Below, piece after piece: positions 1 to 64,000 of a DNA stretch of 64,000 nucleotides; position 1 is the stretch's first letter, and the number at the start of each line of letters is the position of its first letter. The translations under genes and the position numbers were made by a program. The notes beneath the pieces are model-generated. The model saw only the letters and a program-made list of their open reading frames with translations. It was not told where the DNA came from and searched no databases. Source of the stretch: Candidatus Heimdallarchaeum aukensis. GTDB lineage: Archaea > Asgardarchaeota > Heimdallarchaeia > Heimdallarchaeales > Heimdallarchaeaceae. Location of the stretch: the NCBI GenBank assembly GCA_021513695.1, contig CP084166.1, positions 256,001 through 320,000 on the forward strand, in the 5' to 3' direction.

Positions 1-99
1 TAAGTTAGCTCTAAAATATTGAAAAGGTTTATACCATTCTCTATCCCAATGTGTATGAGGAACAATAATTACTTCTTTCTGTTTATCCTTGATGTCCAT
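1..99 (-). CDS. 5' fragment of a glycoside hydrolase family 38 (alpha-mannosidase-like) gene; the start codon is the reverse complement of 97..99 and the gene continues past the window start
   Basis: Reverse-complement translation of 1..99 gives MDIKDKQKEVIIVPHTHWDREWYKPFQYFRANL. The VxxPHTHWDREWY block matches the N-terminal catalytic signature of GH38 alpha-mannosidases. Only 33 codons are visible. Confidence 0.45.
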   Translation of the reverse strand, partial: MDIKDKQKEVIIVPHTHWDREWYKPFQYFRANL

Positions 100-180
100 A
101 CTGATCTTTTCGAAGCTAAATAAATAAAAGTTATTCTCAAGAAAGGAGATATCTGAATATAAAAGAAAAAATATGTTTAT

Positions 181-1065
181 CTATTTTGTAGCAATGACAA
201 AGTAAAATTCTTTAAAATCTTTAATTTTAACGTTTTCTTTTTCAAATACTTTGAAGAACAACTCTTCTAATTCTTCTTTTTTAAACTTCCTTAATTTTCT
301 CTCTTTTATTGTTTTAGCAAAGTAAAAACTAAATCCCTTTGTTTCAGTTTCTATTGCGTCTACTATATAACTTTCGAAAAACTTGAATTCAAAAAATCCT
401 GCTCTTCCTCCCTTTTTTAAGATTCTCTTTGTTTCATGAAGAAATTCTATAGAATCTTCATCATTAAGTAACCCTAAATTTAAAGTTGAAAGAAACCTGT
501 CTAAAAGATTATCTTTTAGAGGTATTTCATCATATTTTGCCCTTATGTTTTGATAACTATCTATTGCTGTTTCATGTGCTTCTGGCATCAGGATATTATA
601 ACGACTGAATTTCTCTTTTGGTCCAGCGTTAACACACTTTGTACATAGAGTTGGAATTAAAAATTGCTGATTACCAGAAGATATAGTACCAAAAGTTAAA
701 TCTTTAGAACATTTCATTTGTTTTTTACAGTCATTATTTAGTTCAATTGCCATTTTCTTGCTTACTCCTTCTATCAAGGCACCTAAAGACCAATTCAGCA
801 TAAATCCAATCTGTTTTTTTCCATACTCTGTTATAGACAAATATGATCGATACCCTTGCCCTTTTATTTGCTCATCCTTAATTAGTTTCTCTTGTTTTAA
901 TCTTTCAAAAATAGCATAAAAAGAACTATCTGGTTTGTTTCCTAAAGAAGGGTATTTAGTTCTGATTATGTGAATAATCTCACTTTTGTATAAGGGCACG
1001 TTTGAATTTTTTAGGATAGTTAATATTTCTAGGCCTAACCAATTAATAGCGAATAAGGCATCCAT
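181..1065 (-). CDS. hypothetical protein with an N-terminal winged-helix-like DNA-binding region
   Basis: 294-aa ORF. The N-terminal segment (LYKSEIIHIIRTKYPSLG...YRSYLSITEYGKKQ) has the look of a PadR/MarR-type winged HTH. A Cys cluster CTKCVNAGPKEK follows. No further recognisable motifs. Confidence 0.3.
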   Translation of the reverse strand: MDALFAINWLGLEILTILKNSNVPLYKSEIIHIIRTKYPSLGNKPDSSFYAIFERLKQEKLIKDEQIKGQGYRSYLSITEYGKKQIGFMLNWSLGALIEGVSKKMAIELNNDCKKQMKCSKDLTFGTISSGNQQFLIPTLCTKCVNAGPKEKFSRYNILMPEAHETAIDSYQNIRAKYDEIPLKDNLLDRFLSTLNLGLLNDEDSIEFLHETKRILKKGGRAGFFEFKFFESYIVDAIETETKGFSFYFAKTIKERKLRKFKKEELEELFFKVFEKENVKIKDFKEFYFVIATK

Positions 1066-1237
1066 ATCTGTTGATTAAAAATGCAATTATTAAAAATTTT
1101 TCTTTTAAAAAAGTGTTTGTTCTCTTAATTTATAGTTTTTGATTATTATATAACTATCTTTAATAAACTTGAATTTATTCAGCGAATAAAAATTGACTCG
1201 GACAAATTGTTTAAATATTAATAAATATAAATGAATC

Positions 1238-1519
1238 TTGATAAGAATGGATTTAGTAGTTAAGGATCCTGAAAAAATAGTAGAAATCGCAAAAGTACTC
1301 TCAAGTACAACAAGATTCAAAATAATTCACTTATTGAAAGACAAAGAAATGACAATTAGTGATCTCGCAGATGAAATTCGTCAAACACAAGCAAATACAT
1401 CAGCTCAAATAAAAATGATAGAAAATGTAGGGTTGATGGAAAATAAGTATGAGCCTGGAGATCATGGAGTGAAAAAACTTTGTAAAACAAAGGTCAAAAG
1501 AATAATAATTGAGATATAG
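1238..1519 (+). CDS. ArsR/SmtB-family winged-helix transcriptional regulator
   Basis: 93 aa. RFKIIHLLKDKEMTISDLADEIRQTQANTSAQIKMIENVGLME fits the ArsR HTH pattern (R..IL..L...E..v.eL.......S.hL..L...Gl). Confidence 0.6.
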   Translation: MIRMDLVVKDPEKIVEIAKVLSSTTRFKIIHLLKDKEMTISDLADEIRQTQANTSAQIKMIENVGLMENKYEPGDHGVKKLCKTKVKRIIIEI

Positions 1520-1779
1520 ATATCATAAGTAGAAATATTGGAAATTTCTTAATTATTTCTTTTCTAAATATATTACTTTTTCAAACATATTTGTAAGTGG
1601 TAATAAAACAAAAAGATTACTCTCTTCAGGTAAATTGTCGATAGAAGTGTAGAGTATAAAAGGCGAGTCTTCAGATTCTCTAATCATAATCTTAAAGAAA
1701 GGATTCAGAGAAACAATTTTTTTAATGTCTTCAATAGATATGGTCATGATTTACTTTTTTACGTAAAGTTTTTCACACT

Positions 1780-1990
1780 CTGTCTTGCAAGAGAGAAAAC
1801 TAAAGGAAGTTTAATCTCTTGAACTCAACCAAGCCATACAATGCCATGAAGGGGTTGAGACAGACATCATACACGAATCGTGGGAATCATAAAGAAGAAA
1901 AGAACTAAAAACTCTTTTCTTCACTCCACGAGAGACAAAAAAGAAAGAATTACTCCTATAATAGAGAAGGAGTTAAGTTCTTTTTTGTCT
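1780..1990 (-). ncRNA. candidate TnpB guide RNA (omegaRNA/reRNA) and right-end region of the IS200/IS605-type element
   Basis: GC-rich, non-coding block immediately 3' of the tnpB stop and continuous with it on the minus strand. In IS200/IS605 elements the omegaRNA overlaps the tnpB 3' end and extends into the right end. No fold was computed. Confidence 0.35.
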
Positions 1991-3443
1991 ACTGGGGCTG
2001 CAACCAATGGCTGAGCCCTCGGCAAACAGTGAAATGGGAAGAACTGAACCTTTGACCAGTGAGGTAATCAGTGATAGTTGTTCCTCGAGGACGAAAAAGA
2101 GCACCAAGGAACTTACGAGCGATATTCATTGCTCCTGTGAGGTCAGAGTGGAAAGTGTAATTGCAAGAGGGGCAATGGACTAAACCTCTAACAGGACGGA
2201 CAACTTTCCTTCCACAACGAGTACAGTGAGAGGATGTCCCTCTTTCCTCTACGGTTAATATTCGATGAGGGTCAAAACCTCTTAATATCAATGCTCGACG
2301 GAGAAGAGTAAGAACTAGAGAAAAGTTCCACTGATGAAGTTTCCTGCGAAACTTACGCGCACTGTTCCCTTTTCCTTTATCTTTTCTCACATTTTTGGGG
2401 TAACCTACGACGACGAAAAGGTCATACCTTCGAGCATAGGTCTCTATCGTCTGCACAACCTCACTTATAAATTGGTGAATATAGGACAGTTTAACGTTTC
2501 TATATCTTCTTCGGAGAAGACTAAGAAAACGATAAACTTGGTGTTTTTTACCCGACTGGTCGTTTAAAGCTGCTTTCCTCTGAAGACGGGAAAGTTTGAG
2601 TTTATATCTATGATTGATTTTATTCCATTGTTTGGTATACCAGAATTTTATTTCTTCACTTGTTAATTTCTTTTTAGGGGTTAGTAACACTCCTGCAGCA
2701 GGAATGTTTATCCCTAGATCTATTCCCAGCACAGCTGGAGGAAGAGAAGAAGAACTTTTTTTTTTAGGAGGATAAAAAGAAGGAGGAGGAAGAACTCTTA
2801 GTTGGAAATACACCCACCACTCATGTGTAGAACGTTTATATCTTAGTTCTAAACTTTTTATTCGTCCTTTCTTTAATTCCTTCTGGTGGAAAGTGCTCAT
2901 CTCTAAAGGCAACCATAACTTCTGATGATATGGGGTATTTCTTTTCCACGTATCTAACGAGTCTCTTATCCCCACCCACCAACGAGCGAGAGTGTTATTC
3001 TTCTCTTTAGGTAAATGGACGAGAACGAACCTCTTTGCATTAATTAGTTGTCTTCTTGCTCTCTTTATTGGAGGACGAGTATTATTAGGTCTATACCCTT
3101 GTTCATATAATTGTACGGCTATATCTCTACACTCTTGAAATTCATTGTGGGAACAATAAGGGAACATTTTCTTCAGATCGTGAGGGACATTCTTTCTTCT
3201 CTCTTCTTCTTTAACTTTTGAAGTAGTTAGCGTCAACTCATCTAGTTTTCCTCTATGCACTCTTATTTTCCCTTTTTTAGTTTTAGTACATATTTTTCTT
3301 CTGTTGTGGTGTATAATTCTCACATACTTTTCTATTATCCTCGTATCTCTTCCCGTTATTCTCCTTAACCTTTCCTTCTTCCTCGTCGTCAATACCTCCT
3401 TCTTTATTCTCACTTTCAAGGTTTTGACGACGTCCTTCACCAT
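1989..3443 (-). CDS. tnpB: TnpB (IS200/IS605 OrfB family, RNA-guided nuclease-like protein)
   Basis: 484 aa. RuvC-I-like LGIDLGINIPAAG. C-terminal zinc finger CTRCGRK...HCPSCNYTFHSDLTGAMNIARK with the RuvC-III-like D. N-terminus KTLKVRIKK...RKKERL resembles the OrfB N-terminal domain. By eye, the expected RuvC-II glutamate position (FVVVGYPKNV) appears to be a glycine. Gene is markedly GC-richer and more Arg-rich than its neighbours. Confidence 0.8.
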   Translation of the reverse strand: MVKDVVKTLKVRIKKEVLTTRKKERLRRITGRDTRIIEKYVRIIHHNRRKICTKTKKGKIRVHRGKLDELTLTTSKVKEEERRKNVPHDLKKMFPYCSHNEFQECRDIAVQLYEQGYRPNNTRPPIKRARRQLINAKRFVLVHLPKEKNNTLARWWVGIRDSLDTWKRNTPYHQKLWLPLEMSTFHQKELKKGRIKSLELRYKRSTHEWWVYFQLRVLPPPSFYPPKKKSSSSLPPAVLGIDLGINIPAAGVLLTPKKKLTSEEIKFWYTKQWNKINHRYKLKLSRLQRKAALNDQSGKKHQVYRFLSLLRRRYRNVKLSYIHQFISEVVQTIETYARRYDLFVVVGYPKNVRKDKGKGNSARKFRRKLHQWNFSLVLTLLRRALILRGFDPHRILTVEERGTSSHCTRCGRKVVRPVRGLVHCPSCNYTFHSDLTGAMNIARKFLGALFRPRGTTITDYLTGQRFSSSHFTVCRGLSHWLQPQ

Positions 3444-3581
3444 CTTTCTCTTTTCTCCTTCTTTCCTCTTTTTTTTGTTTCTTCTTCTCTTTTTTATTCT
3501 ACTTTTTTCCCTATAAAAACCCCTCTCCTTCCTCTCCTCTCCTTTCTTTTTTCTCTCTACATTTTCCTCAATAATTGTAAA

Positions 3582-4082
3582 TTACGTAAAAAATAGACGC
3601 ATGCTAGAAGTTAATTTCTTTAGAGATTCAAGAGGTATAGCTGAAAGATTATTTAGAATTGTAAACTCTAAATTCATTTTTGTTAATATTTGACTAAAAG
3701 CAGTTATCCTCTTCCTAGCATTAGACAGATGATCTCGTATGGTTGAAGGGCTATTTTGAGTAAACTTTGCTATTTCTTCTGATTTGAAATCTAAAATATC
3801 GTGAAGATAAAAACAAAGAAATTGTTTGTCAGATAAAACGGAAGAAACAGGATTAATATCAGAAAAATAACCAAGGTTTACTAATTTAGAAACAGTTTCT
3901 AAAAAATCTAATTCTTGAACTTCTTCTTTAATACTATCTTTCCTTTTAAAAGAAAAAAGAATAACTAAGGAAGCTCTTCTAATTTCCATGTTAATGAAGA
4001 GTTTTAAATGTTTAATACTTTCAGGAATTTTGGGTAAAAATTCTTTATGATCTTCATTTTTTACTAGAATCGAAAATTTCAT
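3582..4082 (-). CDS. hypothetical protein with a C-terminal HTH resembling sigma-70 region 4 / LuxR type
   Basis: 166 aa. FLCFYLHDILDFKSEEIAKFTQNSPSTIRDHLSNARKRI resembles a region-4-type HTH. Weak. Confidence 0.3.
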   Translation of the reverse strand: MKFSILVKNEDHKEFLPKIPESIKHLKLFINMEIRRASLVILFSFKRKDSIKEEVQELDFLETVSKLVNLGYFSDINPVSSVLSDKQFLCFYLHDILDFKSEEIAKFTQNSPSTIRDHLSNARKRITAFSQILTKMNLEFTILNNLSAIPLESLKKLTSSMRLFFT

Positions 4083-4168
4083 TCAATAAATCAATCTCAC
4101 TAATTATTTATAAATGAAGAAAAAAAGATTTCTCATATTTATAAAGAAATTCAATTATAAATCATTGA

Positions 4169-4801
4169 ATGAGAAAATTTCATGATTCAGAGAAAGAACA
4201 TCTATTTGAGCTAATAAGAATTATTCAAACAAGTTTAGATAGTATTCTTCAAAACAAAGATATCTATGAAAGTTCATATGTAGAAGAATTAGAAAAAAGA
4301 AATATTGCATTCATATCGTTATTAATCTATATCCAGAAAACGATTAGTGAAGTAATTTTGTGGGATTCTGAATTTGGAAAGGATTTATTTTTAGTCAATA
4401 AAGAAACTGATATTTCAAGAATTAGTAAATTAGACATTATAAAGGAAACAAATCTTATTGCTCAATCCATTACCCGACTAATTAAGCATTTAATTCAAAT
4501 TTTTTTGGATAGTAGAATGAAATATAAAATGGATATTTCTCAAGCAAATGAAACTCATCTTTTTCCTTTCCCCTTTTATTTTGAAAATGAAATGCAAATA
4601 CAGAGTTTAGCAGAAGCAGTTATAAAGATCGATAATCAATTAAGTAGATTATTTGACGAAGGATTTGTTACAAAATCTAGAAAAAGGAATATTAATTTAG
4701 ATTTGACAAATTCAATTTCTTTTGCAGATAAAGAAAATTTTAAACCTCACGAAAGACCTAATTTAGAAGATGTTCTTGATGAAATACTAATAGAAGGATA
4801 G
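4169..4801 (+). CDS. hypothetical protein
   Basis: 210-aa ORF, AT-rich codon usage like the host genome. No recognisable motifs. Confidence 0.3.
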   Translation: MRKFHDSEKEHLFELIRIIQTSLDSILQNKDIYESSYVEELEKRNIAFISLLIYIQKTISEVILWDSEFGKDLFLVNKETDISRISKLDIIKETNLIAQSITRLIKHLIQIFLDSRMKYKMDISQANETHLFPFPFYFENEMQIQSLAEAVIKIDNQLSRLFDEGFVTKSRKRNINLDLTNSISFADKENFKPHERPNLEDVLDEILIEG

Positions 4802-4857
4802 CTATAGTCATTTTTTCTATTTCTTCTTTCTTTATAAAGTAATATTAAGATAAGATT

Positions 4858-5595
4858 TTGAGTAAAATGATATTAAGTCAAGTTGAAAACATCTTACAAT
4901 ATGAGCAACCAGATGAAATTTCTCCTGCTTTACCAAGAAATCATTATATTTTTATTGAAAAACTTATCAAATTCCTATCAAATTCAATCAACTATCCTTC
5001 ATTGTGTGAAACAAGAAGAGTTTTTTTCTCAAATCTTCTAGTAATTACTGCATTAAATAACGAAAGTAAGTATTTAACAAAGAATTTTCTTACCTCTGCT
5101 TTTTTAGCTTTATTACGTAATGTTTCAGGGCATATAGACGCTAAATCTCTCCAAGATTTGATAAACCAAATTTCAGGTACATTTATAGGAGTATCAAAAG
5201 GAAAGGCTTTTTCGTTATCAAGCGTAAATAAAATAACAAATGAATTAATAAATCTAGGTATAATCAAAAAGTCAACTGTAGATTTTTTTACTTATGTTGA
5301 AAAAGAGGCATTAAAGTTGGCAAAAAAAACTTGTTCTCATTTTGAAGAAATTAGAAATATGTCAAAAAGTGTTTCGATAAAGATCTCAAGTTTAGTAAAG
5401 AAAAGAATTGTTCCAAGGATGAAAGTTAAACAATCATCAACAGTCTTAGTTCTATCTATCTTATTTAATTATTTACCAAGAAAAGGATATTATAGAGATA
5501 ATGTGTTCAAATTTGTTAGTGAAAAACAAAAAGTGGATTTTCAATTATTAAAGAAAAGAGTGTATAGATTTAGATCAAAATTTAATATTTCGTAG
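4858..5595 (+). CDS. hypothetical protein
   Basis: 245-aa ORF. No recognisable motifs. Confidence 0.3.
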   Translation: MSKMILSQVENILQYEQPDEISPALPRNHYIFIEKLIKFLSNSINYPSLCETRRVFFSNLLVITALNNESKYLTKNFLTSAFLALLRNVSGHIDAKSLQDLINQISGTFIGVSKGKAFSLSSVNKITNELINLGIIKKSTVDFFTYVEKEALKLAKKTCSHFEEIRNMSKSVSIKISSLVKKRIVPRMKVKQSSTVLVLSILFNYLPRKGYYRDNVFKFVSEKQKVDFQLLKKRVYRFRSKFNIS

Positions 5596-5678
5596 CTTTT
5601 TAGTAACTCAAGTTTGCTTTCTTTTCTTCTCTAAGATTAAATACTCAAAACTCTATTATTTATTAACTCTGAAAAAGA

Positions 5679-6830
5679 GGAGAGTGTGAGTATAGTGTAA
5701 ATGTATTTTGCAGATATGGGTTTACACTACACTCTCCATACTAGTAGATTTTTTTTCATATTAAAATATTTTTTGTTTATCTCACGACTGTTTACTCTAT
5801 CCACGTTGGTAACAAATAAATAGAAAGTGGGTTACGAGGGTAAATGATGTATTATGAACAAACCCAAACGTAACCTAGAGAGACTAAGAAAGATTGTGGT
5901 TAAAAAAGCTTTGGAAGGAGAGAAGATAAAAGAGGTAGCTCACAGGTTTATGGTGAGTAGGAAGTTTGTTTACAAGTGGTTGAAGAGGTTCAGAGAGAAC
6001 CCTGAAGGAGAATGGTGGAAGAATAGATCATCTAGACCTAAAACTATACACAGGAAAGTGGATGAGGAGTTAAGAGAGAAGATAAGGGAGTTAAGAGTAA
6101 AGCAAGGAATGAACGTGGAGAAGATAGTTTATCTGTTGAAGAAAGAAGGAAGAGCATTATCGCGAAACACAGTAGTTAAAGTAATAGGAGAGTTAGGTCT
6201 TCCTCTGTGGAGTAATAGAAAAAAGAGAAACAGAACTCAATACAAGAGTTTTGAACGCTCTAGCCCTAACGAACTCTGGCAGATAGATGTGAAAGGACCA
6301 TTCTGGATAGAAGAACAAGGACAACACCTTTATCTCATAACCTTGATAGACGACCACTCACGATTCTGTCTGGGAGCTAAACTCCACCCTTTTGCACCGA
6401 AAAAAGAGCAGATAATAAGTTTGTTAGAAGGAGCAATAGAAAAATATGGACACCCCGAGTCTATCCTCACGGACAATGGAGCACTCTTCTACTCCGTTAG
6501 AGGAGGAACAAGTACCTTCTCCCGTTGGTGTCAAACAGAAGGAATAAAACACATCAGATCTAGAGTTTTTCACCCCGAAACATGCGGAAAAGTAGAAAGA
6601 CTACATGGAACCATCATCCGTGAGATGAAAAGACTAGGACTAACCTACTGTAACTCCGACCTCTCCTTCTACCGCTCTTACTACAATTTTAGCCGTCCTC
6701 ACCAGTCTCTTAACCTCCTTACCCCTGGAGAAAAATTTATGAATCACCCCTACGTTTCTCTAGTGCCCAAAAGTGTAACCCAGGTCTATTGAGTGAACAT
6801 GTTTATCTCACGACCTTTAAAATATTTAAA
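5679..6830 (+). mobile_element. IS481-like insertion sequence (approximate extent)
   Basis: Transposase gene flanked by the 14-bp direct repeat GTTTATCTCACGAC at 5775..5788 and 6801..6814. A 17-bp-stem imperfect hairpin at 5679..5737 lies upstream. Clean terminal inverted repeats could not be identified by eye. Confidence 0.45.
5854..6792 (+). CDS. IS481-like DDE transposase/integrase (rve core with N-terminal HTH)
   Basis: 312 aa. N-terminal HTH (KEVAHRFMVSRKFVYKWLKRF). DDE core: WQIDVKGPF (D), LITLIDDHSRF (D), ILTDNGALF, HPETCGKVERLHGT (E). Codon usage GC-richer than the host. Confidence 0.8.
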   Translation: MNKPKRNLERLRKIVVKKALEGEKIKEVAHRFMVSRKFVYKWLKRFRENPEGEWWKNRSSRPKTIHRKVDEELREKIRELRVKQGMNVEKIVYLLKKEGRALSRNTVVKVIGELGLPLWSNRKKRNRTQYKSFERSSPNELWQIDVKGPFWIEEQGQHLYLITLIDDHSRFCLGAKLHPFAPKKEQIISLLEGAIEKYGHPESILTDNGALFYSVRGGTSTFSRWCQTEGIKHIRSRVFHPETCGKVERLHGTIIREMKRLGLTYCNSDLSFYRSYYNFSRPHQSLNLLTPGEKFMNHPYVSLVPKSVTQVY

Positions 6831-6947
6831 AAATATTCTAATTAATCTATTATTATAAATATTTTAGTTTATATACTAGTTGTGAATTATATATCTTTTC
6901 TTTTATGTCGCTAAATCTCAATTTTTTAATGATTCTCTTCTTTATAA

Positions 6948-7349
6948 ATGAATTTCTATAATATTATAGTGATGATAGTGTCTAGTCAAAATCAACTAAT
7001 AAGTACAAGTTTGGAACAAGTACACAATAATAATTTTTTTGAAATATTTGGGGAACTAAGTGGTTTTATTCACAAAGAAATTTCTATTTCAAAGGAAGAT
7101 CTAGATAATCTTTTTTGTAAGGTAATGAGCATCTCTCAAACAACATCCTTGAACTTGATGCCCACTTTCTATTCTGCTTTGTTATTTGTATCTTCAATTT
7201 TGATTCATGAGTTAAAAGAAGAAAAAGCTGAAAAGCTATTAGATTTTATTATAGAAAAGTATAATTTGGACATTGATAAATTTAGCAATGATATATTGTT
7301 TTTGCGTGAATTAACAGGTTTAAAAGCTAAAATACAATTATTTGAGTAA
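6948..7349 (+). CDS. hypothetical protein
   Basis: 133-aa ORF. No motifs. Confidence 0.25.
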   Translation: MNFYNIIVMIVSSQNQLISTSLEQVHNNNFFEIFGELSGFIHKEISISKEDLDNLFCKVMSISQTTSLNLMPTFYSALLFVSSILIHELKEEKAEKLLDFIIEKYNLDIDKFSNDILFLRELTGLKAKIQLFE

Positions 7350-7410
7350 CAAAATCCATTTTCTTTTTTTCTCTGTTTATAAACTGTTTATTTTATTATT
7401 AATTTGATAA

Positions 7411-9219
7411 ATGACAGATAATGGATATATCACTGGTTATGACAGAAAAAATAGAGAAAAATTTCCTATTTTCTTCCAAATTTTACTTTCTGAATGTTTT
7501 AAAGAAAATAATAATTCACTCCTTATTCTACCTGAAAATTTTATGGTAAATAGATTTGTTGAATATCTTTCCTTATTTCTTAGAACAAAAAACATTCAAA
7601 AAACTGCCTTTATTTTATCAGAACAAGGTGAAAAGATAAAATTTAACAATTTATTAACAGAAGAGAAACTCCCTTTTATATCTAGCACTTTAAATGTTGA
7701 AAGAAGAAAGATAAAGTATCAAACTAGTGATATTTTCTTTGTTACAGCTAAAATATTGAGAAACGATCTTTTAAGAGAAGTAATAGAAGCACACGAAATT
7801 GAATTGGCAATTTTTTTGCACGCTGATAAATCCAAAGAAGAAAATGTCTATTCTAACTTAGTACAGATTTTAAGTTCAAATTCAAAAATTAAGTTTGTTG
7901 GAATATCAAAACCTATTTTTAAAGAAAAACAAGAACTAATTTCTGTAATTGAAGCTCTAATGATAACAAATATATTCTACAAGTCATCGTATAGTTCTAT
8001 TATCCAAAGTTGTTTATATGAAAAGTCAAATAAGAAAATAGTTGTTCCTTTTACACAAGAGTTAAATCAAATCAAAGTTAACTTAAGAACTTTGGAAGGA
8101 AAAGTTAATTCAGTTTTAAGGAAGATGGGGATAAAAAATCCTTATTATTTGAGAAGAAATTTTAACAAGGAAATTCAAAATTTAAGAGATAAAAACTTTA
8201 ATGAGTCGACTGTTGAACAAATAATTAATCTTGGTATAGAAAGTATTTTTCTACAATCACTAATTGAAACTTTAGAATCTTCAAGTGTTCCTTTATGTTT
8301 AAAACTAATAGAAAACAACCTAGAAAAAATCTCTCACTACTCTTTCTCATCTTCACTGTTTGAAATATATACAGAACTTAAAGAATTGAAAGATGAAAAA
8401 CACCCGAAGATGGTAATTCTGGTTGAAGAAATATCCAAGGCTTTGAATACTCCTGTAAATAACTCTAATAAAGAAAAACCAACAGTTCTTGTATATTCTA
8501 GTCGCAGAGCAGTACTGCACGAGATAGCAGAAATTTTAATTAAGAAAGAAATAGAAAATTTTGTTATTTTGTCCACGCAGATGAAAAAGCAATTAGAAGA
8601 GTTAGAAAGATTCGATAAGAAGGAGTTTCAAATCGTTTTAGCATCTAAAAATATACCTCTAAATACAGATTTTACATTTTTGTATTCTCTCCCAAAGCAA
8701 AAAACTTTGTTTCGTGAACTAATTCAAAGACCTAATAGTAAGTGTATTATCACTCATAGGTCTATTGAAGAAAAAATATTCTATAAATGGAATGAGAGAA
8801 AAAATGGACAACTAATTAGAGAACTAGTTTCTGATAAGCAAGTAAAAGAAGCTTTGTTGTTCAATCAGCAACAGTTTTTTAATAAAAAGATGATGCAAAT
8901 GATTAATCCAAAAACCAAAGCTCTGATGACATTAAATAGATTTTTTGAGAAAAATAAGAAACAAAAAAAAGATTTAGAAAAAAGAGAATTGAAAGATAAT
9001 ATCTCTGAAAGTAGAGCACTTGATTTTTCCCTTATTCGCTTTCTTTCAGGGTGTTCTGAAGAAGAAGCACTGTTATTAACAGAAATAATTAATTTCTCAC
9101 AAATAAATGATTATGAAAAGTTAACTGTTAATGATTTAATTCCATCCTTTTCTGAAAATAGAGCCAGAGAGATTATTACCAAAATAAAGAATAGATCAAA
9201 GTTAATTTCAAAATTTTAA
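7411..9219 (+). CDS. hypothetical protein with a C-terminal helix-hairpin-helix; possibly a degenerate SF2 helicase-like / Hef-XPF-like scaffold
   Basis: 602 aa. C-terminus LTVNDLIPSFSENRAREIITKI fits an HhH motif (L..Ip.f....A..Ii). Central blocks resemble helicase N/C lobes, but no Walker A and no ERK nuclease motif were found. Confidence 0.35.
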   Translation: MTDNGYITGYDRKNREKFPIFFQILLSECFKENNNSLLILPENFMVNRFVEYLSLFLRTKNIQKTAFILSEQGEKIKFNNLLTEEKLPFISSTLNVERRKIKYQTSDIFFVTAKILRNDLLREVIEAHEIELAIFLHADKSKEENVYSNLVQILSSNSKIKFVGISKPIFKEKQELISVIEALMITNIFYKSSYSSIIQSCLYEKSNKKIVVPFTQELNQIKVNLRTLEGKVNSVLRKMGIKNPYYLRRNFNKEIQNLRDKNFNESTVEQIINLGIESIFLQSLIETLESSSVPLCLKLIENNLEKISHYSFSSSLFEIYTELKELKDEKHPKMVILVEEISKALNTPVNNSNKEKPTVLVYSSRRAVLHEIAEILIKKEIENFVILSTQMKKQLEELERFDKKEFQIVLASKNIPLNTDFTFLYSLPKQKTLFRELIQRPNSKCIITHRSIEEKIFYKWNERKNGQLIRELVSDKQVKEALLFNQQQFFNKKMMQMINPKTKALMTLNRFFEKNKKQKKDLEKRELKDNISESRALDFSLIRFLSGCSEEEALLLTEIINFSQINDYEKLTVNDLIPSFSENRAREIITKIKNRSKLISKF

Positions 9220-9227
9220 CTTTTTAC

Positions 9228-9479
9228 TCACTGGAATTTCTTGTTTAGATACTTCTTTAATTTCGTGAATGTTTTACTTTCTTTATTTTCTCTATTCCAC
9301 TTTTGTATGATGTAGTCTCTAAACTCTTTAGGTAACCAATCAAATCTACTGTAAACTAGGCAATAGCCCTTTAACCTTTCATATTCACTAGTTTTTTCGA
9401 GTAGTTTAAGTGCTCTTAACAGATATCCTTTTGGTTGGTTTTCTAGAATATAAACTACTTTTTTTTCTGCTGTTACCAT
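9228..9479 (-). CDS. small hypothetical protein
   Basis: 83-aa ORF antiparallel between two + genes. Basic, no motifs. Confidence 0.2.
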   Translation of the reverse strand: MVTAEKKVVYILENQPKGYLLRALKLLEKTSEYERLKGYCLVYSRFDWLPKEFRDYIIQKWNRENKESKTFTKLKKYLNKKFQ

Positions 9480-9577
9480 CTGAAAGACTAATTCAGAATT
9501 TTGTTTATAAACTTAGGATTATTTACAAAAATTTCCCCCTTTTTAAATAAATGAGTCAATTACTTTTTTAGATTGAA

Positions 9578-10669
9578 ATGACAACAGTTGAAGAGAAAGC
9601 AAAAATAGAAACGAGTACTAATCAATTGATGGAGTTTTTAGAAGAAGTTTCAGGTCTTTCTGCAGCACAAAAAAAGCGAGTTTACAAGACTCTCGTTGAT
9701 TTTGGGATAACTCACCCTTTAGCTTTTAAAAATCGAACAGTTAAAGAACTTACAAGAATAGATGGAATAAGTGAAAATGTAGCAGAAAAAATAGTTGAAC
9801 ACGCTAATCCTTCAAAAAAAGGTGAACTACTATTCAAGTCATTAGCTGAAGTAAAGAAAGAAGAAGATTCAACTATTATGATAAGTACTGGTTCAAAAAG
9901 ATTAGATGAATTACTAGGTGGAGGAATAAGTTTAGGAACTCTAGTAGAATTTTATGGTTCTCCCCAAAGTGGAAAAACCCAATTGTGTTATACAATTGCA
10001 GCAAATACTTTATTGGAAATTGGAGGAGTATTATGGTTAGATACAGAAGGAAGTTTTAGACCTTCAAGATTAGAACAAATATTATTTTATCTTGAAGAAA
10101 AAAAGAAAGAAAAAATAGATGAAAAGCAAAAAGAGAAAATAAATAGCCAATTTAATGTAGCTACAGTCAGAACTCTTGCACAATTAGAACTAGCTCTACA
10201 ACAAGTAGAAAAAGTAATCACTGCTTATGATGTGAAATTGTTAGTTGTAGATAGTCTAATGGATATTTTTAGAGCAGAGTATGGAGGACTAGGAGAATTG
10301 GCTGAAAGACAAAAACATCTAAATGTGGTTGTACACAAAATGATGAAACTAGCTGACGCATATAACATAGCTGTCGTATATACAAATCAAGTCATGGCTA
10401 ATCCAGATCCTTTTGCTACTGCTTTAGATAAAGTTCAGCCTGTAGGAGGTTTCGTTTTAGGTCATGCTAGTGATATACGCATCTGGTTACGAAGAGCCAC
10501 TTCAGCAACAAAAAAGAAATATGACGCTCCAAATGCAAGAAGGGCAATGATTACAGATTGTGGGTGGTTACCTATGGAAGAAACTATTTTCTCTATCGGA
10601 GCTTTTGGAATATGTGATGTTGAAGAAGAGAGTGAAATGAAAGAAGAAGCAAATATTGAAGAGAAATAA
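9578..10669 (+). CDS. radA: DNA repair and recombination protein RadA (archaeal Rad51/RecA homolog)
   Basis: 363 aa. N-terminal HhH domain (TVKELTRIDGISENVAEKIVEHA). SGSKRLDELLGGGISLGTLVEFYGSPQSGKTQLCYT Walker A. LLVVDSLMDIFRAEY Walker B region. VVYTNQV and the GG loop are also present. Lys-rich insertion EEKKKEKIDEKQKEKINSQ. Confidence 0.85.
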   Translation: MTTVEEKAKIETSTNQLMEFLEEVSGLSAAQKKRVYKTLVDFGITHPLAFKNRTVKELTRIDGISENVAEKIVEHANPSKKGELLFKSLAEVKKEEDSTIMISTGSKRLDELLGGGISLGTLVEFYGSPQSGKTQLCYTIAANTLLEIGGVLWLDTEGSFRPSRLEQILFYLEEKKKEKIDEKQKEKINSQFNVATVRTLAQLELALQQVEKVITAYDVKLLVVDSLMDIFRAEYGGLGELAERQKHLNVVVHKMMKLADAYNIAVVYTNQVMANPDPFATALDKVQPVGGFVLGHASDIRIWLRRATSATKKKYDAPNARRAMITDCGWLPMEETIFSIGAFGICDVEEESEMKEEANIEEK

Positions 10670-10752
10670 ATAATGTGCTGAAATAAAAACCTAATTTAAG
10701 GATTTAGACTTGATAATCTAATAAACTTTAAATATTTCAAACAAAGAATAGA

Positions 10753-11907
10753 TTGAGAATTGTGAATGAAGTAAGTTTAAGTAGTTTGATATTGTCAATA
10801 TTGTTGTTTATATTTAGTCTTACTCTCACTTATCAATCGATATTCAAGAAAAGGAAAACTTGGTTTTTTAATTTAGCTGTCTATCTAAGCTTTCTCTTAA
10901 CGCTTTCTGAAGTAGTTAGAAGTGCAGTTACTGGAAAAGACCTATCTTTAATTTTAATTACTATTGCTCTTATAATTTGGTCTTTAATCTATATCTTATT
11001 ATTCTTGTTCTTTCAACAGTTAGTTTCTAATACAATAAATCCTATTTTAACAATAGTAATCTTTCTTTTTTATTTTATTGAGATTGAATTTGGGATTCTG
11101 CAGTTCTTTGATTACCCTGGAATAATTAATTACCTTTATATCTTATTGTGGGATCTGGGTTATGACTCTCTTGGTTTTATCATTTTTATATATGGAGCGA
11201 TTGTTCATTTTCGTATTTTGAAAAGATCAAAAAATATAGAAGCAGGTATAATCACTTCTGCCTTAATTGTAATTGCTTTTGGTTTTGTTTGGGGATTCAC
11301 AATAGATTTTTTCATTTTTTTGGAGAATATTGGTGTTTTAGTAAGTAGTAATTTTTTATCTATTATTAAAAAGAGTCTGCTATCAGGAGATATCATAAAA
11401 GCACTAGGAATCCTCGTTTTTACAGGTGTATATGTATTTAGACCTAATTACATATTTAAACATCCGTTCAAGATAGATAGTCTAATAATTTATAACAGAA
11501 TAGGATTACCAATTTATGGTGCAAAATATACTAAATCAAATACAGAAGAAGAAAAAGAAATTACAGAGAAAAAATCTTATCATTTCGAACTTATCGGTGG
11601 AGCTATTAATGCTTTAAGTGAATTCATTATCACAACTGCAGGATCAAAGAAAAAACTAAATGAGATAAATACTGAAGATAAAATAATTAAAATAGTTTCA
11701 ACAGATCTTTGTTCCATAGTTGTTATGAGTGATAAAATCTCTTTTTTCCTAATTCAGAGTATGAAAAGGGTTGTTAATTTAATAACTAAAAAATATCCTA
11801 AAGAATTGGAAGAAAAACACTTGGAAGATGATATTTTTCCTGATATAAAGAAGATGATAAAAGACAGTTTTCCTTTTTTACCAAAACCTGTGTATGAATA
11901 CAGTTAG
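10753..11907 (+). CDS. polytopic membrane protein with a C-terminal soluble domain (possibly roadblock/LC7-like)
   Basis: 384 aa. About 7 hydrophobic helices at the N-terminus. The C-terminal 120 aa (YHFELIGGAINALSEF...IVVMSDKISFF) weakly resemble a roadblock/LC7 fold. Confidence 0.4.
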   Translation: MRIVNEVSLSSLILSILLFIFSLTLTYQSIFKKRKTWFFNLAVYLSFLLTLSEVVRSAVTGKDLSLILITIALIIWSLIYILLFLFFQQLVSNTINPILTIVIFLFYFIEIEFGILQFFDYPGIINYLYILLWDLGYDSLGFIIFIYGAIVHFRILKRSKNIEAGIITSALIVIAFGFVWGFTIDFFIFLENIGVLVSSNFLSIIKKSLLSGDIIKALGILVFTGVYVFRPNYIFKHPFKIDSLIIYNRIGLPIYGAKYTKSNTEEEKEITEKKSYHFELIGGAINALSEFIITTAGSKKKLNEINTEDKIIKIVSTDLCSIVVMSDKISFFLIQSMKRVVNLITKKYPKELEEKHLEDDIFPDIKKMIKDSFPFLPKPVYEYS

Positions 11908-12358
11908 TAAGTAAAAAAAAATTTCTACATCAAAACAAAAAAAACAAAATTCATTGTTAATTTTTTCTCTTTTCGCAATGAAAATATTAAGTAAAAATTT
12001 TTTGTTCTTTAGAAGTCTATATTAATAATCTCAACAGAAAAAAACAGACAAAAATTTCTCACTTAAAAAAGTAAAAATGGAAAATATGATATTATTTGGC
12101 TTGGAAAATAGCAAATAGAAAATAACAACTCAAAAATTCTACTTAGACAGGCCCATTCTACTGATTGTTGACCACTATATAAATGCCCGTAAGACCACAA
12201 TATGCTTAATTTTGAGAATATAAGTGTTACAGCACTTAATATTAACTTATTTTGTTATTTCACGTTAAAAGCGATAATTGCAATATTACTGCAATGTGTA
12301 TAGTTATTTTTAATACAAATTACTCTTTAGTTTACTTGCAGATATGGGTGAAATGTAA

Positions 12359-13690
12359 ATGAGTATAAGTGTAAATGTAAGTGAAGCCTTTGGCAAAGTA
12401 ATCCAACCCACGTGGCTCACTGAAGACGAAGAAGATTTTGAAGCGGTGAGCCACAATTTCCAATCACCAGAAACTTATTATTCTTCTGTTTTATTGAGTG
12501 AACCTTTGGGATCATACATTAGTACATATGATGCCCAAAAAATATTATCAAAGGGATTAAGAAAAAATTCTTGGATAAAGGCTTATTATACAAATAAAGA
12601 ATTATTGAGAGAAAAATATATTTTAGATTTTGTAGATTTAATTGTAGCATCAATAGATGAAAATTTCAACTCATCAATTATTGAAGATGCAGTTTATTTG
12701 TTTAAGCTTAACCTTCCAAACTTTCTAGCTTCTTTTCAAGAAAACTATTTCACAAGTAACTTAGTAGCAATGTATTTCCTTGCATTGTTAGATCATAAAT
12801 TACAGCAAGTTGGAGGAAAATTAACAGCAAAAGACATCGAAATAATTTATTCTCTACCTAAAATTACGCCAAATGCTTTTTCTTTTTATAATATCAAAAA
12901 AATTCAAAATGACCTTTATTCGAGAGGAATATTAAAGAGAAAAAGGAGAACAGACTTTTATGAGCCATTGAGGGCGAGAATCAAGGATATATTAGGTTTA
13001 CTAGTAAAAAATTTTCCTGAATTAAATAAAAAGTTAGATGATTTGGAGCAAATTGTCTTTGATTTAATTAATATGCGTAAAGTACCAGGAACTAATTACA
13101 AAGATGCAGCAGTAATAATGATAATGAGTGTTGCAACTAATCTTTTTGAACTAAGGTATAGAAATAATTTCTGGTCACTTCTAAGTAAAGAATATGCATT
13201 TGAAAAAGAAAAAATGTTAAAATCTGTATATAGATTTAGAAGTAGGTTAAAGGAAGTAGAATTAAATAAACTAATTTTGAAATCCTACGCTCCAAAAAAA
13301 GAACAAGAAAAAGAAGAAAAGAAAGAAAAAACAATTTCTACTTTCGAAATAAAAAAAGCTATATACTTGTTTAGCGATAAAATAATGGATAAATTCTCAA
13401 GATTAGAGAAGGATCTACTAATAGTCGAACAGCAAGCCTATAGATTAATTGATAAAAATATTCATGCAAATTTGGATGTAGATAAATACACACTTCCTGT
13501 TCTTCTATTTCAAAGTCTTATCCCGAAATTAAACATCGCTGAATATGAGAAAGAGAGACTACTAGAATTTCTTAGCAAATTTATGAAAAAAAATGAACAG
13601 ATACTAAATCGTCTGAAGAAAAGAATAGAGTTAGAAGAAATTTCAAATAAGAAAAAAGAAAAAATGATTAAGGTGGGGGAGTTTGAGTAA
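12359..13690 (+). CDS. hypothetical protein
   Basis: 443-aa ORF, helical, no motifs. Its start region overlaps a recurring sequence motif (see findings). Confidence 0.35.
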   Translation: MSISVNVSEAFGKVIQPTWLTEDEEDFEAVSHNFQSPETYYSSVLLSEPLGSYISTYDAQKILSKGLRKNSWIKAYYTNKELLREKYILDFVDLIVASIDENFNSSIIEDAVYLFKLNLPNFLASFQENYFTSNLVAMYFLALLDHKLQQVGGKLTAKDIEIIYSLPKITPNAFSFYNIKKIQNDLYSRGILKRKRRTDFYEPLRARIKDILGLLVKNFPELNKKLDDLEQIVFDLINMRKVPGTNYKDAAVIMIMSVATNLFELRYRNNFWSLLSKEYAFEKEKMLKSVYRFRSRLKEVELNKLILKSYAPKKEQEKEEKKEKTISTFEIKKAIYLFSDKIMDKFSRLEKDLLIVEQQAYRLIDKNIHANLDVDKYTLPVLLFQSLIPKLNIAEYEKERLLEFLSKFMKKNEQILNRLKKRIELEEISNKKKEKMIKVGEFE

Positions 13691-14423
13691 TTTTTTCACT
13701 TTTATTTGGGAAACCGTGGTGGCAATTTTTACAGGAACAGCATCACTTAGTTTCTTTGTAATTTTAGTAATCTTGTTCCTACGCTTTCTAGTTGATGCTT
13801 TTATTCCAAGTAAGCTACAGATGTTATTGAATATCCTTTTTTTCCCAGGATCATTTATGCATCAAGTTATACAGACAATTGCAGTAAGAGCTTGTGGATA
13901 TGATGTTAAAGTAAATTTTCATATGGCTTTTGATCGAGATTATGCAAGTCAAAGCATAAAAGGAGATTTAACTCATGTTTCTCATGCAGCTTTTATTGGC
14001 TTAAGTCCTTTTTTGAATATAGGATTGGTTGTAGCAATATTGAAATTTAGTGATGATATATCAGGAATTTTCTTGAAATTTGGTATGCCTTTTATGGGAA
14101 CTTTCTTGAAAATTTATTTGTTATTGTGTTTTGCATTTTTTTCAATTCCTGATGTACAAGATCTAATGTTACCTTTTTACACTTTGACGGTAGCTTATTC
14201 AGAATTTATTGCCCTTTTAATGGTCAGTTTACTTTTCTTTGTCTTTGCTGTTGGAGTTTGGGGATGGCTTATTCCTTCAATTAACTTTCTACTCTTTGTA
14301 GTCTTTGTTTTATATTTGGTTAAAAAAAGACAAGATTCTAACTACAAAGCTGGTAATCTACAACCTATTAAACGAAAACAAAGTCAAAATGAGGGAGATG
14401 AAATATTGCTTTTGGAGGTTTAA
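13683..14423 (+). CDS. integral membrane protein
   Basis: 246 aa with about 6 hydrophobic segments. Overlaps the upstream gene by 8 nt and abuts the giant gene start, so probably one operon. Confidence 0.4.
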   Translation: MSNFFTFIWETVVAIFTGTASLSFFVILVILFLRFLVDAFIPSKLQMLLNILFFPGSFMHQVIQTIAVRACGYDVKVNFHMAFDRDYASQSIKGDLTHVSHAAFIGLSPFLNIGLVVAILKFSDDISGIFLKFGMPFMGTFLKIYLLLCFAFFSIPDVQDLMLPFYTLTVAYSEFIALLMVSLLFFVFAVGVWGWLIPSINFLLFVVFVLYLVKKRQDSNYKAGNLQPIKRKQSQNEGDEILLLEV

Positions 14424-14425
14424 AA

Positions 14426-17400
14426 ATGAAAAAGAAGTTGAAATTCATGTTAATTATGTTTTTAGTTTTGCCATTATCATTAAATCATGTCTTAGCAGAA
14501 AATGTTATTGAACTATTAAATCTTCAATCAAGATATCCTATTAATTATAAAAGTAAAGATTCAGATGTTATTTCTATAAAATCAACAATTGGAAAAGACA
14601 ATGAATTATCTATCAGAAAAAAAGAGAATAGTGTAATAAGTTCGTTAAATAATGAGTTTGTTAGTCCTTATTCTCCTAAATTGAGTTATGGATTGTACAA
14701 AACTTTTACACAGATTTCATCTGTTCCTGAATCAATAAATAAAGGAGAAAATATTAGTGTAACTTCTTCAACAAAATTTGATTTAGGAACTTTATATCCT
14801 GTAGATCAAGGAACAATTTATTGGTATGATTTGAATTGTCTAGAAGAAGATCTGGGAGTAAGTACGAGTTTTGTAGAATCAAGTAAAATAGCTATCAGTT
14901 TTAATTTAACTTCTCCCTCTAACTATATGGGTGTTTATTTTGACATCTCAAATTTAGCAGATTTAACAGGAGATGTGTTAAACGTTTATCTTACTTCAGA
15001 TCTAGAAAACTATTCTACTGATTACCTGGCGAAAAGTGAACTGTCTTTTAAGTATTACAATTCTCAAGCTGGTGTATCTGGATTTTATGCTATTTATGAT
15101 AGTCCAACAACAACTCAAGTTGATAATTCCTTATTAGCAGGTGAAACATATTTTGTGGTTTTGGAAGGAGACAGTTCTTTGAGAATCGAAACATCACTTG
15201 ATTCAGAAGAATATGATGACAATAAAGTATATGTTTTTTCAGGGGGTTCTTGGGGTTTAGAACAAGGAATAGATGCAAAAATAAGAATATTCTCTGGTCA
15301 AAAAATTACTGAAAAAACTATTTCTTCTTCTAGCAATGGAGAAACTACAATAACTTATCAGTCATCTCAATCCTCTTTTAAATATCATACTTTAGTCGCT
15401 TTCTACTATGATACTTCTGGAATGTATGATCTTTCAAGTGATTCTTCAGATTTCAAAGTAATTGACAGCACAATTCCAGAGTATATTTCATTAAATAGTC
15501 CTTCTATAGCTGAATATACAGATTACATTGAGTTGAAAGCTTATGTTGAAAACTACTATCACCAAGAACTAGAAAATCAAACTGTATATTTCTATTACTC
15601 TGAAGATAACTCTTCATGGATAGAAATTGGTTCTTCCATTTCAGATAGTACAGGAGTGGCAAAGATAAATTTCTTAATCTCAAAAGCTTCTGGATACTAC
15701 TACTTTAAAGCAGTAACACAAAATTTAGAAACTTTTAACTATACTGAAACTACCAAAGAACAAGTAATTATTGAAACTCCTCTAGTTCAAACAATTTATG
15801 GAAATCTGAGTGGATCTGATACTTTAGAGACTTTTAGTTTGAAAGTACAAGTACATGATAATGATAATACTCCAATCTCTGGAGTAATGGTTTTCTTTTA
15901 TGTAGAAGGAAAAACTTTTGTTTACGACATTACTGATGAAAACGGTTACGCAAAAACGCATAGCTATTCAGTTAATTGGGCTGTTGGATACTATAACAAC
16001 AAATATTGGGTAAATATCGACTTAGATACTAATTTGTATTCATTTCCTGATACTCAATATGGTGACATTGAAGTACAAAAATCAAATTTACAAATATACA
16101 GTTTAGATAATAATACAATCAATGTCTGGATAAACGACTCCTATTTCTCTTTTGAAGTTAAAGACCCAGAAAATGATTCTGTAGCAAATATAGAATTTGA
16201 ATCAATTTTATATGATCCTTATTTTGATGAATATGTATCTTTAGGTTACGCATTTACAAATGATACAGGATATGGTAAAATTACCCTCCCAGCTTACTTT
16301 AAAGAACCAGGAAAGTATACTTTAATAATTCGCATTTCTGACCCTAACTACAATGTTATTGAAGAAAATCTGCAACTAGAATTATATGCTTCATCAAGTA
16401 TAATAGAGTGTAATTTACCTTCTTCAATCGAATATACATACAATTCTTCTTTACTAATTGAAGGGAATGTGACTGATATAAATGGTAAACCTCTAGCTAA
16501 CGCAAACATAACTGTAAAAATTACTGACCCAAGTATATCTAGTAATTGGGTATTATACATTTATACTACAGAGACAAATTCGCAAGGATACTTTTCTATG
16601 AATTTAACTCTAGATGTTGAAGTTGATCAGGAACTGGTTATAACTATTCATGTAGAAAATTATTATGGCTCTAATGGTGAGATTTCTTATTATGCTACAT
16701 CTTCACAAGAATACAATCTTCTATGTGTTAGGCGAGATGCTGAAATTTTAAATGTTCAAGACTTTATAACCCAGAATCAAGAAACAATAATAATATCTGG
16801 TTTGCTAATTGATTCTGGAGAACCTTTAAGTGGAAAAGAGATAAGAATAATTATTCAAGAAGAGAACTACTATATTATTACAGATACAGAAGGATGTTTT
16901 TACCTTAGTTACCAAGTAAATTTTGGTACAAATGTTAACTTTACAGTTGTTTTTGGGAGTGATAATCATTATAATGTTGTCAATTTAACAAGAACAATAT
17001 TTTCTTCTCCAATAAGTTTAAACATCGAAATTGAAGATGTTATTTGCAATCCAAACACTTTAATCTATTTATCAAGCTATGTCTATTCTGATTTAGGAAC
17101 AACACCTGAAAATGTGCAAGTAGAATTTTATTGGTATGATGAACAATGGATACTTTTAGGAATAGTTTTTACAAATGAATCAGGTATAGCTCAACTGAAT
17201 ATTACAAGTCCTGATAAGGTCGGAGAATTTAGCTGGAAAGCAATAGTTGTTCAAACTGAAGATTGGTTAGAATCATCTTCTAATTTGAAATTATTCCAAA
17301 TAGGTTATCACACCTCAATAAGTATGGAAGCACCAATACAAGGACAATATGGAAATGAAATTAGAATTAATTTCACAGTTACAGATCAATTTGGACAACC

Positions 17401-20400
17401 AATAGGTGTTAACATAAACTTCTATATTGATGGACTGTTGTTAAGTGAAATATCTACAGATTCAAATGGTTTTGGAAGCTATTATTGGACAATTGATTTA
17501 AGTTCTGGTAATTATTCCTTTAAAGCTGTGGTTTTAAATCAATCTATCTATATTTCTTCTTCTTGTATCCAGGAATTTGAAATAATAAAGGCTGACGTAT
17601 ATATTCAAAGTTCAGATTTGATTATGACCTGCAATGAAACAAAAACAATGGAATTTTATGTTTATTCTATTAATGGAGAGATAACAAATCTATCGTTAAA
17701 CATATCATTGTCTAACGGTTATTCAACAGTTTTAACCAGCAATAGCTCAGGTTATGCTGTTTGGAGTATTCCTATTCTCCCATCTGGTGTATACACAGTA
17801 AACGTTACCTTTAATGGAGATGATAAATATAATACGATATCTGTTAGCTATTCACTTGTTGTTAATAAGATTGAGACAAATGTTATTCTTTTTGCAGAAG
17901 ATAGTTTTTATTCTGAAAACTATAAGATCTGTGGATATGTTGAAAATTCAGAAGGACAAGGAATTGAGGGTATTGCTGTAAATCTATTAATTAATGAAAC
18001 ATTTACTCTTTCAACAACTACATTATCTGATGGAAGTTATTTATTCCTCGTTCTTCTACTTCCTGATTATTATAATATCGAGGTACAAATAGAAGGGAAT
18101 GATTATATTAATCCAAGTTCAAGAAGCACAAGTGTTTATATCTATAAACTTTCGTCTTCTTTGAACGGAAAAATTGAGTTTATAAATGACACAATGATAA
18201 TAACGGCTAATCTAACTAGTTCATCAGAACCTGTAGAAGGACAAATAATCTATTTCTATGTGAATAATTCACTAGTAGGGACTAATCTTACTGATGTATA
18301 TGGTCAAGCAAGAGTTGAATTGTTAAATATTACTCCTAGCTTATATTCTGTAAACATTGAGTATAAAGGTAATGAAATATATCAAGAATCTTCAACAAAT
18401 ATTCAAGCAGAGAAAGATAAAGAACAGACAGAAATCAAAGTTAGTGTTGAAGAAGGTGTTTATTCTCAATCTCCAACCAATATTTTTATTTCATTAAGTT
18501 CTAATGGAGAAGCTTTATCTAACCAATATATTAAGCTGAATTTTGATAACGATAGTTATTTAGCTTTAACCAATTCTTCAGGTGTAGCAGTTATTGCTTT
18601 AGATATAAACTACCTGCCTGGAAATTATAACGGAGAGATAGTCTATGAAGGAAGTGAAATATACTCATCAAATGCTGTTTCAGTGAATATAACTATTTAC
18701 AAGTCAAACTGTGTTTTCAGTTCTCTTGAAATTCAATACTTAGAAACTCTGACAATCCTAAATGGAAAAATAGAAGGTAAATATCCATTAGAAAATGAAA
18801 GCATATTCATTGAAATAAATGGGAGTAGTTACAATGTTCTTCAAACTGATGAAAATGGAGTTTTTTCTTCAGTTTTAATTTTAAATCCTGGTGAATATAC
18901 ATTAACTGCTATATTCTTAGGAAATGATTGCTATTTACCTGTAAATCAGTCAATTTACTTTTCTATCTCTAAAATAGCTTCAGGGTTGGAAATATATGAC
19001 TTTTCTAAAACTCTGGAATATGGAAAAGAAGAACTTGTAGAGTTCAAACTTTATTCATACAACAATGAATCAGGAATTGAAGGACAAATCTCTGTTATGA
19101 TTAATGGTTCATTAATAACTATTGTAGAAACAAGTAGCGATGGATTAGGTTCATTTCTACTTCCTAATGATTTATCAGTAGGGACTTATATTCTCCAGAT
19201 TTCTTTTGCTGGAGATGATCTATATTACTCTACTTCAGAATCAATAACAATCAAAGTGAAATATAAACTTGAAATTTCAATTACTGAATCAGACTTGAAG
19301 AACTATGGAATAGAAGCTTCTATCAGCGGTATTCTAAATATTCCTCTAGAAGGAATAAGTCTAACGCTAAATATTACTAACCTAAATTATTCAAATGTCG
19401 TAAAAACCAACAGCGATGGAGAATTCATTTTTGTTATTCCAAGCAATATTCCATCAGGAAATATGACAATTGTATTGTTTATTGAAAAAACTGAAACTAT
19501 TTTAGATACAAACTATTCGTTTGAGACAACAAGGGGTTATGGAGAATATTCTGTTTTATTTACTAACCTTGAATTTGATATAAATAGCACAGAGAGTATC
19601 ACTGGTAAAATATCTTATAATGGTGATTACAGTTCTTCAGGAAAGATATATATCAAAATAAACGATACTATTGTTCTTACACAGGAATTCAACGAACTAG
19701 GTGAATTTAACATAGCTCATTCAATATTTGATCTACTTCCTGGAGATTACAACATTAAATTCTATTTTGAGTTTGATAACGAGAATTTTAGAAGCCAAGA
19801 ATTGACAATTAAAATAGAAATATTAAAACTTGAATTAAATCTGGAAGTCACTACTAGCAGTTCTGAAATTCAAGTCTATGATGTTTTATCATTAAATATA
19901 AGCGCAAATTATCCATTAGATAAGGATAGAATAAAACTATTAGTTAACAATACTGAATATTCGAATAATGAGTTTGAAATTATAGAATATGAGAATTATC
20001 TTACCGCAAACATAGTAATTGAATTAGCAGGTAATATAAACATAACTGTGATATTTGAAGAAAATGACTTCTTTTATAGAAGCGAAAAAAGTTTAATTAT
20101 TCAAGTTCTTAAAAGAGATGTTGGCTTTGAATATAATCGAGATACATTTTATTACAATTCCAGCATTCCATTGATAATAGAACTTATTTCATTTAAGAAT
20201 GAGACAGATATTGAATTTACAGTTCTTCTGGGAGAAAGAGCCGAAACAGGAGTAAAGACAATAAGTTTCATACTCACTAATATTTTCATTGGAGACTATC
20301 AAGTGTATATGTTGTTTGAAGGAAATTCTTATTACAACTCTTTTAACTCTTCATTTGTTATCCATATTATTCCTCAACCAACAAAGATAGTTTTCAAAGA

Positions 20401-20791
20401 AAATAAATCAGATTATCTTCTAACATTACTTTTACTAGATTCAGAGAATAGAAGTATTTCTAATGCAGAAACAACGATATTCTTCTTAGATACTACTCAT
20501 CTGGTTTTAGAAAATCGTACTCTCTTCACTGATGCAAATGGTTATTTGTATTTAGATGTCAGTACATTTCCTGAAAAAACAACAATGATAAGGATTGTTT
20601 TTGATGGAGATGTGGTATATGAGGATACGATGATCGATATAGAAGTTGAAGATATTGTCAAAACTTATACCCAGAATGTAAAAATCCCGAAAATGAATAT
20701 GATACATATGCTAATCTCTATTCCTGTAAGCATTATAGGATTAATAGTATATTCAAAAAAAGACATTTTCAAGAATCTTAAAAAACATTAG
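14426..20791 (+). CDS. giant cell-surface protein (2121 aa): signal peptide, more than 15 tandem Ig-like/CarboxypepD_reg-like beta-sandwich domains, C-terminal TM anchor
   Basis: N-terminal MKKKLKFMLIMFLVLPLSLNHVLA signal. Recurrent domain-core motifs TDENGYAKT, TNDTGYGKITL, TNSQGYFSM, TDTEGCFYLSY, TNESGIAQLNI, TDSNGFGSYYW, TDVYGQARVEL, TNSSGVAVIAL, TDENGVFSSV, TNSDGEFIFVIP, TDANGYLYLDV, spaced about 90..110 aa apart. C-terminal hydrophobic helix MIHMLISIPVSIIGLIVY followed by KK. Confidence 0.7.
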   Translation: MKKKLKFMLIMFLVLPLSLNHVLAENVIELLNLQSRYPINYKSKDSDVISIKSTIGKDNELSIRKKENSVISSLNNEFVSPYSPKLSYGLYKTFTQISSVPESINKGENISVTSSTKFDLGTLYPVDQGTIYWYDLNCLEEDLGVSTSFVESSKIAISFNLTSPSNYMGVYFDISNLADLTGDVLNVYLTSDLENYSTDYLAKSELSFKYYNSQAGVSGFYAIYDSPTTTQVDNSLLAGETYFVVLEGDSSLRIETSLDSEEYDDNKVYVFSGGSWGLEQGIDAKIRIFSGQKITEKTISSSSNGETTITYQSSQSSFKYHTLVAFYYDTSGMYDLSSDSSDFKVIDSTIPEYISLNSPSIAEYTDYIELKAYVENYYHQELENQTVYFYYSEDNSSWIEIGSSISDSTGVAKINFLISKASGYYYFKAVTQNLETFNYTETTKEQVIIETPLVQTIYGNLSGSDTLETFSLKVQVHDNDNTPISGVMVFFYVEGKTFVYDITDENGYAKTHSYSVNWAVGYYNNKYWVNIDLDTNLYSFPDTQYGDIEVQKSNLQIYSLDNNTINVWINDSYFSFEVKDPENDSVANIEFESILYDPYFDEYVSLGYAFTNDTGYGKITLPAYFKEPGKYTLIIRISDPNYNVIEENLQLELYASSSIIECNLPSSIEYTYNSSLLIEGNVTDINGKPLANANITVKITDPSISSNWVLYIYTTETNSQGYFSMNLTLDVEVDQELVITIHVENYYGSNGEISYYATSSQEYNLLCVRRDAEILNVQDFITQNQETIIISGLLIDSGEPLSGKEIRIIIQEENYYIITDTEGCFYLSYQVNFGTNVNFTVVFGSDNHYNVVNLTRTIFSSPISLNIEIEDVICNPNTLIYLSSYVYSDLGTTPENVQVEFYWYDEQWILLGIVFTNESGIAQLNITSPDKVGEFSWKAIVVQTEDWLESSSNLKLFQIGYHTSISMEAPIQGQYGNEIRINFTVTDQFGQPIGVNINFYIDGLLLSEISTDSNGFGSYYWTIDLSSGNYSFKAVVLNQSIYISSSCIQEFEIIKADVYIQSSDLIMTCNETKTMEFYVYSINGEITNLSLNISLSNGYSTVLTSNSSGYAVWSIPILPSGVYTVNVTFNGDDKYNTISVSYSLVVNKIETNVILFAEDSFYSENYKICGYVENSEGQGIEGIAVNLLINETFTLSTTTLSDGSYLFLVLLLPDYYNIEVQIEGNDYINPSSRSTSVYIYKLSSSLNGKIEFINDTMIITANLTSSSEPVEGQIIYFYVNNSLVGTNLTDVYGQARVELLNITPSLYSVNIEYKGNEIYQESSTNIQAEKDKEQTEIKVSVEEGVYSQSPTNIFISLSSNGEALSNQYIKLNFDNDSYLALTNSSGVAVIALDINYLPGNYNGEIVYEGSEIYSSNAVSVNITIYKSNCVFSSLEIQYLETLTILNGKIEGKYPLENESIFIEINGSSYNVLQTDENGVFSSVLILNPGEYTLTAIFLGNDCYLPVNQSIYFSISKIASGLEIYDFSKTLEYGKEELVEFKLYSYNNESGIEGQISVMINGSLITIVETSSDGLGSFLLPNDLSVGTYILQISFAGDDLYYSTSESITIKVKYKLEISITESDLKNYGIEASISGILNIPLEGISLTLNITNLNYSNVVKTNSDGEFIFVIPSNIPSGNMTIVLFIEKTETILDTNYSFETTRGYGEYSVLFTNLEFDINSTESITGKISYNGDYSSSGKIYIKINDTIVLTQEFNELGEFNIAHSIFDLLPGDYNIKFYFEFDNENFRSQELTIKIEILKLELNLEVTTSSSEIQVYDVLSLNISANYPLDKDRIKLLVNNTEYSNNEFEIIEYENYLTANIVIELAGNINITVIFEENDFFYRSEKSLIIQVLKRDVGFEYNRDTFYYNSSIPLIIELISFKNETDIEFTVLLGERAETGVKTISFILTNIFIGDYQVYMLFEGNSYYNSFNSSFVIHIIPQPTKIVFKENKSDYLLTLLLLDSENRSISNAETTIFFLDTTHLVLENRTLFTDANGYLYLDVSTFPEKTTMIRIVFDGDVVYEDTMIDIEVEDIVKTYTQNVKIPKMNMIHMLISIPVSIIGLIVYSKKDIFKNLKKH

Positions 20792-20848
20792 ACCATTTTT
20801 TCTTTCTTTATAAATAAATTACAAAATAATCCTAGTAAGGTTGAATCT

Positions 20849-22264
20849 ATGAACAACAAAGAGAAAAATCAAAAACTATCCTTTTTAAAAAATCAATATA
20901 GTAGACTACTCGATAAATTATCAAAGTCAATTGTAGTAAAAATCAGAGAACAAGGAAAACTCCCTTTCTTTTTAGTAGTTTTAATTTGGATAGTTTTCTG
21001 GGGAAGCTCCTTTTACTTTATTACAGTCTTTATGCCTGTTAATTTGTTGTGGTTAAGAGTATTCTTACCTGTATTTATTTCTCTTATTGTTGTTAATGCT
21101 TCAACAGAATTAGGAAAAAAGGTAGTGGGTTATCATAATGAAAAAGAAGAGAAAGTTGAGAAAGAAAGTTCTTCTTCTCTCTTAAGTGAAGAAAAGGACA
21201 TTTCTACAAAAGAAGGTTATTCTTTGAAATCAACTTTCATTCTTCGTGATAAGAAAGGGAAAAAAATTTTTCTTATTAATAAAGGCAAAATTATTCCTGT
21301 TTTTTTGGTTAGCATATTGAGTACAGGAAACAAAGAAAAAGGATACACATTTTCTTCTTTGTTGAATTATCCTTTAAGAAATGAAATGAAAGAAATAGAA
21401 TTTTCAGTTTTAGACACAGATAAAGGAGAATATTTGCTTTTTCTAGGAAAAGAATACAAAACTAAAAACAAAAATTATACAGAATTATTAAAGGAAAATG
21501 AACAGTTTTTCTCAAAAATAGAGATTATAGTTGCTGAATTAAAGAGAGACAATAATTTAGAATTAGAAGCTGTTGAAGATTCAATACTTAATGAGCTTTT
21601 TCCTCTTTATTCTGAAGTATTATGTTGTAAAAATGAAGACACTAACAAAAAGGAACAAAAAATAGAAGAAAAAAATCATCTACAGTTAAAGAGTGAAAAT
21701 AATAATCTAAATAATGCAAATAATGGAAAAGAATATAATCAAAATGGTGAGAGCAGTAATAGATTCAGACCTTTTTCAGTTAAAACTGAACTTACACCAT
21801 ACCAATTAACGAAGGTTGCAGAAAAAAAAGAACTACTATTATCTGAACTCACTTATTCTTTTGATAATTTCATTGATATGTCTAAAGTATTTTATAAAAA
21901 AGCTCTTGAACATCAATTGAACGCAAAGTTTCCTATCTCCGAGGATAATTTTCTTAAACTTATACAACTCTTTGTAGAAAAGAATAAGTATGAATTCTTT
22001 TATCCAAGTTTCTTTAAACTAGAGAAGTATGAATCTTTCAAAGTCTTTGAAACTCCTAGTTCAGAAGAGATAGAAGAGTTTTCTGAAGAACTAGTAAAAG
22101 AATGTATGTTTACTAATTTAGATACTGAAGTAAAGAAAGAGTTGCATTCCTTCCTTACTCAAAAAATCAAAAATAGGAAGCATAGGCAAGAAGTAAAACC
22201 TGTAGGAATTAAAGTATCTTCTACAATTCCTAGGCCATCAGTAAAATCTTTATCAGAATCTTGA
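20849..22264 (+). CDS. membrane-anchored hypothetical protein
   Basis: 471 aa. Two N-terminal TM helices (LPFFLVVLIWIVFWGSSFYFITVF; LRVFLPVFISLIVV), then a long charged/low-complexity domain. Confidence 0.4.
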   Translation: MNNKEKNQKLSFLKNQYSRLLDKLSKSIVVKIREQGKLPFFLVVLIWIVFWGSSFYFITVFMPVNLLWLRVFLPVFISLIVVNASTELGKKVVGYHNEKEEKVEKESSSSLLSEEKDISTKEGYSLKSTFILRDKKGKKIFLINKGKIIPVFLVSILSTGNKEKGYTFSSLLNYPLRNEMKEIEFSVLDTDKGEYLLFLGKEYKTKNKNYTELLKENEQFFSKIEIIVAELKRDNNLELEAVEDSILNELFPLYSEVLCCKNEDTNKKEQKIEEKNHLQLKSENNNLNNANNGKEYNQNGESSNRFRPFSVKTELTPYQLTKVAEKKELLLSELTYSFDNFIDMSKVFYKKALEHQLNAKFPISEDNFLKLIQLFVEKNKYEFFYPSFFKLEKYESFKVFETPSSEEIEEFSEELVKECMFTNLDTEVKKELHSFLTQKIKNRKHRQEVKPVGIKVSSTIPRPSVKSLSES

Positions 22265-22273
22265 GGAGATTGA

Positions 22274-22909
22274 ATGATTGAAATAGTTTTTTTGAATTTC
22301 TTGAATCTCTTTGTTAAAATATGGCTATCAGCTCTTTTAATTAATATTCTACTTTCCACTCTCTTAAAACCAATTTATAAACATCTGTTGGCAATAGGCT
22401 TGGTTTTCAATTTACCAATTAAGCGACTATTTTATTGGATCTATAGAGTACCCATTGAGAATATAGATTGGGAAAACGGTCTAATTAGAACAAAGAAAGT
22501 GAATAATATGGATTGTCTAGCAACTACAGTTGTGATCATGCCTGTATTTATTTTAAGCTACTTATCTAGTTGGTTATTCTATTTTGCAGGTAAAATCTAT
22601 CCCTATGGTTACAAGTTCTTTGGAATTGTTCTTTATATTGTCGCTTCGTTAAGTCTAGCTTTCAGTATTCCTAACTTTGAGGAATTGAAATTGTTTAATA
22701 ACATTAATCTTCATTCCTCTTTGGTCTATTTACTAAAATGGGTATTTGTAGTTATAGTTGTCTTTTCAATAGTTGAGTTTACTTCTATCTCTCTTGATGT
22801 ATTAACTACAGTGATATTAGTTCTTTTAGCTACTCCATTTTATAGTTATAAAGAAGATGAAGAAAATGTAGAGAATATTAAGAAAATTATTGGTGATCCA
22901 TTTGCATAA
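22274..22909 (+). CDS. integral membrane protein
   Basis: 211 aa, about 5 hydrophobic helices. Overlaps the next gene start by 20 nt. Confidence 0.4.
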   Translation: MIEIVFLNFLNLFVKIWLSALLINILLSTLLKPIYKHLLAIGLVFNLPIKRLFYWIYRVPIENIDWENGLIRTKKVNNMDCLATTVVIMPVFILSYLSSWLFYFAGKIYPYGYKFFGIVLYIVASLSLAFSIPNFEELKLFNNINLHSSLVYLLKWVFVVIVVFSIVEFTSISLDVLTTVILVLLATPFYSYKEDEENVENIKKIIGDPFA

Positions 22910-23525
22910 ATGGACTCTTTCCAAAAATGAGCGAATGATACATCTTTATGGTCCCCCAGCAAGTGGTAAGACTACTTTAGCAATTCAATTATCTAGAAAA
23001 GTCTTTCCTCGCTCAACAATTTATTTCATTACTTCGCATAGAAACGCAATTACAAAAAGAGCAAAACAGATACTAAACAAGAATTATCTTAAAGAATTTT
23101 ATTTAATTAAAGTTTCTAGTTTAGATGATTTATTTGAAAAAATTCAATCTATTAATAGCTTAGGAAAAACAATAGGATTGATTGTAATAGATTATATCTC
23201 TGATTTTGTTAGAGGGAAGCTATACAAGGAAGAAGTAAAAAACAAGGTAAGGAAGATATTAGAAAAACTTTTTATTTTCTCCTCACAAAAAGATTGTTTA
23301 GTTGTGATAGTCAATAGTTTTTCAATAAAAAATGAAGCTCCTTTGAATTCTTTAGTTGAAAGTTTTTGTGACATGTCAGTTTATTTGTCGATTAAAGATG
23401 ACAAATACAATTTGGAATCAAATGGTAAAAATATAAAAAGAACTTTTGTAGTCGATGAAAAAATTATTTCCAGCTTCGTTATTGATGAAAAAGGAATTAA
23501 AGATTTAATTATTGTGTCTGAATAA
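22890..23525 (+). CDS. radB: RadB-like short RecA-superfamily ATPase (archaeal RadA paralog)
   Basis: About 200 aa with no N-terminal HhH domain. HLYGPPASGKTTLAIQL Walker A matches RadB-type (GPyASGKTTLALQ). GLIVIDYISDFVR Walker B region. CLVVIVNSFS strand. ORF-track start is a TTG; an in-frame ATG lies at 22935. Confidence 0.65.
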   Translation: MVIHLHKWTLSKNERMIHLYGPPASGKTTLAIQLSRKVFPRSTIYFITSHRNAITKRAKQILNKNYLKEFYLIKVSSLDDLFEKIQSINSLGKTIGLIVIDYISDFVRGKLYKEEVKNKVRKILEKLFIFSSQKDCLVVIVNSFSIKNEAPLNSLVESFCDMSVYLSIKDDKYNLESNGKNIKRTFVVDEKIISSFVIDEKGIKDLIIVSE

Positions 23526-23585
23526 ATTTTTTTCCTTTAAATAGTATTCTTTAGATTAACTAATAAAAAAGGAAGTCAATGGTTA

Positions 23586-24056
23586 ATGTATTCAGAGCAA
23601 GAAGTGATAAGAAAAATAACAGAAACTTGGAAATTTGAAAATAAAGTATGCGTGAAAGAACTACAAATTCCTTTAGTAGGCAAAAATATCAATTATCCTT
23701 TTTTAGAAAATAGAAAAAGCATTCGTATAGATCTTGCTTGCTATGATATTGTATCTGATAAAATTATTTTTGTTGAAGCAGAAAATGGTCTGTGGCTTCC
23801 TCATCCCCAAATTTATAGACCTTTTTGTGATATGTTATATGTTGCTACTCCCTATGATGATAGTTACTATAGAGAAAAGCAACTTGAGTGGGCAAAAAAT
23901 GAAGGAATAGGAGTAATTGAAGTTCTTTATGATGGTTACATTATAGAAACATTAAAACCTGTAGTTTTTCCTGATTCGATGGATATCTCTTTAAGAGAAG
24001 AAGTTCTAGCACATTTTGTTAAGAAACTCAAAAAAAACGAAAAAATAGCTGATTGA
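23586..24056 (+). CDS. hypothetical protein, possible PD-(D/E)xK (restriction-endonuclease-fold, Hjc-like) nuclease
   Basis: 156 aa. IRIDLACYDIVSDKIIFVEAENG resembles the D...(E/D)xK core strands of Hjc (vDLvA....IEVK), but the lysine position is not conserved. Weak. Confidence 0.3.
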   Translation: MYSEQEVIRKITETWKFENKVCVKELQIPLVGKNINYPFLENRKSIRIDLACYDIVSDKIIFVEAENGLWLPHPQIYRPFCDMLYVATPYDDSYYREKQLEWAKNEGIGVIEVLYDGYIIETLKPVVFPDSMDISLREEVLAHFVKKLKKNEKIAD

Positions 24057-24113
24057 TTTTTTATTACTAATTTTTTCTCTCTTTTAAAAACAATTTTATT
24101 TATAATTTAGCTG

Positions 24114-27100
24114 ATGAAAGGAACTGCTATTGCCACATCAAAATTTCAAGGTAAGAATCAAGCTATTTATTCAATAAAAAAAGATGATAAAATTACTTTA
24201 TACTGTGCGTTCATTATTAGACCAAAAAAGAAAGAAGTTGAGAAAAAAGGAGATTATGAAAAAAAAACTACTATTTTTGTAACAGATACTAAAAGTCTTT
24301 TTTTGCCTTTGAATATTGATTCAAGTCTAAAAATTATGCTTCACCGCTTTATTTTACCAGCTAAACTCAGAAAAATAACAAAAGAAAAAAATAAAGGAAT
24401 AGAAATCTCTAGAAAAAAAGAAGAGAGTGAAGAAATCAATGTATTTTTAACTTATTATATCTTTAAAATCTCAAAAACTTATGATCTTACCGTAAATTTA
24501 CTTTCAATGAATACATTGTTAGAAGATTTTGCAGAAACTGTTAGATCTAATTTAAAAGAGTTGTTCTTATCTTTAGGAGCAGTAGGAAGAATAACAGGAG
24601 AATTATTAGAAAAAATCGTTTGTTTGAATGTTACAGATAAATCGTCTATTATCAATAACAACTCTAAAGAATTTTTAACAGAGCTTGCAAAAGAGTTTGT
24701 TGTAATAGAAAAAAGTACAGAAATCCAATCAATTTTCCTCCCTGGTCCTTCCGTAGATTTAAGAACTTCGAGTGTATTTTTTACTCCTTCAAGAATAGAA
24801 TCTGCTTTTCCTTTAGGGAAGACGGAAGAAGGTTTTCTTGTAGGCTTTCCTCCCTCTTTCTCTTACCCCATACTTTTGTGTGGAGATAAGAAAATAAGAA
24901 AAATTTTACTCTCCAAAATTTTAGAAAATTCATCTGCTAAATTTATTGTTTTAGGAGAGATAAATGGAAAAATAAGAAAAAAGAATGTAAAGTTAAGTTT
25001 AGGAGAGAATTTTACATTTAATATCTTATCTCCTATGTTTATGCGAAAAGTACTGTCAGAGAGAGATTATTGGCGTTATCTGAGTGATTTTCTACTCATA
25101 GTTAAAGAAGTAACCGAAGTTAGAAATGAAAATCTTTTACAAATTCCTGAAATAATTAAATTTTATATCCAAGAATATGAACAAAGTGAAGATAACCTCT
25201 TTACTCCTTTTGATTATAGTTCTGTAACTATTGACGATATTTATACAATGCTTACATCTGAACCTGGAGGATTAATAATTTCAGATTATCAATTAGCTGC
25301 TTTACGTTCTGTTTTTACTGATATTAGCGATAATTCAGTTAGCACGGTAACTAATATTAATGGAAAACATGGAATTGAAGCATTAATTGACCAGAACCAT
25401 ATAATTGACTTCAGTAAACATTCAATAAAAGTTAGAAAAATATTCGTTTATTCGTTATTGCTTCAACTTTATTTATATTTTCAAACAGATTTAATTTCTA
25501 AACCAGTAATAGTAGTAATCGACAATGCAGAATTATTCTTTTCAACTGAAGTTGAAAGAACTTTTATTTCAAAACTACTCACACTATTTGAATCTCTACC
25601 TGTAAATATTATCCTTTCAACAAGTTTTCCTTCTCATCTAGCTCTTACTGCTTTTGATTTAACAAATAATAGAATTATAGCTAATCTTCGCTCTGCTAAG
25701 TGTGCAAAATTAATTGCTGATTCACATAATTTATTAAAAGAACAGAAAGAAATGCTTCTTCGCCTTCCACAAAATTCCTTTCTTATCCTCCGGGAAGATT
25801 TTTTTGAGAAACCCTTTCTTGCTTACTTACAAAGAGAAGATCTAAATTTGTTTTCTAATTCCAGACGATTCAATCTTGAAAAATTGGATTCATTAGTAGA
25901 TATTGGAAACACTAGTGCAATTTTAGAAGATGAAAATAGAGTAATTGAACCTATTTTTGATGAAGAAGATCTTCTTCCTATTATGATTGATATTTTAAGA
26001 AAACTTGATTCTAAAGCTCAAAGGGGAATCAACTCTGAATCATTGGTTAATCTCTTTCCTGACTATCCTGCAATTGAAGTTAAGAATGCTGTAAAATTAT
26101 TAGAGTTAAGAGGATTGATTTTTCGTGAGACAGTTGATAAAGAAGGAAGAAAAGGTGAATTTTGGACAAAAATAAGTCCTTTAGGCAAGAAAATGTTATC
26201 TAGATTCGAGATTCAATCCATAGCAAAGAATGATAAAATTGACAAAGTTGAACGAAAAGAAGAGGAGATAACTATTTTAAAAAATGAACAAAGTCATAAT
26301 GAAAAAATATCTAACAAAAAGCAAAACAATGGAAAAAAAGATTCTTTAGAACAATCAGAAGTTATTAACCATTTAGAGAAGGTACAAAACAATTTAAAAA
26401 ATAGTAGGAATCCTGTTGATGCTTTTTTGGATTCAATAATGAAAGTTGAAAAAAAAGCCATACAAATATTCTCAAGAAAAGGTAAAAAGATAGGTAAAAT
26501 TTCAGATTTTTACATTTTGTTACATGACTTTATCCAAAAGGCAAAAGCTGTAGATTTCAATATTCAATCAGAGCTAAAAGAGTTTGAGCAGTACTTAAAC
26601 TCACTTTATGATGTTTTAGAAGATAGTGAATCCCTTGAACAAATGTCAGATGAAATATTAGAAAGAGTAATGAGAAAAGGATTAAATCTCTTAGATCAGA
26701 TACATGTTAAATGTTCTTTTGATAAGATCGAAAGAAACTCCAGTAATCTTCCAGAACTTCTTGAAAAAGAATTAAATTCTGATAAATGGGAAAACATTGA
26801 AACTAAATTTGATGATGAAGTAGTGAGTGATATTAAGCATAATATAAAGAATGACATACAATCAATGTTCTTAACTGATTCTGAAAAACAAGTTTTTCAG
26901 GTACTTAATCATGCATTAGAAGCTCCTAAAGACAGTTTTATTGATTATGCTAGAAAAGCTATAGCAAGACTAATGAAAATAAAAATGCAGTTTTACCCTA
27001 ATCTCGATGATAAAGAGTTTATTATTATTTTTGTAAGATTCTTTGAAAAAAATCAATTACCAATACCGTTTAATGAATCGATTCTGATGGTTGATGAACT

Positions 27101-27269
27101 AGCTTTTCTTAGCACAATTTCCAAACAAAAGAAAAAGGAAATAATCGCGAAAATAATAGAGGAAAATAACTCATTTGTGTTTGATTTAGATGATAAAAGT
27201 AAAGATAGTCTTGTTATTCAGTTAAAGGAAATTGTCTCAAAAAGTCTAAGAAAGTTAAAAGAGGAATAA
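24114..27269 (+). CDS. large hypothetical protein (1051 aa), possibly a degenerate P-loop NTPase-like domain plus a helical C-terminal half
   Basis: No canonical GxxxxGK[ST] found by eye. Walker-B-like PVIVVIDNAELFF and sensor-like IILSTSF blocks are present. The C-terminal 450 aa are charged and helical. Confidence 0.45.
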   Translation: MKGTAIATSKFQGKNQAIYSIKKDDKITLYCAFIIRPKKKEVEKKGDYEKKTTIFVTDTKSLFLPLNIDSSLKIMLHRFILPAKLRKITKEKNKGIEISRKKEESEEINVFLTYYIFKISKTYDLTVNLLSMNTLLEDFAETVRSNLKELFLSLGAVGRITGELLEKIVCLNVTDKSSIINNNSKEFLTELAKEFVVIEKSTEIQSIFLPGPSVDLRTSSVFFTPSRIESAFPLGKTEEGFLVGFPPSFSYPILLCGDKKIRKILLSKILENSSAKFIVLGEINGKIRKKNVKLSLGENFTFNILSPMFMRKVLSERDYWRYLSDFLLIVKEVTEVRNENLLQIPEIIKFYIQEYEQSEDNLFTPFDYSSVTIDDIYTMLTSEPGGLIISDYQLAALRSVFTDISDNSVSTVTNINGKHGIEALIDQNHIIDFSKHSIKVRKIFVYSLLLQLYLYFQTDLISKPVIVVIDNAELFFSTEVERTFISKLLTLFESLPVNIILSTSFPSHLALTAFDLTNNRIIANLRSAKCAKLIADSHNLLKEQKEMLLRLPQNSFLILREDFFEKPFLAYLQREDLNLFSNSRRFNLEKLDSLVDIGNTSAILEDENRVIEPIFDEEDLLPIMIDILRKLDSKAQRGINSESLVNLFPDYPAIEVKNAVKLLELRGLIFRETVDKEGRKGEFWTKISPLGKKMLSRFEIQSIAKNDKIDKVERKEEEITILKNEQSHNEKISNKKQNNGKKDSLEQSEVINHLEKVQNNLKNSRNPVDAFLDSIMKVEKKAIQIFSRKGKKIGKISDFYILLHDFIQKAKAVDFNIQSELKEFEQYLNSLYDVLEDSESLEQMSDEILERVMRKGLNLLDQIHVKCSFDKIERNSSNLPELLEKELNSDKWENIETKFDDEVVSDIKHNIKNDIQSMFLTDSEKQVFQVLNHALEAPKDSFIDYARKAIARLMKIKMQFYPNLDDKEFIIIFVRFFEKNQLPIPFNESILMVDELAFLSTISKQKKKEIIAKIIEENNSFVFDLDDKSKDSLVIQLKEIVSKSLRKLKEE

Positions 27270-27281
27270 AAAGGGAGAAGG

Positions 27282-29393
27282 ATGAATGAAATAGAGTTAA
27301 GTTCTGAAAAACTAGAGGATTTTCAACAGAGGTGTATGGAAACTTTTTTGAAAAAAGAAAATTGCCTTATTTCTTCTCCTTCTTCTACAGGAAAAACATT
27401 TCTAGTTAAAGAATATATTAAAAATTACATTATAGAAAACTACTCAACTATTCTACGATCTCCTAAAAAAATGAAAATAGTGCTACTGTTTCCTTATAAG
27501 GCGATTGCTATACAAGAATTTAACTCACTAGTCGATTTTGCAGAAAAAAAGATGATCAAGATATTCTTATCTGTTGGAGGAGTAAAGTTAAACAAAGAAA
27601 CAGTAATGGAAGCAAATATTATTGTTGGAACATTTGAAAAGTTTTACTTCATTTTGAATCTATTCCCTGAAATTCAAAAGAACTTGAAAATATTGGTAAT
27701 AGATGAATTTCACTTTTTAGGTTATAATAGGGGAAAAGTGATAGAAAGTATATTATTAAAAGTTAAGGAAAACAAAAATACACAGATTATTCTTTTATCC
27801 TCATCAATCGGGAATCCTGAGGAAATAGCAAGTTGGTTAGGCTTTAAACTTTTGCAATATAATAAACGCTTAGTACCGTTGGAATTGAATATAAAAAAAA
27901 TTGAAAAATCTCTTATACAAGAAATATTTTCAATCAGCAAAGCTAACTTACCTGCTATTATATTTCAAAACTCAAGATCTAAAGTAGAAAAATTAGCTCT
28001 AGAATTAGCAAAAAAAAGAAAAGATGTATTGATAAAGAATTTCGAAGAGTTTTTCGTAAATTCTCCTAACCTTATTTCAATAATGGAAGAAGTTTATTTC
28101 CCTGATAAACTAAAAGAAGCAATTTCAAAGAGAGTGGCTTATCATCATGCAGGTTTAAGTGATATAGTTAGAGTATTTGTAGAACAATTATTTCTTTCTG
28201 GAGAGATTGATTACTTGATTTCTACTTCCACTCTGTCAGCTGGAATAAATCTTCCAGCTAAAATGTCAATTTTTGTTATAGAAAGAAAACAATCTGAAGT
28301 TGATAATAATTTAATTTTTCAAATTCTGGGGAGAGCAGGAAGATTTGAGTTTCAAGATAAAGGAATAGGAATTCTATTAATAAGACCAGCTTATTTGAAA
28401 GAATATAGCGACAAACTTTTTGACCAAAGAGGAAAACCTATTTACAGTAGTTTAAAAAGCCAATTTTTTGACTATGATTTTTTGATCAAATATTTTCTGG
28501 TAGAAATCGCATTTTCTAAGGAACCTGTTTCAGTAAGGATAGAAGATTTATTAAAAAAAATCGAGAATTCACTATGGTTTTATAGTAACAAAGAAATATT
28601 CTTAGTATTTAACTCTAAAGATGTTCATTATGCACTTTTTTCTCAAGCCTACTCAAGTTTGGATTATGAAGAGATAGTTGATTATTATGAGAAATTAGAT
28701 GAAGCTTTTGGTATAAAGCCTTCTAATTTACAACTCGTTTCTAAGCAAGAAAAAGGCAAAGGTAACTTCTCTTTTATAATTTTAGAGAATGAAAAAAAAT
28801 ACAAAGTAATTATGAATTTAGAAAGAAGACAATGTTCTTGTCAGTCAAAGTACAGCAATTATCTTTGTAGACATCAGCGTTTTTTGATTAAGATGTATCC
28901 TTTCATGAAAGAATATTGGTTAAATAAATATGGAATAATCGATTGGCTGATCGATAATGGTTTTTTAGTTAGAAGCAAAGGAATGAAGGTTAATCCTACT
29001 TTATTGGGAAAAATTTCTGCAAAATTTTTTATTCACCCTTATTCTTTTCTTCATTTTCTTCATTTATTAATTATCTATCCTAACATTAACTTTTCCTCTT
29101 TTTTTACTAAAGTTGTTCTATTCGATGAACAAATAAAGAGAGATATTAAGTCAAATGAACTAACAAATATACAAGCTTTGCAAATATTTCAACTATTAGT
29201 AAAACAAGAACCATTAACAATATGCTCAAAATACAATATTTCAGACAGTCTATTAGAAAATTGGCAAGAAATATATACCAAGTACAAGAGTTTATTTTTT
29301 GAATTAAAGAAACTTATGGGAAAAAATCTAGCAAAAGGGAACTTTACAAATAATTTCCTCACGAAAAATGAAGTTGAAGAAACAATTCGTTAA
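27282..29393 (+). CDS. Ski2/Hel308-like SF2 DExH helicase with an embedded SWIM-type zinc finger
   Basis: 703 aa. Motif I SSPSSTGKT, Ia PYKAIAIQ, II VIDEFHFLG, III LLSSSIG, V TSTLSAGINLPA (compare Hel308 TPTLAAGVNLPA), VI ILGRAGRFEF. SWIM signature CSCQSKYSNYLCRH (CxCx8CxH) near residue 520. Confidence 0.7.
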   Translation: MNEIELSSEKLEDFQQRCMETFLKKENCLISSPSSTGKTFLVKEYIKNYIIENYSTILRSPKKMKIVLLFPYKAIAIQEFNSLVDFAEKKMIKIFLSVGGVKLNKETVMEANIIVGTFEKFYFILNLFPEIQKNLKILVIDEFHFLGYNRGKVIESILLKVKENKNTQIILLSSSIGNPEEIASWLGFKLLQYNKRLVPLELNIKKIEKSLIQEIFSISKANLPAIIFQNSRSKVEKLALELAKKRKDVLIKNFEEFFVNSPNLISIMEEVYFPDKLKEAISKRVAYHHAGLSDIVRVFVEQLFLSGEIDYLISTSTLSAGINLPAKMSIFVIERKQSEVDNNLIFQILGRAGRFEFQDKGIGILLIRPAYLKEYSDKLFDQRGKPIYSSLKSQFFDYDFLIKYFLVEIAFSKEPVSVRIEDLLKKIENSLWFYSNKEIFLVFNSKDVHYALFSQAYSSLDYEEIVDYYEKLDEAFGIKPSNLQLVSKQEKGKGNFSFIILENEKKYKVIMNLERRQCSCQSKYSNYLCRHQRFLIKMYPFMKEYWLNKYGIIDWLIDNGFLVRSKGMKVNPTLLGKISAKFFIHPYSFLHFLHLLIIYPNINFSSFFTKVVLFDEQIKRDIKSNELTNIQALQIFQLLVKQEPLTICSKYNISDSLLENWQEIYTKYKSLFFELKKLMGKNLAKGNFTNNFLTKNEVEETIR

Positions 29394-29431
29394 ATATTTC
29401 TCGGTTTATAAATTATTTCTTTTATTATCAT

Positions 29432-31276
29432 TTGAAGCTGATGAAAAGAGATAATTTCCTACTTACATTTTTAATTTTAATTATAGTATGTACAATTTTA
29501 CTTATTCCGCTTTATTTTACTGAAGCTCACTATTTAGAACAAGAGGAAGAAAAAAAGCAAATAAAAAATGAGCTTCAATCTACTATCCTTATTCCTCATG
29601 ATATTGTCTTTAATTTCACAGATAAACTTTCTAAATACACTTACTCTTTTGTTCAGAATCTTACATTAAGTGGATTATATGGTTTAGAAATTCTGTTTAA
29701 AACTGGTGGGAGTTTAGCTTTAAGTGATACCTTAAAAGTAAAGATAGTTATGGAGGATAGAATAAATATCAGCTTCACAATAGATAAATTATTTCAAGAC
29801 TCCAATATTCATTCTTTAACAAAAAGTCTTTATTGTGAAAATATTGGAGAAGAAGCAAAGATAACAATATATTTTGAAGGACAATGTTTCATTGGAAAAG
29901 AGGGTAATCTAACTCTTTTCAAAACTATTAATCTTTATTCTTATGATATTCTATCTTTAAAAACAGAAAAAATTATTAGTCCTGACGTTATCCCTCATTC
30001 TATCTCTTTTTCAGGGAATTCTTTCTCCAAAAAGACTTTTTCTGTAAAATCATTTTTTAATGTAGAAAATACAAACATCACAAAAATTAAGTTAAATTTT
30101 ACATTTAATACAAATGATTTTGTTTCACTAGAAAGAAAAATAACTTTTCAGATAGGTTCAAACCTTACAGAAAAGGATTTTAGTTCAGGATTAAACACAA
30201 TTTTATTGTCATTAGATTGTGGAAGTGATCTAAATATTTTGAATATCTCTTTTACAGTAGGTTATAGCTCTGATATCATACATTTAGAGGATTTTAGTTT
30301 AAGTATTGAAGTAGAGAAAGAAGAAGAAACAAGTAAAGAAAGAGAAATTCTTGAATTTAAAGAATGGGAAGGAGATAAGATAGATTTAACTTTTGACATC
30401 TCAATTCTAAAAAATGAGCAGAGTTCTAAGGAGTTAATAATAAACTTAAATCTTAGTTGTGGTTTTGAAGGTGCAACTGTAACTCCTTACATTGAATTTA
30501 GAATTATTTCTGGAATATATACTATTTATACAGGAAAAGTAATGAGTTATGAACAAAGCGAAGAAGAGTTAATAAAAATAAATACTTATACCTACACTTA
30601 CAATAAACCTCTATTAGTTAACTTTTACGCTAAATTAGAAAATAGTGGGAAAGGACAGATCTTTATTTACAATTCTTCTAATCTTACTGCTTCAAAAATC
30701 CCACAAATGTCTTCTAAAGGTTTATTTAGGGAAGTAGAATCAGAGAAAAACGTCTACACTCCTCAACTAGGTGCAGTCATCCTAAATTACTACGATGTCT
30801 TTTTCAATGATTATTCATTAACAATAGATTATGTTTTTAATTTGACTTTTACCCTTTTCACAGATTATGATGAAGTTTTTGATAGAATAAATGTTGGAAT
30901 AACAATAGGCGTAAATACTTCAATAAATAAGATTTTTAGTAAACCTGGTAAGATCTCAATTACTGAAGACGTTAAAATCTATCAAGGATATAACGAGGTT
31001 AAAATCAAGTTAACAATTTATGGTTCAGGAACCTATGTCTCTCTCAGAAATATAACTTATAGACTTAATCCGATTAAAGATTTTTCTTTTCAAGATGAAA
31101 ATCAAACAATTAGTTCGGTAAATATTCCCTTGATAAAACCCCCTTATACAATAAGTTTAGGAATAAGTTCGATTTTAGGTCAATGGGTAATTGGAGGAGT
31201 ATTCGCTAGAGTGTTTAACAGTAGCAAAAAGAAAAATAAACTCTCTAAAAATATGAAATATAAGTTAGAGTTTTAA
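29432..31276 (+). CDS. bitopic membrane/surface hypothetical protein
   Basis: 614 aa. N-terminal anchor FLLTFLILIIVCTILLIPLYF and C-terminal hydrophobic segment ISLGISSILGQWVIGGVFA followed by a KKKNK tail. Middle region beta-rich and Asn/Ser/Thr-rich. Confidence 0.4.
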   Translation: MKLMKRDNFLLTFLILIIVCTILLIPLYFTEAHYLEQEEEKKQIKNELQSTILIPHDIVFNFTDKLSKYTYSFVQNLTLSGLYGLEILFKTGGSLALSDTLKVKIVMEDRINISFTIDKLFQDSNIHSLTKSLYCENIGEEAKITIYFEGQCFIGKEGNLTLFKTINLYSYDILSLKTEKIISPDVIPHSISFSGNSFSKKTFSVKSFFNVENTNITKIKLNFTFNTNDFVSLERKITFQIGSNLTEKDFSSGLNTILLSLDCGSDLNILNISFTVGYSSDIIHLEDFSLSIEVEKEEETSKEREILEFKEWEGDKIDLTFDISILKNEQSSKELIINLNLSCGFEGATVTPYIEFRIISGIYTIYTGKVMSYEQSEEELIKINTYTYTYNKPLLVNFYAKLENSGKGQIFIYNSSNLTASKIPQMSSKGLFREVESEKNVYTPQLGAVILNYYDVFFNDYSLTIDYVFNLTFTLFTDYDEVFDRINVGITIGVNTSINKIFSKPGKISITEDVKIYQGYNEVKIKLTIYGSGTYVSLRNITYRLNPIKDFSFQDENQTISSVNIPLIKPPYTISLGISSILGQWVIGGVFARVFNSSKKKNKLSKNMKYKLEF

Positions 31277-31473
31277 TTCTAATATTTTCTGTTTCTAAAT
31301 AAAAAGTGCTATTAGAAAGCTAAAAATTCTTAATTTGTTCATTGATATTTATTTAACCAATTAAACATTTTTAAGATACTCCTAATACAGATTTTAGAAC
31401 TCTTTAATAAAAGAACTACAACAAGAAGATTATTCATCATGTTAAAAACTTAAGAAAAGTTTATTAAAGATAA

Positions 31474-34400
31474 ATGACGTCATCTGTCATGTCAACAACT
31501 GTCCTAAAATCATTATTGTTAATTCTAGTTCTTGCTCCAACAATAGTAATGATAAATAATAATGAAAATAATTTATTTAACCTACAAAATGAAGAAAATA
31601 GTAAGAATGAGATTTATTCATTAAACAACAGTAATGAGAATTTTATTGACATATCGAATAAAAAAAATAATGATAATATTCTAGAAAACGACGTAAGAGC
31701 TAGTAATAAGGATAGAATACTTTTATCTTCTCTTCCAGATAGCGCTAATTGGGTAGAAAAAAATGAGTCATTTACTGGTAGATTTTATCAATCATTAAGT
31801 GATTTAGATGAAGATAAAATCCCAGAGCTTATAACTCTTTCTGATACTAATGGGCAAATTCAAGATATTGGAGAACCTGGTTATACAAAATTTTTGGAAT
31901 ATAACGAAACAACAGGAACTTTTTCAAATGAACTATTGTCTATTAGTACAGCGGGCCCTACAATTTATTATCCTGTTGAAGCTTATGCTGATAATGCTGT
32001 ATATTTGCTCGAAAAGACTTTTTCAGCAGATAATTCTGATCATATTTTTGTTTGGAAAAAATGGAATGGAACTGATATTATCAACGTTTCTTCAAATATC
32101 TATATTAAAAATGATGGTTTATATGATTATGACAGTTATGATTTTGATTTAGATGGAAATGTAGATTTAGTTTGTAATTGGGGTTATTATTCAGGTGTAT
32201 GGACAAGATTAGAGTTAGAGAATGGGCTTTTTTCTTCAACTGATTATTCATTTTATAACGGGGGCAGATCTATTTTTGTAGAAGATTTGGATAACGATGG
32301 TAATCCAAATGTAGCTGTACTATATGCTGTTGATAAAATAAATATTTATAATTATAATCCGAGTATAAATGATTTCCAATTTCAACAACAAATTACTGGT
32401 ATTAGTTCATTAAAAGTAATGTATCCTTGGGATTATGACCATAATGGCTATACTGATATTATTGTTGTTTCTCATGAGACTGGAGTTGTTATTTATTCAT
32501 ATGAATGGGATAGTTCTTCTTCTTCTTATGTTCAAAAACTATCATATACCATTCCTGAAGCGACAGATAGTCAATGGACTGGTGTTCCTAGGTATTGTGA
32601 TCTTCTTGGAGATGGAGAAATTACAATGGTTTTTGATATTGTCCGTAATTCACGTTCTGAAATAGGTTTTATCACTTATGAAAATAATAACTTTGCTTTT
32701 AATTCTATTTATAATCATACAGATAGTTCGAAAATTTATTTTACATCTGCTCAAATTGATAATGATCCAGAAAGAGAAATTCTAGTAAATTATGAAAAGA
32801 ATGTAGATGAATTCTATACGAAAATATTAGATTTGGAAGCGTTTAATGAGGGTCGGTATTTTGAAACTTTTGACTCTGATGTTTTTCTTTCTAATCCAAA
32901 TATGAAATATTCTTGGAGCAGGAGTAAAGATAATGTAGTCGTATCTAATGGATCTTTAAAAATTTTAGCTGATGAAACAAATGATGATTATGCAAAACTA
33001 CAACTTTTTTCTGGAACTAAATCAATACAAATCAGAGCTAGAGTAACTTTAAATGGTGACAAATTCAACTATCCTGAAATAATAATTAAAAATGACAATA
33101 ATGAAATAGTAGCCAATTTGACATTTAGTCAAATAGATGGATGGCAAACACCACAGTTAAGCTATTTAAGTGATTACAGAGGACCAACAATAAAAGGCGT
33201 TTGGTATGATTTAATGATCAACTTTGGTTTTAATTCTCTTACATTTTATACAAAGAAGCCTTATCAAGATTATTGGCGCTATATTGCCAGATTTAATATT
33301 AATGGAAATTTAAACGAATTAATTTTTTATCAACGCAATAATGCAGAAATAGAAATGGATTCTATTGACATTTTTTATAGTTATGACAGTGATAATGATG
33401 GGTTAAGTGATGATAGCGAAACTCTAATCTATCAAACTGATCCTCTAGATCCTGATACTGATGACGATGCTTATACAGATGGAGATGAAATAGAAACAGG
33501 AACAGACCCACTTGATCCTTTAAGTTATCCCAAATCTTACTCCTCAATTTTTTCAGAAAATTTTGAAACAGGAATATTAGATGAAAATAATTGGAGTTTG
33601 TATTCTTCCAATAATGTTGGAGAATGGACTATTGTTAAATATCAAGGAAACTATTGGGTACAGCATCTTTATTCAGGTAGTGTGATAGGACATACTGATC
33701 CTAACATACTTGTTTCATCTCCTCTAAATTTTGGTGACAATTTTACTATTTCATATGTAGTTAGACCTCTCACTTATCAATACGATGAGGTTGGAATTTT
33801 CTTTCTCTGTCCTAATGGTACAGGTTTCAGACTAGGAACTTTTAATGTATATCATGATTTTATAAGAATAGGTGCTTCTAGCTATTATGATTTTGCTTTC
33901 ACAGCTGATTTAGATAAGACTTATTATATGAAAGTTACTTATGTAGATGATACAGTTACCGTTTTTTGTAATGACTCTCAAATTGCACAGGTAAATAATA
34001 TAGACCTCCCATCTGAAGGATCATTAGGATTAAGGAGTAGAGGATATTATGGTCAAGCTTCTCATGCTCTTTATGACAATATTACAATACATAGTACAGC
34101 TTTGTTAAATGAGACCTTTGATTTTGATATCTTTGACACTTATTCAAATTGGATAAGAGATACTACTTCTTTTACTGTTGATACAACCAATAGTTGGTTA
34201 CATAAAGGTACAACAGGTAGTTATAATCATATTGCAAAATATAATAAAACAATACAATTTCCATTCACTATAAATGTAAGAGGAAGATTGGTAAGTGGAG
34301 GATATGATTATACATTTCCTGGATTATATCTCTGTTATCCAAATGGTTCGTCAATGTCAATTGTTTTTAATGGAGGAGGTACAGGAGGAGACTATTGGAC

Positions 34401-37400
34401 ATTTTGGGGTCGCAGAGATTCGGACTATGGTCCTCAAGCAGAAAATGTATGGTGGAATATTAAAGTTCTTTTGGATAATGGAACTCAATTTCTCTACTCC
34501 AAAAGTGACACTGATAGTAGTTGGATTTTAATTGCTAAAACAAATCTTTTATTTGAAAGTAATCATATTTATGTAGGTTTTAGTAGTCCTTGGGACGCTG
34601 TTTTTGACATAGATTATATTGAGATAATTTCGAGGAGTACAAATCCAATTGATACTGATTCTGATGGATTACTAGATGAGGATGAGATAAATATTTACGG
34701 TACTAACCCTTCTAATTCTGATACTGATTCTGATGGTATGCCTGACGGTTGGGAGGTTACTAACAGTTTGGACCCCTTAACTGATGATTCTTCTTTAGAC
34801 GCTGATTCTGATGGTTTAACTAATTTAGAAGAATACTCTTCTGGTACTGACCCCAATAATAGTGATTCTGATAATGATGGTTTAACTGATGGTTCAGAGG
34901 TTAATACTTACAATACTGACCCCAATGATTCTGATACTGATTCTGATGGTATGCCTGACGGTTGGGAAGTAAACTACAGTTTGGACCCCTTAACTGATGA
35001 TTCTTCTTTAGACGCTGATTCTGACAGTTTAACTAATTTAGAAGAGTATCAAAATAACACTGACCCCAATAATAGTGATTCTGATAATGATGGTTTAACT
35101 GATGGTTCAGAGGTTAATACTTACAATACTGACCCCAATAATTCTGATACTGATTCTGATGGTATGCCTGATGGTTGGGAAGTAAACTACAGTTTGGACC
35201 CCTTAACTGATGATTCTTCTTTAGACCCCGATTCTGACAGTTTAACTAATTTAGAAGAGTATCAAAATAACACTGACCCCAATAATAGTGATTCTGATAA
35301 TGATGATTTAACTGATGGTTCAGAGGTTAATACTTACAATACTGACCCCAATAATTCTGATACTGATTCTGATGGTATGCCTGATGGTTGGGAAGTAAAC
35401 TACAGTTTGGACCCCTTAACTGATGATTCTTCTTTAGACGCTGATTCTGATGGTTTAACTAATTTAGAAGAATACTCTTCTGGTACTAACCCTTCTAATT
35501 CTGATACTGATTCTGATGGTATGCCTGATGGTTGGGAAGTAAACTACAGTTTGGACCCCTTAACTGATGATTCTTCTTTAGACCCCGATTCTGACAGTTT
35601 AACTAATTTAGAAGAGTATCAAAATAACACTGACCCCAATAATAGTGATTCTGATAATGATGATTTAACTGATGGTTCAGAGGTTAATACTTACAATACT
35701 GACCCCAATAATTCTGATACTGATTCTGATGGTATGCCTGATGGTTGGGAAGTAAACTACAGTTTGGACCCCTTAACTGATGATTCTTCTTTAGACGCTG
35801 ATTCTGACAGTTTAACTAATTTAGAAGAATACTCTTCTGGTACTAACCCTTCTAATTCTGATACTGATTCTGATGGTATGCCTGATGGTTGGGAGGTTAC
35901 TAACAGTTTGGACCCCTTAACTGATGATTCTTCTTTAGACGCTGATTCTGATGGTTTAACTAATTTAGAAGAATACTCTTCTGGTACTGACCCCAATAAT
36001 AGTGATTCTGATTCTGATGGTATGCCTGACGGTTGGGAAGTAAACTACAGTTTGGACCCCTTAACTGATGATTCTTCTTTAGACGCTGATTCTGATGGTT
36101 TAACTAATTTAGAAGAGTATCAAAATAACACTGACCCCAATAATAGTGATTCTGATAATGATGGTTTAACTGATGGTTCAGAGGTTAATACTTACAATAC
36201 TGACCCCAATGATTCTGATACTGATTCTGATGGTATGCCTGACGGTTGGGAAGTAAACTACAGTTTGGACCCCTTAACTGATGATTCTTCTTTAGACGCT
36301 GATTCTGACAGTTTAACTAATTTAGAAGAGTATCAAAATAACACTGACCCCAATAATTCTGATTCTGATAATGATGGTTTAACTGATGGTTCAGAGGTTA
36401 ATACTTACGGTACTGACCCTAATAATTCTGATTCTGATAATGATGGTTTAACTGATGGTCAAGAGGTTAATACTTACGGTACTGACCCTAATAATTCTGA
36501 TACTGATGGAGACAGTATGCCTGATGATTGGGAAGCAAATAATAATTTAGATCCTTTAATTGATGATTCTTCTTTTGATGCTGATTCTGACGGTTTAACA
36601 AATTTAGAAGAATACTCTTCTGGTACTGACCCCAATAATAGTGATTCTGATAATGATGGTTTAACTGATGGTTCAGAGGTTAATACTTACTCTACAGATC
36701 CATTAGATTCTGACACCGACTCTGATGGTATGCTTGATGGTTGGGAGGTTACTAACAGTTTGGACCCCTTAACTGATGATTCTTCTTTAGACGCTGATTC
36801 TGACAGTTTAACTAATTTAGAAGAGTATCAAAATAACACTGACCCCAATAATAGTGATTCTGATAATGATGGTTTAACTGATGGTTCAGAGGTTAATACT
36901 TACAATACTGACCCCAATGATTCTGATTCTGATAATGATGGTATGCCTGACGGTTGGGAGGTTACTAACAGTTTGGACCCCTTAACTGATGATTCTTCTT
37001 TAGACGCTGATTCTGATGGTTTAACTAATTTAGAAGAATATTCTTCTGGTACTGGCCCTACTAATTCTGACACTGATTCTGATGGTATGCCTGACGGTTG
37101 GGAGGTTACTAACAGTTTGGACCCCTTAACTGATGATTCTTCTTTAGACACTGATTCTGATGGTTTAACTAATTTAGAAGAATACTCTTCTGGTACTGAC
37201 CCCAATAATAGTGATTCTGATTCTGATGGTATGCCTGACGGTTGGGAGGTTACTAACAGTTTGGACCCCTTAACTGATGATTCTTCTTTAGACGCTGATT
37301 CTGACAGTTTAACTAATTTAGAAGAATACTCTTCTGGTACTGACCCTAATGATTCTGACACTGATTCCGATGGCATACCTGATGGTTCAGAGGTTAATAA

Positions 37401-39414
37401 TTACTCCACTGATCCTTCTAATAGTGACACTGATTTTGATGGTTTAACTGATGGTTCAGAGGTTCTCTATGGTACTGATCCTTCTAATAATGACACCGAT
37501 TCTGATGGTTTAACTGATGGTTCAGAGGTTAATACTTACTCTACTGACCCTTTGGCTTCTGACACTGATTTTGATGGTATACCTGATGGTTGGGAAGTTA
37601 CTAACGGTTTAGACCCGTTATCTGATGATTCTTCTTTCGACCCCGATAATGACGGTTTAACTAATTTAGAAGAATACTCTTCTGGTACTGACCCCAATGA
37701 TTCTGACACTGATTCCGATGGCATACCTGACGGTTGGGAGGTTACTAACAGTTTAGACCCATTATCTGATGATTCTTCTTTCGACCCCGATAATGACGGT
37801 TTAACTAATTTAGAAGAATACTCTTCTGGTACTGACCCTAATGATAGTGACACTGATTTTGATGGTTTAACTGATGGTTCAGAGGTTAATATTTACTCCA
37901 CTGACCCTAATAATAGTGACACCGATTCTGATGATATGCCTGATGGGTGGGAAGTCAGCAACAATTTGAACCCATTGAAAGACGATTCTGCTTGGGATAT
38001 TGATTCTGATGGTTTAACTAATTTAGAAGAATACACTTCTGGTACTGACCCTAATGATTCTGACACTGACTCTGATGGTATGTCTGACGGTTGGGAAGTA
38101 AACTACAGTTTGAATCCGTTATCCGATGATTCCTCTTTGGATGCTGATTCTGATGGTTTAACTAATTTAGAAGAATACTCTTCTGGTACTGACCCTAATG
38201 ATTCTGACACTGATAATGACGGTTTAACAGATTATGAAGAAATAGCGATTTATGGTACAAAACCAAATAAAAACGACACCGATGGAGATGGTGTTCCTGA
38301 TGGTGATGAAATACAAAATGGTTCAAACCCAAACAAACCTTCTTACTTACAGTTTCTGATATTATATTCAATAAAAAGGTATACTTTTGAACTGATATTT
38401 GGAATAATTGCAATAATTGGTATCATTGTAGCTACAATATTCTTAAAGAAAAAGAGAAAAACCCAAAAAATCTTAGCATCAAAAAATAGATCAAGACAAA
38501 GTACAATAAAAAGAGCAAAGAAAAAGAATTTATTGTTATCTTTCAGTGATAATTTGGAGATTATAGAACAGGAATGGAAACAGATTAATGATGAGAAATA
38601 TTCTGATAAAACATTGTTTAATACTGATTATTCTAATAAAATAAAAGAAACTTTTGCTAAATTAATAGAGACTACAATAGAATTTAACTATTACTTTACC
38701 AAAGGGACAAAATATTTGTCAAATGTTGAATGGTTAAATATAAAGAAAAGAATAAACAATTTACTTGACAAATTTAGAGACTTTTTACTACAAGAATTAG
38801 AGAAAGTTGATTTTACTAAAAAATTCTCGATAATAAAAAATGAAATAGAAAAGGTAGTTGTTGAAAATTTGCGAAACTTTGACGAAAAAGAGTTATTAAA
38901 ACCATTTAATATATTAAATACTCTAGCTACTATAAAAAATGAAATAGACAGGACTAAAGAGTTCATCGACGAATTTACTTTTTCTAAATTGACCTCTTAC
39001 TGGGGTAATTTGTCTAATCAAATTACAAATATTATTGTTGAAATAGAAAGACAAAAAGAGGAAACAGAAAGAATTATACAAGAAACAAAGGAAATAATGG
39101 AAAACGAGAAATTGAATCAAGAACGATTAGAAATTCTAAACAAAGTAGTTTCTATCTATACACAAATTTCATTATCTAAACTTTCTTCGTTGCTTAAGTT
39201 ACCTTCGATATCTGCTCTAACTTATTGGTTATCAACTCAAAATTTAGATATTGATTATATAATTGTCGACGATGAAATAATCTTTGAAAAACAAAAAGGA
39301 GAAAAAAATGAAAATGATGTTGATTATGATAACGAAGTAACTAATGCGATAGACTCTCTATTAAAACAATTTGATGAATGGGCAAAAAAGGATGAAGGAA
39401 AAAAAATAGATTAA
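31474..39414 (+). CDS. giant surface adhesin-like protein (2646 aa): signal/anchor, FG-GAP-like propeller repeats, LamG-like jelly-roll domains, about 50 thrombospondin-type-3-like Ca-binding repeats, TM helix, 330-aa cytoplasmic coiled-coil tail
   Basis: N-terminal hydrophobic LLLILVLAPTIVMI. DxDxDG loops DFDLDGNVDLV, DLDNDGNPNVAV, DYDHNGYTDIIVV, DLLGDGEITMVF (FG-GAP-like). Repeating DTDSDGMPDGWEV / DADSDGLTNLEEY / DSDNDGLTDGSEV units match DxDxDGxxDxxE. TM ELIFGIIAIIGIIVATIF followed by KKKRK and a charged helical tail. Confidence 0.75.
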   Translation: MTSSVMSTTVLKSLLLILVLAPTIVMINNNENNLFNLQNEENSKNEIYSLNNSNENFIDISNKKNNDNILENDVRASNKDRILLSSLPDSANWVEKNESFTGRFYQSLSDLDEDKIPELITLSDTNGQIQDIGEPGYTKFLEYNETTGTFSNELLSISTAGPTIYYPVEAYADNAVYLLEKTFSADNSDHIFVWKKWNGTDIINVSSNIYIKNDGLYDYDSYDFDLDGNVDLVCNWGYYSGVWTRLELENGLFSSTDYSFYNGGRSIFVEDLDNDGNPNVAVLYAVDKINIYNYNPSINDFQFQQQITGISSLKVMYPWDYDHNGYTDIIVVSHETGVVIYSYEWDSSSSSYVQKLSYTIPEATDSQWTGVPRYCDLLGDGEITMVFDIVRNSRSEIGFITYENNNFAFNSIYNHTDSSKIYFTSAQIDNDPEREILVNYEKNVDEFYTKILDLEAFNEGRYFETFDSDVFLSNPNMKYSWSRSKDNVVVSNGSLKILADETNDDYAKLQLFSGTKSIQIRARVTLNGDKFNYPEIIIKNDNNEIVANLTFSQIDGWQTPQLSYLSDYRGPTIKGVWYDLMINFGFNSLTFYTKKPYQDYWRYIARFNINGNLNELIFYQRNNAEIEMDSIDIFYSYDSDNDGLSDDSETLIYQTDPLDPDTDDDAYTDGDEIETGTDPLDPLSYPKSYSSIFSENFETGILDENNWSLYSSNNVGEWTIVKYQGNYWVQHLYSGSVIGHTDPNILVSSPLNFGDNFTISYVVRPLTYQYDEVGIFFLCPNGTGFRLGTFNVYHDFIRIGASSYYDFAFTADLDKTYYMKVTYVDDTVTVFCNDSQIAQVNNIDLPSEGSLGLRSRGYYGQASHALYDNITIHSTALLNETFDFDIFDTYSNWIRDTTSFTVDTTNSWLHKGTTGSYNHIAKYNKTIQFPFTINVRGRLVSGGYDYTFPGLYLCYPNGSSMSIVFNGGGTGGDYWTFWGRRDSDYGPQAENVWWNIKVLLDNGTQFLYSKSDTDSSWILIAKTNLLFESNHIYVGFSSPWDAVFDIDYIEIISRSTNPIDTDSDGLLDEDEINIYGTNPSNSDTDSDGMPDGWEVTNSLDPLTDDSSLDADSDGLTNLEEYSSGTDPNNSDSDNDGLTDGSEVNTYNTDPNDSDTDSDGMPDGWEVNYSLDPLTDDSSLDADSDSLTNLEEYQNNTDPNNSDSDNDGLTDGSEVNTYNTDPNNSDTDSDGMPDGWEVNYSLDPLTDDSSLDPDSDSLTNLEEYQNNTDPNNSDSDNDDLTDGSEVNTYNTDPNNSDTDSDGMPDGWEVNYSLDPLTDDSSLDADSDGLTNLEEYSSGTNPSNSDTDSDGMPDGWEVNYSLDPLTDDSSLDPDSDSLTNLEEYQNNTDPNNSDSDNDDLTDGSEVNTYNTDPNNSDTDSDGMPDGWEVNYSLDPLTDDSSLDADSDSLTNLEEYSSGTNPSNSDTDSDGMPDGWEVTNSLDPLTDDSSLDADSDGLTNLEEYSSGTDPNNSDSDSDGMPDGWEVNYSLDPLTDDSSLDADSDGLTNLEEYQNNTDPNNSDSDNDGLTDGSEVNTYNTDPNDSDTDSDGMPDGWEVNYSLDPLTDDSSLDADSDSLTNLEEYQNNTDPNNSDSDNDGLTDGSEVNTYGTDPNNSDSDNDGLTDGQEVNTYGTDPNNSDTDGDSMPDDWEANNNLDPLIDDSSFDADSDGLTNLEEYSSGTDPNNSDSDNDGLTDGSEVNTYSTDPLDSDTDSDGMLDGWEVTNSLDPLTDDSSLDADSDSLTNLEEYQNNTDPNNSDSDNDGLTDGSEVNTYNTDPNDSDSDNDGMPDGWEVTNSLDPLTDDSSLDADSDGLTNLEEYSSGTGPTNSDTDSDGMPDGWEVTNSLDPLTDDSSLDTDSDGLTNLEEYSSGTDPNNSDSDSDGMPDGWEVTNSLDPLTDDSSLDADSDSLTNLEEYSSGTDPNDSDTDSDGIPDGSEVNNYSTDPSNSDTDFDGLTDGSEVLYGTDPSNNDTDSDGLTDGSEVNTYSTDPLASDTDFDGIPDGWEVTNGLDPLSDDSSFDPDNDGLTNLEEYSSGTDPNDSDTDSDGIPDGWEVTNSLDPLSDDSSFDPDNDGLTNLEEYSSGTDPNDSDTDFDGLTDGSEVNIYSTDPNNSDTDSDDMPDGWEVSNNLNPLKDDSAWDIDSDGLTNLEEYTSGTDPNDSDTDSDGMSDGWEVNYSLNPLSDDSSLDADSDGLTNLEEYSSGTDPNDSDTDNDGLTDYEEIAIYGTKPNKNDTDGDGVPDGDEIQNGSNPNKPSYLQFLILYSIKRYTFELIFGIIAIIGIIVATIFLKKKRKTQKILASKNRSRQSTIKRAKKKNLLLSFSDNLEIIEQEWKQINDEKYSDKTLFNTDYSNKIKETFAKLIETTIEFNYYFTKGTKYLSNVEWLNIKKRINNLLDKFRDFLLQELEKVDFTKKFSIIKNEIEKVVVENLRNFDEKELLKPFNILNTLATIKNEIDRTKEFIDEFTFSKLTSYWGNLSNQITNIIVEIERQKEETERIIQETKEIMENEKLNQERLEILNKVVSIYTQISLSKLSSLLKLPSISALTYWLSTQNLDIDYIIVDDEIIFEKQKGEKNENDVDYDNEVTNAIDSLLKQFDEWAKKDEGKKID
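34640..38330 (+). repeat. intragenic near-identical tandem nucleotide repeat array (213-nt and 144-nt unit variants) encoding the TSP3-like repeats
   Basis: Unit starts at 34933, 35146 and 35359 are exactly 213 nt apart with long perfectly identical stretches. The shorter 144-nt variants lack the DSDNDGLTDGSEV half-unit. The array extends about 3.7 kb. Confidence 0.85.
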
Positions 39415-39444
39415 TTTAGTTTTTAATAAATAAAAACAATAACT

Positions 39445-39462
39445 TTAATTCTTTTTTTTATG
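39445..39462. terminator. T-rich tract in a convergent intergenic region; candidate bidirectional archaeal terminator
   Basis: CTTTTTTTTA at 39451..39460 between convergent gene ends (39414 + and 39670 -). Archaeal termination typically uses oligo-T. Confidence 0.3.
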
Positions 39463-39669
39463 CTTATTCTTATTAAAAAGTTTTAGTTTTAGATTAAAAA
39501 AATCATGCATTATTATCATACTTTTTATTAAAAGACTGTTTATTCTAACGATATAACAACCAATATTATCAAGTTGAAGATACCATAAATAAACTAAATT
39601 AAGTTAAAAACCGTCTGTTATGATTTTTTTTACTTTCCAAGCATTAATTTTTTATTGAAATATTTTGTT

Positions 39670-41481
39670 TTAAAGAAAATTTGTTATAGCTTTTTGTATT
39701 TGTTCAATTGTTTTGTATCTTTCAAAGCGGAATTCTTTGTTAAATCTAGTTCCTCTTGGGTCTAACAGTATGTGAACTGCTTTATCATTTTCGTTTCTAA
39801 TTGCTCTTCCAAAAGATTGAATTATTCTTTGAACAGTAGGAATAATTATTGTAAAATCTATTGCGAATTTTTTTCCATATTTTTTAGTTAATTCTTCTCT
39901 TAGAATTTGATTTTTTGGGTCAGGTGGAGGAAAAGGGAGGGCTGTGATAATTACTCCTTTGATAATACTCTTACCATTTTTTGTGAATTCTATTCCCTCC
40001 GAGATCTTTCCTCCAACGACACAGGCAACAGCTTTTTTTTCTTCAGCATTAGATAATATTGCTTGAACTGTAGAAATGTCCATTTTTGGTGTTTCTGAGA
40101 TGTCGACATCTAGAAAATAATTCTCTGTAAGGTCGTTTAGATATTTATAAGATGGGCAGAAAACAAGAACATGACCAGGAATAGCTTTATGTATCCTGTC
40201 GATTGCTTTAGCAATTTTTAAGAAATATTTTTCATCTCTGTATTGAAATTTACCATTATAATCTTTGTTTGACAAAATCATGTATTTTGAGTTCTTCGAA
40301 TTGGTTGAATAAAGTTGCAATTTTTCTGATTTAGGAAGACTAAAAAGCCTTTGAAATGAGTGAATAGGTTCAAAGCTTCCACTCATCATTACTATTTTTC
40401 TTGCGTCGACTATTTTCCTTAAAATAGTTGATGGTAGAGGATTTATAGTTGATAATCTTTTTGTGTCTGATATTACTCTCTTTCCTTGACTTTCTTTTAT
40501 AAAGTGGTAAGCAATGTAAGCATTGATTGATTTAATCTCTTCTTTCCTATATTGAGCATTGAGTTTCTTTAATATCTCTTTTTCAAAATTCTTTAGTTCT
40601 TCCTCATCCAATTTATAATTAAAAACCTGTGTTTCAGTTATTTTTTCTAATAGTTCTTGAATAAAAGGATGGTTATTTTCTTCTACTGCTTTTTCTAAAA
40701 TGCTTTTAGTAATCTCTAAATTTAGAACTTGGAATAAATTATGTGCTTCATCTACTGCAATTATGGCTTTAGAAAGGTCAATTTTTAACCTGTTAAAGAG
40801 ATAATTAAAAAGAAAGTAATCTTCAAGAAAAGGGTAGCTGGTTATTACTACATCTGCATTTTGAGCAAGAATAAAATTGACATAATATGGACAATAATTA
40901 GTATTTTCATAGACAGATACCAAATCTTCTTTAGAATTCATATCAGGATAAACTGAAAAAAGGTTTTTGGCAATCTTTTTGATTTGTGAATTTGTAAGGA
41001 GTTTTGTTTTCTGTTTTAAGGTACATTTAGTCAAAGAACAGATGTGGGTATACATCTCTCCAGGGTATTTTTTATTTCTCTTAACACACAATTCATTTTT
41101 TCCCAAGATGGTTAGAACTAAAGGTAAATTGAAATTAAAATGCTCCTTTAATTTGTCCCAATTGGCAATTATTTTTCTATAAATAAGTCCAAATTCTTTC
41201 AAGAAGACGTTTATCTGAGCTTTAGTTCTTACAAAAATAATGACTTTTTCTTCTGGTTTCTTAACTGCGAGCAGACTAACAAGTAAAGCAGCAGTTTTTC
41301 CTACTCCTGTTGTAGCAGAGACAAGTAAAGGATTCTTTGTAGTTAAAACCCTTTGAATAAAGCTTAATTGATCCTTTTTGATTTCTGGAAAAGGGAAAAG
41401 ATCTTTTACTCTATTCCATTCTTCATCCTGTATTTGTGTTATTGACCTATTTAGGTGCTGATTTAGAACCATTTCATCCAT
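39670..41481 (-). CDS. xpd: XPD/Rad3-family iron-sulfur DNA helicase
   Basis: 603 aa. Walker A VSATTGVGKTAALL. DEAH box IIAVDEAHNL. Four-Cys cluster between them (CVKRN...HICSLTKCTLKQ...YCPYY), consistent with the XPD FeS domain. Motif VI QSFGRAIRN. Confidence 0.8.
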   Translation of the reverse strand: MDEMVLNQHLNRSITQIQDEEWNRVKDLFPFPEIKKDQLSFIQRVLTTKNPLLVSATTGVGKTAALLVSLLAVKKPEEKVIIFVRTKAQINVFLKEFGLIYRKIIANWDKLKEHFNFNLPLVLTILGKNELCVKRNKKYPGEMYTHICSLTKCTLKQKTKLLTNSQIKKIAKNLFSVYPDMNSKEDLVSVYENTNYCPYYVNFILAQNADVVITSYPFLEDYFLFNYLFNRLKIDLSKAIIAVDEAHNLFQVLNLEITKSILEKAVEENNHPFIQELLEKITETQVFNYKLDEEELKNFEKEILKKLNAQYRKEEIKSINAYIAYHFIKESQGKRVISDTKRLSTINPLPSTILRKIVDARKIVMMSGSFEPIHSFQRLFSLPKSEKLQLYSTNSKNSKYMILSNKDYNGKFQYRDEKYFLKIAKAIDRIHKAIPGHVLVFCPSYKYLNDLTENYFLDVDISETPKMDISTVQAILSNAEEKKAVACVVGGKISEGIEFTKNGKSIIKGVIITALPFPPPDPKNQILREELTKKYGKKFAIDFTIIIPTVQRIIQSFGRAIRNENDKAVHILLDPRGTRFNKEFRFERYKTIEQIQKAITNFL

Positions 41482-41564
41482 TAAATTGATTTAATAAATG
41501 ATATAAAAAGTAGAGAAAAATCGTTAATTAACTTTATAATATCAAAAATTTCTAAGTAATTAGA

Positions 41565-42536
41565 ATGACTAAATCGACTGTAACAAAGAATGGAAACAAA
41601 GATTCAAAGATATTACCAATTACATTAAAGCTATCTGTTATAAGTTTTAATCGTGTTTCTATCCCATCTCATTTAAGCTTCATTGAAACTGGTGATACAA
41701 TAATAGGAACTATTGAACATGAACTATTGCCAAGTCCTCAATATTTAAACAAGCAATTAAGTTCTAATCGAACTATAACTTTAGGTTTCTTAAAAAAACA
41801 ATTTCCTGGAAAAAAGCTACCTGAAAATATAACTATAACTATTAGAGAAGTGATAAAAAAGAAAGAATCTTTGCCCACAGTAAATGTTTTTGGGTATATA
41901 AGAAATCAAGACAAACTAATTTATTTTGATAAGTCTGAATTTTCTTCCTCTTCTCTAAAAAAATTAAAAGATAAAGCGAAGAATAGTGTTGAAATATTAT
42001 ATACAAAAAAAGATAATATGCCGTTTACTATTCTTCAAGGAGATTATTTTAAGGATTTAGATCTTTGGGTAGTTCCTATTATTTTCTATCTTCAAGGAGA
42101 TTTTGGTTTAGTTCCATCTTGCCTGTTACTGCTTTTTGATAAAGTAAACTTTACTAAATTTTCATCAATACAAGATAAGGCTAATCTTTTGATAGAGCGA
42201 TATGTTACTTGGTTAAGTTTTGAAGAAGATTTGAATGAAGAAACAATCAAACTCTTTGCTTTACAGCTGACTCATATAATAGAAACTAATACTTTACCAG
42301 CTTTCTATGGATTACAAGAAATACTAACAATGGAAGATGAACTTAAAAAAAGAATATTGATTATCTGCATTAAAAACAGGAAAAAAAATGGAATTACTTT
42401 AGAAGAGTTATTTGAACATTTAGAAAGTTACAGTGAAGAAGTAGTTAAAAACAAAGTTGAACAATTAGAAAAAGAGAATCTTCTTTTATTATTGGACAAA
42501 AAAACTGAATCATATGATATTTCTTGGTTGTTGTAG
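41565..42536 (+). CDS. hypothetical protein, possible C-terminal winged helix
   Basis: 323 aa. C-terminal ITLEELFEHLESYSEEVVKNKVEQLEKENLL resembles a wH. No other motifs. Confidence 0.3.
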   Translation: MTKSTVTKNGNKDSKILPITLKLSVISFNRVSIPSHLSFIETGDTIIGTIEHELLPSPQYLNKQLSSNRTITLGFLKKQFPGKKLPENITITIREVIKKKESLPTVNVFGYIRNQDKLIYFDKSEFSSSSLKKLKDKAKNSVEILYTKKDNMPFTILQGDYFKDLDLWVVPIIFYLQGDFGLVPSCLLLLFDKVNFTKFSSIQDKANLLIERYVTWLSFEEDLNEETIKLFALQLTHIIETNTLPAFYGLQEILTMEDELKKRILIICIKNRKKNGITLEELFEHLESYSEEVVKNKVEQLEKENLLLLLDKKTESYDISWLL

Positions 42537-42569
42537 TTAAGGCAATTTGAACTTTAATGAACTCTTTTT

Positions 42570-44093
42570 TTGAAAAAGTTAGTAAAAATATATAAAACTA
42601 CAAAACAATCTTTAATTATGGTGCTTTACTTAGCCAAAATAATTAATTTTTACTCAAGGTTTATTGGTTACATATTGTCTTTTATTGTACCCATCTTTTT
42701 GATAGGAATTATCTCATTAGAAGGAGTATCAGTCGAAGCAATAACCTCATCTTCATTCTTGTTTGCTATTACTATTAGTTGGGGTGTGTTATTAGGAAAT
42801 AGTTTACTACTTTCAATAAATGCAATTATCGTTTCTCTTTCTTTTGATAATGAAGTAAGAAAACTAAAAGAAGAAGGAAAACCAATAGAATCTGCTGAAG
42901 GTTTCAGGAATCTAGAAAGACGTTATAAAATGAGCAACTTTTTTATTTTCGTTATACTTTTTCTAGCTATTCTTTCTTGGTTGTTTTTTAACTTCGCTAT
43001 TAAAATAAAAGAAGAGTTAGCAAAGTTCTTTAACTATGTGATTAGTGAAGAAAAACTAGCTTCTCTTAATCTTTATCTAACTTTAAGCTTTCTACTATTT
43101 ACAGTTGCAGCAACTTTAATTTTTCGTATTCCTTCAATTGCAGACCTAAGAATTGGAACTTTGTTGAAATACTATAAACCTTCAAGACACAAATATGTTT
43201 TGAATTCGTACTTTTATGATGTTGTGTTTAGTTTACTTGATCCTATTACTCGCATCTATTTTTTGAAATGGAGTGAGAAGTCAGTTAAACAATTAAACGA
43301 TGATTTTGCTCCTAAAATTGTTTCTTTGATTGAAAGAAAGAATTTAGCTGTTCAAAACATATTAATTCTATATTATTTACATCATCGATTTCCTAGTTTA
43401 ATTGATTTTGATACTTTAAAAAATGAAATCAAAAGAATTATCCCAGAAGAAAGAGTTGATAACCTATTTTACAGATATGAATTCAACTTAGAAACTTGGA
43501 AAAAGATATTTTCAATCTTACTCAAGAAAAATAGGGACTTATTTTTAATTATTGACAGAATAATATTTACTTTGAAAGAAACACCTTATGTTATGAATTC
43601 TAAGAAATACTGGTTTACTAGTGCTGTTCCTCCAACTCAAAAAAAAGAAGAAAGCCAAGACATTATCTTTTTTGTTTGGAATCGAAATAAAAATTCAGGA
43701 TATTCACCATTTATTTCCTTAAGCTTCATTGGAGCTGATGATCTCTCTCCTCACGATTTTGAAATGTCATTTAAAATACGTAAATATGATGATTTCATTT
43801 TAATTCCTGAAGATTATGATTTTGATAAAAACCCTGATTTACGTTTTTTGGTTAAACTTGTTACAGGGATTGTTTATCAAGGAACAGGTATATGGTTTTC
43901 AGTACATAGCGAGAACATTGGTAGCAATATGATTGCCATCGAGTTTAGAGAAAAAGAAGAACCTTTAGAAACACAGATGTTCAACATGAGAGTAGTTATA
44001 GATTTTAGAACAATTTTACAGTCGTGGGGACCAAGATTACTCGCATCCTTTGGTGTGCTTCTACCTTTAGTCAAAGCAATATTAGGGTTATAA
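42570..44093 (+). CDS. membrane protein with a C-terminal soluble domain
   Basis: 507 aa. About 6 N-terminal hydrophobic helices, then a 300-aa soluble region. No motifs. Confidence 0.4.
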   Translation: MKKLVKIYKTTKQSLIMVLYLAKIINFYSRFIGYILSFIVPIFLIGIISLEGVSVEAITSSSFLFAITISWGVLLGNSLLLSINAIIVSLSFDNEVRKLKEEGKPIESAEGFRNLERRYKMSNFFIFVILFLAILSWLFFNFAIKIKEELAKFFNYVISEEKLASLNLYLTLSFLLFTVAATLIFRIPSIADLRIGTLLKYYKPSRHKYVLNSYFYDVVFSLLDPITRIYFLKWSEKSVKQLNDDFAPKIVSLIERKNLAVQNILILYYLHHRFPSLIDFDTLKNEIKRIIPEERVDNLFYRYEFNLETWKKIFSILLKKNRDLFLIIDRIIFTLKETPYVMNSKKYWFTSAVPPTQKKEESQDIIFFVWNRNKNSGYSPFISLSFIGADDLSPHDFEMSFKIRKYDDFILIPEDYDFDKNPDLRFLVKLVTGIVYQGTGIWFSVHSENIGSNMIAIEFREKEEPLETQMFNMRVVIDFRTILQSWGPRLLASFGVLLPLVKAILGL

Positions 44094-44156
44094 GTTCTCT
44101 TTTTTTTCTTTTTTATTGATTTACAATATACTTTGGAAAAAATAAGAAAAAGGTTA

Positions 44157-45587
44157 TTACAAATTTGTTGCTTTCTTCTGATAAAGAAAATCACTCAAGA
44201 ACCCTTCATGTGGTGCTGCTAAGTCCATCAAGAAAGAACTTTCATTTACAAAAACTTTATGTATTGATGGTTCACGTAGATACTCTCTTGCCTTTTCTTT
44301 CTTATCTGTTATTACGCTTAAAGCAAGAGTATTTTGTACTAACTCATGAGGTAAATACTCGTTAACTCTTGTTATTGTACCAAATGGAAATGGATACTCA
44401 TCTGTCCTCATTTTATGGTCCTCTTTTAGTTCTAGCAATATAGGAAGTAGATAACCAAATTCTCCGTTAAGATAGAGAAAATCATCATATCCTCTATATT
44501 CAGATGTTAGATCTTTTGTATTTTTCATTCGTTGTCTGATATAACTAGCCAAATTTTTTGCTCCTTCTTTCGTCATTGCAGGGAGTTGGGCTTCTTCTTC
44601 AAGAGGATGATAAGGTTCAATCTTTGCTAGTTTTTTAGCAAGCTTATGCTTAAATTCATCATATCCTTCATCTGAATTATATACTATGCTTGATGCATTA
44701 ATGCATCCTCTTCCTCCATCATAAATTATACTTCTATAAGCTATATCAAGAGCTTGACGCATTCTGTATGTACTCATCTTTTCAGCGTCTATTAATATTT
44801 TAGATCTACCAGGTCCATAAGTTTTGATTTGATTATTTTTTCCATACATCTGAATTGTCCAATCTGAACCAAATACTATCCCTAAATCGCTCTTTGTTAT
44901 TAAAGTATCTACTTCTGCATGTGTTGTTACAAAGTGGAAAAGAGCTTCTGAAGGTATTCCTGCTTCCCATAGTGCCTTGCATATTCTATAACTAGTAAAA
45001 GGTTCACTGCTTGAAGAGCGTATTATTGCTGGAATTTTGAATAATGGGATTAAAGCTCCAAATAAAGCTACTGCTGGATGATTCCCTGGAAGAGCTACTC
45101 CAACGTTTTTTCCTTTAGGACTAAAACCAAACTTTGTTGTCCCTCTTACCCCTACTAGCTTATCATATATTTCTATTTCACTTGTAGGACTGTTAGCTAT
45201 TAGAAAACGTTCTAACTGTTCTTTCTTGAAAAAAGCAGGTATCATTTCTACAGCATTTCTTACTACAGAAATTGGCATTCCAGTAGATAAAGTTATCAGT
45301 TTAATCCAATTATTGAGAGTAGTGCTTTGTCCTCCTATCTCCATTTCTTTAGAAAAAATCTTTCCTGCTTCAACATAGATATCAATAAGATCATCTATTG
45401 GGATTTTTGATAGTTTTCGGAAACCAATCCCTCTATTTATTGGAATAGCCATTTGTATATGTAATTCTGGGGAAAAGCTTATGTTAGTAAGAAATCTTCC
45501 GTTTATTGCTTTTAATGGTACCTTTGTTGAACTTAAATATTCTGTACCATTTCTTAATGTTGGTAAATCACTTAGTAAAGAACTCAT
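44157..45587 (-). CDS. aldehyde dehydrogenase superfamily protein (ALDH or acyl-CoA reductase-like)
   Basis: 476 aa. GGRGCINASSIV resembles the ALDH catalytic Cys loop (GQxCxAxxR). TYGPGRSKILID resembles the ELGGKSP region. Length typical of the family. Confidence 0.5.
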   Translation of the reverse strand: MSSLLSDLPTLRNGTEYLSSTKVPLKAINGRFLTNISFSPELHIQMAIPINRGIGFRKLSKIPIDDLIDIYVEAGKIFSKEMEIGGQSTTLNNWIKLITLSTGMPISVVRNAVEMIPAFFKKEQLERFLIANSPTSEIEIYDKLVGVRGTTKFGFSPKGKNVGVALPGNHPAVALFGALIPLFKIPAIIRSSSSEPFTSYRICKALWEAGIPSEALFHFVTTHAEVDTLITKSDLGIVFGSDWTIQMYGKNNQIKTYGPGRSKILIDAEKMSTYRMRQALDIAYRSIIYDGGRGCINASSIVYNSDEGYDEFKHKLAKKLAKIEPYHPLEEEAQLPAMTKEGAKNLASYIRQRMKNTKDLTSEYRGYDDFLYLNGEFGYLLPILLELKEDHKMRTDEYPFPFGTITRVNEYLPHELVQNTLALSVITDKKEKAREYLREPSIHKVFVNESSFLMDLAAPHEGFLSDFLYQKKATNL

Positions 45588-45832
45588 TTTATTTTCAATA
45601 ATTTATCACAAAAATCATTTATAAAGAAGGAAATTTTTTTGTCTACTTTTTTCTTTTAGACTTTTAAGACAGGTAGTCATAAAATTAATACACACATTTT
45701 AGCACGAGAAATCTCTTGCTCCCATATCTGCAGGAGAAGAATTTTCTTCTCCTATATTATATACAGATTAATCTCTTACTACACTAAGACTAACAAAGAT
45801 TTTTTAAATGTTCAAAAAAAGCAAAAGTTGAT

Positions 45833-47860
45833 TTGCAAATAGGAGAATTATTTAGATTTAACTATTATTTTGAAAATGATGCTGAAAATAAATTCTTTAA
45901 TAACATTTCTCCTAATATTTTAGAATTTGCAAATTTTATAGCAGAGAATTGGTCCGAAATAATAGAATCAAAACTTTCTCCTATCCATCAGAGTAGAATA
46001 GCATATGTTTTAAAAATATACAACTTCAAGGAAGAATTAGAACAATTATATTCTAAATACAAGAATCTATGGGTTGGGACTTATTATCTATGTTTTCTTA
46101 ACAAAGAAATGCGTTTGAAAGATGCACAAGAATTAATTTATTTTTTAGAATCGACTGTAAGTAATTTAGAGTTTTCTCCTTTTCTTTATTTCGATTATAC
46201 TATTGAAAAGATACAATTATACCTTAATAGCAATGAAATTGCGCTGATTAATTCACTAATACAAGAAGCAGAAACTATAATCAATAATGTAAAAGAGAAA
46301 TATCCTGAAAGGGTTATCGTTTATTATACTTCAATTCTAAACTATATTAAAGGAAAAGTTAACAATAAAGTAGGTAAGATTGTTAAAGCAAAAGATTTTT
46401 TTTCTCAAGCAATTAGTATTTTAGAAGATAAAGGTTTAGAAGATCAGTATTTATTAGGTTGTATTTTTTCAGATTTAGCATCAATTTTGTTTTATTTCGA
46501 TTTAGATGAAGCTGAAATTCTTTATAGAAAAAGTTTCAATATTTTTGAATTATTGGGAATAGAAAAAAACCAAAATATTGAGAGAGCAAATTTAGCTTAT
46601 TTGAGGTTTCATAAAGGATATGTAGATGAAAGTCTGGATATCTTGATTGAATCAATGTATTACTTTGAAAAAAAGTTTGATGCTCAAAATCTATTTAAAA
46701 TATATTTATTCCTTAGTGAGGATTTCTTAATATTGAAACATTATGAGAATTCAAAATCATATTTGATGAAATCTTTACAACTAATGGAACAATTAAATTT
46801 TGAAGAAAGTCAACTTTATATCACTGCTCTAGATTATTATTTAGCAACTAACAATGAAAGAGAAGCTGAGATATACCTTAATTTATTCAAAAATTTTATA
46901 GAAAGAGTTCAAGATTCTGAAGAAGATTCAAAATATGTTTTTGAATACTGTTTAAGAATGGCTCAATTTGAATTATTAAAAGAGAATATTTGGAATGCTG
47001 AACAACTACTAATAACAAAATTTGTTTGTGATACGAACATAAAGAGCAACTATTTTCTTCTTAAAAGAAATTCTATTTTAATTGAAGTATATCTTCTAAA
47101 ATTCAGGATTTCTGATGAAAAAAATACAATTATTAATAACATTGTCCATCTCTTTAAGGATAGTCATAATGTTTTAAAGAGATATTTTAGTCTCTTTCAG
47201 TGGATTTATTATACTACACAAGTTTCTCAATTTTTCATAATTATAGACTTTGAGGAGAAAGCAGATACTTTTTTCTACAAAATCAAGGAATCATTAGCTA
47301 AATTTAATATCTCTGACTCAATTTTACTTCAAATTATTAATAATATTGAAGTTGAACTCTTTACAAAATATGACAAGAAAAGCAATCAAGTTATAAAATT
47401 AGTGAATAGTTATCCTTATGAAGTAGAACATTTAGAACTCACAGAAATTGACTTTTTTGAGATGATACAAACTTTTACTCCTTTAAGAGAAAATTTGCTA
47501 ATTTTACAAATTATCGATTTAACTAAAGAAAAAGTACTTTTTTCTTATAATTTTATTGAAGAAAATGGTTTCCTTTCAAACGAGTTATTAGGAGGAATGG
47601 TTTCTCTAATCCTTAAAATATCAAGAGAGATTCCAATAGAAAAAACTAATACCAATTATAATAACTGCCGATTTGTTTCTAATTCTGGATTCTTTGCTAC
47701 AATTTTTCCAATGGAGAATTATTCTTTTTCTTTAATATCTAATTTTTATACACACGATGGTAAATCACGATTGATAAATTATGCAATGGATGTTCATCCT
47801 ATACTTAAAAAAGAAGGATCAAATGAAACTATTTTTAAGAAGATTCAAGAACATTTTTAA
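45833..47860 (+). CDS. hypothetical protein (helical repeat-like)
   Basis: 675-aa ORF, helical, Tyr/Leu/Phe-rich. No catalytic motifs. Confidence 0.35.
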   Translation: MQIGELFRFNYYFENDAENKFFNNISPNILEFANFIAENWSEIIESKLSPIHQSRIAYVLKIYNFKEELEQLYSKYKNLWVGTYYLCFLNKEMRLKDAQELIYFLESTVSNLEFSPFLYFDYTIEKIQLYLNSNEIALINSLIQEAETIINNVKEKYPERVIVYYTSILNYIKGKVNNKVGKIVKAKDFFSQAISILEDKGLEDQYLLGCIFSDLASILFYFDLDEAEILYRKSFNIFELLGIEKNQNIERANLAYLRFHKGYVDESLDILIESMYYFEKKFDAQNLFKIYLFLSEDFLILKHYENSKSYLMKSLQLMEQLNFEESQLYITALDYYLATNNEREAEIYLNLFKNFIERVQDSEEDSKYVFEYCLRMAQFELLKENIWNAEQLLITKFVCDTNIKSNYFLLKRNSILIEVYLLKFRISDEKNTIINNIVHLFKDSHNVLKRYFSLFQWIYYTTQVSQFFIIIDFEEKADTFFYKIKESLAKFNISDSILLQIINNIEVELFTKYDKKSNQVIKLVNSYPYEVEHLELTEIDFFEMIQTFTPLRENLLILQIIDLTKEKVLFSYNFIEENGFLSNELLGGMVSLILKISREIPIEKTNTNYNNCRFVSNSGFFATIFPMENYSFSLISNFYTHDGKSRLINYAMDVHPILKKEGSNETIFKKIQEHF

Positions 47861-47882
47861 TTTAAATCGTTTTTTAAAGGAT

Positions 47883-49574
47883 ATGAGTTTAGCAATTGAC
47901 ATTTTGTTAATATTACTACCATTTCTAATAGCTTCTATCTTGCTTGTGAAATTTAAGTGGAAGGCAGACACTACAGGAACACTGATATTTGTATTATTTT
48001 TGGTTCTCTCTATTTTTTACTTTAAAACAAATTGGAAAATAGCCTTTCTTACTTCTATTGCTGGATTAGCAAAGAGTTTTCCCATTAGTTTGATGGTTTT
48101 AACGAGCATCTTGATGATGACCTATATGGAAAAAACAGGAGCTCTTGCAAAAGTAGTTGTTTCATTCAAAAAAATAGGTGGAGGAAATAAAGCTTTTCAG
48201 ATTATGATAATTAATCTCTCATTCGGTACATTTCTTGTTTCAATTGGAGCAACACCAGTAACTATGCTTCCTCCAGTTTTAGCAGCAATGGGTTATAGCG
48301 CCTTTGCAGCTGTAGCTCTACCTTCTATAGGTTATGATCCTCTGTGTACATACGCTTTGCTTGCTGTTCCTGCTGTATTCTTTGCTGAATTTATGAATAT
48401 CCCCTTGACAGAATCTGGATTAGCTTTTAGTTATTATATGCCCTTGGTTTCTTTAGGAATAGCTTTAGGTATGCTTTATCTCGCAGGAGGAAAAGACTTA
48501 CTTTTTAGTAAGGATGGGTTCATTTTTGGGATTGTAGGAGGGTTAACTACTGGTGGTTCAGCCATTCTATCGAATTATTTTGGAATTGTTAAACTTACAG
48601 GAGTCGTTTCAGGTTTAATTACTGCAGTAGTTTTAGTAATTTTAGCTTTAATTAAAAAAGTAAAAATAATTGATAATAGCATAATTACAGAAGAAGAAAA
48701 GAAGATAGATCAATCAATGTCTTTAGTAAAAGCGATGTTTCCATGGATTTTACTAATTCTTTTCGTAGCACTTGTCAACTTTATACCTTTTCTTGCAGAC
48801 TTGTTTCATAACCAATTGCCTTTTACATTTAGAATAGGCGAAATTGTTATTTCAACAAGATTTCTTGAGCAAGCTTACTTTTGGGTACTTGTTGCTACAA
48901 TTTTGTCTATACCTATTTTAGGATGGAAAAAAGAACAACTTCTTCAAACTACCAAGAAATGGATAAAAAGAAGTTATCGTCCTGTTTATGCTGCAGCTAT
49001 TTATTTTTCAGTTGCTTTTCTAATGATTTATTCTGGTTATATCTTTCAAAATAATTCTTGGTACAAAATTGCTGAAAATAACATCATATATATCTTAGCA
49101 ACTACATCTGCAAAAGCTTTTGGAAAATTCTATCCATTAATTGTTCCTTTTATAGGCCTGTTAGGTGGCTTTGTAAGTGGATCTGAAACTTCATCAATAG
49201 CTATGTTCACACTCTTACACAAAACAGCCTCAGAGCAAATTGGATTAATTGCAATTGCTGTAGGAACTGCTAATGGTGTAGGAGGAGGGTTAGCTTCTGT
49301 TCTATCTCCTGCAAAAATACAAAATGCTGCAGCTGTAATAGATGAAGTAGGAATTGAAGGAGAAGTGATTAAAAAAAGTGCACCAATTGCGCTCTTAATG
49401 ACTCTTTCTGTAGCGACTTTAAGCTTATGCTGGGCTAACAGTTATATCTGGTGGAAATGGATAATTGCGTTCAGTATCTATTCTTTAATCATAGTATTTT
49501 CATTCTTACTTATTTTTTATAAAGAAAGGTTAAAATCGCTTCTTTTTACTAAAAAAAATCGTCAAAGAAAATAA
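47883..49574 (+). CDS. polytopic membrane transporter (family uncertain; possibly LctP/GntP-like permease)
   Basis: About 12 or more hydrophobic helices. Gly-rich loops GGLTTGGSAILSNYFG and GTANGVGGGLASVLSPAK. The ORF-track start at 47781 overlaps the upstream gene; the ATG at 47883 (MSLAIDILL) is preferred. Confidence 0.45.
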   Translation: MSLAIDILLILLPFLIASILLVKFKWKADTTGTLIFVLFLVLSIFYFKTNWKIAFLTSIAGLAKSFPISLMVLTSILMMTYMEKTGALAKVVVSFKKIGGGNKAFQIMIINLSFGTFLVSIGATPVTMLPPVLAAMGYSAFAAVALPSIGYDPLCTYALLAVPAVFFAEFMNIPLTESGLAFSYYMPLVSLGIALGMLYLAGGKDLLFSKDGFIFGIVGGLTTGGSAILSNYFGIVKLTGVVSGLITAVVLVILALIKKVKIIDNSIITEEEKKIDQSMSLVKAMFPWILLILFVALVNFIPFLADLFHNQLPFTFRIGEIVISTRFLEQAYFWVLVATILSIPILGWKKEQLLQTTKKWIKRSYRPVYAAAIYFSVAFLMIYSGYIFQNNSWYKIAENNIIYILATTSAKAFGKFYPLIVPFIGLLGGFVSGSETSSIAMFTLLHKTASEQIGLIAIAVGTANGVGGGLASVLSPAKIQNAAAVIDEVGIEGEVIKKSAPIALLMTLSVATLSLCWANSYIWWKWIIAFSIYSLIIVFSFLLIFYKERLKSLLFTKKNRQRK

Positions 49575-49680
49575 TTTTACTTTTCTTTTTTCTTTTTTTT
49601 TTCCTTATTTTAATTATTGTGGATATCTAAAAATATATATAAATAAGTAAAAATTTCTAATTATAAAGCGATTTTACTTC

Positions 49681-50283
49681 GTGAATATTATGACCTTAGA
49701 ACAATGCAATGTCGGCGATGTGATAAACTACTTACTTCAACAGCAATTATTTAAAGAACCTTTTTACCTAATTGATAGAACTTCAAAGAAGCAAATGAAA
49801 ATAACTTGTAGTTCAAAAATAATTGAGAAAATGTATGAAAAGATTTTTTCTATTTCAAAGTTGTGGGAAGAAAGAGGAGAAATTGATTTTATTGAATCGC
49901 TAACCAATATTTTAGGAATTGAGTTTGAAGAAGTTTATTCGATTTATAAAATTAAGTCAGAAGCTTTAGACGATCGCGAAGAAGCAGAATGCTTGAGATT
50001 TATGTTTGCATTATCTGAGTCTATACATCTCTTTCAAAAGAAAGCGATTGAAGAAGCTCATTTTCAAATATTAAAAAAATTTGATTTTGATAAAGAAGTT
50101 TTAAATCAAGTTTTGGGGATACTAAGTCAAAATGCAGATCAAGACCTATCAATTTATCAAAATTTCTATATTCTAAAGAAGTATTCAGACATCGTAAACA
50201 TCAAATTGGAACAAGTTATTATTTCGAAGGTTTTTAATAAAATTGTAAAAAAAGTGGAAAAATCTTATAAAAAGATGGAGTGA
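49681..50283 (+). CDS. hypothetical protein
   Basis: 200-aa acidic helical ORF. Confidence 0.3.
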   Translation: MNIMTLEQCNVGDVINYLLQQQLFKEPFYLIDRTSKKQMKITCSSKIIEKMYEKIFSISKLWEERGEIDFIESLTNILGIEFEEVYSIYKIKSEALDDREEAECLRFMFALSESIHLFQKKAIEEAHFQILKKFDFDKEVLNQVLGILSQNADQDLSIYQNFYILKKYSDIVNIKLEQVIISKVFNKIVKKVEKSYKKME

Positions 50284-50446
50284 AAGTAAAAAATTCTTTT
50301 TTTATTATCTCGTTGTTAGTACAAGATTAAAATACTAAGATAATGTTAAGAGAAGAAAAACAAGGAAATTGTATCAAATAAAAGCTACATTACAATGAAT
50401 TTTGGAAAAACTTTTTTAACATGCAAACTATTGAAAAGCGATAGAT

Positions 50447-51790
50447 TTGAACTCATCATTTGATGTTATTATTATTGGAGCTGGTCCTGCAGGATTGATT
50501 CTTGCTTACTCTTTAGGTAAAAATAGATTAAAAGCTCTACTTATAGAACAAAAACCAATGGAATTAATCGGAGAAAAAACATGTGGAGACGCTCTTGGCT
50601 TTGACAGAACAGAGGAACTTAAAGATCTTATTCAAATAGAAGAACCAAACCCAGAAGTTATTTGTGCGATACTTGAAACAGCTCATCTTTCTTCTGAAAA
50701 TAAGTTTGAGATAAGTATACCTTTTCAATGTAGAACAATTAACAGATTAAAGTATGGTCAACAATTGTTAAAAAATATACAACAATTTTCAACTGTTTCT
50801 ATATTGACAGAAACAAAGGTTGTTGAGCCAATTATTACAAATGATAAACTAGAAGGAGTAGTCATCAGAAATAAAGAAGGAAAGAAAAGCAAGTTTTATG
50901 CTAAAATAATAGTAGATTGTTCTGGATATACTGCAATAATAAGAAAACAGCTTCCTAGTAATTTATTTCCTAAAATAAATCAAGTAGGTAGAGAAGAAAC
51001 TATTGTTTCATGTCGAGAAATTATTCAAACAAAAGAAGAACATTCTTTTCAAAAGCAAATGAGAATAGAGTTACATCCTGAGCTTCCTCCTCCTGGTTAT
51101 TTCTGGATTTTTTCAAAAGGTAAAAAGAAGTTGAACATAGGGGTAGGTTGGTTAATTAATGAACAAAATAAGAAAATTAAACCCAGTGTCATACTTGAAA
51201 AAATAAGGAAAAAGATTTTCCCAGAATGTACAGTTATTAAACATGATACTGATTTACTCCCAGGACGGTTACCTCTGTATTCGATGGTTGGAGACAATTT
51301 TATTGTTTGTGGAGATGCAGCTGCTCTAGCTAACCCTATTAACGGAGAAGGACATGGGCCAGCTTTAATATCTGGATATTATGCTGCCAGTACAATTATT
51401 TCAGCATTAGAAAGAGAAGATTTTTCAGAAAGATCTTTATGGAAATATAATGTTGAGATTTGGAAGAAATTTGGTTATTTAGGTAGTATGGGAATAGCTA
51501 TTCATAAATTTTTAAAGAAATACCCAATATCAGATTTTGAATACTTATTTACTAATGGTATCATAACTCAAGAAGATGTTAATAATATTCTTTACGATCT
51601 TGGTTATAAGCCTTCTATTTTTAATAAATTCATAAAAGCAATGAAGAGACCTAAACTTATGCTTAGGTTAGTAAGAATGATTTTAATTGCAAGAAAAATA
51701 GAAAAATTATGCCTTTCTTATCCAACAGAAGAAAAAGATTTCAATAAATGGAAAAGAAAAATGGTTAAACTAGAATTAAGAGAGTTGTAG
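50447..51790 (+). CDS. geranylgeranyl reductase family FAD-dependent oxidoreductase
   Basis: 447 aa. N-terminal FAD dinucleotide-binding motif DVIIIGAGPAGLILAYSLG. Internal GD motif CGDAAALANPINGEG. The TCGDALG segment is typical of archaeal GGR. Confidence 0.65.
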   Translation: MNSSFDVIIIGAGPAGLILAYSLGKNRLKALLIEQKPMELIGEKTCGDALGFDRTEELKDLIQIEEPNPEVICAILETAHLSSENKFEISIPFQCRTINRLKYGQQLLKNIQQFSTVSILTETKVVEPIITNDKLEGVVIRNKEGKKSKFYAKIIVDCSGYTAIIRKQLPSNLFPKINQVGREETIVSCREIIQTKEEHSFQKQMRIELHPELPPPGYFWIFSKGKKKLNIGVGWLINEQNKKIKPSVILEKIRKKIFPECTVIKHDTDLLPGRLPLYSMVGDNFIVCGDAAALANPINGEGHGPALISGYYAASTIISALEREDFSERSLWKYNVEIWKKFGYLGSMGIAIHKFLKKYPISDFEYLFTNGIITQEDVNNILYDLGYKPSIFNKFIKAMKRPKLMLRLVRMILIARKIEKLCLSYPTEEKDFNKWKRKMVKLELREL

Positions 51791-51808
51791 TTCAGCTGTT
51801 CTTGAGTT

Positions 51809-52678
51809 TTATTTATTTCTCTCTACTATTTTTTTTTCTAATATATCAGCGATTTGTTGAATCGATAAGTGAAGTTCGGAACCTTCAGGAGCAAAATAAT
51901 TACCATTTATAGTTCGATTGTTGATTTCGTCAGAATATCGAATTTCCTTTAGAAATTCTATTTTTTTAGGTTTATACACTTCAATTATTTCCTTTTTCCA
52001 TTTTTCTAATATCTTCTCAACCTCTGGTTCTTTATCAAAAGGAGTTTGATTATAAATGAAATAAGTAGAAGGTTTTTTTGTTTTTGCAGATGATAAAACA
52101 TCAATTTCTCTATACATTTTTTTTAACATATATTTTGCCCCTTTAAAGCTAAAAGTACTTGGTCTGAGAATAAATAAATTAATATCACTAACACATAATG
52201 CGTAAAGACTTTCTATTTTCCACCCTGGTGTACAATCAAAAACTATACAATCATAACCATTCTTTTTTACAGTATTAACAAATTCTATTAATCTAAAAAA
52301 AGCATTGTCTTGAATCTCTTTCATCAAATTTAGGAGACCTGAACCGAATTCAACTTCTTCTTTGGAAACAATTACATCTAAGTTTTCTATATTAGTATAA
52401 CTAACATTATTTTTATTAAAATTCTTGTTCCCAAGCAATATATCATTAATAGTTAATTTAATTTCTTCTTTTGAGATATTAAATACATGTTGAGCAGTTC
52501 CTCCTCCTATGTCTAAATCCACAAAAAGAGTTTTTTTGTTTCTTTTTGCAAATTCTAAAGCTAAGTTAACTGAAATAGTTGTTTTTCCGGGGCCACCCTT
52601 TTGACTATGAACAGCAATAACGCTAATACGTGATCTAGGTTGATTTTCAACATCCCACTTGAATTCGCTAAGTTCCAT
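51809..52678 (-). CDS. ParA/MinD-family (SIMIBI) ATPase
   Basis: 289 aa. Deviant Walker A IAVHSQKGGPGKTTISVNLA. Walker B LFVDLDIGGG... and CIVFDCTPG. Confidence 0.7.
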   Translation of the reverse strand: MELSEFKWDVENQPRSRISVIAVHSQKGGPGKTTISVNLALEFAKRNKKTLFVDLDIGGGTAQHVFNISKEEIKLTINDILLGNKNFNKNNVSYTNIENLDVIVSKEEVEFGSGLLNLMKEIQDNAFFRLIEFVNTVKKNGYDCIVFDCTPGWKIESLYALCVSDINLFILRPSTFSFKGAKYMLKKMYREIDVLSSAKTKKPSTYFIYNQTPFDKEPEVEKILEKWKKEIIEVYKPKKIEFLKEIRYSDEINNRTINGNYFAPEGSELHLSIQQIADILEKKIVERNK

Positions 52679-52956
52679 CGTCGCTCAATAAAATATATAG
52701 AATTGACTTTTTAAAGTTATTTAGACATTTTTTGCTTTTTATAACTTGCTTATTATAAAAAAATAAACAATTTTTATAACCAAAATTTCAAAAATTGTGA
52801 AATTATAACAGTAATATTTATCTGTTGAAAAAACTTATTTCATTTAGATGTTTGACCCCTCTAAAGTTGAAAAGATGAAAAAAAAAATTAAGTAATATTA
52901 ACTTTTCTTCGCTTCAAGACCTTAAAAACGAAGAAATCGATGAAATTTATGAAATT

Positions 52957-54552
52957 TTGTTCTTTCTTAACTATAATGAGCGAAGCTCTGAGTTGTTTCA
53001 ATTATACAAAGAATTTCACAAATTTATTAATAATAATAATGTTTACAAAGAGAAGTCTTACATCATAAAGTATTTTCTTCTCTTAAATAACCTATATTCG
53101 CAAGCTATGTTTTTTGATCCTTCTTTACTAAATATCCTGTCAAAAGAAATAGAACAAATATCATCAAAAAGCAAAAATATTCTTGAAATCCAAGCTTTAA
53201 AATGCCGTATTGATGCTGTTGTTCTAAAGATGCAAAAAAAATTAGACCTTTCAGCCGAAAAAATTAAAGAATCATTCCGAATTGCTAAAAAGTTTAAGAA
53301 AAGTAATAGAGATATATTCTATGATATAGCTTTTTCATACCTTTCTTTCTATCCTGAGTTGATACGAAAGAATACAAAAACAGATCACTCATTCTGGAAA
53401 GAAGTTATTAATTATTTTTATAAAACAAATAAGATAAGGTCTTATTTAGTGATCAAATCTTTTTATATTCTATTTTTAATAAGACAAGCTCAAAATGATA
53501 AGGCTAAAAGCCTGATAGAAGAAGTTGAAAGAGAGAATATATTAGAAAAAGTCCATATCGAAATTAGAATAATGATAAGCTTCAGGATTGGTAAAAGTTA
53601 CTATTTATTAAAACAATATTCTCTTGCTGAAAAATACTTTGAACTTTCTTTTAAACTTCAGAAACAATCAAGACTTCTGTTTCATTATTATTTCTTTGCT
53701 CTAGAAAGTTTGAAGTTTCTAGCTCGTTCTGCTGTTTTTAAAGGAAATCTGGAAAAATCTATGAATTATTTGAAAGAATTATATCAAATACTTGCAAAAT
53801 TAAGGGGTAAAATTGAAGAAGAAACGTATGACTATTATTTTTATAAACTCTATTCTACTTTAAGATTTATTTACTATGTTATGGATAAAGACTTTTCAGA
53901 AGAAATATTCCCTAATCTAAAAGAGCAGCTGTCTAAAATAGTTAAAATAGAAGAATTCCTTTTTCTAAAAGACCAGAACTTAATAATCGAGTATTATGCA
54001 GAGAAAAATGATGAGTTGCAAAGTGCATATATTGAATCAGTGGTAGATCTACTTTTTGTTGACGATACCCCTAAAGAAGAAGTTGAAAAAAGATTATTAA
54101 AGCTACACGAAGCACTGAAAAAAAGAACTTTTACTCAAGAATTCTCCATAATAAATAAGCTAGAATCTTGTAAGATCCTTTTATCAAGAGGATTGTTTGA
54201 TTATTTCCATTCTCTGATTGAAGAGCTTGAAAGTGAAATCAAAAATACTGAAGTGATAATTTACAGAATACAATTCAAGATTTATAAACTAATTGACTTA
54301 TATCTGCAAGATAAAGCAAAAAACAAAGAAAGAGCATTACAAGGGTTATCTGAACTTGAAATTGAATGTAAGAAATTAAAGTTTATTAAAATAACTGAAG
54401 AAATAAAGATGTATAAGCTTCTTATTAATTCAGAGTATTTAGCAGAGAAACTTAAAGAAGAATTCATGAAAATTGCCTTACAAGAAGAATATGAAGAGCA
54501 ATCCAAACAATTGATACAAGAGTTCTCAAAAAATAAACAAAAAAAACTTTAG
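52957..54552 (+). CDS. hypothetical protein (helical, TPR-like)
   Basis: 531 aa, Tyr/Leu/Lys-rich helical repeats. No catalytic motifs. Confidence 0.35.
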   Translation: MFFLNYNERSSELFQLYKEFHKFINNNNVYKEKSYIIKYFLLLNNLYSQAMFFDPSLLNILSKEIEQISSKSKNILEIQALKCRIDAVVLKMQKKLDLSAEKIKESFRIAKKFKKSNRDIFYDIAFSYLSFYPELIRKNTKTDHSFWKEVINYFYKTNKIRSYLVIKSFYILFLIRQAQNDKAKSLIEEVERENILEKVHIEIRIMISFRIGKSYYLLKQYSLAEKYFELSFKLQKQSRLLFHYYFFALESLKFLARSAVFKGNLEKSMNYLKELYQILAKLRGKIEEETYDYYFYKLYSTLRFIYYVMDKDFSEEIFPNLKEQLSKIVKIEEFLFLKDQNLIIEYYAEKNDELQSAYIESVVDLLFVDDTPKEEVEKRLLKLHEALKKRTFTQEFSIINKLESCKILLSRGLFDYFHSLIEELESEIKNTEVIIYRIQFKIYKLIDLYLQDKAKNKERALQGLSELEIECKKLKFIKITEEIKMYKLLINSEYLAEKLKEEFMKIALQEEYEEQSKQLIQEFSKNKQKKL

Positions 54553-54566
54553 TCTTTTTTTTACAA
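54553..54566 (+). terminator. oligo-T tract immediately after the stop codon
   Basis: TAG followed by TCTTTTTTTTAC at 54553..54565. Confidence 0.3.
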
Positions 54567-54720
54567 AGAAATGAAACTGATGAATTTAAAAAAAAATCTT
54601 TAATTATTTTGTTATAATGGACATAAAAATAAGTCCTAATTTCAATTACAAATTATTTAAGTCTCCAATTTATGCTGATACTATCAAAAAATATATTTAT
54701 TAAAAATAACTAGTTATCTC

Positions 54721-55779
54721 ATGAAACTTAATAAACTAAATAAAAGAGCAGTTTCACCAGTTATTGCAGTTGTTTTATTAATCGCTTTAGTAACTGCAGC
54801 TGTAGCTATAGTATTTTTTGTAGTTTTGCCAATGGTTCAGGGAGATCCTCAACTAGTAGTCTTAAAAATCACTCCAAGTGATACAGATGGAGACAAAAGA
54901 GTTGATACACTGATTATAGATTACCAAAATCTTGGTTCAGGAGAAGCAGTTATTTCAAGTATAATTTTGTACAAGTATAACAATTCAATGGAATGGACAG
55001 TAGATAAAACACTTCCTTATTCTCTAAAATCTAACAAGAAAGACGTAATAACTTTAACTACTTCCGACCCTACCAAACAATTAAAATATCCTGATATCGC
55101 TTATCTTGAAACTACTTACAGCGATGGAATTCTTTTAAGAACAGATATAACAATAGATTCTAGTTTCTCTCCTGTTACTTTAATCTATTCTGAAGACTTC
55201 AACTCATACTCTGACGGATACTCTCCAACTGAATGGACATATTTCCTTGTAGCACAACATAGTCCTACAGGAACACATACTATTAATGATTGGCAAGTAC
55301 AAAGTGGTTCACTCAAAGTAATGGCAAATGATTGTACCTATATTGTTCTTAATTCAAGTACAGGTTATTATTATACTAACGTGAATATGAGCTTTGACCT
55401 TAAAGCAAATGATAACGACGAACTTGGAATCATCTTTAGGTGGCAAATGGACGGAGGAAAAGAAAAATACTACTTAGTAAGCTATACCAGAGATCATGGT
55501 TTATCTGATCACTTTGGAGGAGATAATCCTACAGATGGTTATGTAACTTTATCTTATGTTGAAGACAACACCATTACTGTAATTGATAGTGCTTCATTTA
55601 GCAGAAATGACAACAGTTGGTACAATTATCGATTAGTTACAGATGGTACATCGATAAAGGTATATATCAATGATGTACTCTATATTGACACTACAAGTTC
55701 TCTTTTATCTGGAGGATATATTGGTCTTGTATCAGCTGCAATGAATGGAGCAGAATTTGATAACATTCTTGTCTGGTAA
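54721..55779 (+). CDS. archaeal type IV pilin-like protein (class III signal peptide) with a C-terminal LamG/concanavalin-like jelly-roll domain
   Basis: N-terminus MKLNKLNKRAVSPVIAVVLLIALVTAAVAIVFFVV matches the archaeal prepilin/preflagellin signal ([KR][GA]-VSPVIA hydrophobic helix). The C-terminal 200 aa (WQVQSGSLKV...ELGIIFRWQ...YYLVSY...YNYRLVTDGTSIKVYINDVLY...GLVSAAMNGAEFDNILVW) resemble the LamG/DUF1080-type domains of the giant protein at 31474. Confidence 0.7.
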   Translation: MKLNKLNKRAVSPVIAVVLLIALVTAAVAIVFFVVLPMVQGDPQLVVLKITPSDTDGDKRVDTLIIDYQNLGSGEAVISSIILYKYNNSMEWTVDKTLPYSLKSNKKDVITLTTSDPTKQLKYPDIAYLETTYSDGILLRTDITIDSSFSPVTLIYSEDFNSYSDGYSPTEWTYFLVAQHSPTGTHTINDWQVQSGSLKVMANDCTYIVLNSSTGYYYTNVNMSFDLKANDNDELGIIFRWQMDGGKEKYYLVSYTRDHGLSDHFGGDNPTDGYVTLSYVEDNTITVIDSASFSRNDNSWYNYRLVTDGTSIKVYINDVLYIDTTSSLLSGGYIGLVSAAMNGAEFDNILVW

Positions 55780-55845
55780 ATTTCTTTTTCTATTTTTCTT
55801 TTTTTTATTTTCACACAAAAAATTAAAGAAAAAAAAGATAAATAA

Positions 55846-56991
55846 TTAATATACTCCCAATTGTTCATCTTTTTTTAGTATTCTTCTAGGGTTCCTAATT
55901 CCGTCTCTATTGCTGTAAATACCTTTTCCTTTTATTAATTCTCCATAGTCCCCATATTGAATTAAAGCTGGTATCACACATTCGGGGCTTACTCTTTGGC
56001 TAACTACTGTTCCTTCTTCACCATAGCTCCCTCGTTGACTAATGTCATTTTCATCTTTAGTTATGAACATATTCATTCTTTCCCAAGGATAATAATCTAA
56101 ATCATAATTATCATTGGGTAATTCTGTTTGCATTGTTGGTCCAAAAAGTGATTGTCCGTAGTATCCTGCAAGAGGTAATTGTAATTCTTCTTTAACTAGT
56201 CTATGTGTCTCCTGAGACATTGGAACACCCCCATGAATAATTGCTTTAAGATTTCCTTGCTCTTTCATTTTTTTGATTATAGGATACATTTTTTCAATAA
56301 TTACACCAGTTGTAATAACAATTCCTATGTTACTGAATTCTTGTTCTATCAAATTCTGTACTTGAAAATTCATATTTTCTAGGTATAGCTTCGCTGCATT
56401 TGGATCTTTCATCATTGCGACTTTTATAAATCGAGGATCAAGGTCTATGTGATAAATCATTGATTCCATATCTCTATCCCAGTACTTTATTACCCACTTT
56501 CCAGCCATATGTGGGCCTGTAGGAAGCATTGATAAAACATTCAACCCTCTTGGGATTTTGTGTGCATCAATCATTTGTAAAGCTGCTTGACTAGCAACAG
56601 GAAAAGTAGGTGTTTCAATATCGTATGGGTCTAATTCTCCTGGGAGAAGTGTCATATCTTCTAGAAAGACAGTTTTTTTTGGCTTGCCTGTTGTTCCTCC
56701 AGTTTCAACTAAAGGAGTAGATCTATATCTATTCTTCTTTGCCCACTGAAAAGCCCATTTAGTAGTTGTATGGTAAATAGACTTTCTAAACTCATCAGGG
56801 TTTACATTGCCAAAAAACTCTGCAAGTTCAACCCAGTTTCTAACATCACCTTTTTTTACATTTTTCTCCTTTGCTAGATTAATCATCATAGGAGAGCCAT
56901 ATTGTTCATCAATAGCGATATTTACGCATTCTTCAATAAAATCACTTATTTGATTTTTACTTGCTGTTTTACTTTTGGTCTCTGTAATCAT
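55846..56991 (-). CDS. adenylate-forming enzyme, phenylacetate-CoA ligase / coenzyme F390 synthetase-like
   Basis: 381 aa. VETGGTTGKPKKTVF matches the AMP-binding P-loop (SGTTGKP) of PaaK-like ligases. Confidence 0.45.
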   Translation of the reverse strand: MITETKSKTASKNQISDFIEECVNIAIDEQYGSPMMINLAKEKNVKKGDVRNWVELAEFFGNVNPDEFRKSIYHTTTKWAFQWAKKNRYRSTPLVETGGTTGKPKKTVFLEDMTLLPGELDPYDIETPTFPVASQAALQMIDAHKIPRGLNVLSMLPTGPHMAGKWVIKYWDRDMESMIYHIDLDPRFIKVAMMKDPNAAKLYLENMNFQVQNLIEQEFSNIGIVITTGVIIEKMYPIIKKMKEQGNLKAIIHGGVPMSQETHRLVKEELQLPLAGYYGQSLFGPTMQTELPNDNYDLDYYPWERMNMFITKDENDISQRGSYGEEGTVVSQRVSPECVIPALIQYGDYGELIKGKGIYSNRDGIRNPRRILKKDEQLGVY

Positions 56992-57232
56992 TTTTTCACC
57001 AATTATTTATACCATATTTCATTTATAAAGAAGGAAATTTTTTAGAAATCACTGCAATTTTTCTGCAATTTTTTCCATAATAAATTAATTAAATAAAAGT
57101 AAACAATACTCACGAAAAGGAGAATAAAACTCTCTATTGGGTCAAACATCTTTGAGTTTTATTCTTTTTTCTTTCTTTTCTTATCAAAATATGTATCAAA
57201 CAGACATATATAAACCCAAAGAAAATAAATTA

Positions 57233-58885
57233 TCATGAAAAATAGTAAGTATTTAGAACAAGTTTATCATAGATTTCTTGATACATTGAAGCAAGAGCAG
57301 AAGTTGCTAATTCTTTTTCAAATTCTCTCGTAGTAATCTCTTCATCAGTTTTCTTTTTTAACCAATTAAGTCTAAAGATTGAAATTAGTGCTCTTCCGAT
57401 ATAGTATAGACTTAATGGTAAGGCTAAAACAATTTGGACTAAAAGTTTTAGAATATTAATTAAAGCAATTATTCCTTTTTTATCATTTTGTATCTGTAAT
57501 TTCTCATTATCTTTAGATTCTTTTTTGGTTAATTTTTTAATAAATTCTCTTTTCATTTCTTTGAATCGAGTTTTAACATAGATTTTCAAAAAATTCTTCT
57601 GTGTTTTACTTAGGAAAAATTGTGTTTCTGATTTAATATGCTTTATGTAGTCGATGAAAATTTCGACTATGGCTAGTACAGGGCCTAACAAAAAGATTAT
57701 TGTGTTTCGGAGAAAAATCAGAATCTTAAAATACCATGGATTCTCAGTAAAAAAGTCTAATATGTATCTTTGACCTCCTAAAGCTAAAGAAAAAGCTATC
57801 TGACTGAACACATTATCTGATAAATCTATATTGTATTTCTTTTCTAACTCATAAATTCCTCTTAAACTACCTGTAAGCAAAATTGAGTTATAAAATTCAT
57901 CAGAGACAAATTTATCTTTTAATTTGTTGGCTATAAAACTTAAAGCTTTTTTAGCTTCTTTGTATGTTAAGTTGTTATTTTTAGCGAATTGTTTAATTGC
58001 AGGATTTTTTTTCCATGGAAAGAAACTTGATTGCCTTTTCCAGATAAGTAAAGCAAAAGCTCGAGCAATTGAATCCTCTATTTTATGCATGTCAAGTCTT
58101 TCTTGATCAATTTTAGATAGATATTGATTAAATAACTCTTGAGTTTCTTTGCTCATATTAGCTCCGTAAATATTTAGAAAATCCATAACTCTTCGTTTGA
58201 TTGCATCTACATCTTGATGTAAATCAATTTTAAAATCTTCATAAGTTTCTTTAGAAATAGGTGGAGCATCAATAAAACGGTAAGAACTTCTAGAAGCAAG
58301 AAAAGGTAAGGCGAAGATATCTTCCAGTTTTTGGTAATAATAAGCTGCTCGATAAGCTTTATATTTAAGCATAATCATACTCATTTTGTGAAATAGCTTG
58401 AAAAACGGTCCAAAAGAGGCTGTTATTGCACTTAACATTCCTTGAACAGTACTAAAAACTAAAATTAATATTAAAGGATGAATATAGCTAAATTTCTCAA
58501 GAAAAGGTTGTTTCCATACAAATAATGGAAGAAGGACAAAGAGAGAAAAAGTAGAAAATTTATCAAAAAGTTCTCCAACACTTCGTTGGATAGGATAAGC
58601 ATCTCTTATTTTTTCTTGTTTCAAAAGAATATCATCTACTGTTTCTTGTACATTAGCTAACTCCTTTTTCTCTTTACTTGCAAGAATGGTGGAGAGATAA
58701 AGAAGATATTTTCTTTGGATATTTAAAGCAGGAACTAATTCAGTAATACTTCTTGGAATAAAGATATAGGATATAATGAGCAAAATCTTTGAAAGAACTA
58801 CAATTGGAAATAGAAGAGAGACAACAATTATTGCTAAAAAGTCTATCCACTTAGAGTGATGTTCTATCTCTTCTACTTCCGTCAT
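57233..58885 (-). CDS. integral membrane hypothetical protein
   Basis: 550 aa with multiple hydrophobic helices at both ends. No motifs. Confidence 0.4.
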   Translation of the reverse strand: MTEVEEIEHHSKWIDFLAIIVVSLLFPIVVLSKILLIISYIFIPRSITELVPALNIQRKYLLYLSTILASKEKKELANVQETVDDILLKQEKIRDAYPIQRSVGELFDKFSTFSLFVLLPLFVWKQPFLEKFSYIHPLILILVFSTVQGMLSAITASFGPFFKLFHKMSMIMLKYKAYRAAYYYQKLEDIFALPFLASRSSYRFIDAPPISKETYEDFKIDLHQDVDAIKRRVMDFLNIYGANMSKETQELFNQYLSKIDQERLDMHKIEDSIARAFALLIWKRQSSFFPWKKNPAIKQFAKNNNLTYKEAKKALSFIANKLKDKFVSDEFYNSILLTGSLRGIYELEKKYNIDLSDNVFSQIAFSLALGGQRYILDFFTENPWYFKILIFLRNTIIFLLGPVLAIVEIFIDYIKHIKSETQFFLSKTQKNFLKIYVKTRFKEMKREFIKKLTKKESKDNEKLQIQNDKKGIIALINILKLLVQIVLALPLSLYYIGRALISIFRLNWLKKKTDEEITTREFEKELATSALASMYQEIYDKLVLNTYYFS

Positions 58886-59199
58886 ATAGAGTATAAATAA
58901 GATAATACTTATTAAATTTGACTATTTAGAAATAAAGGACTTTTTATTTACATTTCAACGATTGAAATAAAGAATTTAGACACAAAATAAAAAATATAAG
59001 AAAGTGTTTTCAATTAAATAACCAGAAAGGTTGAGCAAAACATTAATTTTGTTGTTCTTAATTGTTCAAAACTAATCATTGGGACAATGGTTTTCTGCAC
59101 AATGGCTTTCTAAATTAACTATTACAAAAAGAAAACACAATACCAATAGAAAATGTCATAAATGCTTCAATAATTTGTGAGTTAATAAGTGAGTAGAGA

Positions 59200-60207
59200 A
59201 TGAGTTTAAAAGGATACATTTTACGGAGAATTTTGTACATCGTTCCCGTAATGGTTGCAATTACATTAATGAATTTCACTTTGATCAATGTAGCTCCTGG
59301 AGATCCTGTTATTGTTCGAGTAGGTCTAATTAAGTGTGAGACTCCAGAGTGCTATAATAATGCGTACAACAAAGCAGCCATCGAAATGGGGTTGATGTCT
59401 CCAAACTATTATACTGTTCCTTGGTTTGAAAGATATGTTTCTTTTATGAATGATTTGTTACATTTTGATTTTGGTAAAAGCTGGTCAAACACTCAAGGAG
59501 GAGAAGGAATACCAGTTGCGGATATTATCAAGCGTCATGCTGTATATACAGTAACATTAAACTCTTTGTCTTTTGTTCTTTCATTATTGCTTTCTACTGC
59601 AATAGGCGTTGTTTCAGCTACTAGATCTAGGTCTTTTTGGGATAAATCCTTGACTGTAGCAATGTTGTTAGGATATTCGATGCCGCTATTTTGGTTGGCA
59701 AAGTTATTAATGTATGTGAGTTTTGTTTTATTTGGATTTACAGGAGTATCAAACAAACAAGCCTTTAACAAGCCTTTATTGCTTAATCCACATTTCTACA
59801 AGTTTATGCTGTTGCCGCTACTATCTTTAACTTTAGGTGGACTAGTGTTTATGGCTAGACTAATAAGGTCACAACTATTGGAAATACTAAGGCAGGATTA
59901 CATAAAAACAGCAATGGCTAAAGGTGTAGAACAACGAGCTGTAATATATAAGCATGCTTTTAGGAATGGTTTACTACCGATAGTGACAATTATAGGGAAT
60001 TCATTACCCGGTTTACTATCTGGGTCAGTGATGATAGAAACAGTTTTTGGTTGGCCAGGGTTAGGAACTTACTTCTTAGAAGCTGCATTTATGAGAGATT
60101 TCCCCATGATGATGGCAACTAATACCATATTCCCGTTCTTGTTTCTCATAGCAAGATTACTAACAGATATAACCTATGTCTTTATAGACCCGCGAATTAA
60201 ATACTAG
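59200..60207 (+). CDS. ABC transporter permease, OppB/DppB family
   Basis: 335 aa. The N-terminus LRRILYIVPVMVAITLMNFTLINVAPGDP is typical. The binding-protein-dependent permease signature is MAKGVEQRAVIYKHAFRNGLLPIVTIIGNSLPGLLSGSVMIETVFGWPGLG. Confidence 0.75.
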   Translation: MSLKGYILRRILYIVPVMVAITLMNFTLINVAPGDPVIVRVGLIKCETPECYNNAYNKAAIEMGLMSPNYYTVPWFERYVSFMNDLLHFDFGKSWSNTQGGEGIPVADIIKRHAVYTVTLNSLSFVLSLLLSTAIGVVSATRSRSFWDKSLTVAMLLGYSMPLFWLAKLLMYVSFVLFGFTGVSNKQAFNKPLLLNPHFYKFMLLPLLSLTLGGLVFMARLIRSQLLEILRQDYIKTAMAKGVEQRAVIYKHAFRNGLLPIVTIIGNSLPGLLSGSVMIETVFGWPGLGTYFLEAAFMRDFPMMMATNTIFPFLFLIARLLTDITYVFIDPRIKY

Positions 60208-60240
60208 ATTTTTCTTCTTTTTTCTTTTTATTCTTATTAA
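60208..60240 (+). terminator. T-rich tract after the oppB-like stop
   Basis: ATTTTTCTTCTTTTTTCTTTTTATTCTT immediately downstream of the TAG. Confidence 0.3.
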
Positions 60241-60277
60241 TCCAAATATTTAAAAAAAATTTTTAACGAGTTGATTT

Positions 60278-61660
60278 ATGGATAAAAATAAGCGAACGCT
60301 ATTTGGGTTAATGCTTTCTAGTTTTATAGTCAATTTAGGTTTTGGAGCAATAATGCCTTTTCTCTCAATATATTCTTCATTGTTTTTCTATCCTATAGAT
60401 TTAGGATTCATAATTATTCGTGAAGTTACTCAAATAGGTTTGCTTACTTCGGCAATGATGATATCTAGAGCTTTTCTTGCTCCATTTTATGGGAGAATGA
60501 GTGATAAAGAGGGAAGAAAAGCAATAATAGTTGTAGGACTTGGATTGTATGTTATTCTGACCTTTGGTTTTGGTTTGGCTACAAGTTTTTACGCTCTATT
60601 TGTTGTAAGATTTGTGCAAGGTATTGCTTCTGCTCTCGTTTGGCCTGTAGCTGAATCTGCAGTTGTAGATGTTTCAAAAGAGGAAGAAAGAGGAAGAAAT
60701 TTAGGATGGTTTATGATGAGTATGACTTTAGGTTGGTCTTTAGGACCATTTCTAAGTACTGTGCTTATTTGGTTTGCTAAATTATTTGTATCAAGTCAAA
60801 TTAAAGCTTTTCAATTCACTTTTTTTATGATGGGAGGATTATCTTTTATTGGTTTTATGATTTTTAATATACTAGTAATTGATCCCAAAACAAATAAAGC
60901 ACGAATGTCCGCTAAAGAAATTTGGACAGCAGTAGTTTTAGTAATAAAGACTACTTTTAATATATCTAATTTAGGAATACCTAGTTTTCTAAAACCTTCA
61001 TTCTGGAAAGAAAGAACTGTAAGCTTAAGAGCAGTTTTTATTATGGCTTTTTCTAATGGTTTCGGATTTGCAATGGTTTTTCCTATCTTTTCTTTATTTT
61101 TCTATCAATTTTATAATTTATCAGAAGAATTTATTGGCACAATTTTTGGAATAGTAGGATTGATAGGTGTGGTATTCAATCCTATTGGTGGATGGGTAAG
61201 TGATAGAACAAATAAAAAAGTGGTCGTGCTTTTCACTGGGTTGATTTCTGGAATTCTTATGGGTTTTGCAGGTTTTCAATTTTCAATAATGTTGATTATA
61301 GGATTGTTTACAGCAAGACAAATAGTTCAACAAATGAATATGCCTTCATTCAGAGCTTTGCAAGCAGATCTAGTAGAACCTGAAAAAAGAGGATTAGAAT
61401 TTGGTAATGTTCAAATGTTTTTTAATACTGGTTCAATTCTTGGACCTATTTTAGGCGGGATTCTCTATGATAAATTTAGTGAGCAAGAGTTTACTTTTAT
61501 GGGTCTACAAGCTTTTGGTGTTGAATATCTGTTTTTAATTACTTCTTCATTAGCAATTATTGCTACAATAGTGTTAATTATTTTTGTCAAAAAAAGAGAT
61601 TTTGTAGTAAACAAATTGAAAGAAAATAAGGAAGAATATAGCTTTATTGCTAAAGAATAA
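60278..61660 (+). CDS. major facilitator superfamily transporter
   Basis: 460 aa, about 12 TM helices. The loop 2-3 motif GRMSDKEGRKAIIVVGL matches the MFS G-x-L-a-D-r-x-G-r-k-x-x-l signature. Confidence 0.7.
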   Translation: MDKNKRTLFGLMLSSFIVNLGFGAIMPFLSIYSSLFFYPIDLGFIIIREVTQIGLLTSAMMISRAFLAPFYGRMSDKEGRKAIIVVGLGLYVILTFGFGLATSFYALFVVRFVQGIASALVWPVAESAVVDVSKEEERGRNLGWFMMSMTLGWSLGPFLSTVLIWFAKLFVSSQIKAFQFTFFMMGGLSFIGFMIFNILVIDPKTNKARMSAKEIWTAVVLVIKTTFNISNLGIPSFLKPSFWKERTVSLRAVFIMAFSNGFGFAMVFPIFSLFFYQFYNLSEEFIGTIFGIVGLIGVVFNPIGGWVSDRTNKKVVVLFTGLISGILMGFAGFQFSIMLIIGLFTARQIVQQMNMPSFRALQADLVEPEKRGLEFGNVQMFFNTGSILGPILGGILYDKFSEQEFTFMGLQAFGVEYLFLITSSLAIIATIVLIIFVKKRDFVVNKLKENKEEYSFIAKE

Positions 61661-61668
61661 AATAGTGA

Positions 61669-62406
61669 TTATTTTTGAATTATCTGTTTTTCTTTAACAT
61701 CAATTTCAATTAATGAATTATTTTTTAGTAGTTTTGCTTCACCCAGTGAGGGAAGATAGCAGGAACTAATTATAATTGTTGAATCAGAATTATATAGTTT
61801 CATTGTGTAGTACAAAGGATATTTTTTGAAAAAAACACCTATCCAAACTTTTTCATTGTTAGCTAAAATGAAATTTGCACCACTATAATCCCACTCTTTT
61901 ATTAAATTATAAACTGCTTCACTTGATAAAGAACCATTTTTTTCTATTAGTTCCAGTAATTTAAAGAAATATTTTTCAGAGTCTGTGGTTCCTTTAGGGG
62001 TAAATCTGTTTTTATCAACTTTTATTTCTGTTTTTATTGTTCCATTATGCATGAAAACCCACGTCTTTCCTAAAAATTCTTGATCAAATGGGTGATTATT
62101 TTTGATATCAATTTCAATTCCTGGAGAAGCTTTTCTTGCATGTATTAGAGCTATTTCTCCTCTATTTACTTCTGAGTAAATATCAACTGAAGTGGAAAAA
62201 ATAGGTTCAAGGAAGTGAAAAGTTGAAAAACTACCGTTTTTGAGAAAAGAATAACCAAATCCATCAGGATGAGGAAATGTTTGATCCTCATTTCTCTCGT
62301 GAATATCTAGTTTAGGTCCTTTTAGATAATCTTCACAAGAAAGAATAAACTCCGAAATAGCATTCTTTTCTAAATTTTTTCCTATTTTTACGAATAATCT
62401 ACACAT
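61669..62406 (-). CDS. class II (Ntn) glutamine amidotransferase-like protein, YafJ type
   Basis: 245 aa beginning MCRLF. Cys2 is the N-terminal nucleophile after Met removal, as in YafJ/EgtC-type GATase II (MCRLLG). Confidence 0.45.
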   Translation of the reverse strand: MCRLFVKIGKNLEKNAISEFILSCEDYLKGPKLDIHERNEDQTFPHPDGFGYSFLKNGSFSTFHFLEPIFSTSVDIYSEVNRGEIALIHARKASPGIEIDIKNNHPFDQEFLGKTWVFMHNGTIKTEIKVDKNRFTPKGTTDSEKYFFKLLELIEKNGSLSSEAVYNLIKEWDYSGANFILANNEKVWIGVFFKKYPLYYTMKLYNSDSTIIISSCYLPSLGEAKLLKNNSLIEIDVKEKQIIQK

Positions 62407-62539
62407 AACCTTGAAACAAATTATCTATTAAAAAGTATTATTATTAGCTTTTAACTGGTTTTCTGATGAAATTAAACGACAGAAATTGTAAATCTTTATA
62501 TATTTAGCTTTGGAGAGATTAATTATGAGTTGAAATTTT

Positions 62540-62760
62540 ACGTAATTTTTTCAGGACTCTACCCAACCAGGCAAAACATCGATGAATGTTAGGACTGGTT
62601 TAAGAGAACAAGAGACACAGTCTACTAATGTTCTCTAAGGGGTTCATCTCCTTATCCCGGGCACTCATAACTCCCAAAGGGAAGACCGGGTGTCGTAGGA
62701 ATGTAACCTACGTCTTAAAGCATCTAGCTCAAGACAAAGAATAAATGTGATTTGAGTGAG
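62540..62760. ncRNA. GC-rich intergenic island, candidate structured RNA of unknown class
   Basis: A 437-bp intergenic gap with a locally GC-rich block (e.g. CCCGGGCACTCATAACTCCCAAAGGGAAGACCGGGTGTCG with pairable CCCGGG/CCGGG and TCCC/GGGA segments) inside very AT-rich DNA. No cloverleaf could be drawn. Confidence 0.25.
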
Positions 62761-62844
62761 TATATAAAGACCACAAGAAAACTGTGCCATGCTTTCTGTA
62801 TATCTAAAACACAACCTTCTTAAAATTTACGTAAAAAATTAATT

Positions 62845-63684
62845 ATGGAAAATGAAGAAACTCTAATAAATGAGCTGAAAAGTGGTTTCGGAACTATAGG
62901 GGTTACTTCTCTTGTAGCTTTTATTTTTAATCTTGCTTTTCTAATTTTTCAGCTAAGCTATTTAAGTAATTATTCACATAATAATTTATCATATAGTAAC
63001 TATTATTTAATATATATTGGCGGTAGTAGTATTTCTTCATTGTTGTTTACTCTGATTTACTTTAGTTTTTTGTACTTAAGCAGAAAGATAGATGAAATAG
63101 AAAAAAGCAAAGAAAACACTATATTTAGAATATCAACAACTATTGCAATTTTGATAATATTCTTTAATATTGGATTCTTTTTAGCTCAATTCTTAGTTGT
63201 AAATGCTGATCAATATTCTGATATTTTTAGTATATCTTACATTATTTTGCAGATATGCTTCATTTTCGTTTATATCTTCTTTGCTCTTTCAATAAGTAAA
63301 ATGAATAGTAAAATGGAAGTTGGAGTAATTATTTGGCCAATTGTAATATATGCAACTATTAACTCAATCGGAGCAATATTTAGGCTAATAATTCAAACTC
63401 TTATTATACTACAACTCTCTTCTTCTGCTTTATTCACCAGCATACTATATTCTTTCTTTAAAAGTATTGATCTAGTTGTTGAATTAATATTTATTATAAC
63501 CATGTTCTTTGTAGCAAACAATGCTCAAATTTCTTTATTACATCAAGTACCACGATATACTTCTTATGCATATTCAGGACCTGTATATAAATCCAAACAA
63601 TCAACTAATTTTTGTCCTTTTTGTGGAACAGAAAATTCTCCTGATTCAAAATTTTGTATAAACTGTGGAAAAAGGATAGATTAG
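62845..63684 (+). CDS. polytopic membrane protein with a C-terminal zinc-ribbon
   Basis: 279 aa, about 7 hydrophobic helices. C-terminal CPFCGTENSPDSKFCINCGKRID zinc ribbon (CxxC...CxxC). Confidence 0.45.
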   Translation: MENEETLINELKSGFGTIGVTSLVAFIFNLAFLIFQLSYLSNYSHNNLSYSNYYLIYIGGSSISSLLFTLIYFSFLYLSRKIDEIEKSKENTIFRISTTIAILIIFFNIGFFLAQFLVVNADQYSDIFSISYIILQICFIFVYIFFALSISKMNSKMEVGVIIWPIVIYATINSIGAIFRLIIQTLIILQLSSSALFTSILYSFFKSIDLVVELIFIITMFFVANNAQISLLHQVPRYTSYAYSGPVYKSKQSTNFCPFCGTENSPDSKFCINCGKRID

Positions 63685-63961
63685 ATTCTCTACCATTTAT
63701 CTTTTTATTTTGCTATAGAAATCCAAACATCAAAAAAATTTTACTAGTTGATTTATAGGTTATTTTTTAATCCTCACAAAAAAGAATGATCTCTGAAAAT
63801 TTTTTGCTTAAATTTTCACTCGAACTTAAAAATTATCTACACTGAAGTTGAAATAAATTATTAATTAAAAAGTATCTTTAGTTTAATTTTCTATAGTTTT
63901 ATTAAGAAGCATGAAAAAATATATTGAAAGCTTTATATATTTGGATTTGTAGCCTTATATT

Positions 63962-64000
63962 TATGAAAAATGAAGAACTTCTAATTAATGATTTGAAGCT
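63962..64000 (+). CDS. start of a paralog of the preceding membrane protein (runs off the window end)
   Basis: MKNEELLINDLK closely matches the N-terminus MENEETLINELK of the 62845 gene. The upstream spacing is similar. Confidence 0.3.

Follow-up and report, generated by a model that had tools for sequence, protein, structure and literature searches.

The operon and its neighbours

The sequence analysed in this work is a 64,000-nt stretch of the genome of Candidatus Heimdallarchaeum aukensis (GCA_021513695.1, contig CP084166.1, positions 256,001-320,000 of the forward strand), hereafter called the window, to which all nucleotide coordinates refer. It contains an operon of six genes (g1-g6), separated by short gaps or overlapping, which encode two membrane proteins, a RadB-like Rad51 paralogue, a small orphan, a large orphan and, in the last position, a helicase. 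This arrangement is kept in Heimdallarchaeaceae at every locus with enough flanking sequence. No RNA gene was detected in the window by the Rfam and tRNA scans. The six genes and a linked recombinase gene are:

9578..10669, + strand: RadA/Rad51-family recombinase (Pfam Rad51, 175 bits, plus HHH_5)
20849..22264, + strand: g1, 471 aa, with two N-terminal transmembrane segments (synteny, alignment, hydropathy)
22274..22909, + strand: g2, polytopic membrane protein of 211 aa (synteny, alignment, hydropathy)
22890..23525, + strand: g3, divergent RadB-like RecA-fold ATPase (Walker A GPPASGKTT, Walker B LIVIDY)
23586..24056, + strand: g4, conserved orphan of 156 aa with the invariant pattern RIDLA...FVEAENG...HPQIY.PFC
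24114..27269, + strand: g5, orphan of 1,051 aa found in Heimdallarchaeaceae only, with a P-loop-ATPase-like centre and a deviant Walker A
27282..29393, + strand: g6, SWIM-containing Hel308/Ski2-like helicase (ORF, 703 aa)

The g1 protein gave no family match, and comparison of all orthologues of g2 (four or five transmembrane segments) with Pfam returned scattered chance-level matches, none of them consistent. The end of g2 overlaps g3 by 20 nt, which points to translational coupling of the membrane and the soluble genes. g3 matches the NCBIfam RadB model TIGR02237 (E-value 2.5e-14; 53.6 bits, below the cut-off of 172), and the search of the PDB with its profile reported RadB (2cvf, 4.6e-10) as the best match, followed by RadA, Rad57 and XRCC3. 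An earlier note, made from the DNA sequence of this region, had drawn attention to a RadB gene next to the helicase; in all genomes examined the operon does include a divergent RadB-like g3.

g4 has no match in Pfam, NCBIfam, PADLOC, PHROGs or the PDB, and its orthologues exhibit only scattered chance-level matches to Pfam. Its assignment as a PD-(D/E)xK nuclease was considered and dropped as being without profile support. Searches of 5.8 billion proteins with g5 returned members of its own family only, the PDB yielded no match, and hhalign revealed no relation to g3. An RPA32C-like winged helix was identified at ~aa 623-676 of g5 (Pfam RPA_C in 8 of 12 orthologues, best E-value 1.1e-5), and residues 458-558 match the PADLOC model of mad8 (E-value 9e-9), a protein whose nature is not stated in the MADS preprint.

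The RadA protein scores 230 bits against an NCBIfam cut-off of 259. Its gene is linked to the operon in most genomes, lying upstream of it in H. aukensis and directly downstream of the helicase elsewhere. A giant protein with Big_1 domains and the gene g7 also remain linked to g1-g6, together with RadA, in an order that is permuted between genera. The Big_1 protein has an N-terminal signal-like segment and a C-terminal transmembrane segment. The two membrane proteins of the operon and the linkage to giant surface proteins are left unexplained by a plain recombination-mediator model.

Motor domains of the helicase

The layout of the g6 product is as follows:

27321..28421, + strand: RecA1 and RecA2 motor domains, ~aa 14-380 (motifs I, II (DEFH), III, IVa (YHHAGL), V and VI)
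28464..28607, + strand: winged-helix domain, part 1, ~aa 395-442, ending in ...SLWFYSNKE (matches the beginning of this domain in Hel308-type proteins)
28608..28928, + strand: insertion of ~107 residues in the winged-helix domain, aa 443-549 (helices, three-stranded beta-sheet, zinc knuckle, helix)
28800..28889, + strand: SWIM-type zinc-finger core, aa 507-536 (match to Pfam PF04434)
28833..28874, + strand: CxCx8CxH motif CSCQSKYSNYLCRH, residues 518-531, with C518, C520, C529 and H531 (from the translation)
28929..29036, + strand: winged-helix domain, part 2, ~aa 550-585, YGIIDWLIDNGFLVRS...NPTLLGKISAKFFIHP (recognition helix and wing)
29037..29321, + strand: shortened ratchet-like helical domain, ~aa 586-680 (helix-turn-helix-like element ICSKYNISDS, long helix 655-678), apparently not followed by an HLH domain 5

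All components of the Ski2-like ring, namely RecA1, RecA2, the winged helix and the ratchet/helical bundle, are present. Pfam identified DEAD (residues 14-180, E-value 3e-20) and Helicase_C (274-355) in the motor, which carries SSPSSTGKT at 31-39, DEFH at 141-144, SSS at 173-175, YHHAGL at 287-292 (motif IVa, defined as (F/Y)HHAGL in PMC10484726), TSTLSAGINLPA at 315-326 and GRAGR at 350-354. In the alignment of 18 orthologues (37-83% identity) GKT, DEFH, SSS, YHHAGL, TSTL..G.NLPA and GRAGR are invariant or nearly so; the full set of SF2 Ski2-like motifs listed in the earlier note is therefore genuine. Comparison with a Hel308-type profile by hhalign gave a probability of 100% over aa 7-477. 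The Hel308/Hjm models NF040935, PRK00254, PRK01172 and PRK02362 are the closest known families, with 131-161 bits against equivalog cut-offs of 887-1216, and their match is limited to residues ~10-465.

The PADLOC models of HamB also match the helicase (up to 116 bits), as does HamB from the PDB (E-value 1.6e-9), which together with the weak similarity of g5 and g3 to mad8 of the MADS system could be taken to mean that the cluster serves defence against viruses, with a Hachiman-like (HamB-type) helicase at its centre. However, the HamB matches are restricted to the generic Ski2-like motor, no HamA/DUF1837 protein occurs among the five other products of the operon, and no further PADLOC component was found save the weak mad8. 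Moreover, the cluster is colinear, single-copy and syntenic (with RadA and XPD) in the Heimdallarchaeaceae examined, a pattern of vertical inheritance that is unlike defence islands, and 2.9 million viral contigs contain no relatives. Based on the motor-only HamB matches, the missing HamA and the vertical pattern, we rejected this explanation, to which we would allow hardly any chance. The lack of relatives in viral contigs also led us to reject a viral or mobile-element origin.

A SWIM-type finger nested in the winged-helix domain

The CxCx(n)CxH signature that the earlier note had placed near residue 520 was located at residues 518-531, with a ligand spacing (n=8) that falls inside the range of 6-16 typical of SWIM domains (PMC5727457). 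C518, C520, C529 and H531 do not vary in any of the 18 orthologues and include the sole invariant cysteines of the helicase family, the remaining ones being widely variable (C18 and C28) or replaced by Ser in two members (C648). The non-ligand residues S525, N526, Q532 and R533 are also invariant and R516 is almost so, which suggests a conserved surface around the knuckle. The pattern C.C.{6,25}C.H appeared in 10 of 200,000 shuffles of the helicase sequence (a chance of 5e-5) and, in the open segments of the window that reach 100 aa or more, is found a single time.

SWIM (PF04434) is the sole recurrent additional Pfam match in the helicase family, detected in 10 of the 18 members at E-value ≤0.1 and covering model positions 1-35 of 38, a stretch that takes in the strands ahead of CxC. 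The domain search envisaged in the earlier note gave a mixed answer: the modules of two orthologues exceed the gathering score of 19.6 bits (P0018, 25.3 bits; P0004, 20.2 bits), whereas the protein from the window stays below it (residues 507-536, E-value 0.0071, 16.3 bits), and the other modules score 12.8-19.0 bits. Among 1.84 billion proteins the only match of the module outside its own family is P0068, a stand-alone protein of 86 aa, which itself scores 18.8 bits on SWIM. P0068 is encoded on a contig of 978 bp, the genomic context of which is uninformative.

The AF2 models (full-length and sub-models) are confident, with pLDDT of 84 and 85. For the region of residues ~480..560, singled out in the earlier note for structure prediction, they exhibit strands 483-490, 495-502, 505-512 and 517-518 and a helix 530-538 (local pLDDT 82-93), i.e. 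a beta-beta-beta, CxC, loop, CxH-helix topology. As the strands lead into CxC and CxH begins a helix eight residues further on, the three Cys and one His of the modelled finger should bind one Zn2+. The module shares the CxCxnCxH motif, the strands before CxC, the helix starting at CxH and the Pfam matches with the SWIM domains of bacterial SNF2 ATPases, MuDR/FAR1 transposase-derived proteins, ZSWIM proteins and MEKK1.

An independent origin of the zinc knuckle, without homology to SWIM domains, would account for the low single-sequence scores, most of which are under the Pfam cut-off, and for the outcome of the structural comparisons, in which the search of PDB sequences with the module profile yielded nothing meaningful and structure searches retrieved no solved SWIM domain with significance. 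Such an origin is at odds with the recurrence of SWIM as the only additional Pfam match and the two members above the gathering score, with matches that span nearly the entire model, strands included, with the SWIM-like score of the only non-family match, and with the typical spacing of the ligands. We consider it very unlikely, and refer to the module as a SWIM finger.

With respect to its position, the earlier note had to be corrected: the finger does not follow the helicase core but is nested within the winged-helix domain, between the second helix and the recognition helix. Part 1 of the domain matches residues 423-450 of Archaeoglobus fulgidus Hel308, a colinear match that alone is not significant, and part 2 is colinear with residues 464-493 (MVV..LAPTKLGSLVSRLYIDP); between the two matches lie 120 residues in the helicase vs 14 in Hel308. 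Part 2 comprises a helix (552-558) and strands 562-565 and 569-572 in the AF2 model, and the hhalign match to Hel308 stops within the insertion. Comparison of the C-terminal-half profile with the PDB reported Hel308 as the only match, colinear and not significant, so the exact boundaries of the insertion, which rest partly on this alignment, should be regarded as approximate. The helicase ends 17 residues past the match to Hel308 residue 613, while Hel308 continues for ~86 more (in a weak alignment), and its tail (684-703) is disordered in the AF2 model; judging from the alignment and the model, the C-terminal HLH domain 5 of Hel308 appears to be missing.

These features bear on another interpretation of the gene, namely that it is simply the Hel308 orthologue of this lineage, with the standard roles in fork restart and anti-recombination, and that the Cys/His cluster binds no partner and does no more than stabilise, as a structural metal site, a neutral lineage-specific insertion. 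The Heimdall protein resembles Hel308/Hjm, HELQ and the POLQ helicase domain in the SF2 motifs, including the invariant motif IVa (YHHAGL), in the two RecA domains, the winged helix and the ratchet-like helical domain; the Hel308/Hjm models are its nearest families, and no second Hel308 was found within the sequence examined. It departs from Hel308 in the 107-residue SWIM insertion, the shorter ratchet, the apparent loss of domain 5, its fixation in a six-gene operon, which is atypical, and scores far below the equivalog cut-offs (161 vs 1216 bits). In addition, no relative of its C-terminal half was detected beyond its own family among 1.84 billion proteins, and the invariance of residues near the knuckle other than the ligands speaks for a conserved surface rather than for a neutral insertion. 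We regard this interpretation as unlikely, and prefer that of a Hel308/Ski2-like helicase with a built-in SWIM adaptor.

Distribution, known relatives and proposed function

The SWIM-helicase architecture is confined to Heimdallarchaeota, where it was found at 22 loci among 185,579 species genomes; 1.84 billion representative proteins yielded about 10 clusters with it, and viral contigs none. This supports the view of the earlier note that the architecture is a distinct one. The statement of that note that canonical Hel308 proteins have no SWIM finger also holds: PF04434 is present in none of the Hel308-type matches, and SWIM is nowhere mentioned in a 2024 survey of archaeal Ski2-like helicases (PMC10946056). 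No relevant publication was found on SWIM in connection with Asgard or Hel308 helicases, and the helicase locus is not treated in the H. aukensis genome paper.

Fusions of SWIM to SF2 ATPases are already known from bacterial SNF2 proteins, which limits the novelty to the host family and the insertion site, and does not extend it to the combination of SWIM with a helicase as such. In the fusions of this kind described by Makarova, Aravind and Koonin in 2002, an SNF2 ATPase is reportedly the host and carries the finger at a terminus or as a separate domain, whereas here the host is Hel308/Ski2-like and the finger lies within the winged helix. The arch of the eukaryotic RNA helicases Mtr4 and Ski2, a module of ~250 residues, is a KOW/beta-barrel on a helical stalk. 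It is likewise an accessory module placed within the winged helix of a Ski2-like helicase, where it presumably reaches out of the ring to contact partners or substrates (PMC10946056); the Heimdall insert differs from it in its size (~107 residues), its SWIM knuckle and its occurrence in an archaeal protein closest to DNA helicases, and no sequence or fold relation between the two was detected. Another archaeal Ski2-like helicase with a Cys-rich putative zinc finger, found also in Asgard, is ASH-Ski2 (PMC10946056), but there the finger is N-terminal with four Cys, as opposed to an internal CCCH SWIM finger in the winged helix; the sole N-terminal cysteines of the Heimdall helicase, C18 and C28, both vary among the orthologues.

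With regard to function, a parallel is provided by Shu2/SWS1, SWIM proteins that bind Rad51 paralogues in a physical complex through the SWIM domain (PMC5727457, PMC6316741). In both cases SWIM is coupled to a divergent Rad51/RadA paralogue, in the Heimdall operon through genomic linkage alone; Shu2/SWS1 are small stand-alone proteins, and the Heimdall finger is part of a helicase. Their extended motif, CXC...Xn...CXHXXA with an invariant alanine (PMC6316741), is not found in the Heimdall family, where all 18 orthologues have C-R/K-H-Q-R-F/Y, with F/Y in place of the alanine. A link to recombination proteins is also common to the Hel308/HELQ group and the Heimdall helicase: HELQ, the human orthologue of Hel308, interacts with the RAD51-paralogue complex BCDX2 (PMC7776575), and Hel308 regulates recombination (PMC10484726).

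Taken jointly, the data are in our opinion best explained, with modest confidence, by a Hel308/Ski2-like helicase that uses a SWIM adaptor nested in its winged helix to couple unwinding to the handling of RadA-family proteins. The g6 product would be an active 3'-5' SF2 motor of this class, which may translocate, like Hel308, on the ssDNA of branched recombination or replication intermediates. Since the insertion site is the same as that of the Mtr4/Ski2 arch, the lineage-specific ~107-residue module with its SWIM knuckle core most likely sticks out of the helicase ring, and its probable task is to hold a partner protein or DNA within a recombination/repair complex. The module could tether the motor to a partner from the operon, most plausibly the RadB-like ATPase or g5, or else to a duplex or branch point, and thereby couple unwinding to the loading or removal of RadA-family proteins. 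The conserved six-gene arrangement with a RadB-like paralogue, of which no earlier description is known, suggests a lineage-specific machine for recombination or DNA handling.

The membrane proteins invite a different explanation, in which the operon and the linked surface proteins form a membrane-anchored machine for DNA uptake or exchange: the Big_1 Ig-like adhesin and g7 would act outside the cell, g1 and g2 would be the membrane conduit, g5 and the helicase would serve as cytoplasmic motors that pull the DNA, the latter in a role like that of ComFA in bacterial competence or CedB in the crenarchaeal Ced system, and the RadB-like protein and RadA would recombine it. The transmembrane segments of g1 (two) and g2 (four or five), the coupling implied by the g2/g3 overlap, the Big_1 protein with its signal-like and transmembrane segments, and the linkage of Big_1, g7 and RadA to g1-g6 despite the permuted order are all compatible with such a machine. 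However, none of the components matches a known DNA-transport family, with Pfam, NCBIfam, PADLOC and PHROGs negative for g1, g2, g4 and g7, the Walker A of g5 is deviant, and the surface-protein linkage could be mere conserved synteny within one family. We find uptake or exchange as the general function of the cluster decidedly unlikely, and return to the helicase as a motor coupled to RadA-family proteins by its finger.

Heimdall archaea are among the archaeal lineages closest to eukaryotes, and Hel308/HELQ helicases and Rad51 paralogues play a central and poorly understood part in regulating homologous recombination. Rad51 paralogues are bound in eukaryotes by SWIM proteins (Shu2/SWS1) and, separately, by HELQ; in the Heimdall archaea SWIM resides within a Hel308-like helicase whose operon always includes a RadB-like paralogue, usually with RadA nearby. 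If the finger mediates contact with the RadB-like paralogue, the operon would provide a simple prokaryotic model of the coupling between a helicase and a recombinase mediator, as well as a piece of evidence on how the eukaryotic arrangement arose. We speculate further, and hold it distinctly improbable, that g1-g6 make up a machine for recombination or DNA exchange, so far unrecognised and confined to Heimdallarchaeaceae, in which the SWIM finger recruits the RadB-like paralogue as an archaeal counterpart or forerunner of the eukaryotic links of SWIM proteins and HELQ to Rad51 paralogues, and which may act at the membrane with the giant surface proteins in taking up or exchanging DNA. The insertion would represent the second independent case, after the Mtr4/Ski2 arch, of an adaptor placed in the winged helix of a Ski2-like helicase. 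The operon also brings to attention four conserved Heimdall-specific proteins that carry no current annotation, namely g1, g2, g4 and g5.

The helicase motor and its SWIM-type finger

The SWIM helicase, g6, corresponds to the following reading frame:

27282-29393, + strand: ORF of the SWIM helicase g6, 703 residues

Its product is identical to an NCBI entry from H. aukensis named "DEAD/DEAH box helicase", which is its sole current annotation. All helicase motifs quoted in an earlier note on this DNA were found in the translation. The best NCBIfam matches are Hjm/Hel308 models (131-161 bits; equivalog cut-offs 887-1216), the sequence matches in the PDB are ASCC3, Brr2, Hjm and Hel308, and the profile-profile comparison aligned residues 7-477 with Hel308-type proteins (probability 100%), the match ending within the winged-helix (WH) domain. 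The phylogenetic placement of the helicase core, proposed as a check in the same note, was obtained from a rough neighbour-joining tree, in which the SWIM-helicase family is monophyletic, nearest to Hel308-type proteins and separate from the Mtr4/Ski2/HelY-type and DUF3516-type groups. Judging from its sequence, the motor is an intact member of the Hel308/Ski2 class.

The SWIM signature CxCx(n)CxH that had been read in this protein is present, with n = 8:

28833-28874, + strand: CxCx8CxH motif CSCQSKYSNYLCRH, residues 518-531 (translation)

Shuffling the g6 protein 200,000 times produced a CxCx(6-25)CxH pattern in 10 cases, and the pattern occurs a single time among all long open segments in the window. 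The search of 5.8 billion proteins identified 18 full-length or near-full-length relatives (37-83% identity, 467-1525 bits), and those with a named organism are all from Heimdallarchaeota or the "Asgard group"; the next match, a generic Ski2-like helicase, scored only 108 bits. The four putative ligands (C518, C520, C529, H531) are invariant in these 18 orthologues, as are S525, N526, Q532 and R533; the remaining three cysteines of g6 are variable, hence those of the motif are the only invariant cysteines of the family.

The domain search with Pfam SWIM (PF04434) gave a mixed result: g6 itself (aa 507-536) reached 16.3 bits, short of the 19.6-bit gathering score, which the isolated modules of two orthologues passed (25.3 and 20.2 bits). 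SWIM was matched at E<=0.1 in 10 of the 18 family members and is the only Pfam family matched repeatedly in the module region of the orthologues. The CxC-to-CxH spacing of 8 compares with a typical 6-16 in SWIM domains (PMC5727457). Structure prediction agreed with the proposed finger, as both AlphaFold2 models (whole g6: pLDDT 84.2, pTM 0.84; residues 455-550 alone: pLDDT 85.4) exhibit three β-strands, a short strand with the CxC, a loop and a helix starting at the CxH. The cluster could instead be a zinc knuckle that arose independently and is not homologous to SWIM, but this is unlikely because the Pfam SWIM matches recur among family members; we regard the predicted SWIM-type zinc knuckle as well supported by sequence and conservation, though comparison with solved structures did not confirm it.

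The position of the finger, previously described as "after the core", had to be revised. The profile of the C-terminal half of g6 matched A. fulgidus Hel308 in three blocks that are colinear but non-significant:

g6 residues 415-442: block 1, Hel308 residues 423-450
g6 residues 562-593: block 2, Hel308 residues 464-493
g6 residues 628-686: block 3, Hel308 residues 555-613

Blocks 1 and 2 are separated by 120 residues in g6 versus 14 in Hel308, and therefore the SWIM module is part of a ~107-residue insertion (443-549) nested inside the WH domain. Mtr4 and Ski2 also carry their arch domain as an insertion in the WH domain (PMC10946056), and the insertion in g6 would be an independent use of that point. 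Compared with Hel308, the ratchet domain of g6 is shorter and HLH domain 5, the C-terminal domain of Hel308, appears to have no counterpart; the AlphaFold2 model shows disorder over the final 20 residues. In architecture, g6 is a Hel308/Ski2-like helicase in which a SWIM finger is nested and domain 5 appears to have been lost. A less likely reading is that g6 is a plain Hel308 orthologue whose metal site is merely structural.

The conserved NELS...C.KYNISDS element in the last domain of g6 (aa 631-650; 29172-29230) scores as a helix-turn-helix (HTH), some orthologues being matched there by Pfam HTH_28/HTH_23. It matches three proteins composed of tandem HTH repeats (P0066, P0067, P0069), and its counterpart in A. 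fulgidus Hel308 is ICAKYGIAPGDL of domain 4, with which it aligns.

Distribution of the architecture

When the profile of the C-terminal half of g6 was scored on all 1.84 billion cluster representatives, 16 proteins were matched. Eleven are SWIM-helicase family members or fragments (nine below 1e-30, plus P0064 and P0065), while the short length and match position of P0063 suggest that it is another family fragment; three align only to the C-terminal HTH-like element. Outside the family, the SWIM module matched a single one of the 1.84 billion proteins: P0068, an 86-aa stand-alone SWIM-like protein (CSCx9CKH, E 4.3e-5) from a metagenomic contig of 978 bp.

The suggestion of a distinct architecture held up when it was looked for elsewhere: one genome per species (185,579 species) yielded 22 SWIM-helicase loci, 17 labelled Heimdallarchaeota and five only "uncultured archaeon" or Promethearchaeati. 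No relatives were found in 2.9 million viral contigs. The architecture is restricted to a single archaeal lineage. A 2024 survey of Ski2-like helicases in archaea, which distinguishes Hel308, ASH-Ski2 and Brr2-like groups, does not mention SWIM (PMC10946056), in keeping with the claim that canonical Hel308 proteins have no such finger, and our literature searches found no description of SWIM in a Hel308/Ski2-like helicase. Two loci from one co-assembled MAG (L013 and L020, CAZJUB01) each carry the helicase-RadA-Big_1 arrangement on their contig, which probably reflects duplicated strains within the bin and not a second copy of the gene.

The six-gene operon and its proposed function

The helicase closes a run of six genes on one strand (20849-29393; 471, 211, 211, 156, 1051 and 703 aa), which overlap or are separated by short gaps; all related Heimdallarchaeota loci with sufficient flanking sequence keep their order and similar sizes. 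Four of these genes (g1, g2, g4, g5) are without annotation or family. The five genes preceding the helicase are:

20849-22264, + strand: g1, two N-terminal transmembrane segments
22274-22909, + strand: g2, polytopic membrane protein
22890-23525, + strand: g3, divergent RadB-like RecA-fold ATPase
23586-24056, + strand: g4, conserved 156-aa orphan
24114-27269, + strand: g5, 1,051-aa protein, Heimdallarchaeaceae only

The RadB gene noted beside the helicase is indeed in the same operon, as a divergent RadB-like g3 (NCBIfam RadB: 53.6 bits, cut-off 172; profile search of the PDB: RadB, 4.6e-10, then RadA, Rad57, XRCC3). g5 contains an RPA32C-type winged helix at ~aa 623-676, a match shared by 8 of 12 orthologues (best E 1.1e-5). 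Its central region shows a weak similarity to the C-terminal (Walker-B) half of a P-loop ATPase (PADLOC mad8). These are its only recognisable parts; the Walker A is deviant (LLCGDKKIR in the window, LLAGDKKTR in the consensus). Profile and solved-structure searches detected no relatives of g4. Its conserved motifs (RIDLA..YD, FVEAENGL, HPQIY.PFC, GIGIIE) are, by eye, reminiscent of the restriction-endonuclease-like fold, with no profile or solved-structure match.

The Hel308-class motor, with a conserved CCCH knuckle in its WH domain, consistently shares an operon with a RadB-like paralogue. Hel308 acts both as a suppressor of recombination and as a promoter of repair (PMC10484726), the BCDX2 RAD51-paralogue complex is a binding partner of human HELQ (PMC7776575), and Shu2/SWS1 proteins contact Rad51 paralogues through their SWIM domain (PMC5727457, PMC6316741). 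Drawing on these systems, we infer that the SWIM module binds zinc and sticks out of the helicase ring as an adaptor. It would tether the helicase to DNA or to an operon partner, the RadB-like ATPase and g5 being the most plausible candidates; such tethering would couple 3'-5' translocation along branched intermediates to regulation of RadA-family filaments. Membership of g6 in the Shu2/SWS1 family itself was rejected: the alanine of CXHXXA, invariant in Shu2/SWS1, is F/Y in all orthologues. A HamB-like defence system is unlikely, because HamA was not found, the single-copy cluster looks vertically inherited and adjoins housekeeping repair genes, and relatives were not found in the viral contigs. 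Although inserted domains are no rarity among lineage-specific helicases, this case offers a testable connection to the control of recombination in eukaryotes through its host lineage, its insertion site and its conserved association with a Rad51 paralogue.

Genomic neighborhood

In most genomes, a RadA/Rad51-family recombinase lies directly after the helicase or within a few kilobases and is followed by a giant Ig-like surface protein (~2,100 aa). In the window the flanking genes are:

9578-10669, + strand: RadA, upstream of the operon (also in H. endolithica)
14426-20791: giant Ig-like (Big_1) protein, upstream of the operon (also in H. endolithica)
29432-31276: g7, 614-aa anchored protein, downstream of the operon

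The order is permuted between genera (loci L001, L006, L016, L028), being mostly g7 - g1..g6 - RadA - giant Big_1 protein, with RadA ... Big_1 - g1..g6 - g7 in the window and H. endolithica (L007); RadA and the surface proteins remain linked to g1-g6 despite the rearrangement. This lasting linkage and the two membrane proteins would be accounted for if the operon encoded a membrane-anchored machine for DNA uptake or exchange; however, no component matched a known transport family, and we consider this rather unlikely.

A few kilobases upstream of RadA there are mobile-element genes (1989-3443, - strand; 5854-6792, + strand) encoding a TnpB/Cas12f-like protein, matched through its TNB domain (E 1.6e-9), and an rve-family integrase that has HTH domains, in a region where GC content peaks locally (0.364, 2-4 kb); these genes may be related to the local rearrangement. 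The interval 31474-39414 encodes a 2,646-aa protein with dozens of near-identical, thrombospondin type 3-like, calcium-binding D-x-D-x-D-G repeats, over which GC content rises to 0.35-0.38, and a C-terminal transmembrane segment; the matching interval in H. endolithica is ~4.5 kb shorter. About 10 kb downstream of the operon lies an XPD/Rad3-type helicase (DEAD_2 + Helicase_C_2; 39670-41481, - strand), syntenic in L005/L026 (49% identity) and L007 (93% identity).

Follow-up and report, generated by a model that had tools for sequence, protein, structure and literature searches.

What kind of protein is encoded by the giant open reading frame at 31474..39414 (+), and what might it do at the surface of the cell that carries it? 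The frame lies in the window, meaning the whole 64-kb stretch of DNA analysed here, within a run of co-directional genes that spans 4169 to 39414. It is single and unbroken, begins with ATG and specifies 2646 aa; the GC content is low (~28%). An exact look-up of the window protein returned no record, and an NCBIfam search with every part of the protein gave no match. No tRNA, rRNA or Rfam matches were found within the 64-kb window.

Hydrophobic segments were located with a Kyte-Doolittle scan, which marked only aa 9-27 and aa 2303-2325. The first would act as a signal peptide or signal anchor, and the orthologs begin alike, with K/R plus a hydrophobic stretch; if this N-terminal segment is left uncleaved, the protein would be tethered at both ends. 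The second is a transmembrane helix whose position is the same in the ortholog from Ca. Heimdallarchaeum endolithica PR6 and in a paralog. Because of the signal peptide and the positive-inside KKKRK, the repeat array is placed outside the cell and not in the cytoplasm. N-x-S/T sequons number 59 on the extracellular side, 42 of them within the repeat array, and two in the tail. The whole protein holds five cysteines, all N-terminal of aa 955. We conclude that the 2646-residue gene product is a genuine membrane-anchored surface protein. Profile and fold searches upheld the architecture that an earlier note on this DNA had proposed, namely a giant type-I surface protein with a propeller, jelly-roll domains, about 50 TSP3-like units, one transmembrane helix and a long tail.

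Table. Features of the giant surface protein and of the adjacent upstream gene, in positions of the window and residues of the protein
Feature	Position	Residues (aa)	Strand	Evidence
Putative bitopic membrane protein, 614 aa, adjacent upstream	29432..31276		+	N-terminal TM; C-terminal segment of weak hydrophobicity, with KKKNK
N-terminal signal peptide or signal anchor (K12, then hydrophobic SLLLILVLAPTIVMI)	31474..31557	1-28	+	Kyte-Doolittle scan
Asn-rich low-complexity linker	31558..31767	29-98	+	Translation; orthologs poorly conserved here
FG-GAP beta-propeller region	31768..32859	99-462	+	Pfam FG-GAP_3, blade HMM
ConA-like lectin/glucanase beta-sandwich domain 1	32860..33381	463-636	+	
Two TSP3-like calcium-binding units as interdomain linker	33385..33519	638-682	+	Pfam TSP3_bac E=1.3e-7, motif parse
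All-beta domain 2, DUF1080/LamG-like sequence motifs	33541..34107	690-878	+	
ConA-like domain 3, homologous to domain 1	34111..34641	880-1056	+	hhalign; own AF2 model of low confidence
Contiguous array of 52 cysteine-free TSP3_bac calcium-binding units	34651..38346	1060-2291	+	Pfam, TRF, unit parse
Single transmembrane helix, then KKKRK	38380..38448	2303-2325	+	Hydropathy maximum 2.74, positive-inside residues
Basic juxtamembrane stretch and conserved alpha-helical region, including conserved FIDEFTFSKLTSYWG motif	38449..39120	2326-2549	+	AF2 DSSP
Predicted PCI-type winged-helix subdomain	39121..39294	about 2550-2607	+	Pfam, DSSP H-H-H-E-E
Conserved terminal amphipathic helix and lysine-rich end (NEVTNAIDSLLKQFDEWAKKDEGKKID)	39331..39411		+	Alignment of 17 C-termini

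The head of the protein begins with the propeller. The N-terminal 500 aa matched Pfam FG-GAP_3 (PF13517) in three stretches, with 39.1 bits against a cut-off of 26.9 bits (E=1.1e-9). Four canonical DxDxDG calcium loops were present, DFDLDGNVDLV (aa 223), DLDNDGNPNVAV (aa 271), DYDHNGYTDIIVV (aa 320) and DLLGDGEITMVF (aa 376); they are spaced 48-56 aa apart and are kept in three orthologs. A blade HMM recovered four blades with E values of 5e-20 to 2.7e-26 and, as a fifth, just a weak blade-1 loop (i-E 0.16). As the spacing alone would suggest, three degenerate blades with loops near aa 110, 170 and 428 may complete a seven-blade propeller. Residues 1-636 are 77% identical to the PR6 ortholog. 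The loop strings quoted earlier were all found, and the proposal of at least four DxDxDG loops as in an FG-GAP/integrin-alpha-like propeller agrees with the above-cut-off FG-GAP_3 match.

The sandwich domains that follow were modelled with AF2 from an alignment of 2-3 sequences covering aa 460-1060, with a pLDDT of 43.5, and the model is usable for domain 1 only, where pLDDT reaches 75-84. Domain 1 resembles ConA-like lectin/glucanase folds, with a curved two-sheet jelly-roll sandwich, and hhalign matched it to domain 3 over 163 columns (probability 91.9%, E=7e-7). The pLDDT of domain 2 was below 50, and its hhalign comparisons with domain 1, with domain 3 and with the DUF1080 protein encoded in the same window were not significant. 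Domain 2 is present in P0001 and absent in P0002, L010 and the PR6 ortholog, the last of which also lacks domain 3. The description of this region as LamG-like therefore held in part: the domain 1 model has a ConA-like fold and domain 3 is homologous to it, but none of the LamG or DUF1080 profiles matched (Pfam at E up to 10; NCBIfam at E up to 1). PDB sequence searches with aa 460-640, aa 683-1060 and the tail returned chance-level matches only (proteasome beta7, RSV M2-1 and GapR).

Between head and membrane stands a long array of repeats. DxDxD units of 20-28 aa total 54, two of them in the interdomain linker and 52 contiguous. Pfam TSP3_bac (PF18884) matched 38 stretches with 366 bits (E=3.6e-112), and the anthrax-PA calcium-binding domain Binary_toxB (PF03495) matched with E=1.2e-13. 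Three unit types were distinguished, A (26 aa), B (22 aa) and C (23 aa), which form super-repeats of 71 aa/213 nt (ABC) and 48 aa/144 nt (AB); TRF reported periods of 213, 144, 357 and 495 nt with 79-96% matches. The mean DNA identity among AB units (n=18) was 86%, with a range of 74-100%. Because the units are near-identical at the DNA level, repeat number would be expected to vary; the repeat count differs in the PR6 ortholog, and copy number is possibly affected by assembly. The three quoted repeat strings, DTDSDGMPDGWEV, DADSDGLTNLEEY and DSDNDGLTDGSEV, were all found in the protein, and the claim of some 50 DxDxDGxxDxxE units without cysteines proved accurate, given 52 contiguous units and zero cysteines in the array. 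The thrombospondin type 3 label needs narrowing: TSP3_bac is matched, but the eukaryotic TSP_3 profile (PF02412) found no match among Pfam families at E up to 1, and there are no disulfide-forming cysteines.

The distribution of the protein was followed through its tail. A search with the tail profile among 1.84 billion representatives gave 18 matches, in which the module always lies at the extreme C-terminus. The ectodomains of this family carry either Beta_helix/NosD or TSP3, and all named members belong to Ca. Heimdallarchaeaceae. The complete 3.33-Mb genome of Ca. Heimdallarchaeum endolithica PR6 encodes a full-length ortholog of 2162 aa with the tail, and a beta-helix paralog of 2273 aa has the same tail. 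Short tail-bearing proteins without a membrane anchor were also found (P0016, P0019 and P0020), some of which are maybe truncated gene calls. A homolog search from a 16-sequence tail alignment gave no matches, and searches for related loci (A5 in genomes, A7 and A1 in metagenomes) gave no relatives. The protein is thus a member of a small Heimdallarchaeaceae-specific family, in which swappable heads, either a propeller with ConA-like domains or a right-handed beta-helix, are mounted on a common chassis of stalk, transmembrane helix and tail.

The tail itself comprises 321-322 aa (K 14%, E 11%). Its AF2 model, from an alignment of 2-3 sequences, had a pLDDT of 57 overall and of 31-44 over the ~100 C-terminal residues, the winged helix among them. 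DSSP of the model gave five helices of 18-61 residues in aa 2326-2549, an all-helical region (pLDDT about 50-80) that is conserved in P0004, P0005 and L010; in the low-confidence part these helices are followed by H-H-H-E-E and then by a further helix. Pfam PCI scored 16.8 bits on the window sequence (E=0.0078), under the 22-bit cut-off. The same profile matched 7 of the 16 family members, the best being P0016 with 28 bits (E about 2.3e-6 to 2.5e-6), above the cut-off, and other families of the PCI clan matched as well (CSN8_PSD8_EIF3K in 5/16 and Paf67 in 4/16 members). The best PDB profile matches were PCI proteins, at non-significant E values of 0.14-0.4. The terminal helix follows the family consensus AIDxLLxxFxEWExxGKGKK across 17 C-termini and forms the protein's last residues in every case; the spacing of its L..F..W residues is, we presume, reminiscent of MIM1 motifs. 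Identity to the ortholog is 69% in the last 100 aa and 53.5% over the entire tail.

Judged by its sequence, the tail is a conserved helical region with a predicted PCI-type winged helix and a terminal helix, rather than a plain coiled coil. The coiled-coil tail described earlier was right in being helical, as far as the low-confidence model goes, but it overlooked a conserved module that ends in a predicted PCI-type winged helix. Cytoskeletal coupling, which the same description had implied, found no support in this module, and neither of the integrin tail motifs GFFKR and NPxY was found in the tail. We considered whether the winged helix of the tail is homologous to the EAP30 proteins encoded nearby, and rejected this (hhalign probability <1%). 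We also rejected the idea of a separate tail gene in relatives: in L001 the homology continues past an A-rich run in another frame, and the break is therefore a homopolymer frameshift. A second copy of the tail module was not found in the window, where hmmsearch of all six-frame ORFs matched this gene alone.

Given these domain identities, the protein is probably an adhesin or a receptor of lectin-like character on a calcium-stiffened stalk, with a tail that either forms oligomers or docks to partners in the cytoplasm. The acidic array would bind Ca2+ and thereby form an extended, semi-rigid stalk, raising the propeller/lectin head to a good distance from the single membrane. The ligands bound by the head could then be glycans or proteins of other cells or of the matrix. 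Inside the cell, the PCI-like module and the terminal helix may allow the tails to oligomerise or to dock onto winged-helix partners, as PCI domains of eukaryotic complexes do, and this would cluster or anchor the receptor. A C-terminal PCI-like winged helix has been described in membrane proteins of archaeal ESCRT loci, for which oligomerisation or winged-helix docking was proposed (Makarova et al. 2024, PMC10936438).

The same chassis could also serve as a structural spacer of the envelope or glycocalyx, a non-crystalline coat in place of an S-layer, with no specific ligand and with the tail fixed to a submembrane scaffold. Asgard cells lack an S-layer; they display unordered surface densities, and their single membrane carries complex surface proteins that are unidentified (PMC9834061). 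The stalk is indeed very long, acidic, sequon-rich and length-variable, and several paralogs with the same chassis occur per genome, such genes also standing in tandem. However, because the heads are diverse, well conserved (77% to the ortholog for the N-terminal part) and built on folds that belong to ligand-binding classes (propeller, lectin-like sandwich, beta-helix), recognition is favoured over bulk coating, and a mere spacer appears unlikely, if still deserving of attention. The head might instead be catalytic, as heads of the ConA-like and beta-helix types are just as typical of enzymes that degrade polysaccharides. The protein would then be a surface-tethered carbohydrate-active enzyme or substrate-capture device, its ConA-like domains, like the beta-helix heads of paralogs, being presented by the stalk to bind or cleave polysaccharides for nutrients. 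We consider this quite improbable, since no profile of any glycoside hydrolase or lyase family was matched, the domain 1 model shows 6-17% identity to enzymes with catalytic residues that are not identifiable, and an exo-enzyme needs no conserved cytoplasmic tail of 321 aa. The tail invites one more reading, that of a transmembrane signalling receptor or membrane-tethered transcription factor, in which a ligand would release or re-orient the winged helix so that it binds DNA or a signalling partner. DNA binding is common among winged-helix domains, and the tail is conserved, has a basic GKGKK end and occurs in short anchorless proteins. Against this, the winged helix matches the PCI clan, a protein-protein scaffold, and not DNA-binding HTH families; the neighbouring genes include no conserved protease, kinase or other transducer; and the tail, with its mix of acidic residues and lysines, is not strongly basic. 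Such a signalling role is very improbable.

The gene neighbourhood bears on a further explanation, that of the earlier note, which had read the locus as the attachment apparatus of an AT-rich, small-genome episymbiont of the DPANN type, made up of the present protein, an Ig-repeat giant (14426..20791) and the bitopic protein encoded just upstream. The GC content of about 28% and the presence of two giant surface proteins on one strand spoke for it, and the genes from 4169 to 39414 do form a co-directional block. The partner grouping, on the other hand, fell away. Genes for an AAA ATPase, a 1051-aa cytoplasmic protein and a DEAD/SWIM helicase intervene between the surface genes, and the Ig-repeat giant is without the tail module. 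The upstream product, whose middle is rich in sequons, had no Pfam or NCBIfam match, and no homolog of it was found beside the orthologs. A beta-CASP RNase and an EAP30 gene are the upstream neighbours of the ortholog in PR6 and likewise in a second MAG, and synteny of the window neighbours with PR6 revealed no shared flanking genes; the proposed partner and block are therefore not syntenic at that locus. The assignment to DPANN failed as well, because the homologs are all from Ca. Heimdallarchaeaceae, which is also the source of the nearest proteins and of every genomic locus found (Ca. Heimdallarchaeum endolithica PR6), and the ortholog sits in the nearest complete genome, of 3.33 Mb. An episymbiont attachment apparatus is hence virtually untenable.

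The stalked adhesin or receptor remains the preferred reading, and its relatives have neighbours that bear on the tail. Ubiquitin- or ESCRT-related genes lie beside two independent family members. P0011 and P0014 are placed between a ThiF-E1/JAB/Ubl/E2-like cassette and, in L003, an EAP30-like gene, and the PR6-type ortholog is two genes away from a bona fide EAP30 gene (43.5 bits). As a long shot, the tail module could be a docking device that couples surface receptors to the Asgard ubiquitin/ESCRT-II machinery, or that assembles a membrane-bound PCI-type scaffold. If true, it would represent a prokaryotic forerunner of receptor sorting or of PCI/MPN complexes.

Surface proteins of cultured Asgard members are thought to mediate cell-cell contacts relevant to eukaryogenesis (PMC9834061). 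The present locus offers a concrete, full-length candidate for such a complex surface protein in the Heimdall lineage. The family around it is modular, with exchangeable heads and a calcium-binding stalk linked through one transmembrane helix to a conserved cytoplasmic domain of ~250 residues. To our knowledge, it is unusual for a bitopic receptor of an archaeon to have a large and conserved domain inside the cell. The predicted PCI-type winged helix of the tail leads to a testable hypothesis that links contacts outside the cell with machinery inside it. Should the protein be merely another repeat adhesin, the value of the analysis would lie mainly in the corrected annotation, that is, an Asgard and not a DPANN protein, and no conserved apparatus.

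How does this protein compare with known systems? Giants of 3000-6000 aa have been described in the aloposons Otus and Ephialtes, where they are encoded in tandem beside tRNA integration sites, with a MinD/ParA set upstream (Wu et al. 2022, PMC8813620). The window protein comes from the same genus-level lineage and is also a very large ORF. It differs in being a single 2646-aa gene with ordinary surface-protein modules, and with no tRNA in the 64 kb, aloposon membership was rejected. Integrin-repeat proteins were previously reported in Asgard archaea (Liu et al. 2021, in the form in which PMC9258230 and PMC9197732 cite that work). With FG-GAP/integrin-alpha-type proteins the window protein shares an extracellular domain with recurrent DxDxDG loops and a type-I membrane topology with a cytoplasmic tail. 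Unlike integrin alpha, it lacks thigh/calf Ig-like legs (by Pfam) as well as GFFKR/NPxY, and behind its propeller, in which four canonical blades were detected, come ConA-like domains and a TSP3 stalk. It is not an integrin.

The signature domain of thrombospondin/COMP consists of a type 3 calcium-binding 'wire' and an L-type-lectin-like C-terminal domain. The window protein likewise combines a tandem DxDxDGxxDxxE calcium-binding motif with a ConA/L-lectin-like sandwich. The differences are that its repeats have no cysteines or disulfides and match TSP3_bac rather than TSP_3, that there are 52 units against about 13, that the lectin-like domains lie N-terminal of the repeats, and that EGF and coiled-coil oligomerisation domains are missing. 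By profile, the repeats are of the same family as those of bacterial TSP3_bac proteins and anthrax protective antigen, and the A unit DTDSDGMPDGWEV is similar to the calcium loop of PA. Giant Ca2+-rigidified repeat adhesins of the RTX type are a functional analogue, in that a calcium-stiffened extender projects ligand-binding domains from the cell surface. In contrast to these, the extender here consists of TSP3 units instead of Ig-like domains. Compared with bacterial TSP3_bac and RTX-type adhesins alike, the host is an archaeon, and a C-terminal transmembrane helix with a large conserved cytoplasmic domain replaces the outer-membrane/T1SS anchor.

For the tail, the closest likeness is to PCI proteins of the proteasome lid, the COP9 signalosome and eIF3, which have a helical region first, then a PCI-type winged helix and lastly a helix at the C-terminus. 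The tail of the window protein, known from sequence alone, departs from them in its own sub-cut-off score and in its family-specific terminal AIDxLLxxFxEW..GKGKK motif. Membrane-associated kinases of euryarchaeal ESCRT loci (PMC10936438) also carry a PCI-like winged helix on the cytoplasmic side of a membrane protein, whereas here the module is found on giant adhesin-like surface proteins and not on kinases.

A single ORF with an ATG start encodes the 2646-aa protein (see the table), and all peptide strings quoted from it in the earlier note are present in the translation. We class it as a repeat adhesin whose cytoplasmic module is unusual and confined to its lineage; the overall architecture is commonplace among surface adhesins. 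Hydrophobicity at the level of a membrane helix was found in two segments only, an N-terminal one preceded by K12 and one near the C-terminus followed by KKKRK. The head has 17 N-x-S/T sequons and the array 42, against 2 for the tail. Together these features put the head and stalk on the extracellular side and the C-terminal 321 residues in the cytoplasm, as far as sequence predicts, in agreement with the single TM helix and cytoplasmic tail first proposed. The G+C content of the repeat region (0.35-0.38, versus ~0.28 across the window) is raised because of its Asp/Gly/Thr codon content. No tRNA, rRNA or Rfam element was found within the 64-kb window.

Features of the protein, its neighbours in the window and related loci
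Feature	Location	Size or sequence	Remarks
Coding sequence	window 31474..39414 (+)	2646 aa	
Hydrophobic segment	aa 9-27		
Weak propeller loop	aa 109-127		blade HMM
Four propeller blades	aa 212-425		blade HMM
Domain 1	aa 463-636		ConA-like lectin/glucanase fold (AF2 model, Foldseek)
Two TSP3 units	aa 638-682		join domains 1 and 2
Domain 2	aa 690-878		beta-rich
Domain 3	aa 880-1056		domain 1 homolog (hhalign)
TSP3 array	aa 1060-2291	52 contiguous units	count as assembled
Unit type A		26 aa, DTDSDGMPDGWEV..LDPLTDDSSL	
Unit type B		22 aa, DADSDGLTNLEEY..GTDPNNS	
Unit type C		23 aa, DSDNDGLTDGSEVNTYNTDPNNS	
Hydrophobic segment	aa 2303-2325		
TnpB/Cas12f-like protein	window 1989..3443 (-)		Cas12f1-like_TNB; 41% identical to L003 ORF; mobile-element gene
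rve-family integrase	window 5854..6792 (+)		HTH domains; mobile-element gene
Ig-repeat giant	window 14426..20791 (+)	2121 aa	type-I surface protein: signal, C-terminal TM helix, 13-aa tail
Gene run	window 22890..29393 (+)	211 aa; 156 aa; 1051 aa; helicase	KaiC/STAND-like AAA ATPase; ORF; protein; DEAD/Helicase_C with weak SWIM finger match
Membrane protein	window 29432..31276	614 aa	
Pilin-like protein	window 54721..55779 (+)	352 aa	N-terminus resembling archaeal type IV pilins (Pilin_N/DUF7289), joined to ConA-like DUF1080 (3-keto-disaccharide hydrolase, E=2.1e-9); apparently a lectin or hydrolase domain displayed on a pilin
Frame change	L001 585..760	aaaaaaaaggaagagaaaaaggaaaaa	A-rich run joining TSP3+TM part and tail
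Tandem TSP3-bearing surface genes	L002 13714..23642; L011 5257..7913		differing heads (beta-helix, PQQ/FG-GAP propeller)
Beta-helix paralog ORF	L009 6302..13123	2273 aa	tail repeats at aa ~1940-2110
Truncated propeller copy	L009 13505..14722		68-76% identical to window aa ~6-340
P0020 and neighbours	L013 1856..6071	P0020, 192 aa	ScoMcrA_N-like domain, then PCI-like module; neighbours LRR proteins, one with faint PCI match
Ubiquitin-like system and EAP30 genes (joint)	L002 7047..9850; L003 6955..9746, 13760..15459; L008 780..1595; L010 7334..8149		

The whole protein matched only two Pfam families, TSP3_bac (PF18884; 366 bits, E=3.6e-112, 38 stretches) and the anthrax-PA calcium-binding domain (PF03495; E=1.2e-13). 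When the first 500 residues were scanned alone, FG-GAP_3 (PF13517) was matched with 39.1 bits (E=1.1e-9), bearing out the FG-GAP-type propeller claimed earlier. An HMM trained on the four clear blades recovered exactly those four (E 5e-20 to 2.7e-26) and a weak additional loop; aa 99-462 would have space for seven blades at ~50-60-residue spacing. The three beta-rich domains that follow each start with E(T/N)F(D/E)..W and finish with D.I.I, and none matched any Pfam or NCBIfam model. Domain 1, the sole confidently modelled part of its AF2 run (pLDDT 75-84), resembled ERGIC-53, VIP36 and legume lectins (Foldseek E ~4e-6), and domain 3 aligned with domain 1 at an hhalign probability of 91.9% (E=7e-7). 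For domains 1 and 3, though not for all three, the description "LamG-like" thus stands as a statement of superfamily and fold; at the family level it is not borne out. The ~50 TSP3-like repeats were recovered as TSP3_bac units, while the eukaryotic TSP_3 family gave no match to the whole protein at E up to 1. The units form super-repeats of 213 nt (ABC) and 144 nt (AB), periods also reported by TRF. The 18 AB units share a mean DNA identity of 86% (range 74-100%), which argues that the array is being homogenised or has recently expanded.

At the usual cut-offs the tail matched nothing in Pfam. When aa 2394-2646 and one close homolog were made into a profile and searched against 1.84 billion representatives, there were 18 matches at E up to 1e-3, every one reaching the last residue. 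Members bearing a name all belong to Ca. Heimdallarchaeaceae. Among the longer matches the ectodomains vary: Beta_helix/NosD with TSP3_bac in P0008, P0010, P0011 and P0014, Beta_helix alone in P0017, and TSP3 alone in P0005 and P0006. Seventeen aligned C-termini conserve R-L-x-x-L-x-K-I-x-x-x-Y-x-x-I-S-L-x-K-L-x-x-L-L-x-F ... W-L ... I-x-G-x-E-I-I-F, and at the extreme end A-I-D-x-L-L-x-x-F-x-E-W-E-x-x-G-K-G-K-K. When 16 members were scanned singly against Pfam, PCI was matched in seven (best E=2.3e-6; the short P0016 scored 28 bits, above the 22-bit cut-off), CSN8_PSD8_EIF3K in five and Paf67/eIF3l in four. The window's own tail scored 16.8 bits against PCI (E=0.0078; cut-off 22 bits), and a PDB profile search put PCI proteins on top (PCI-domain protein, eIF3a, eIF3c) at non-significant E of 0.14-0.4. 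The AF2 tail model, although weak (pLDDT 57), has five helices followed by an H-H-H-E-E stretch and one last helix, and this predicted order is the PCI layout. With moderate confidence, we read the tail as a helical region, a PCI-type winged helix and a family-specific terminal helix, and not as a plain coiled coil.

In the metagenomic relative L001, the tail lies in a separate ORF. Because the homology runs on through an A-rich run in a shifted frame, a separate tail gene was rejected; the frame change is most likely a homopolymer sequencing error rather than a real or programmed frameshift, and the ectodomain-tail fusion is probably conserved. In the L009 paralog, ~10-12 tandem 13-14-aa repeats, xxLGFxxxxE(W/Y)xxA, follow the TM helix and precede the PCI-like module, as in P0017 (aa ~520-590); these repeats of the beta-helix paralogs are absent from the window protein. 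From P0020, the PCI-like module may be present outside Heimdallarchaeaceae.

Searching 5.8 billion proteins with the first 1060 residues brought up just two genuine relatives (identity 63% and 77%), each an incomplete protein from a MAG labelled "Candidatus Heimdallarchaeaceae archaeon". A scan of GTDB species genomes recovered two loci, L009 and L010; both lie on the chromosome (complete, 3.33 Mb) of Ca. Heimdallarchaeum endolithica PR6. L010 encodes a full-length ortholog of 2162 aa, ordered as signal, propeller, ConA-like domain 1, TSP3 array, TM helix and tail, without domains 2 and 3; it is 77% identical to the window protein in the head and 53.5% in the tail, with 69% for the C-terminal 100 residues. 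The product of L009 is a paralog in which a right-handed beta-helix forms the head; a TSP3 array and a TM helix follow, and the tail closes with the same module. Directly downstream of this gene lies a truncated propeller N-terminus, apparently left over from a duplication or an exchange of heads. The tandem TSP3 genes of related genomes suggest a rapidly diversifying surface-protein repertoire. Since these relatives are all from Heimdallarchaeaceae, including PR6, the host is of the Asgard, Heimdall lineage, and the rival of a DPANN-type episymbiont apparatus, raised in the earlier note, is not upheld.

The proposed co-directional surface block was not sustained either, because an AAA ATPase, a 1051-aa cytoplasmic protein and a DEAD/Helicase_C/SWIM helicase separate the Ig-repeat giant from our protein. 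This run of cytoplasmic genes, whose 1051-aa product had no family match, could be a DNA-processing or defence cluster. The giant itself, with Pfam matches including Big_1, Big_3_5, CarboxypepD_reg, MG4, A2M and Invasin_D3, may be an alpha-2-macroglobulin-like or Ig-repeat adhesin, and carries no PCI-type tail; the tail module occurs once only in the window. The upstream 614-aa membrane protein, once taken as a bitopic partner, had no Pfam or NCBIfam assignment and was not found beside orthologs. Synteny comparison gave no flanking gene common to the window and ortholog loci; upstream in L008 (a MAG locus) and L010 lie a beta-CASP RNase and an EAP30 gene.

Tail-family members elsewhere tend to adjoin other TSP3-bearing surface genes. 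P0011 and P0014 come after a ThiF-E1/JAB/87-aa Ubl-like/UFC1-like E2 cassette, whose Ubl-like protein ends in Gly. Downstream of P0011 in L003 come a borderline EAP30-like gene (26.6 bits) and a Band_7 gene, and the PR6-type ortholog lies two genes from an EAP30 gene (43.5 bits). Ubiquitin-like/EAP30 (ESCRT-II-like) genes thus adjoin two independent tail-family members; none was found at the window locus or in three other tail-family contexts. This proximity is suggestive, as a lead only. Homology between tail and EAP30 was rejected by profile comparison.

From the parts demonstrated here, with their order, topology and conservation, a working model can be proposed. By analogy with TSP3/PA-type DxDxDG sites and the FG-GAP loops of characterised proteins, calcium would fill the sites of the acidic array (52 units) and of the propeller, giving a long, stiff, glycosylated stalk. 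The propeller/lectin-like head on it would bind glycans or proteins, and near-identical repeats would let stalk length vary. By analogy with PCI domains, the tail may oligomerise or dock onto winged-helix partners; Makarova et al. (PMC10936438) proposed such a role for membrane kinases of archaeal ESCRT loci whose C-termini are PCI-like. Less probable readings, beside the DPANN-type apparatus, are a passive envelope spacer, a tethered carbohydrate-active enzyme, which would draw on the ConA-like domains, and a membrane-tethered regulator, which would draw on the winged-helix tail. The stalked-head model agrees with Asgard cells as seen by cryo-ET, which have one membrane, no S-layer and unidentified complex surface proteins (PMC9834061).

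Identities as an integrin, a thrombospondin or an aloposon giant were rejected on the defining features of these groups. TSP3_bac stalks are known in prokaryotic surface proteins. FG-GAP/integrin repeats are known in Asgard archaea (Liu et al., 2021, as cited in PMC9258230 and PMC9197732), and giant genes in Heimdallarchaeum have been mentioned in general terms (PMC8813620). In the literature searched, neither this family nor any TSP3 array from an Asgard archaeon is described, and no surface protein is reported to end in a PCI-type tail. Being from an Asgard archaeon and having a conserved PCI-like tail, the protein gives a specific and testable way to study how the outside and inside of the cell are coupled in the closest lineage to eukaryotes.

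Follow-up and report, generated by a model that had tools for sequence, protein, structure and literature searches.

The window analyzed here is a 64-kb stretch of the genome of Ca. Heimdallarchaeum aukensis, and at 54721..55779 on its plus strand it contains an open reading frame of 352 aa whose start, as read from the window sequence, is MKLNKLNKRAVSPVIAVVLLIALVTAAVAIV. The gene is real and lies at exactly the coordinates assigned to it in a preliminary description of the locus; no upstream alternative start was found. Its database twin, a 100% identical Ca. Heimdallarchaeum aukensis protein, carries only the NCBI name “DUF1080 domain-containing protein”, and the genome paper (PMC8813620) mentions neither pili nor pilins nor lectins. 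Profile matches and structural models indicate that the product is a two-module archaeal type IV pilin, the second module being CBM66/DUF1080-like, and the NCBI label of a plain DUF1080 protein is a mis-annotation of this modular pilin in the reference genome. It is the sole ORF in the 64-kb window with a class III-like signal, and it unites in one polypeptide the class III signal, pilin moiety and grafted module that define the architecture of modular pilins. The features of the gene, its surroundings and the comparator domain are:

33529..34107, plus strand: domain D2 (aa 686-878) of a giant protein, a comparator from a different system (sub-threshold PF06439, broad profile, hhalign)
54679..57232, no strand assigned: 2.55-kb inverted segment holding the pilin gene and a convergent 381-aa gene (blastn of the window against locus L010)
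54686..54706, plus strand: TATA-like A/T-rich stretch AAAAAATATATTTATTAAAAA, 15-35 nt 5' of the ATG (sequence reading)
54721..54750, plus strand: class III signal leader, aa 1-10, MKLNKLNKRA (invariant motif; alignments with PDB pilins)
54751..54843, plus strand: mature hydrophobic alpha-helix, aa 11-41, VSPVIAVVLLIALVTAAVAIVFFVVLPMVQG (charge scan, AF2, identity with short pilins)
54853..55149, plus strand: globular pilin beta-sandwich, aa 45-143 (AF2, Natrinema PilA2 alignment, collinearity with short pilins)
55150..55185, plus strand: linker between the two modules, aa 144-155, TIDSSFSPVTLI (secondary structure and lower pLDDT in the AF2 model; short pilins stop here)
55186..55779, plus strand: CBM66/DUF1080-like jelly roll of the ConA type, aa 156-352 and the stop codon (PF06439, Foldseek, PDB profile)
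55780..55812, plus strand: oligo-T tract immediately 3' of the stop codon (sequence reading)
60278..61660, plus strand: MFS sugar transporter (Sugar_tr), a conserved neighbor in a Heimdallarchaeum-like clade
61669..62406, minus strand: GATase_4 gene, the second conserved neighbor in the same Heimdallarchaeum-like clade

The TATA-like stretch is a candidate archaeal promoter, from which a leaderless or near-leaderless, monocistronic transcript would be expected, and the oligo-T tract is a candidate archaeal transcription terminator that the pilin gene and the convergent gene may have in common. When Ca. H. aukensis is compared with Ca. H. endolithica by blastn, the segment 54679..57232 is flipped relative to both of its flanks. 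The TATA-like stretch lies inside this inverted segment, and thus the pilin gene brings its own upstream element with it. A search for inverted repeats flanking the segment returned weak A/T-rich matches only, none of them convincing, and a phase-variation switch at this species-specific inversion was rejected as being without evidence. N-glycosylation sequons are not enriched in the pilin protein (3 observed against a shuffle mean of 3.8).

Pilin module and C-terminal domain

The leader MKLNKLNKRA is short and carries four positive charges, with Arg at position -2 and Ala at -1, so that the protein begins with a charged leader, a [KR]-[GA] end and a small or hydrophobic residue at +1 (MKLNKLNKR-A|VSPVIA). 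The motif K[RK]AVSPVIA..LLIAL is unchanged across an alignment of 10 homologs, and a profile alignment places ERAVSPVIG at the equivalent positions of Natrinema PilA2. All seven of the seven full-length family members match Pilin_N (PF07790) with E<=0.01 (best E=7.5e-9), which together with the invariant motif places the class III signal well beyond chance. Taken alone, the window protein scores just under both relevant cut-offs (Pilin_N 20.5 bits against 25.2; TIGR02537 19.5 against 20), and its relatives reach Pilin_N scores of 27.8-32.4 bits. The class III signal recognized in the preliminary description is therefore upheld by the motif, the Pilin_N family matches and the PDB pilin matches, but the cleavage site placed there before Ala10 needs to be moved: prepilin-peptidase cleavage is expected after Ala10, at A10|V11 (KRA|VSPVIA), because residue 1 of mature Iho670 aligns with V11.

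The interval aa 10-41 is free of any K, R, D or E and provides an uncharged helix of 30 residues after the predicted cleavage site. AF2 models the helix at aa 13-39, and the segment aa 11-41, which is ~85-90% identical to the helix of short Heimdall pilins of 132-145 aa, is the predicted pilin polymerization or membrane-anchor helix. The whole-protein AF2 model (pLDDT 80.9) consists of helix, beta-sandwich and jelly roll, with the beta-sandwich at aa 45-143 modeled at pLDDT >90. Residues 1-148 align end to end with Heimdall pilins of 132-155 aa, one of which scores above the Pilin_N cut-off (32.4 bits). Searched against the PDB, the family profile matches Natrinema PilA2 (8gi2, E=2.9e-5) across both helix and beta-sandwich (profile positions 9-112), with further matches to the pilins 9myg, 8fj5, 8fk7 and Iho670. 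These matches, and the AF2 model, argue that aa 1-~148 form a complete archaeal type IV pilin, homologous to filament-forming pilins solved by cryo-EM. The solved pilins (Natrinema PilA2 8gi2, 9myg, 8fj5, 8fk7 and Ignicoccus Iho670 5kyh) have the same [KR]AVSPVI(A/G) motif, long hydrophobic helix and beta-sandwich; they measure 130-165 aa (Iho670 303 aa) and are without a lectin module, whereas the window protein adds a C-terminal domain of 200 aa.

For this C-terminal domain, the earlier guess of a lectin/DUF1080 fold is confirmed by a profile check: the PF06439 match scores 38.2 bits (cut-off 26.8) and extends over aa 185-349 and profile positions 26-184 of 187. The same profile is matched in five of the seven family members. 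The best Foldseek match of the module is CBM66 (4b1m, E=9e-9, TM(target) 0.75-0.79, 20-21% identity), with DUF1080 structures, galectins and L-type lectins at lower ranks. In an hmmsearch of the PDB, CBM66 is the sole match at the sequence level (E=9e-6 over 59 residues), and the DUF1080 enzymes are unmatched. These enzymes possess a ligand- or metal-binding Q-x-H pair (Q273/H275 of BT2), at whose position the pilin has V-S-A; Q-x-H is missing from every family member. When the G-x-I-G-L and F-x-N-I anchors on either side are matched up by eye, the C-terminal strand ends as IG[LMF]QDHGDDVWFRNI in the solved DUF1080 enzymes, as IGLVSAAMNGAEFDNI in the pilin family and as FGLNVW in CBM66. This comparison with the enzymes covers the Q-x-H strand; besides Q-x-H, the conserved channel residues of BT2 are E103, N134, E164, Q166, Y190 and K245. 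Because Q-x-H is absent and CBM66 alone is matched at the sequence level, the C-terminal module is predicted to be a non-catalytic, glycan-binding, CBM66-like domain. The closest structure, the CBM66 of Bacillus subtilis levanase SacC (4azz, 4b1l, 4b1m), is itself non-catalytic and also without Q-x-H, and the window module resembles this BsCBM66 in both sequence and structure, being ~40 aa longer. CBM66 is attached to a GH32 enzyme and recognizes the terminal fructose of levan (PMC12678895), whereas the window module is attached to a pilin.

Relation to the nearby giant protein

The preliminary description had further compared the C-terminal domain with a giant protein of 2646 aa encoded in the same window, which contains TSP3 repeats and three beta domains, D1-D3. 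The similarity survives as remote homology to D2, and then only with a broad profile or hhalign. D2 scores 16 bits against PF06439 (E=0.013), which is under the cut-off; a broad profile of 78 sequences matches giant aa 808-874 (15.3 bits, E=1e-4); and hhalign aligns the pilin module with giant aa 808-876 at 95.8% (P=8e-9, 22% identity over 63 columns). The giant-pilin alignment is limited to the last third of the domain and is seen only with the broad profile. Of the two pairs of matching segments originally put forward, one (YRLVTDGTSIKVYINDVLY / YMKVTYVDDTVTVFCNDSQI) does fall within the aligned block of the giant at aa 808-874, but the other (WQVQSGSLKV / WTIVKYQGNYWVQH) was aligned by no method. 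BLASTP between pilin and giant does no better than chance (best E=0.38, in a different region), an HMM of the pilin-family C-domain run against the 121 window ORFs leaves the giant undetected (E=1.2), and hhalign of D1 and D3 with the pilin module yields noise (3-5% probability).

Other approaches to D2 were of restricted use. Its AF2 model, built from 2 sequences, has a pLDDT of 47 and is too poor for a structural verdict, and the ConA-like folds, including CBM66, that Foldseek returns for this low-confidence model are indicative only. A homology search with giant aa 455-1060 was swamped by the TSP3 repeats, P0011 and P0012 being the only usable matches, and a search with D2 alone gave no matches and missed even its 72%-identical homolog. 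DUF1080-like modules are very common in surface proteins, with 2484 matches that include bacterial tandem arrays. Three high-scoring “giants” (P0131, P0134 and P0135) were rejected as support for the link, because they are tandem arrays of a generic DUF1080 kind; one of them, P0134, is probably bacterial and carries an outer-membrane DUF1302 domain at one end. That the pilin module and giant D2 both fall within a single broad superfamily, one whose surface modules are very common, is weakly supported by these sequence comparisons. The two genes lie 15 kb apart, separated by unrelated genes (helicase, aldehyde dehydrogenase, lactate permease, a geranylgeranyl reductase-like gene and ParA), and the conserved neighbors of the pilin gene across genomes are the sugar transporter and GATase_4, with the giant not among them.

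Neighborhood, paralogs and pilus machinery

In clade A, comprising 5 genomes, the MFS transporter and GATase_4 gene are syntenic with the lectin-pilin gene. At loci L008 and L011 the transporter adjoins the lectin-pilin gene in the same direction, with gaps of 76-90 bp. In the 4 genomes of clade B this linkage to sugar genes is absent and the pilin gene is found between purE and pyrD. The pattern of a class III gene that accompanies uptake genes instead of TFF machinery is seen in the first of these clades and not in the second; because clade B is without it, the sugar-gene linkage may be inherited synteny. Glycoside hydrolases occur at two loci, as GH2/GH127 in L002 and as a GH directly downstream in L009. 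A partner oxidoreductase that would make 3-keto-sugars was not found among the neighbors of the pilin gene that were examined. MFS transporters do not require binding proteins.

The family is small and essentially Heimdallarchaeial. Paralogs of the pilin module, of ~600 and ~920-1030 aa, end in Big_13, CarboxypepD_reg/Big_1, SpaA and FlgD_ig domains; together with the window protein they show that Heimdallarchaeia possess a small set of modular pilins. A motif scan of the complete sister genome of Ca. H. endolithica recovered only the ortholog and a 603-aa paralog; no short candidate for a major pilin carrying this motif turned up.

The lectin-pilin gene stands alone at all loci examined: no ATPase, platform protein or prepilin peptidase was found in the 64-kb window, nor within 10 kb of ~10 orthologs. 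Conversely, a DUF1080-type pilin was present in none (0/80) of the metagenome loci centered on an ATPase. Among the Heimdall loci in a search for a pilus ATPase around 61 pilin loci, L060 was the only one to contain it; in this Heimdallarchaeote, pilin-family genes have a T2SSE ATPase gene (125 bits) 0.7-1.5 kb downstream. Pilus machinery exists within the Heimdall lineage. A preprint (10.64898/2026.04.22.720090) reports Asgard pilins that stand alone and, for some Heimdallarchaeia, minimal TFF cores; it also states that TFF systems are rare in Asgard archaea.

Possible function at the cell surface

On balance we consider it probable that the protein is a bimodular type IV pilin, built into a pilus or pseudopilus, that displays a glycan-binding lectin module. 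The precursor would enter the membrane, where a PibD/FlaK-type prepilin peptidase would cut off MKLNKLNKRA, and a minimal type IV filament machine, with its genes at another place in the genome, would extract the mature protein (VSPVIA..., 38 kDa, pI 4.3). Helix-mediated assembly into a pilus or short pseudopilus would follow, most likely with the protein as a minor or tip subunit because the extra module is bulky. The lectin module, thus exposed, would then bind carbohydrate: candidates are a substrate (polysaccharide or oligosaccharide), the matrix of a biofilm and the surface of a partner cell. The linkage to an MFS transporter in one clade and the glycoside hydrolases at two loci tilt the predicted role slightly away from pure adhesion and toward the capture of glycans for feeding.

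A bacterial parallel is found in S. sanguinis PilC, which likewise joins a pilin moiety, behind a class III signal, to a C-terminal module of the ConA-like lectin/glucanase superfamily (PMC9934059). PilC is a minor tip pilin whose lectin module binds glycans, and the bulk of this module has been proposed to force a tip or minor position (PMC9934059). The likeness to the archaeal pilin is one of analogy, homology being undetectable. PilC, which depends on a partner, PilA, is encoded together with its machinery in a pil locus, whereas the archaeal gene stands alone at every locus examined, outside the pilus-locus setting of S. sanguinis-type modular pilins, which are tip-located and essential for piliation. 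The pilin moiety of PilC is also unusually short, whereas the archaeal module is a complete beta-sandwich of the Pilin_N type.

Incorporation into a long pilus might never take place, an alternative that we regard as plausible but rather unlikely. The protein would then be a membrane-anchored or bindosome-like surface lectin, held by its helix, either singly or within a short pseudopilus raft, with the class III signal used for export, processing and anchoring only and the CBM capturing surface glycans for the neighboring sugar-uptake and hydrolase genes. This would agree with several observations: the gene invariably stands alone, apart from TFF machinery; an MFS sugar transporter is its neighbor in 5 genomes, and GH genes lie nearby in 2; the best structural match of the product is the CBM of a polysaccharide hydrolase; and the scan of the complete sister genome found no short pilin of the same motif. 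There is also precedent in the Sulfolobales bindosome proteins GlcS, AraS and TreS and in many predicted archaeal binding proteins, which have a class III signal and a binding domain behind the helix, and whose genes accompany transporter genes rather than TFF loci, with sugar scavenging as their proposed role (preprint 10.64898/2026.04.22.720090). The bindosome proteins, however, have ABC-type solute-binding folds and work with ABC transporters, whereas the window protein has a lectin/CBM jelly roll of ConA-like fold and an MFS neighbor, which is not of the binding-protein-dependent ABC type. Its lectin module moreover lies behind a full pilin globular domain, unlike the binding domains of bindosome-type proteins, and this retained domain, together with a helix nearly identical to that of short Heimdall pilins, would be hard to account for without co-assembly. 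Clade B, in addition, offers no sugar context. Since a bindosome itself needs a TFF ATPase/platform pair (preprint 10.64898/2026.04.22.720090), a surface lectin of this kind overlaps with the pilin explanation that we favor.

It is very unlikely, in our judgment, that the C-terminal domain is catalytic and the protein a pilin-anchored surface 3-keto-glycoside lyase/hydratase or GH16-like glycanase. PF06439, whose cut-off is passed, is named for enzymes (BT2157; AL2/BT2), Foldseek also matches DUF1080 enzyme structures and GH16 laminarinases (E~1e-5), and glycoside hydrolases are nearby at two loci; yet the Q-x-H of the enzymes is V-S-A here and missing in every family member, the non-catalytic CBM66 is the only sequence-level PDB match and is placed by Foldseek three orders of magnitude above any enzyme, and the 3-keto-sugar-forming oxidoreductase is not among the neighbors. 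Still less credence can be given to the model of the preliminary description, in which one binding module would be carried by both the pilus and the 2646-aa giant as a coordinated attachment toolkit. Both proteins are predicted to be surface-exposed, and D2 is a remote homolog of the pilin module (by hhalign, sub-threshold PF06439 and ConA-like fold matches). But an identity of 22% over 63 columns in D2 alone, invisible to BLASTP and the family HMM and accompanied by unrelated D1 and D3 domains, does not amount to the same module, given how extremely common DUF1080-like modules are among surface proteins; nor is coordination borne out, since 15 kb and unrelated genes separate the two genes and the giant lies outside the conserved synteny.

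More tentatively, the pilin module may be a general Heimdallarchaeial display scaffold for interchangeable modules (CBM66-like lectin, Ig-like and CarboxypepD_reg-like domains), with the lectin version as the binding arm of a glycan-scavenging unit that works with the adjacent MFS transporter and glycoside hydrolases. Such a unit would be bindosome-like or PUL-like, and a minimal TFF core encoded at another locus might drive it. If true, this would constitute a carbohydrate-foraging surface apparatus new to Asgard archaea.

Heimdallarchaeia are the archaea closest to eukaryotes; the contact of Asgard archaea with partners and substrates is under study, and their surface filaments are poorly known. 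Modular pilins and archaeal class III-signal binding proteins are already known and the link to the giant is at superfamily level only, so nothing is overturned by the lectin-pilin, which is a credible but unsurprising surface glycan-binding subunit. If expressed and assembled, it would provide a testable handle on cell-surface glycan recognition in Asgard archaea, with a soluble 200-aa domain and a defined predicted cleavage site, and it would extend the concepts of the “modular pilin” and the “functionalized TFF” beyond Firmicutes and Sulfolobales, into the Asgard lineage.

A pilin module joined to a jelly roll

The open reading frame at 54721..55779(+), whose product we call the lectin-pilin, was confirmed at 352 aa with the N-terminus MKLNKLNKRAVSPVIAVVLLIALVTAAVAIV, in a window of ~28-30% GC. 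A database entry from Candidatus Heimdallarchaeum aukensis is 100% identical and bears the NCBI name "DUF1080 domain-containing protein", which places the window in the Heimdall group of Asgard archaea. The preliminary description had proposed a class III signal peptide and a lectin/DUF1080-type C-terminal domain, and both proposals hold up. The single sequence scores slightly under cut-off against Pilin_N from Pfam (20.5 bits, cut-off 25.2) and TIGR02537 from NCBIfam (19.5 bits, cut-off 20). Across the family, the motif K[RK]AVSPVIA..LLIAL is invariant in 10/10 homologs, Pilin_N matches 7/7 full-length members (best E=7.5e-9), and the family profile matches the solved filament-forming archaeal pilins 8gi2, 9myg, 8fj5, 8fk7, 8q30 and Ignicoccus Iho670. 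The match to Natrinema PilA2 (8gi2, E=2.9e-5) spans the helix and the globular domain, with ERAVSPVIGVILMVAITV of PilA2 aligned to KRAVSPVIAVVLLIALVT of the lectin-pilin. Because V11 aligns with the first residue of mature Iho670, cleavage would be expected following Ala10, between KRA and VSPVIA; charged residues are absent between positions 10 and 41. No second class III-like N-terminus was found in the 64-kb window by a regex scan of six frames.

Predicted structure of the lectin-pilin (AlphaFold2, 7 sequences, mean pLDDT 80.9)
aa 13-39: helix
aa 45-143: beta-sandwich, very confident (pLDDT >90)
aa 156-351: jelly roll

Residues 1-~148 align end-to-end with Heimdallarchaeial pilins of 132-155 aa, with about 85-90% identity in the helix, and one of these pilins scores 32.4 bits on Pilin_N. 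Taken together, the first ~148 residues thus constitute a whole pilin and more than a signal peptide.

The C-terminal module scores 38.2 bits on PF06439 (DUF1080, now "3-keto-disaccharide hydrolase"; cut-off 26.8). Its first-ranked Foldseek match in the PDB is CBM66 of B. subtilis levanase (E=9e-9, target TM 0.75-0.79), followed at E~1e-6 to 1e-5 by DUF1080 structures, the thrombospondin C-terminal domain, galectins, a legume-lectin domain from M. jannaschii and GH16 enzymes; at the sequence level CBM66 alone is matched (E~1e-5) and DUF1080 enzymes are not. Residues conserved in the DUF1080 enzymes BT2/AL2 are E103, N134, E164, Q166, Y190, K245, Q273 and H275 (10.1101/2024.03.25.586180). Every solved DUF1080 enzyme ends in IG[LMF]-Q-D-H-GDDVWFRNI, for which the equivalent stretch is IGL-V-S-A-AMNGAEFDNI in the lectin-pilin family and FGL-N-V-W in CBM66. 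Since V-S-A and N-V-W stand where the enzymes have Q-D-H, the Q-x-H pair is missing from the family, as it is from the non-catalytic CBM66; the lectin-pilin belongs to PF06439 by score but not by this enzyme feature. The module most likely binds carbohydrate instead of processing it, Q-x-H being the only catalytic position mapped. The ligand of CBM66 is the terminal fructose of levan (PMC12678895), a specificity that is not transferable at 20% identity.

Family members and a distant relative in the giant protein

A word-based search recovered only ten relatives, and an exhaustive HMMER search about a dozen full-length representatives in which the architecture is conserved. Many further HMMER matches share the pilin module alone (profile positions 2-150) and differ in their C-termini, which include Big_13, CarboxypepD_reg/Big_1, SpaA and FlgD_ig (Pfam). 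Scanning a single genome for each GTDB species gave 61 loci, nearly all in Heimdallarchaeota, the rest being a few in Hod-, Kari- and Borrarchaeota, Bathyarchaeia and DPANN; size classes are ~132-155, ~370-382 (lectin), ~592-613 and ~920-1030 aa. The genome of Ca. H. endolithica, a complete sister genome, carries an ortholog (L010, 89% identical) and a Big_13 paralog of 603 aa (L030). The top-ranking "giants" of the exhaustive search were set aside as generic DUF1080 tandem arrays, uninformative on the lectin-pilin; one ends in an outer-membrane-type DUF1302 and is probably bacterial. Some Heimdallarchaeota MAGs hold tandem duplicates of ~372-382-aa pilin-module genes, and the upstream copy at L014 has no Pfam match at E<=0.01.

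Tandem pilin-module genes
L014: 8762-9880 and 9983-11131
L048: 2487-3635 and 3798-4946

The preliminary description had suggested that the lectin-pilin and the giant protein of the same window form a coordinated attachment toolkit.

Giant protein, 31474..39414, 2646 aa: signal/TM segment, FG-GAP region, jelly-roll-like beta domains D1-D3, TSP3 repeats, TM helix, coiled-coil tail
D1: aa 455-645
D2: aa 686-878, DUF1080-like
D3: aa 876-1055

The calcium-binding TSP3 repeats cover about 1200 aa and the cytoplasmic coiled-coil tail ~330 aa. BLASTP between the two proteins gave no match (the best alignment, E=0.38, falls in the wrong region), the family HMM gave E=1.2 on the giant, and D2 by itself reached 16 bits on PF06439 (E=0.013, under cut-off). 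A 14-sequence alignment of the pilin C-domain gave 58.6% probability against D2 in hhalign. A profile broadened to 78 sequences of the non-catalytic DUF1080-like subgroup raised this to 95.8% (P=8e-9, 63 columns, 22% identity, pilin 292-352 against giant 808-876), and hmmsearch with that profile scored 15.3 bits (E=1e-4) on the giant. D1 and D3, paralogs of each other, gave 1.5-5% probability against the pilin C-domain in hhalign. AF2 modelled D2 poorly (pLDDT 47), and the Foldseek matches of the model (PL7 lyases, CBM66 at rank 5, galectins, botulinum Hc) indicate only a probable ConA-like jelly roll. A word-indexed protein search with giant aa 688-876 (window 33535-34101) found no match at E<=10, missing even P0011, a 72% identical homolog of the D2 region, a blind spot that bears on negative results. 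As for the motif pairs earlier drawn between the proteins, the second is a true structural equivalence, lying in the strand motif G-x-[IL]-G-L-x-S...[FY]-D-N-I common to the whole superfamily; the first is unsupported. The two modules are distant cousins, not copies, and the coordinated toolkit finds no support.

The lectin-like domain and TSP3 repeats of the giant recall the thrombospondin C-terminal cassette, and short-read assemblies break within its repeats. N-glycosylation sequons are dense (~2.6 per 100 aa) in two large surface proteins (14426-20791 and 31474-38328); the lectin-pilin has 0.9 and cytoplasmic neighbours 0-1.4.

Genomic neighborhoods

Lectin-pilin loci fall into two synteny groups. 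In a Heimdallarchaeum-like clade (window, L010, L002, L008/L012, L011) the gene retains as neighbors genes for an MFS sugar transporter and GATase_4, these being contiguous and co-directional at L008 and L011 (gaps 76-90 bp); GH2 and GH127 lie near it at L002. In the second clade (L003, L009, L014, L015) it sits between purE/ubiquitin-like and pyrD genes, with a glycoside hydrolase inserted directly downstream at L009. The 77-aa ubiquitin-like gene (PF00240/Rad60-SLD) of this clade, about 170-190 bp directly upstream, may reflect plain synteny.

Ubiquitin-like genes, 77 aa
L003: 9600-9833
L004: 69-266
L009: 9582-9815

Judging by a TATA-like stretch, rich in A/T, that lies 15-35 nt upstream, and by the oligo-T tract past its stop codon, the lectin-pilin gene looks monocistronic. 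A 2.55-kb segment (54679-57232), holding this gene and a convergent 381-aa gene (GGTTGKPK motif, no Pfam match), has opposite orientations in Ca. H. aukensis and Ca. H. endolithica with respect to both of its flanks, with 84% identity within it and 81-84% in the flanks. Since no convincing inverted repeats flank the segment, it looks like an evolutionary inversion, not a switch.

Elsewhere, mobile-element genes occupy the left end (1989-6792; local GC up to 0.36), where a public short-read contig stops at ~6.77 kb. A co-directional block (7411-31276), made up of the last three entries listed below, a 1051-aa protein without family and several orphans, could represent a mobile or defence island.

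Other features of the window
1989-3443 (-): TnpB/Cas12f-like protein
3582-4082 (-): sigma-70 region-4-like HTH protein
5854-6792 (+): rve/IS630-like transposase
9578-10669: RecA/Rad51-like gene
14426-20791: Big_1/Big_3_5/CarboxypepD_reg/A2M-like surface protein, 2121 aa
27282-29393: DEAD/SWIM helicase

Proposed assembly and role

Genes for T2SSE, T2SSF and prepilin peptidase were absent from the 64-kb window and from within 10 kb of orthologs at L002, L003, L008, L009 and L010-L015. The sole Heimdall locus found with the pilin family adjoining assembly machinery is L060 (3300-6656), a Heimdallarchaeote contig on which pilin-like genes of 381 and 156 aa are followed just downstream by a T2SSE ATPase (125.5 bits, PilB3-like C-terminus), and which ends before any platform gene. 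Among 80 metagenome loci, each with a relative of this ATPase at its centre, some have short pilins with a family-like N-terminus and none has a DUF1080-type pilin. Preprint 10.64898/2026.04.22.720090 reports type IV filament (TFF) systems as rare among Asgard archaea, with a minimal core in a few Heimdallarchaeia; it also reports pilins occurring as stand-alone genes, and class III-signal binding proteins co-localising with transporters. The context of the lectin-pilin, without TFF machinery, fits this account.

We propose that a prepilin peptidase would process the precursor and that a TFF core encoded elsewhere would extract and assemble it via its helix, putting the lectin module on display. 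An appendage of 200 aa could hardly be accommodated on all subunits, which makes a minor or tip position the likeliest, by analogy with S. sanguinis PilC (PMC9934059), which works alike as a modular lectin pilin. The chief alternative is a bindosome-like lectin, anchored in the membrane, which would never enter a long filament. In its proposed mode of action the lectin-pilin resembles archaeal class III-signal binding proteins, and it differs by fold from bindosome-type solute-binding proteins. The lectin-pilin would either capture glycans for feeding or attach to surfaces that bear them, the former slightly favoured by the sugar-transporter and glycoside hydrolase context, itself clade-specific.

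By homology the first half belongs with archaeal Pilin_N pilins and the second with DUF1080/CBM66 modules. In general terms the concepts exist in the literature, and homologs already bear the annotation type IV pilin; our literature search found no paper on the lectin-pilin or any Asgard lectin-pilin. The finding corrects an annotation and offers a testable handle on surface glycan recognition in Asgard archaea.
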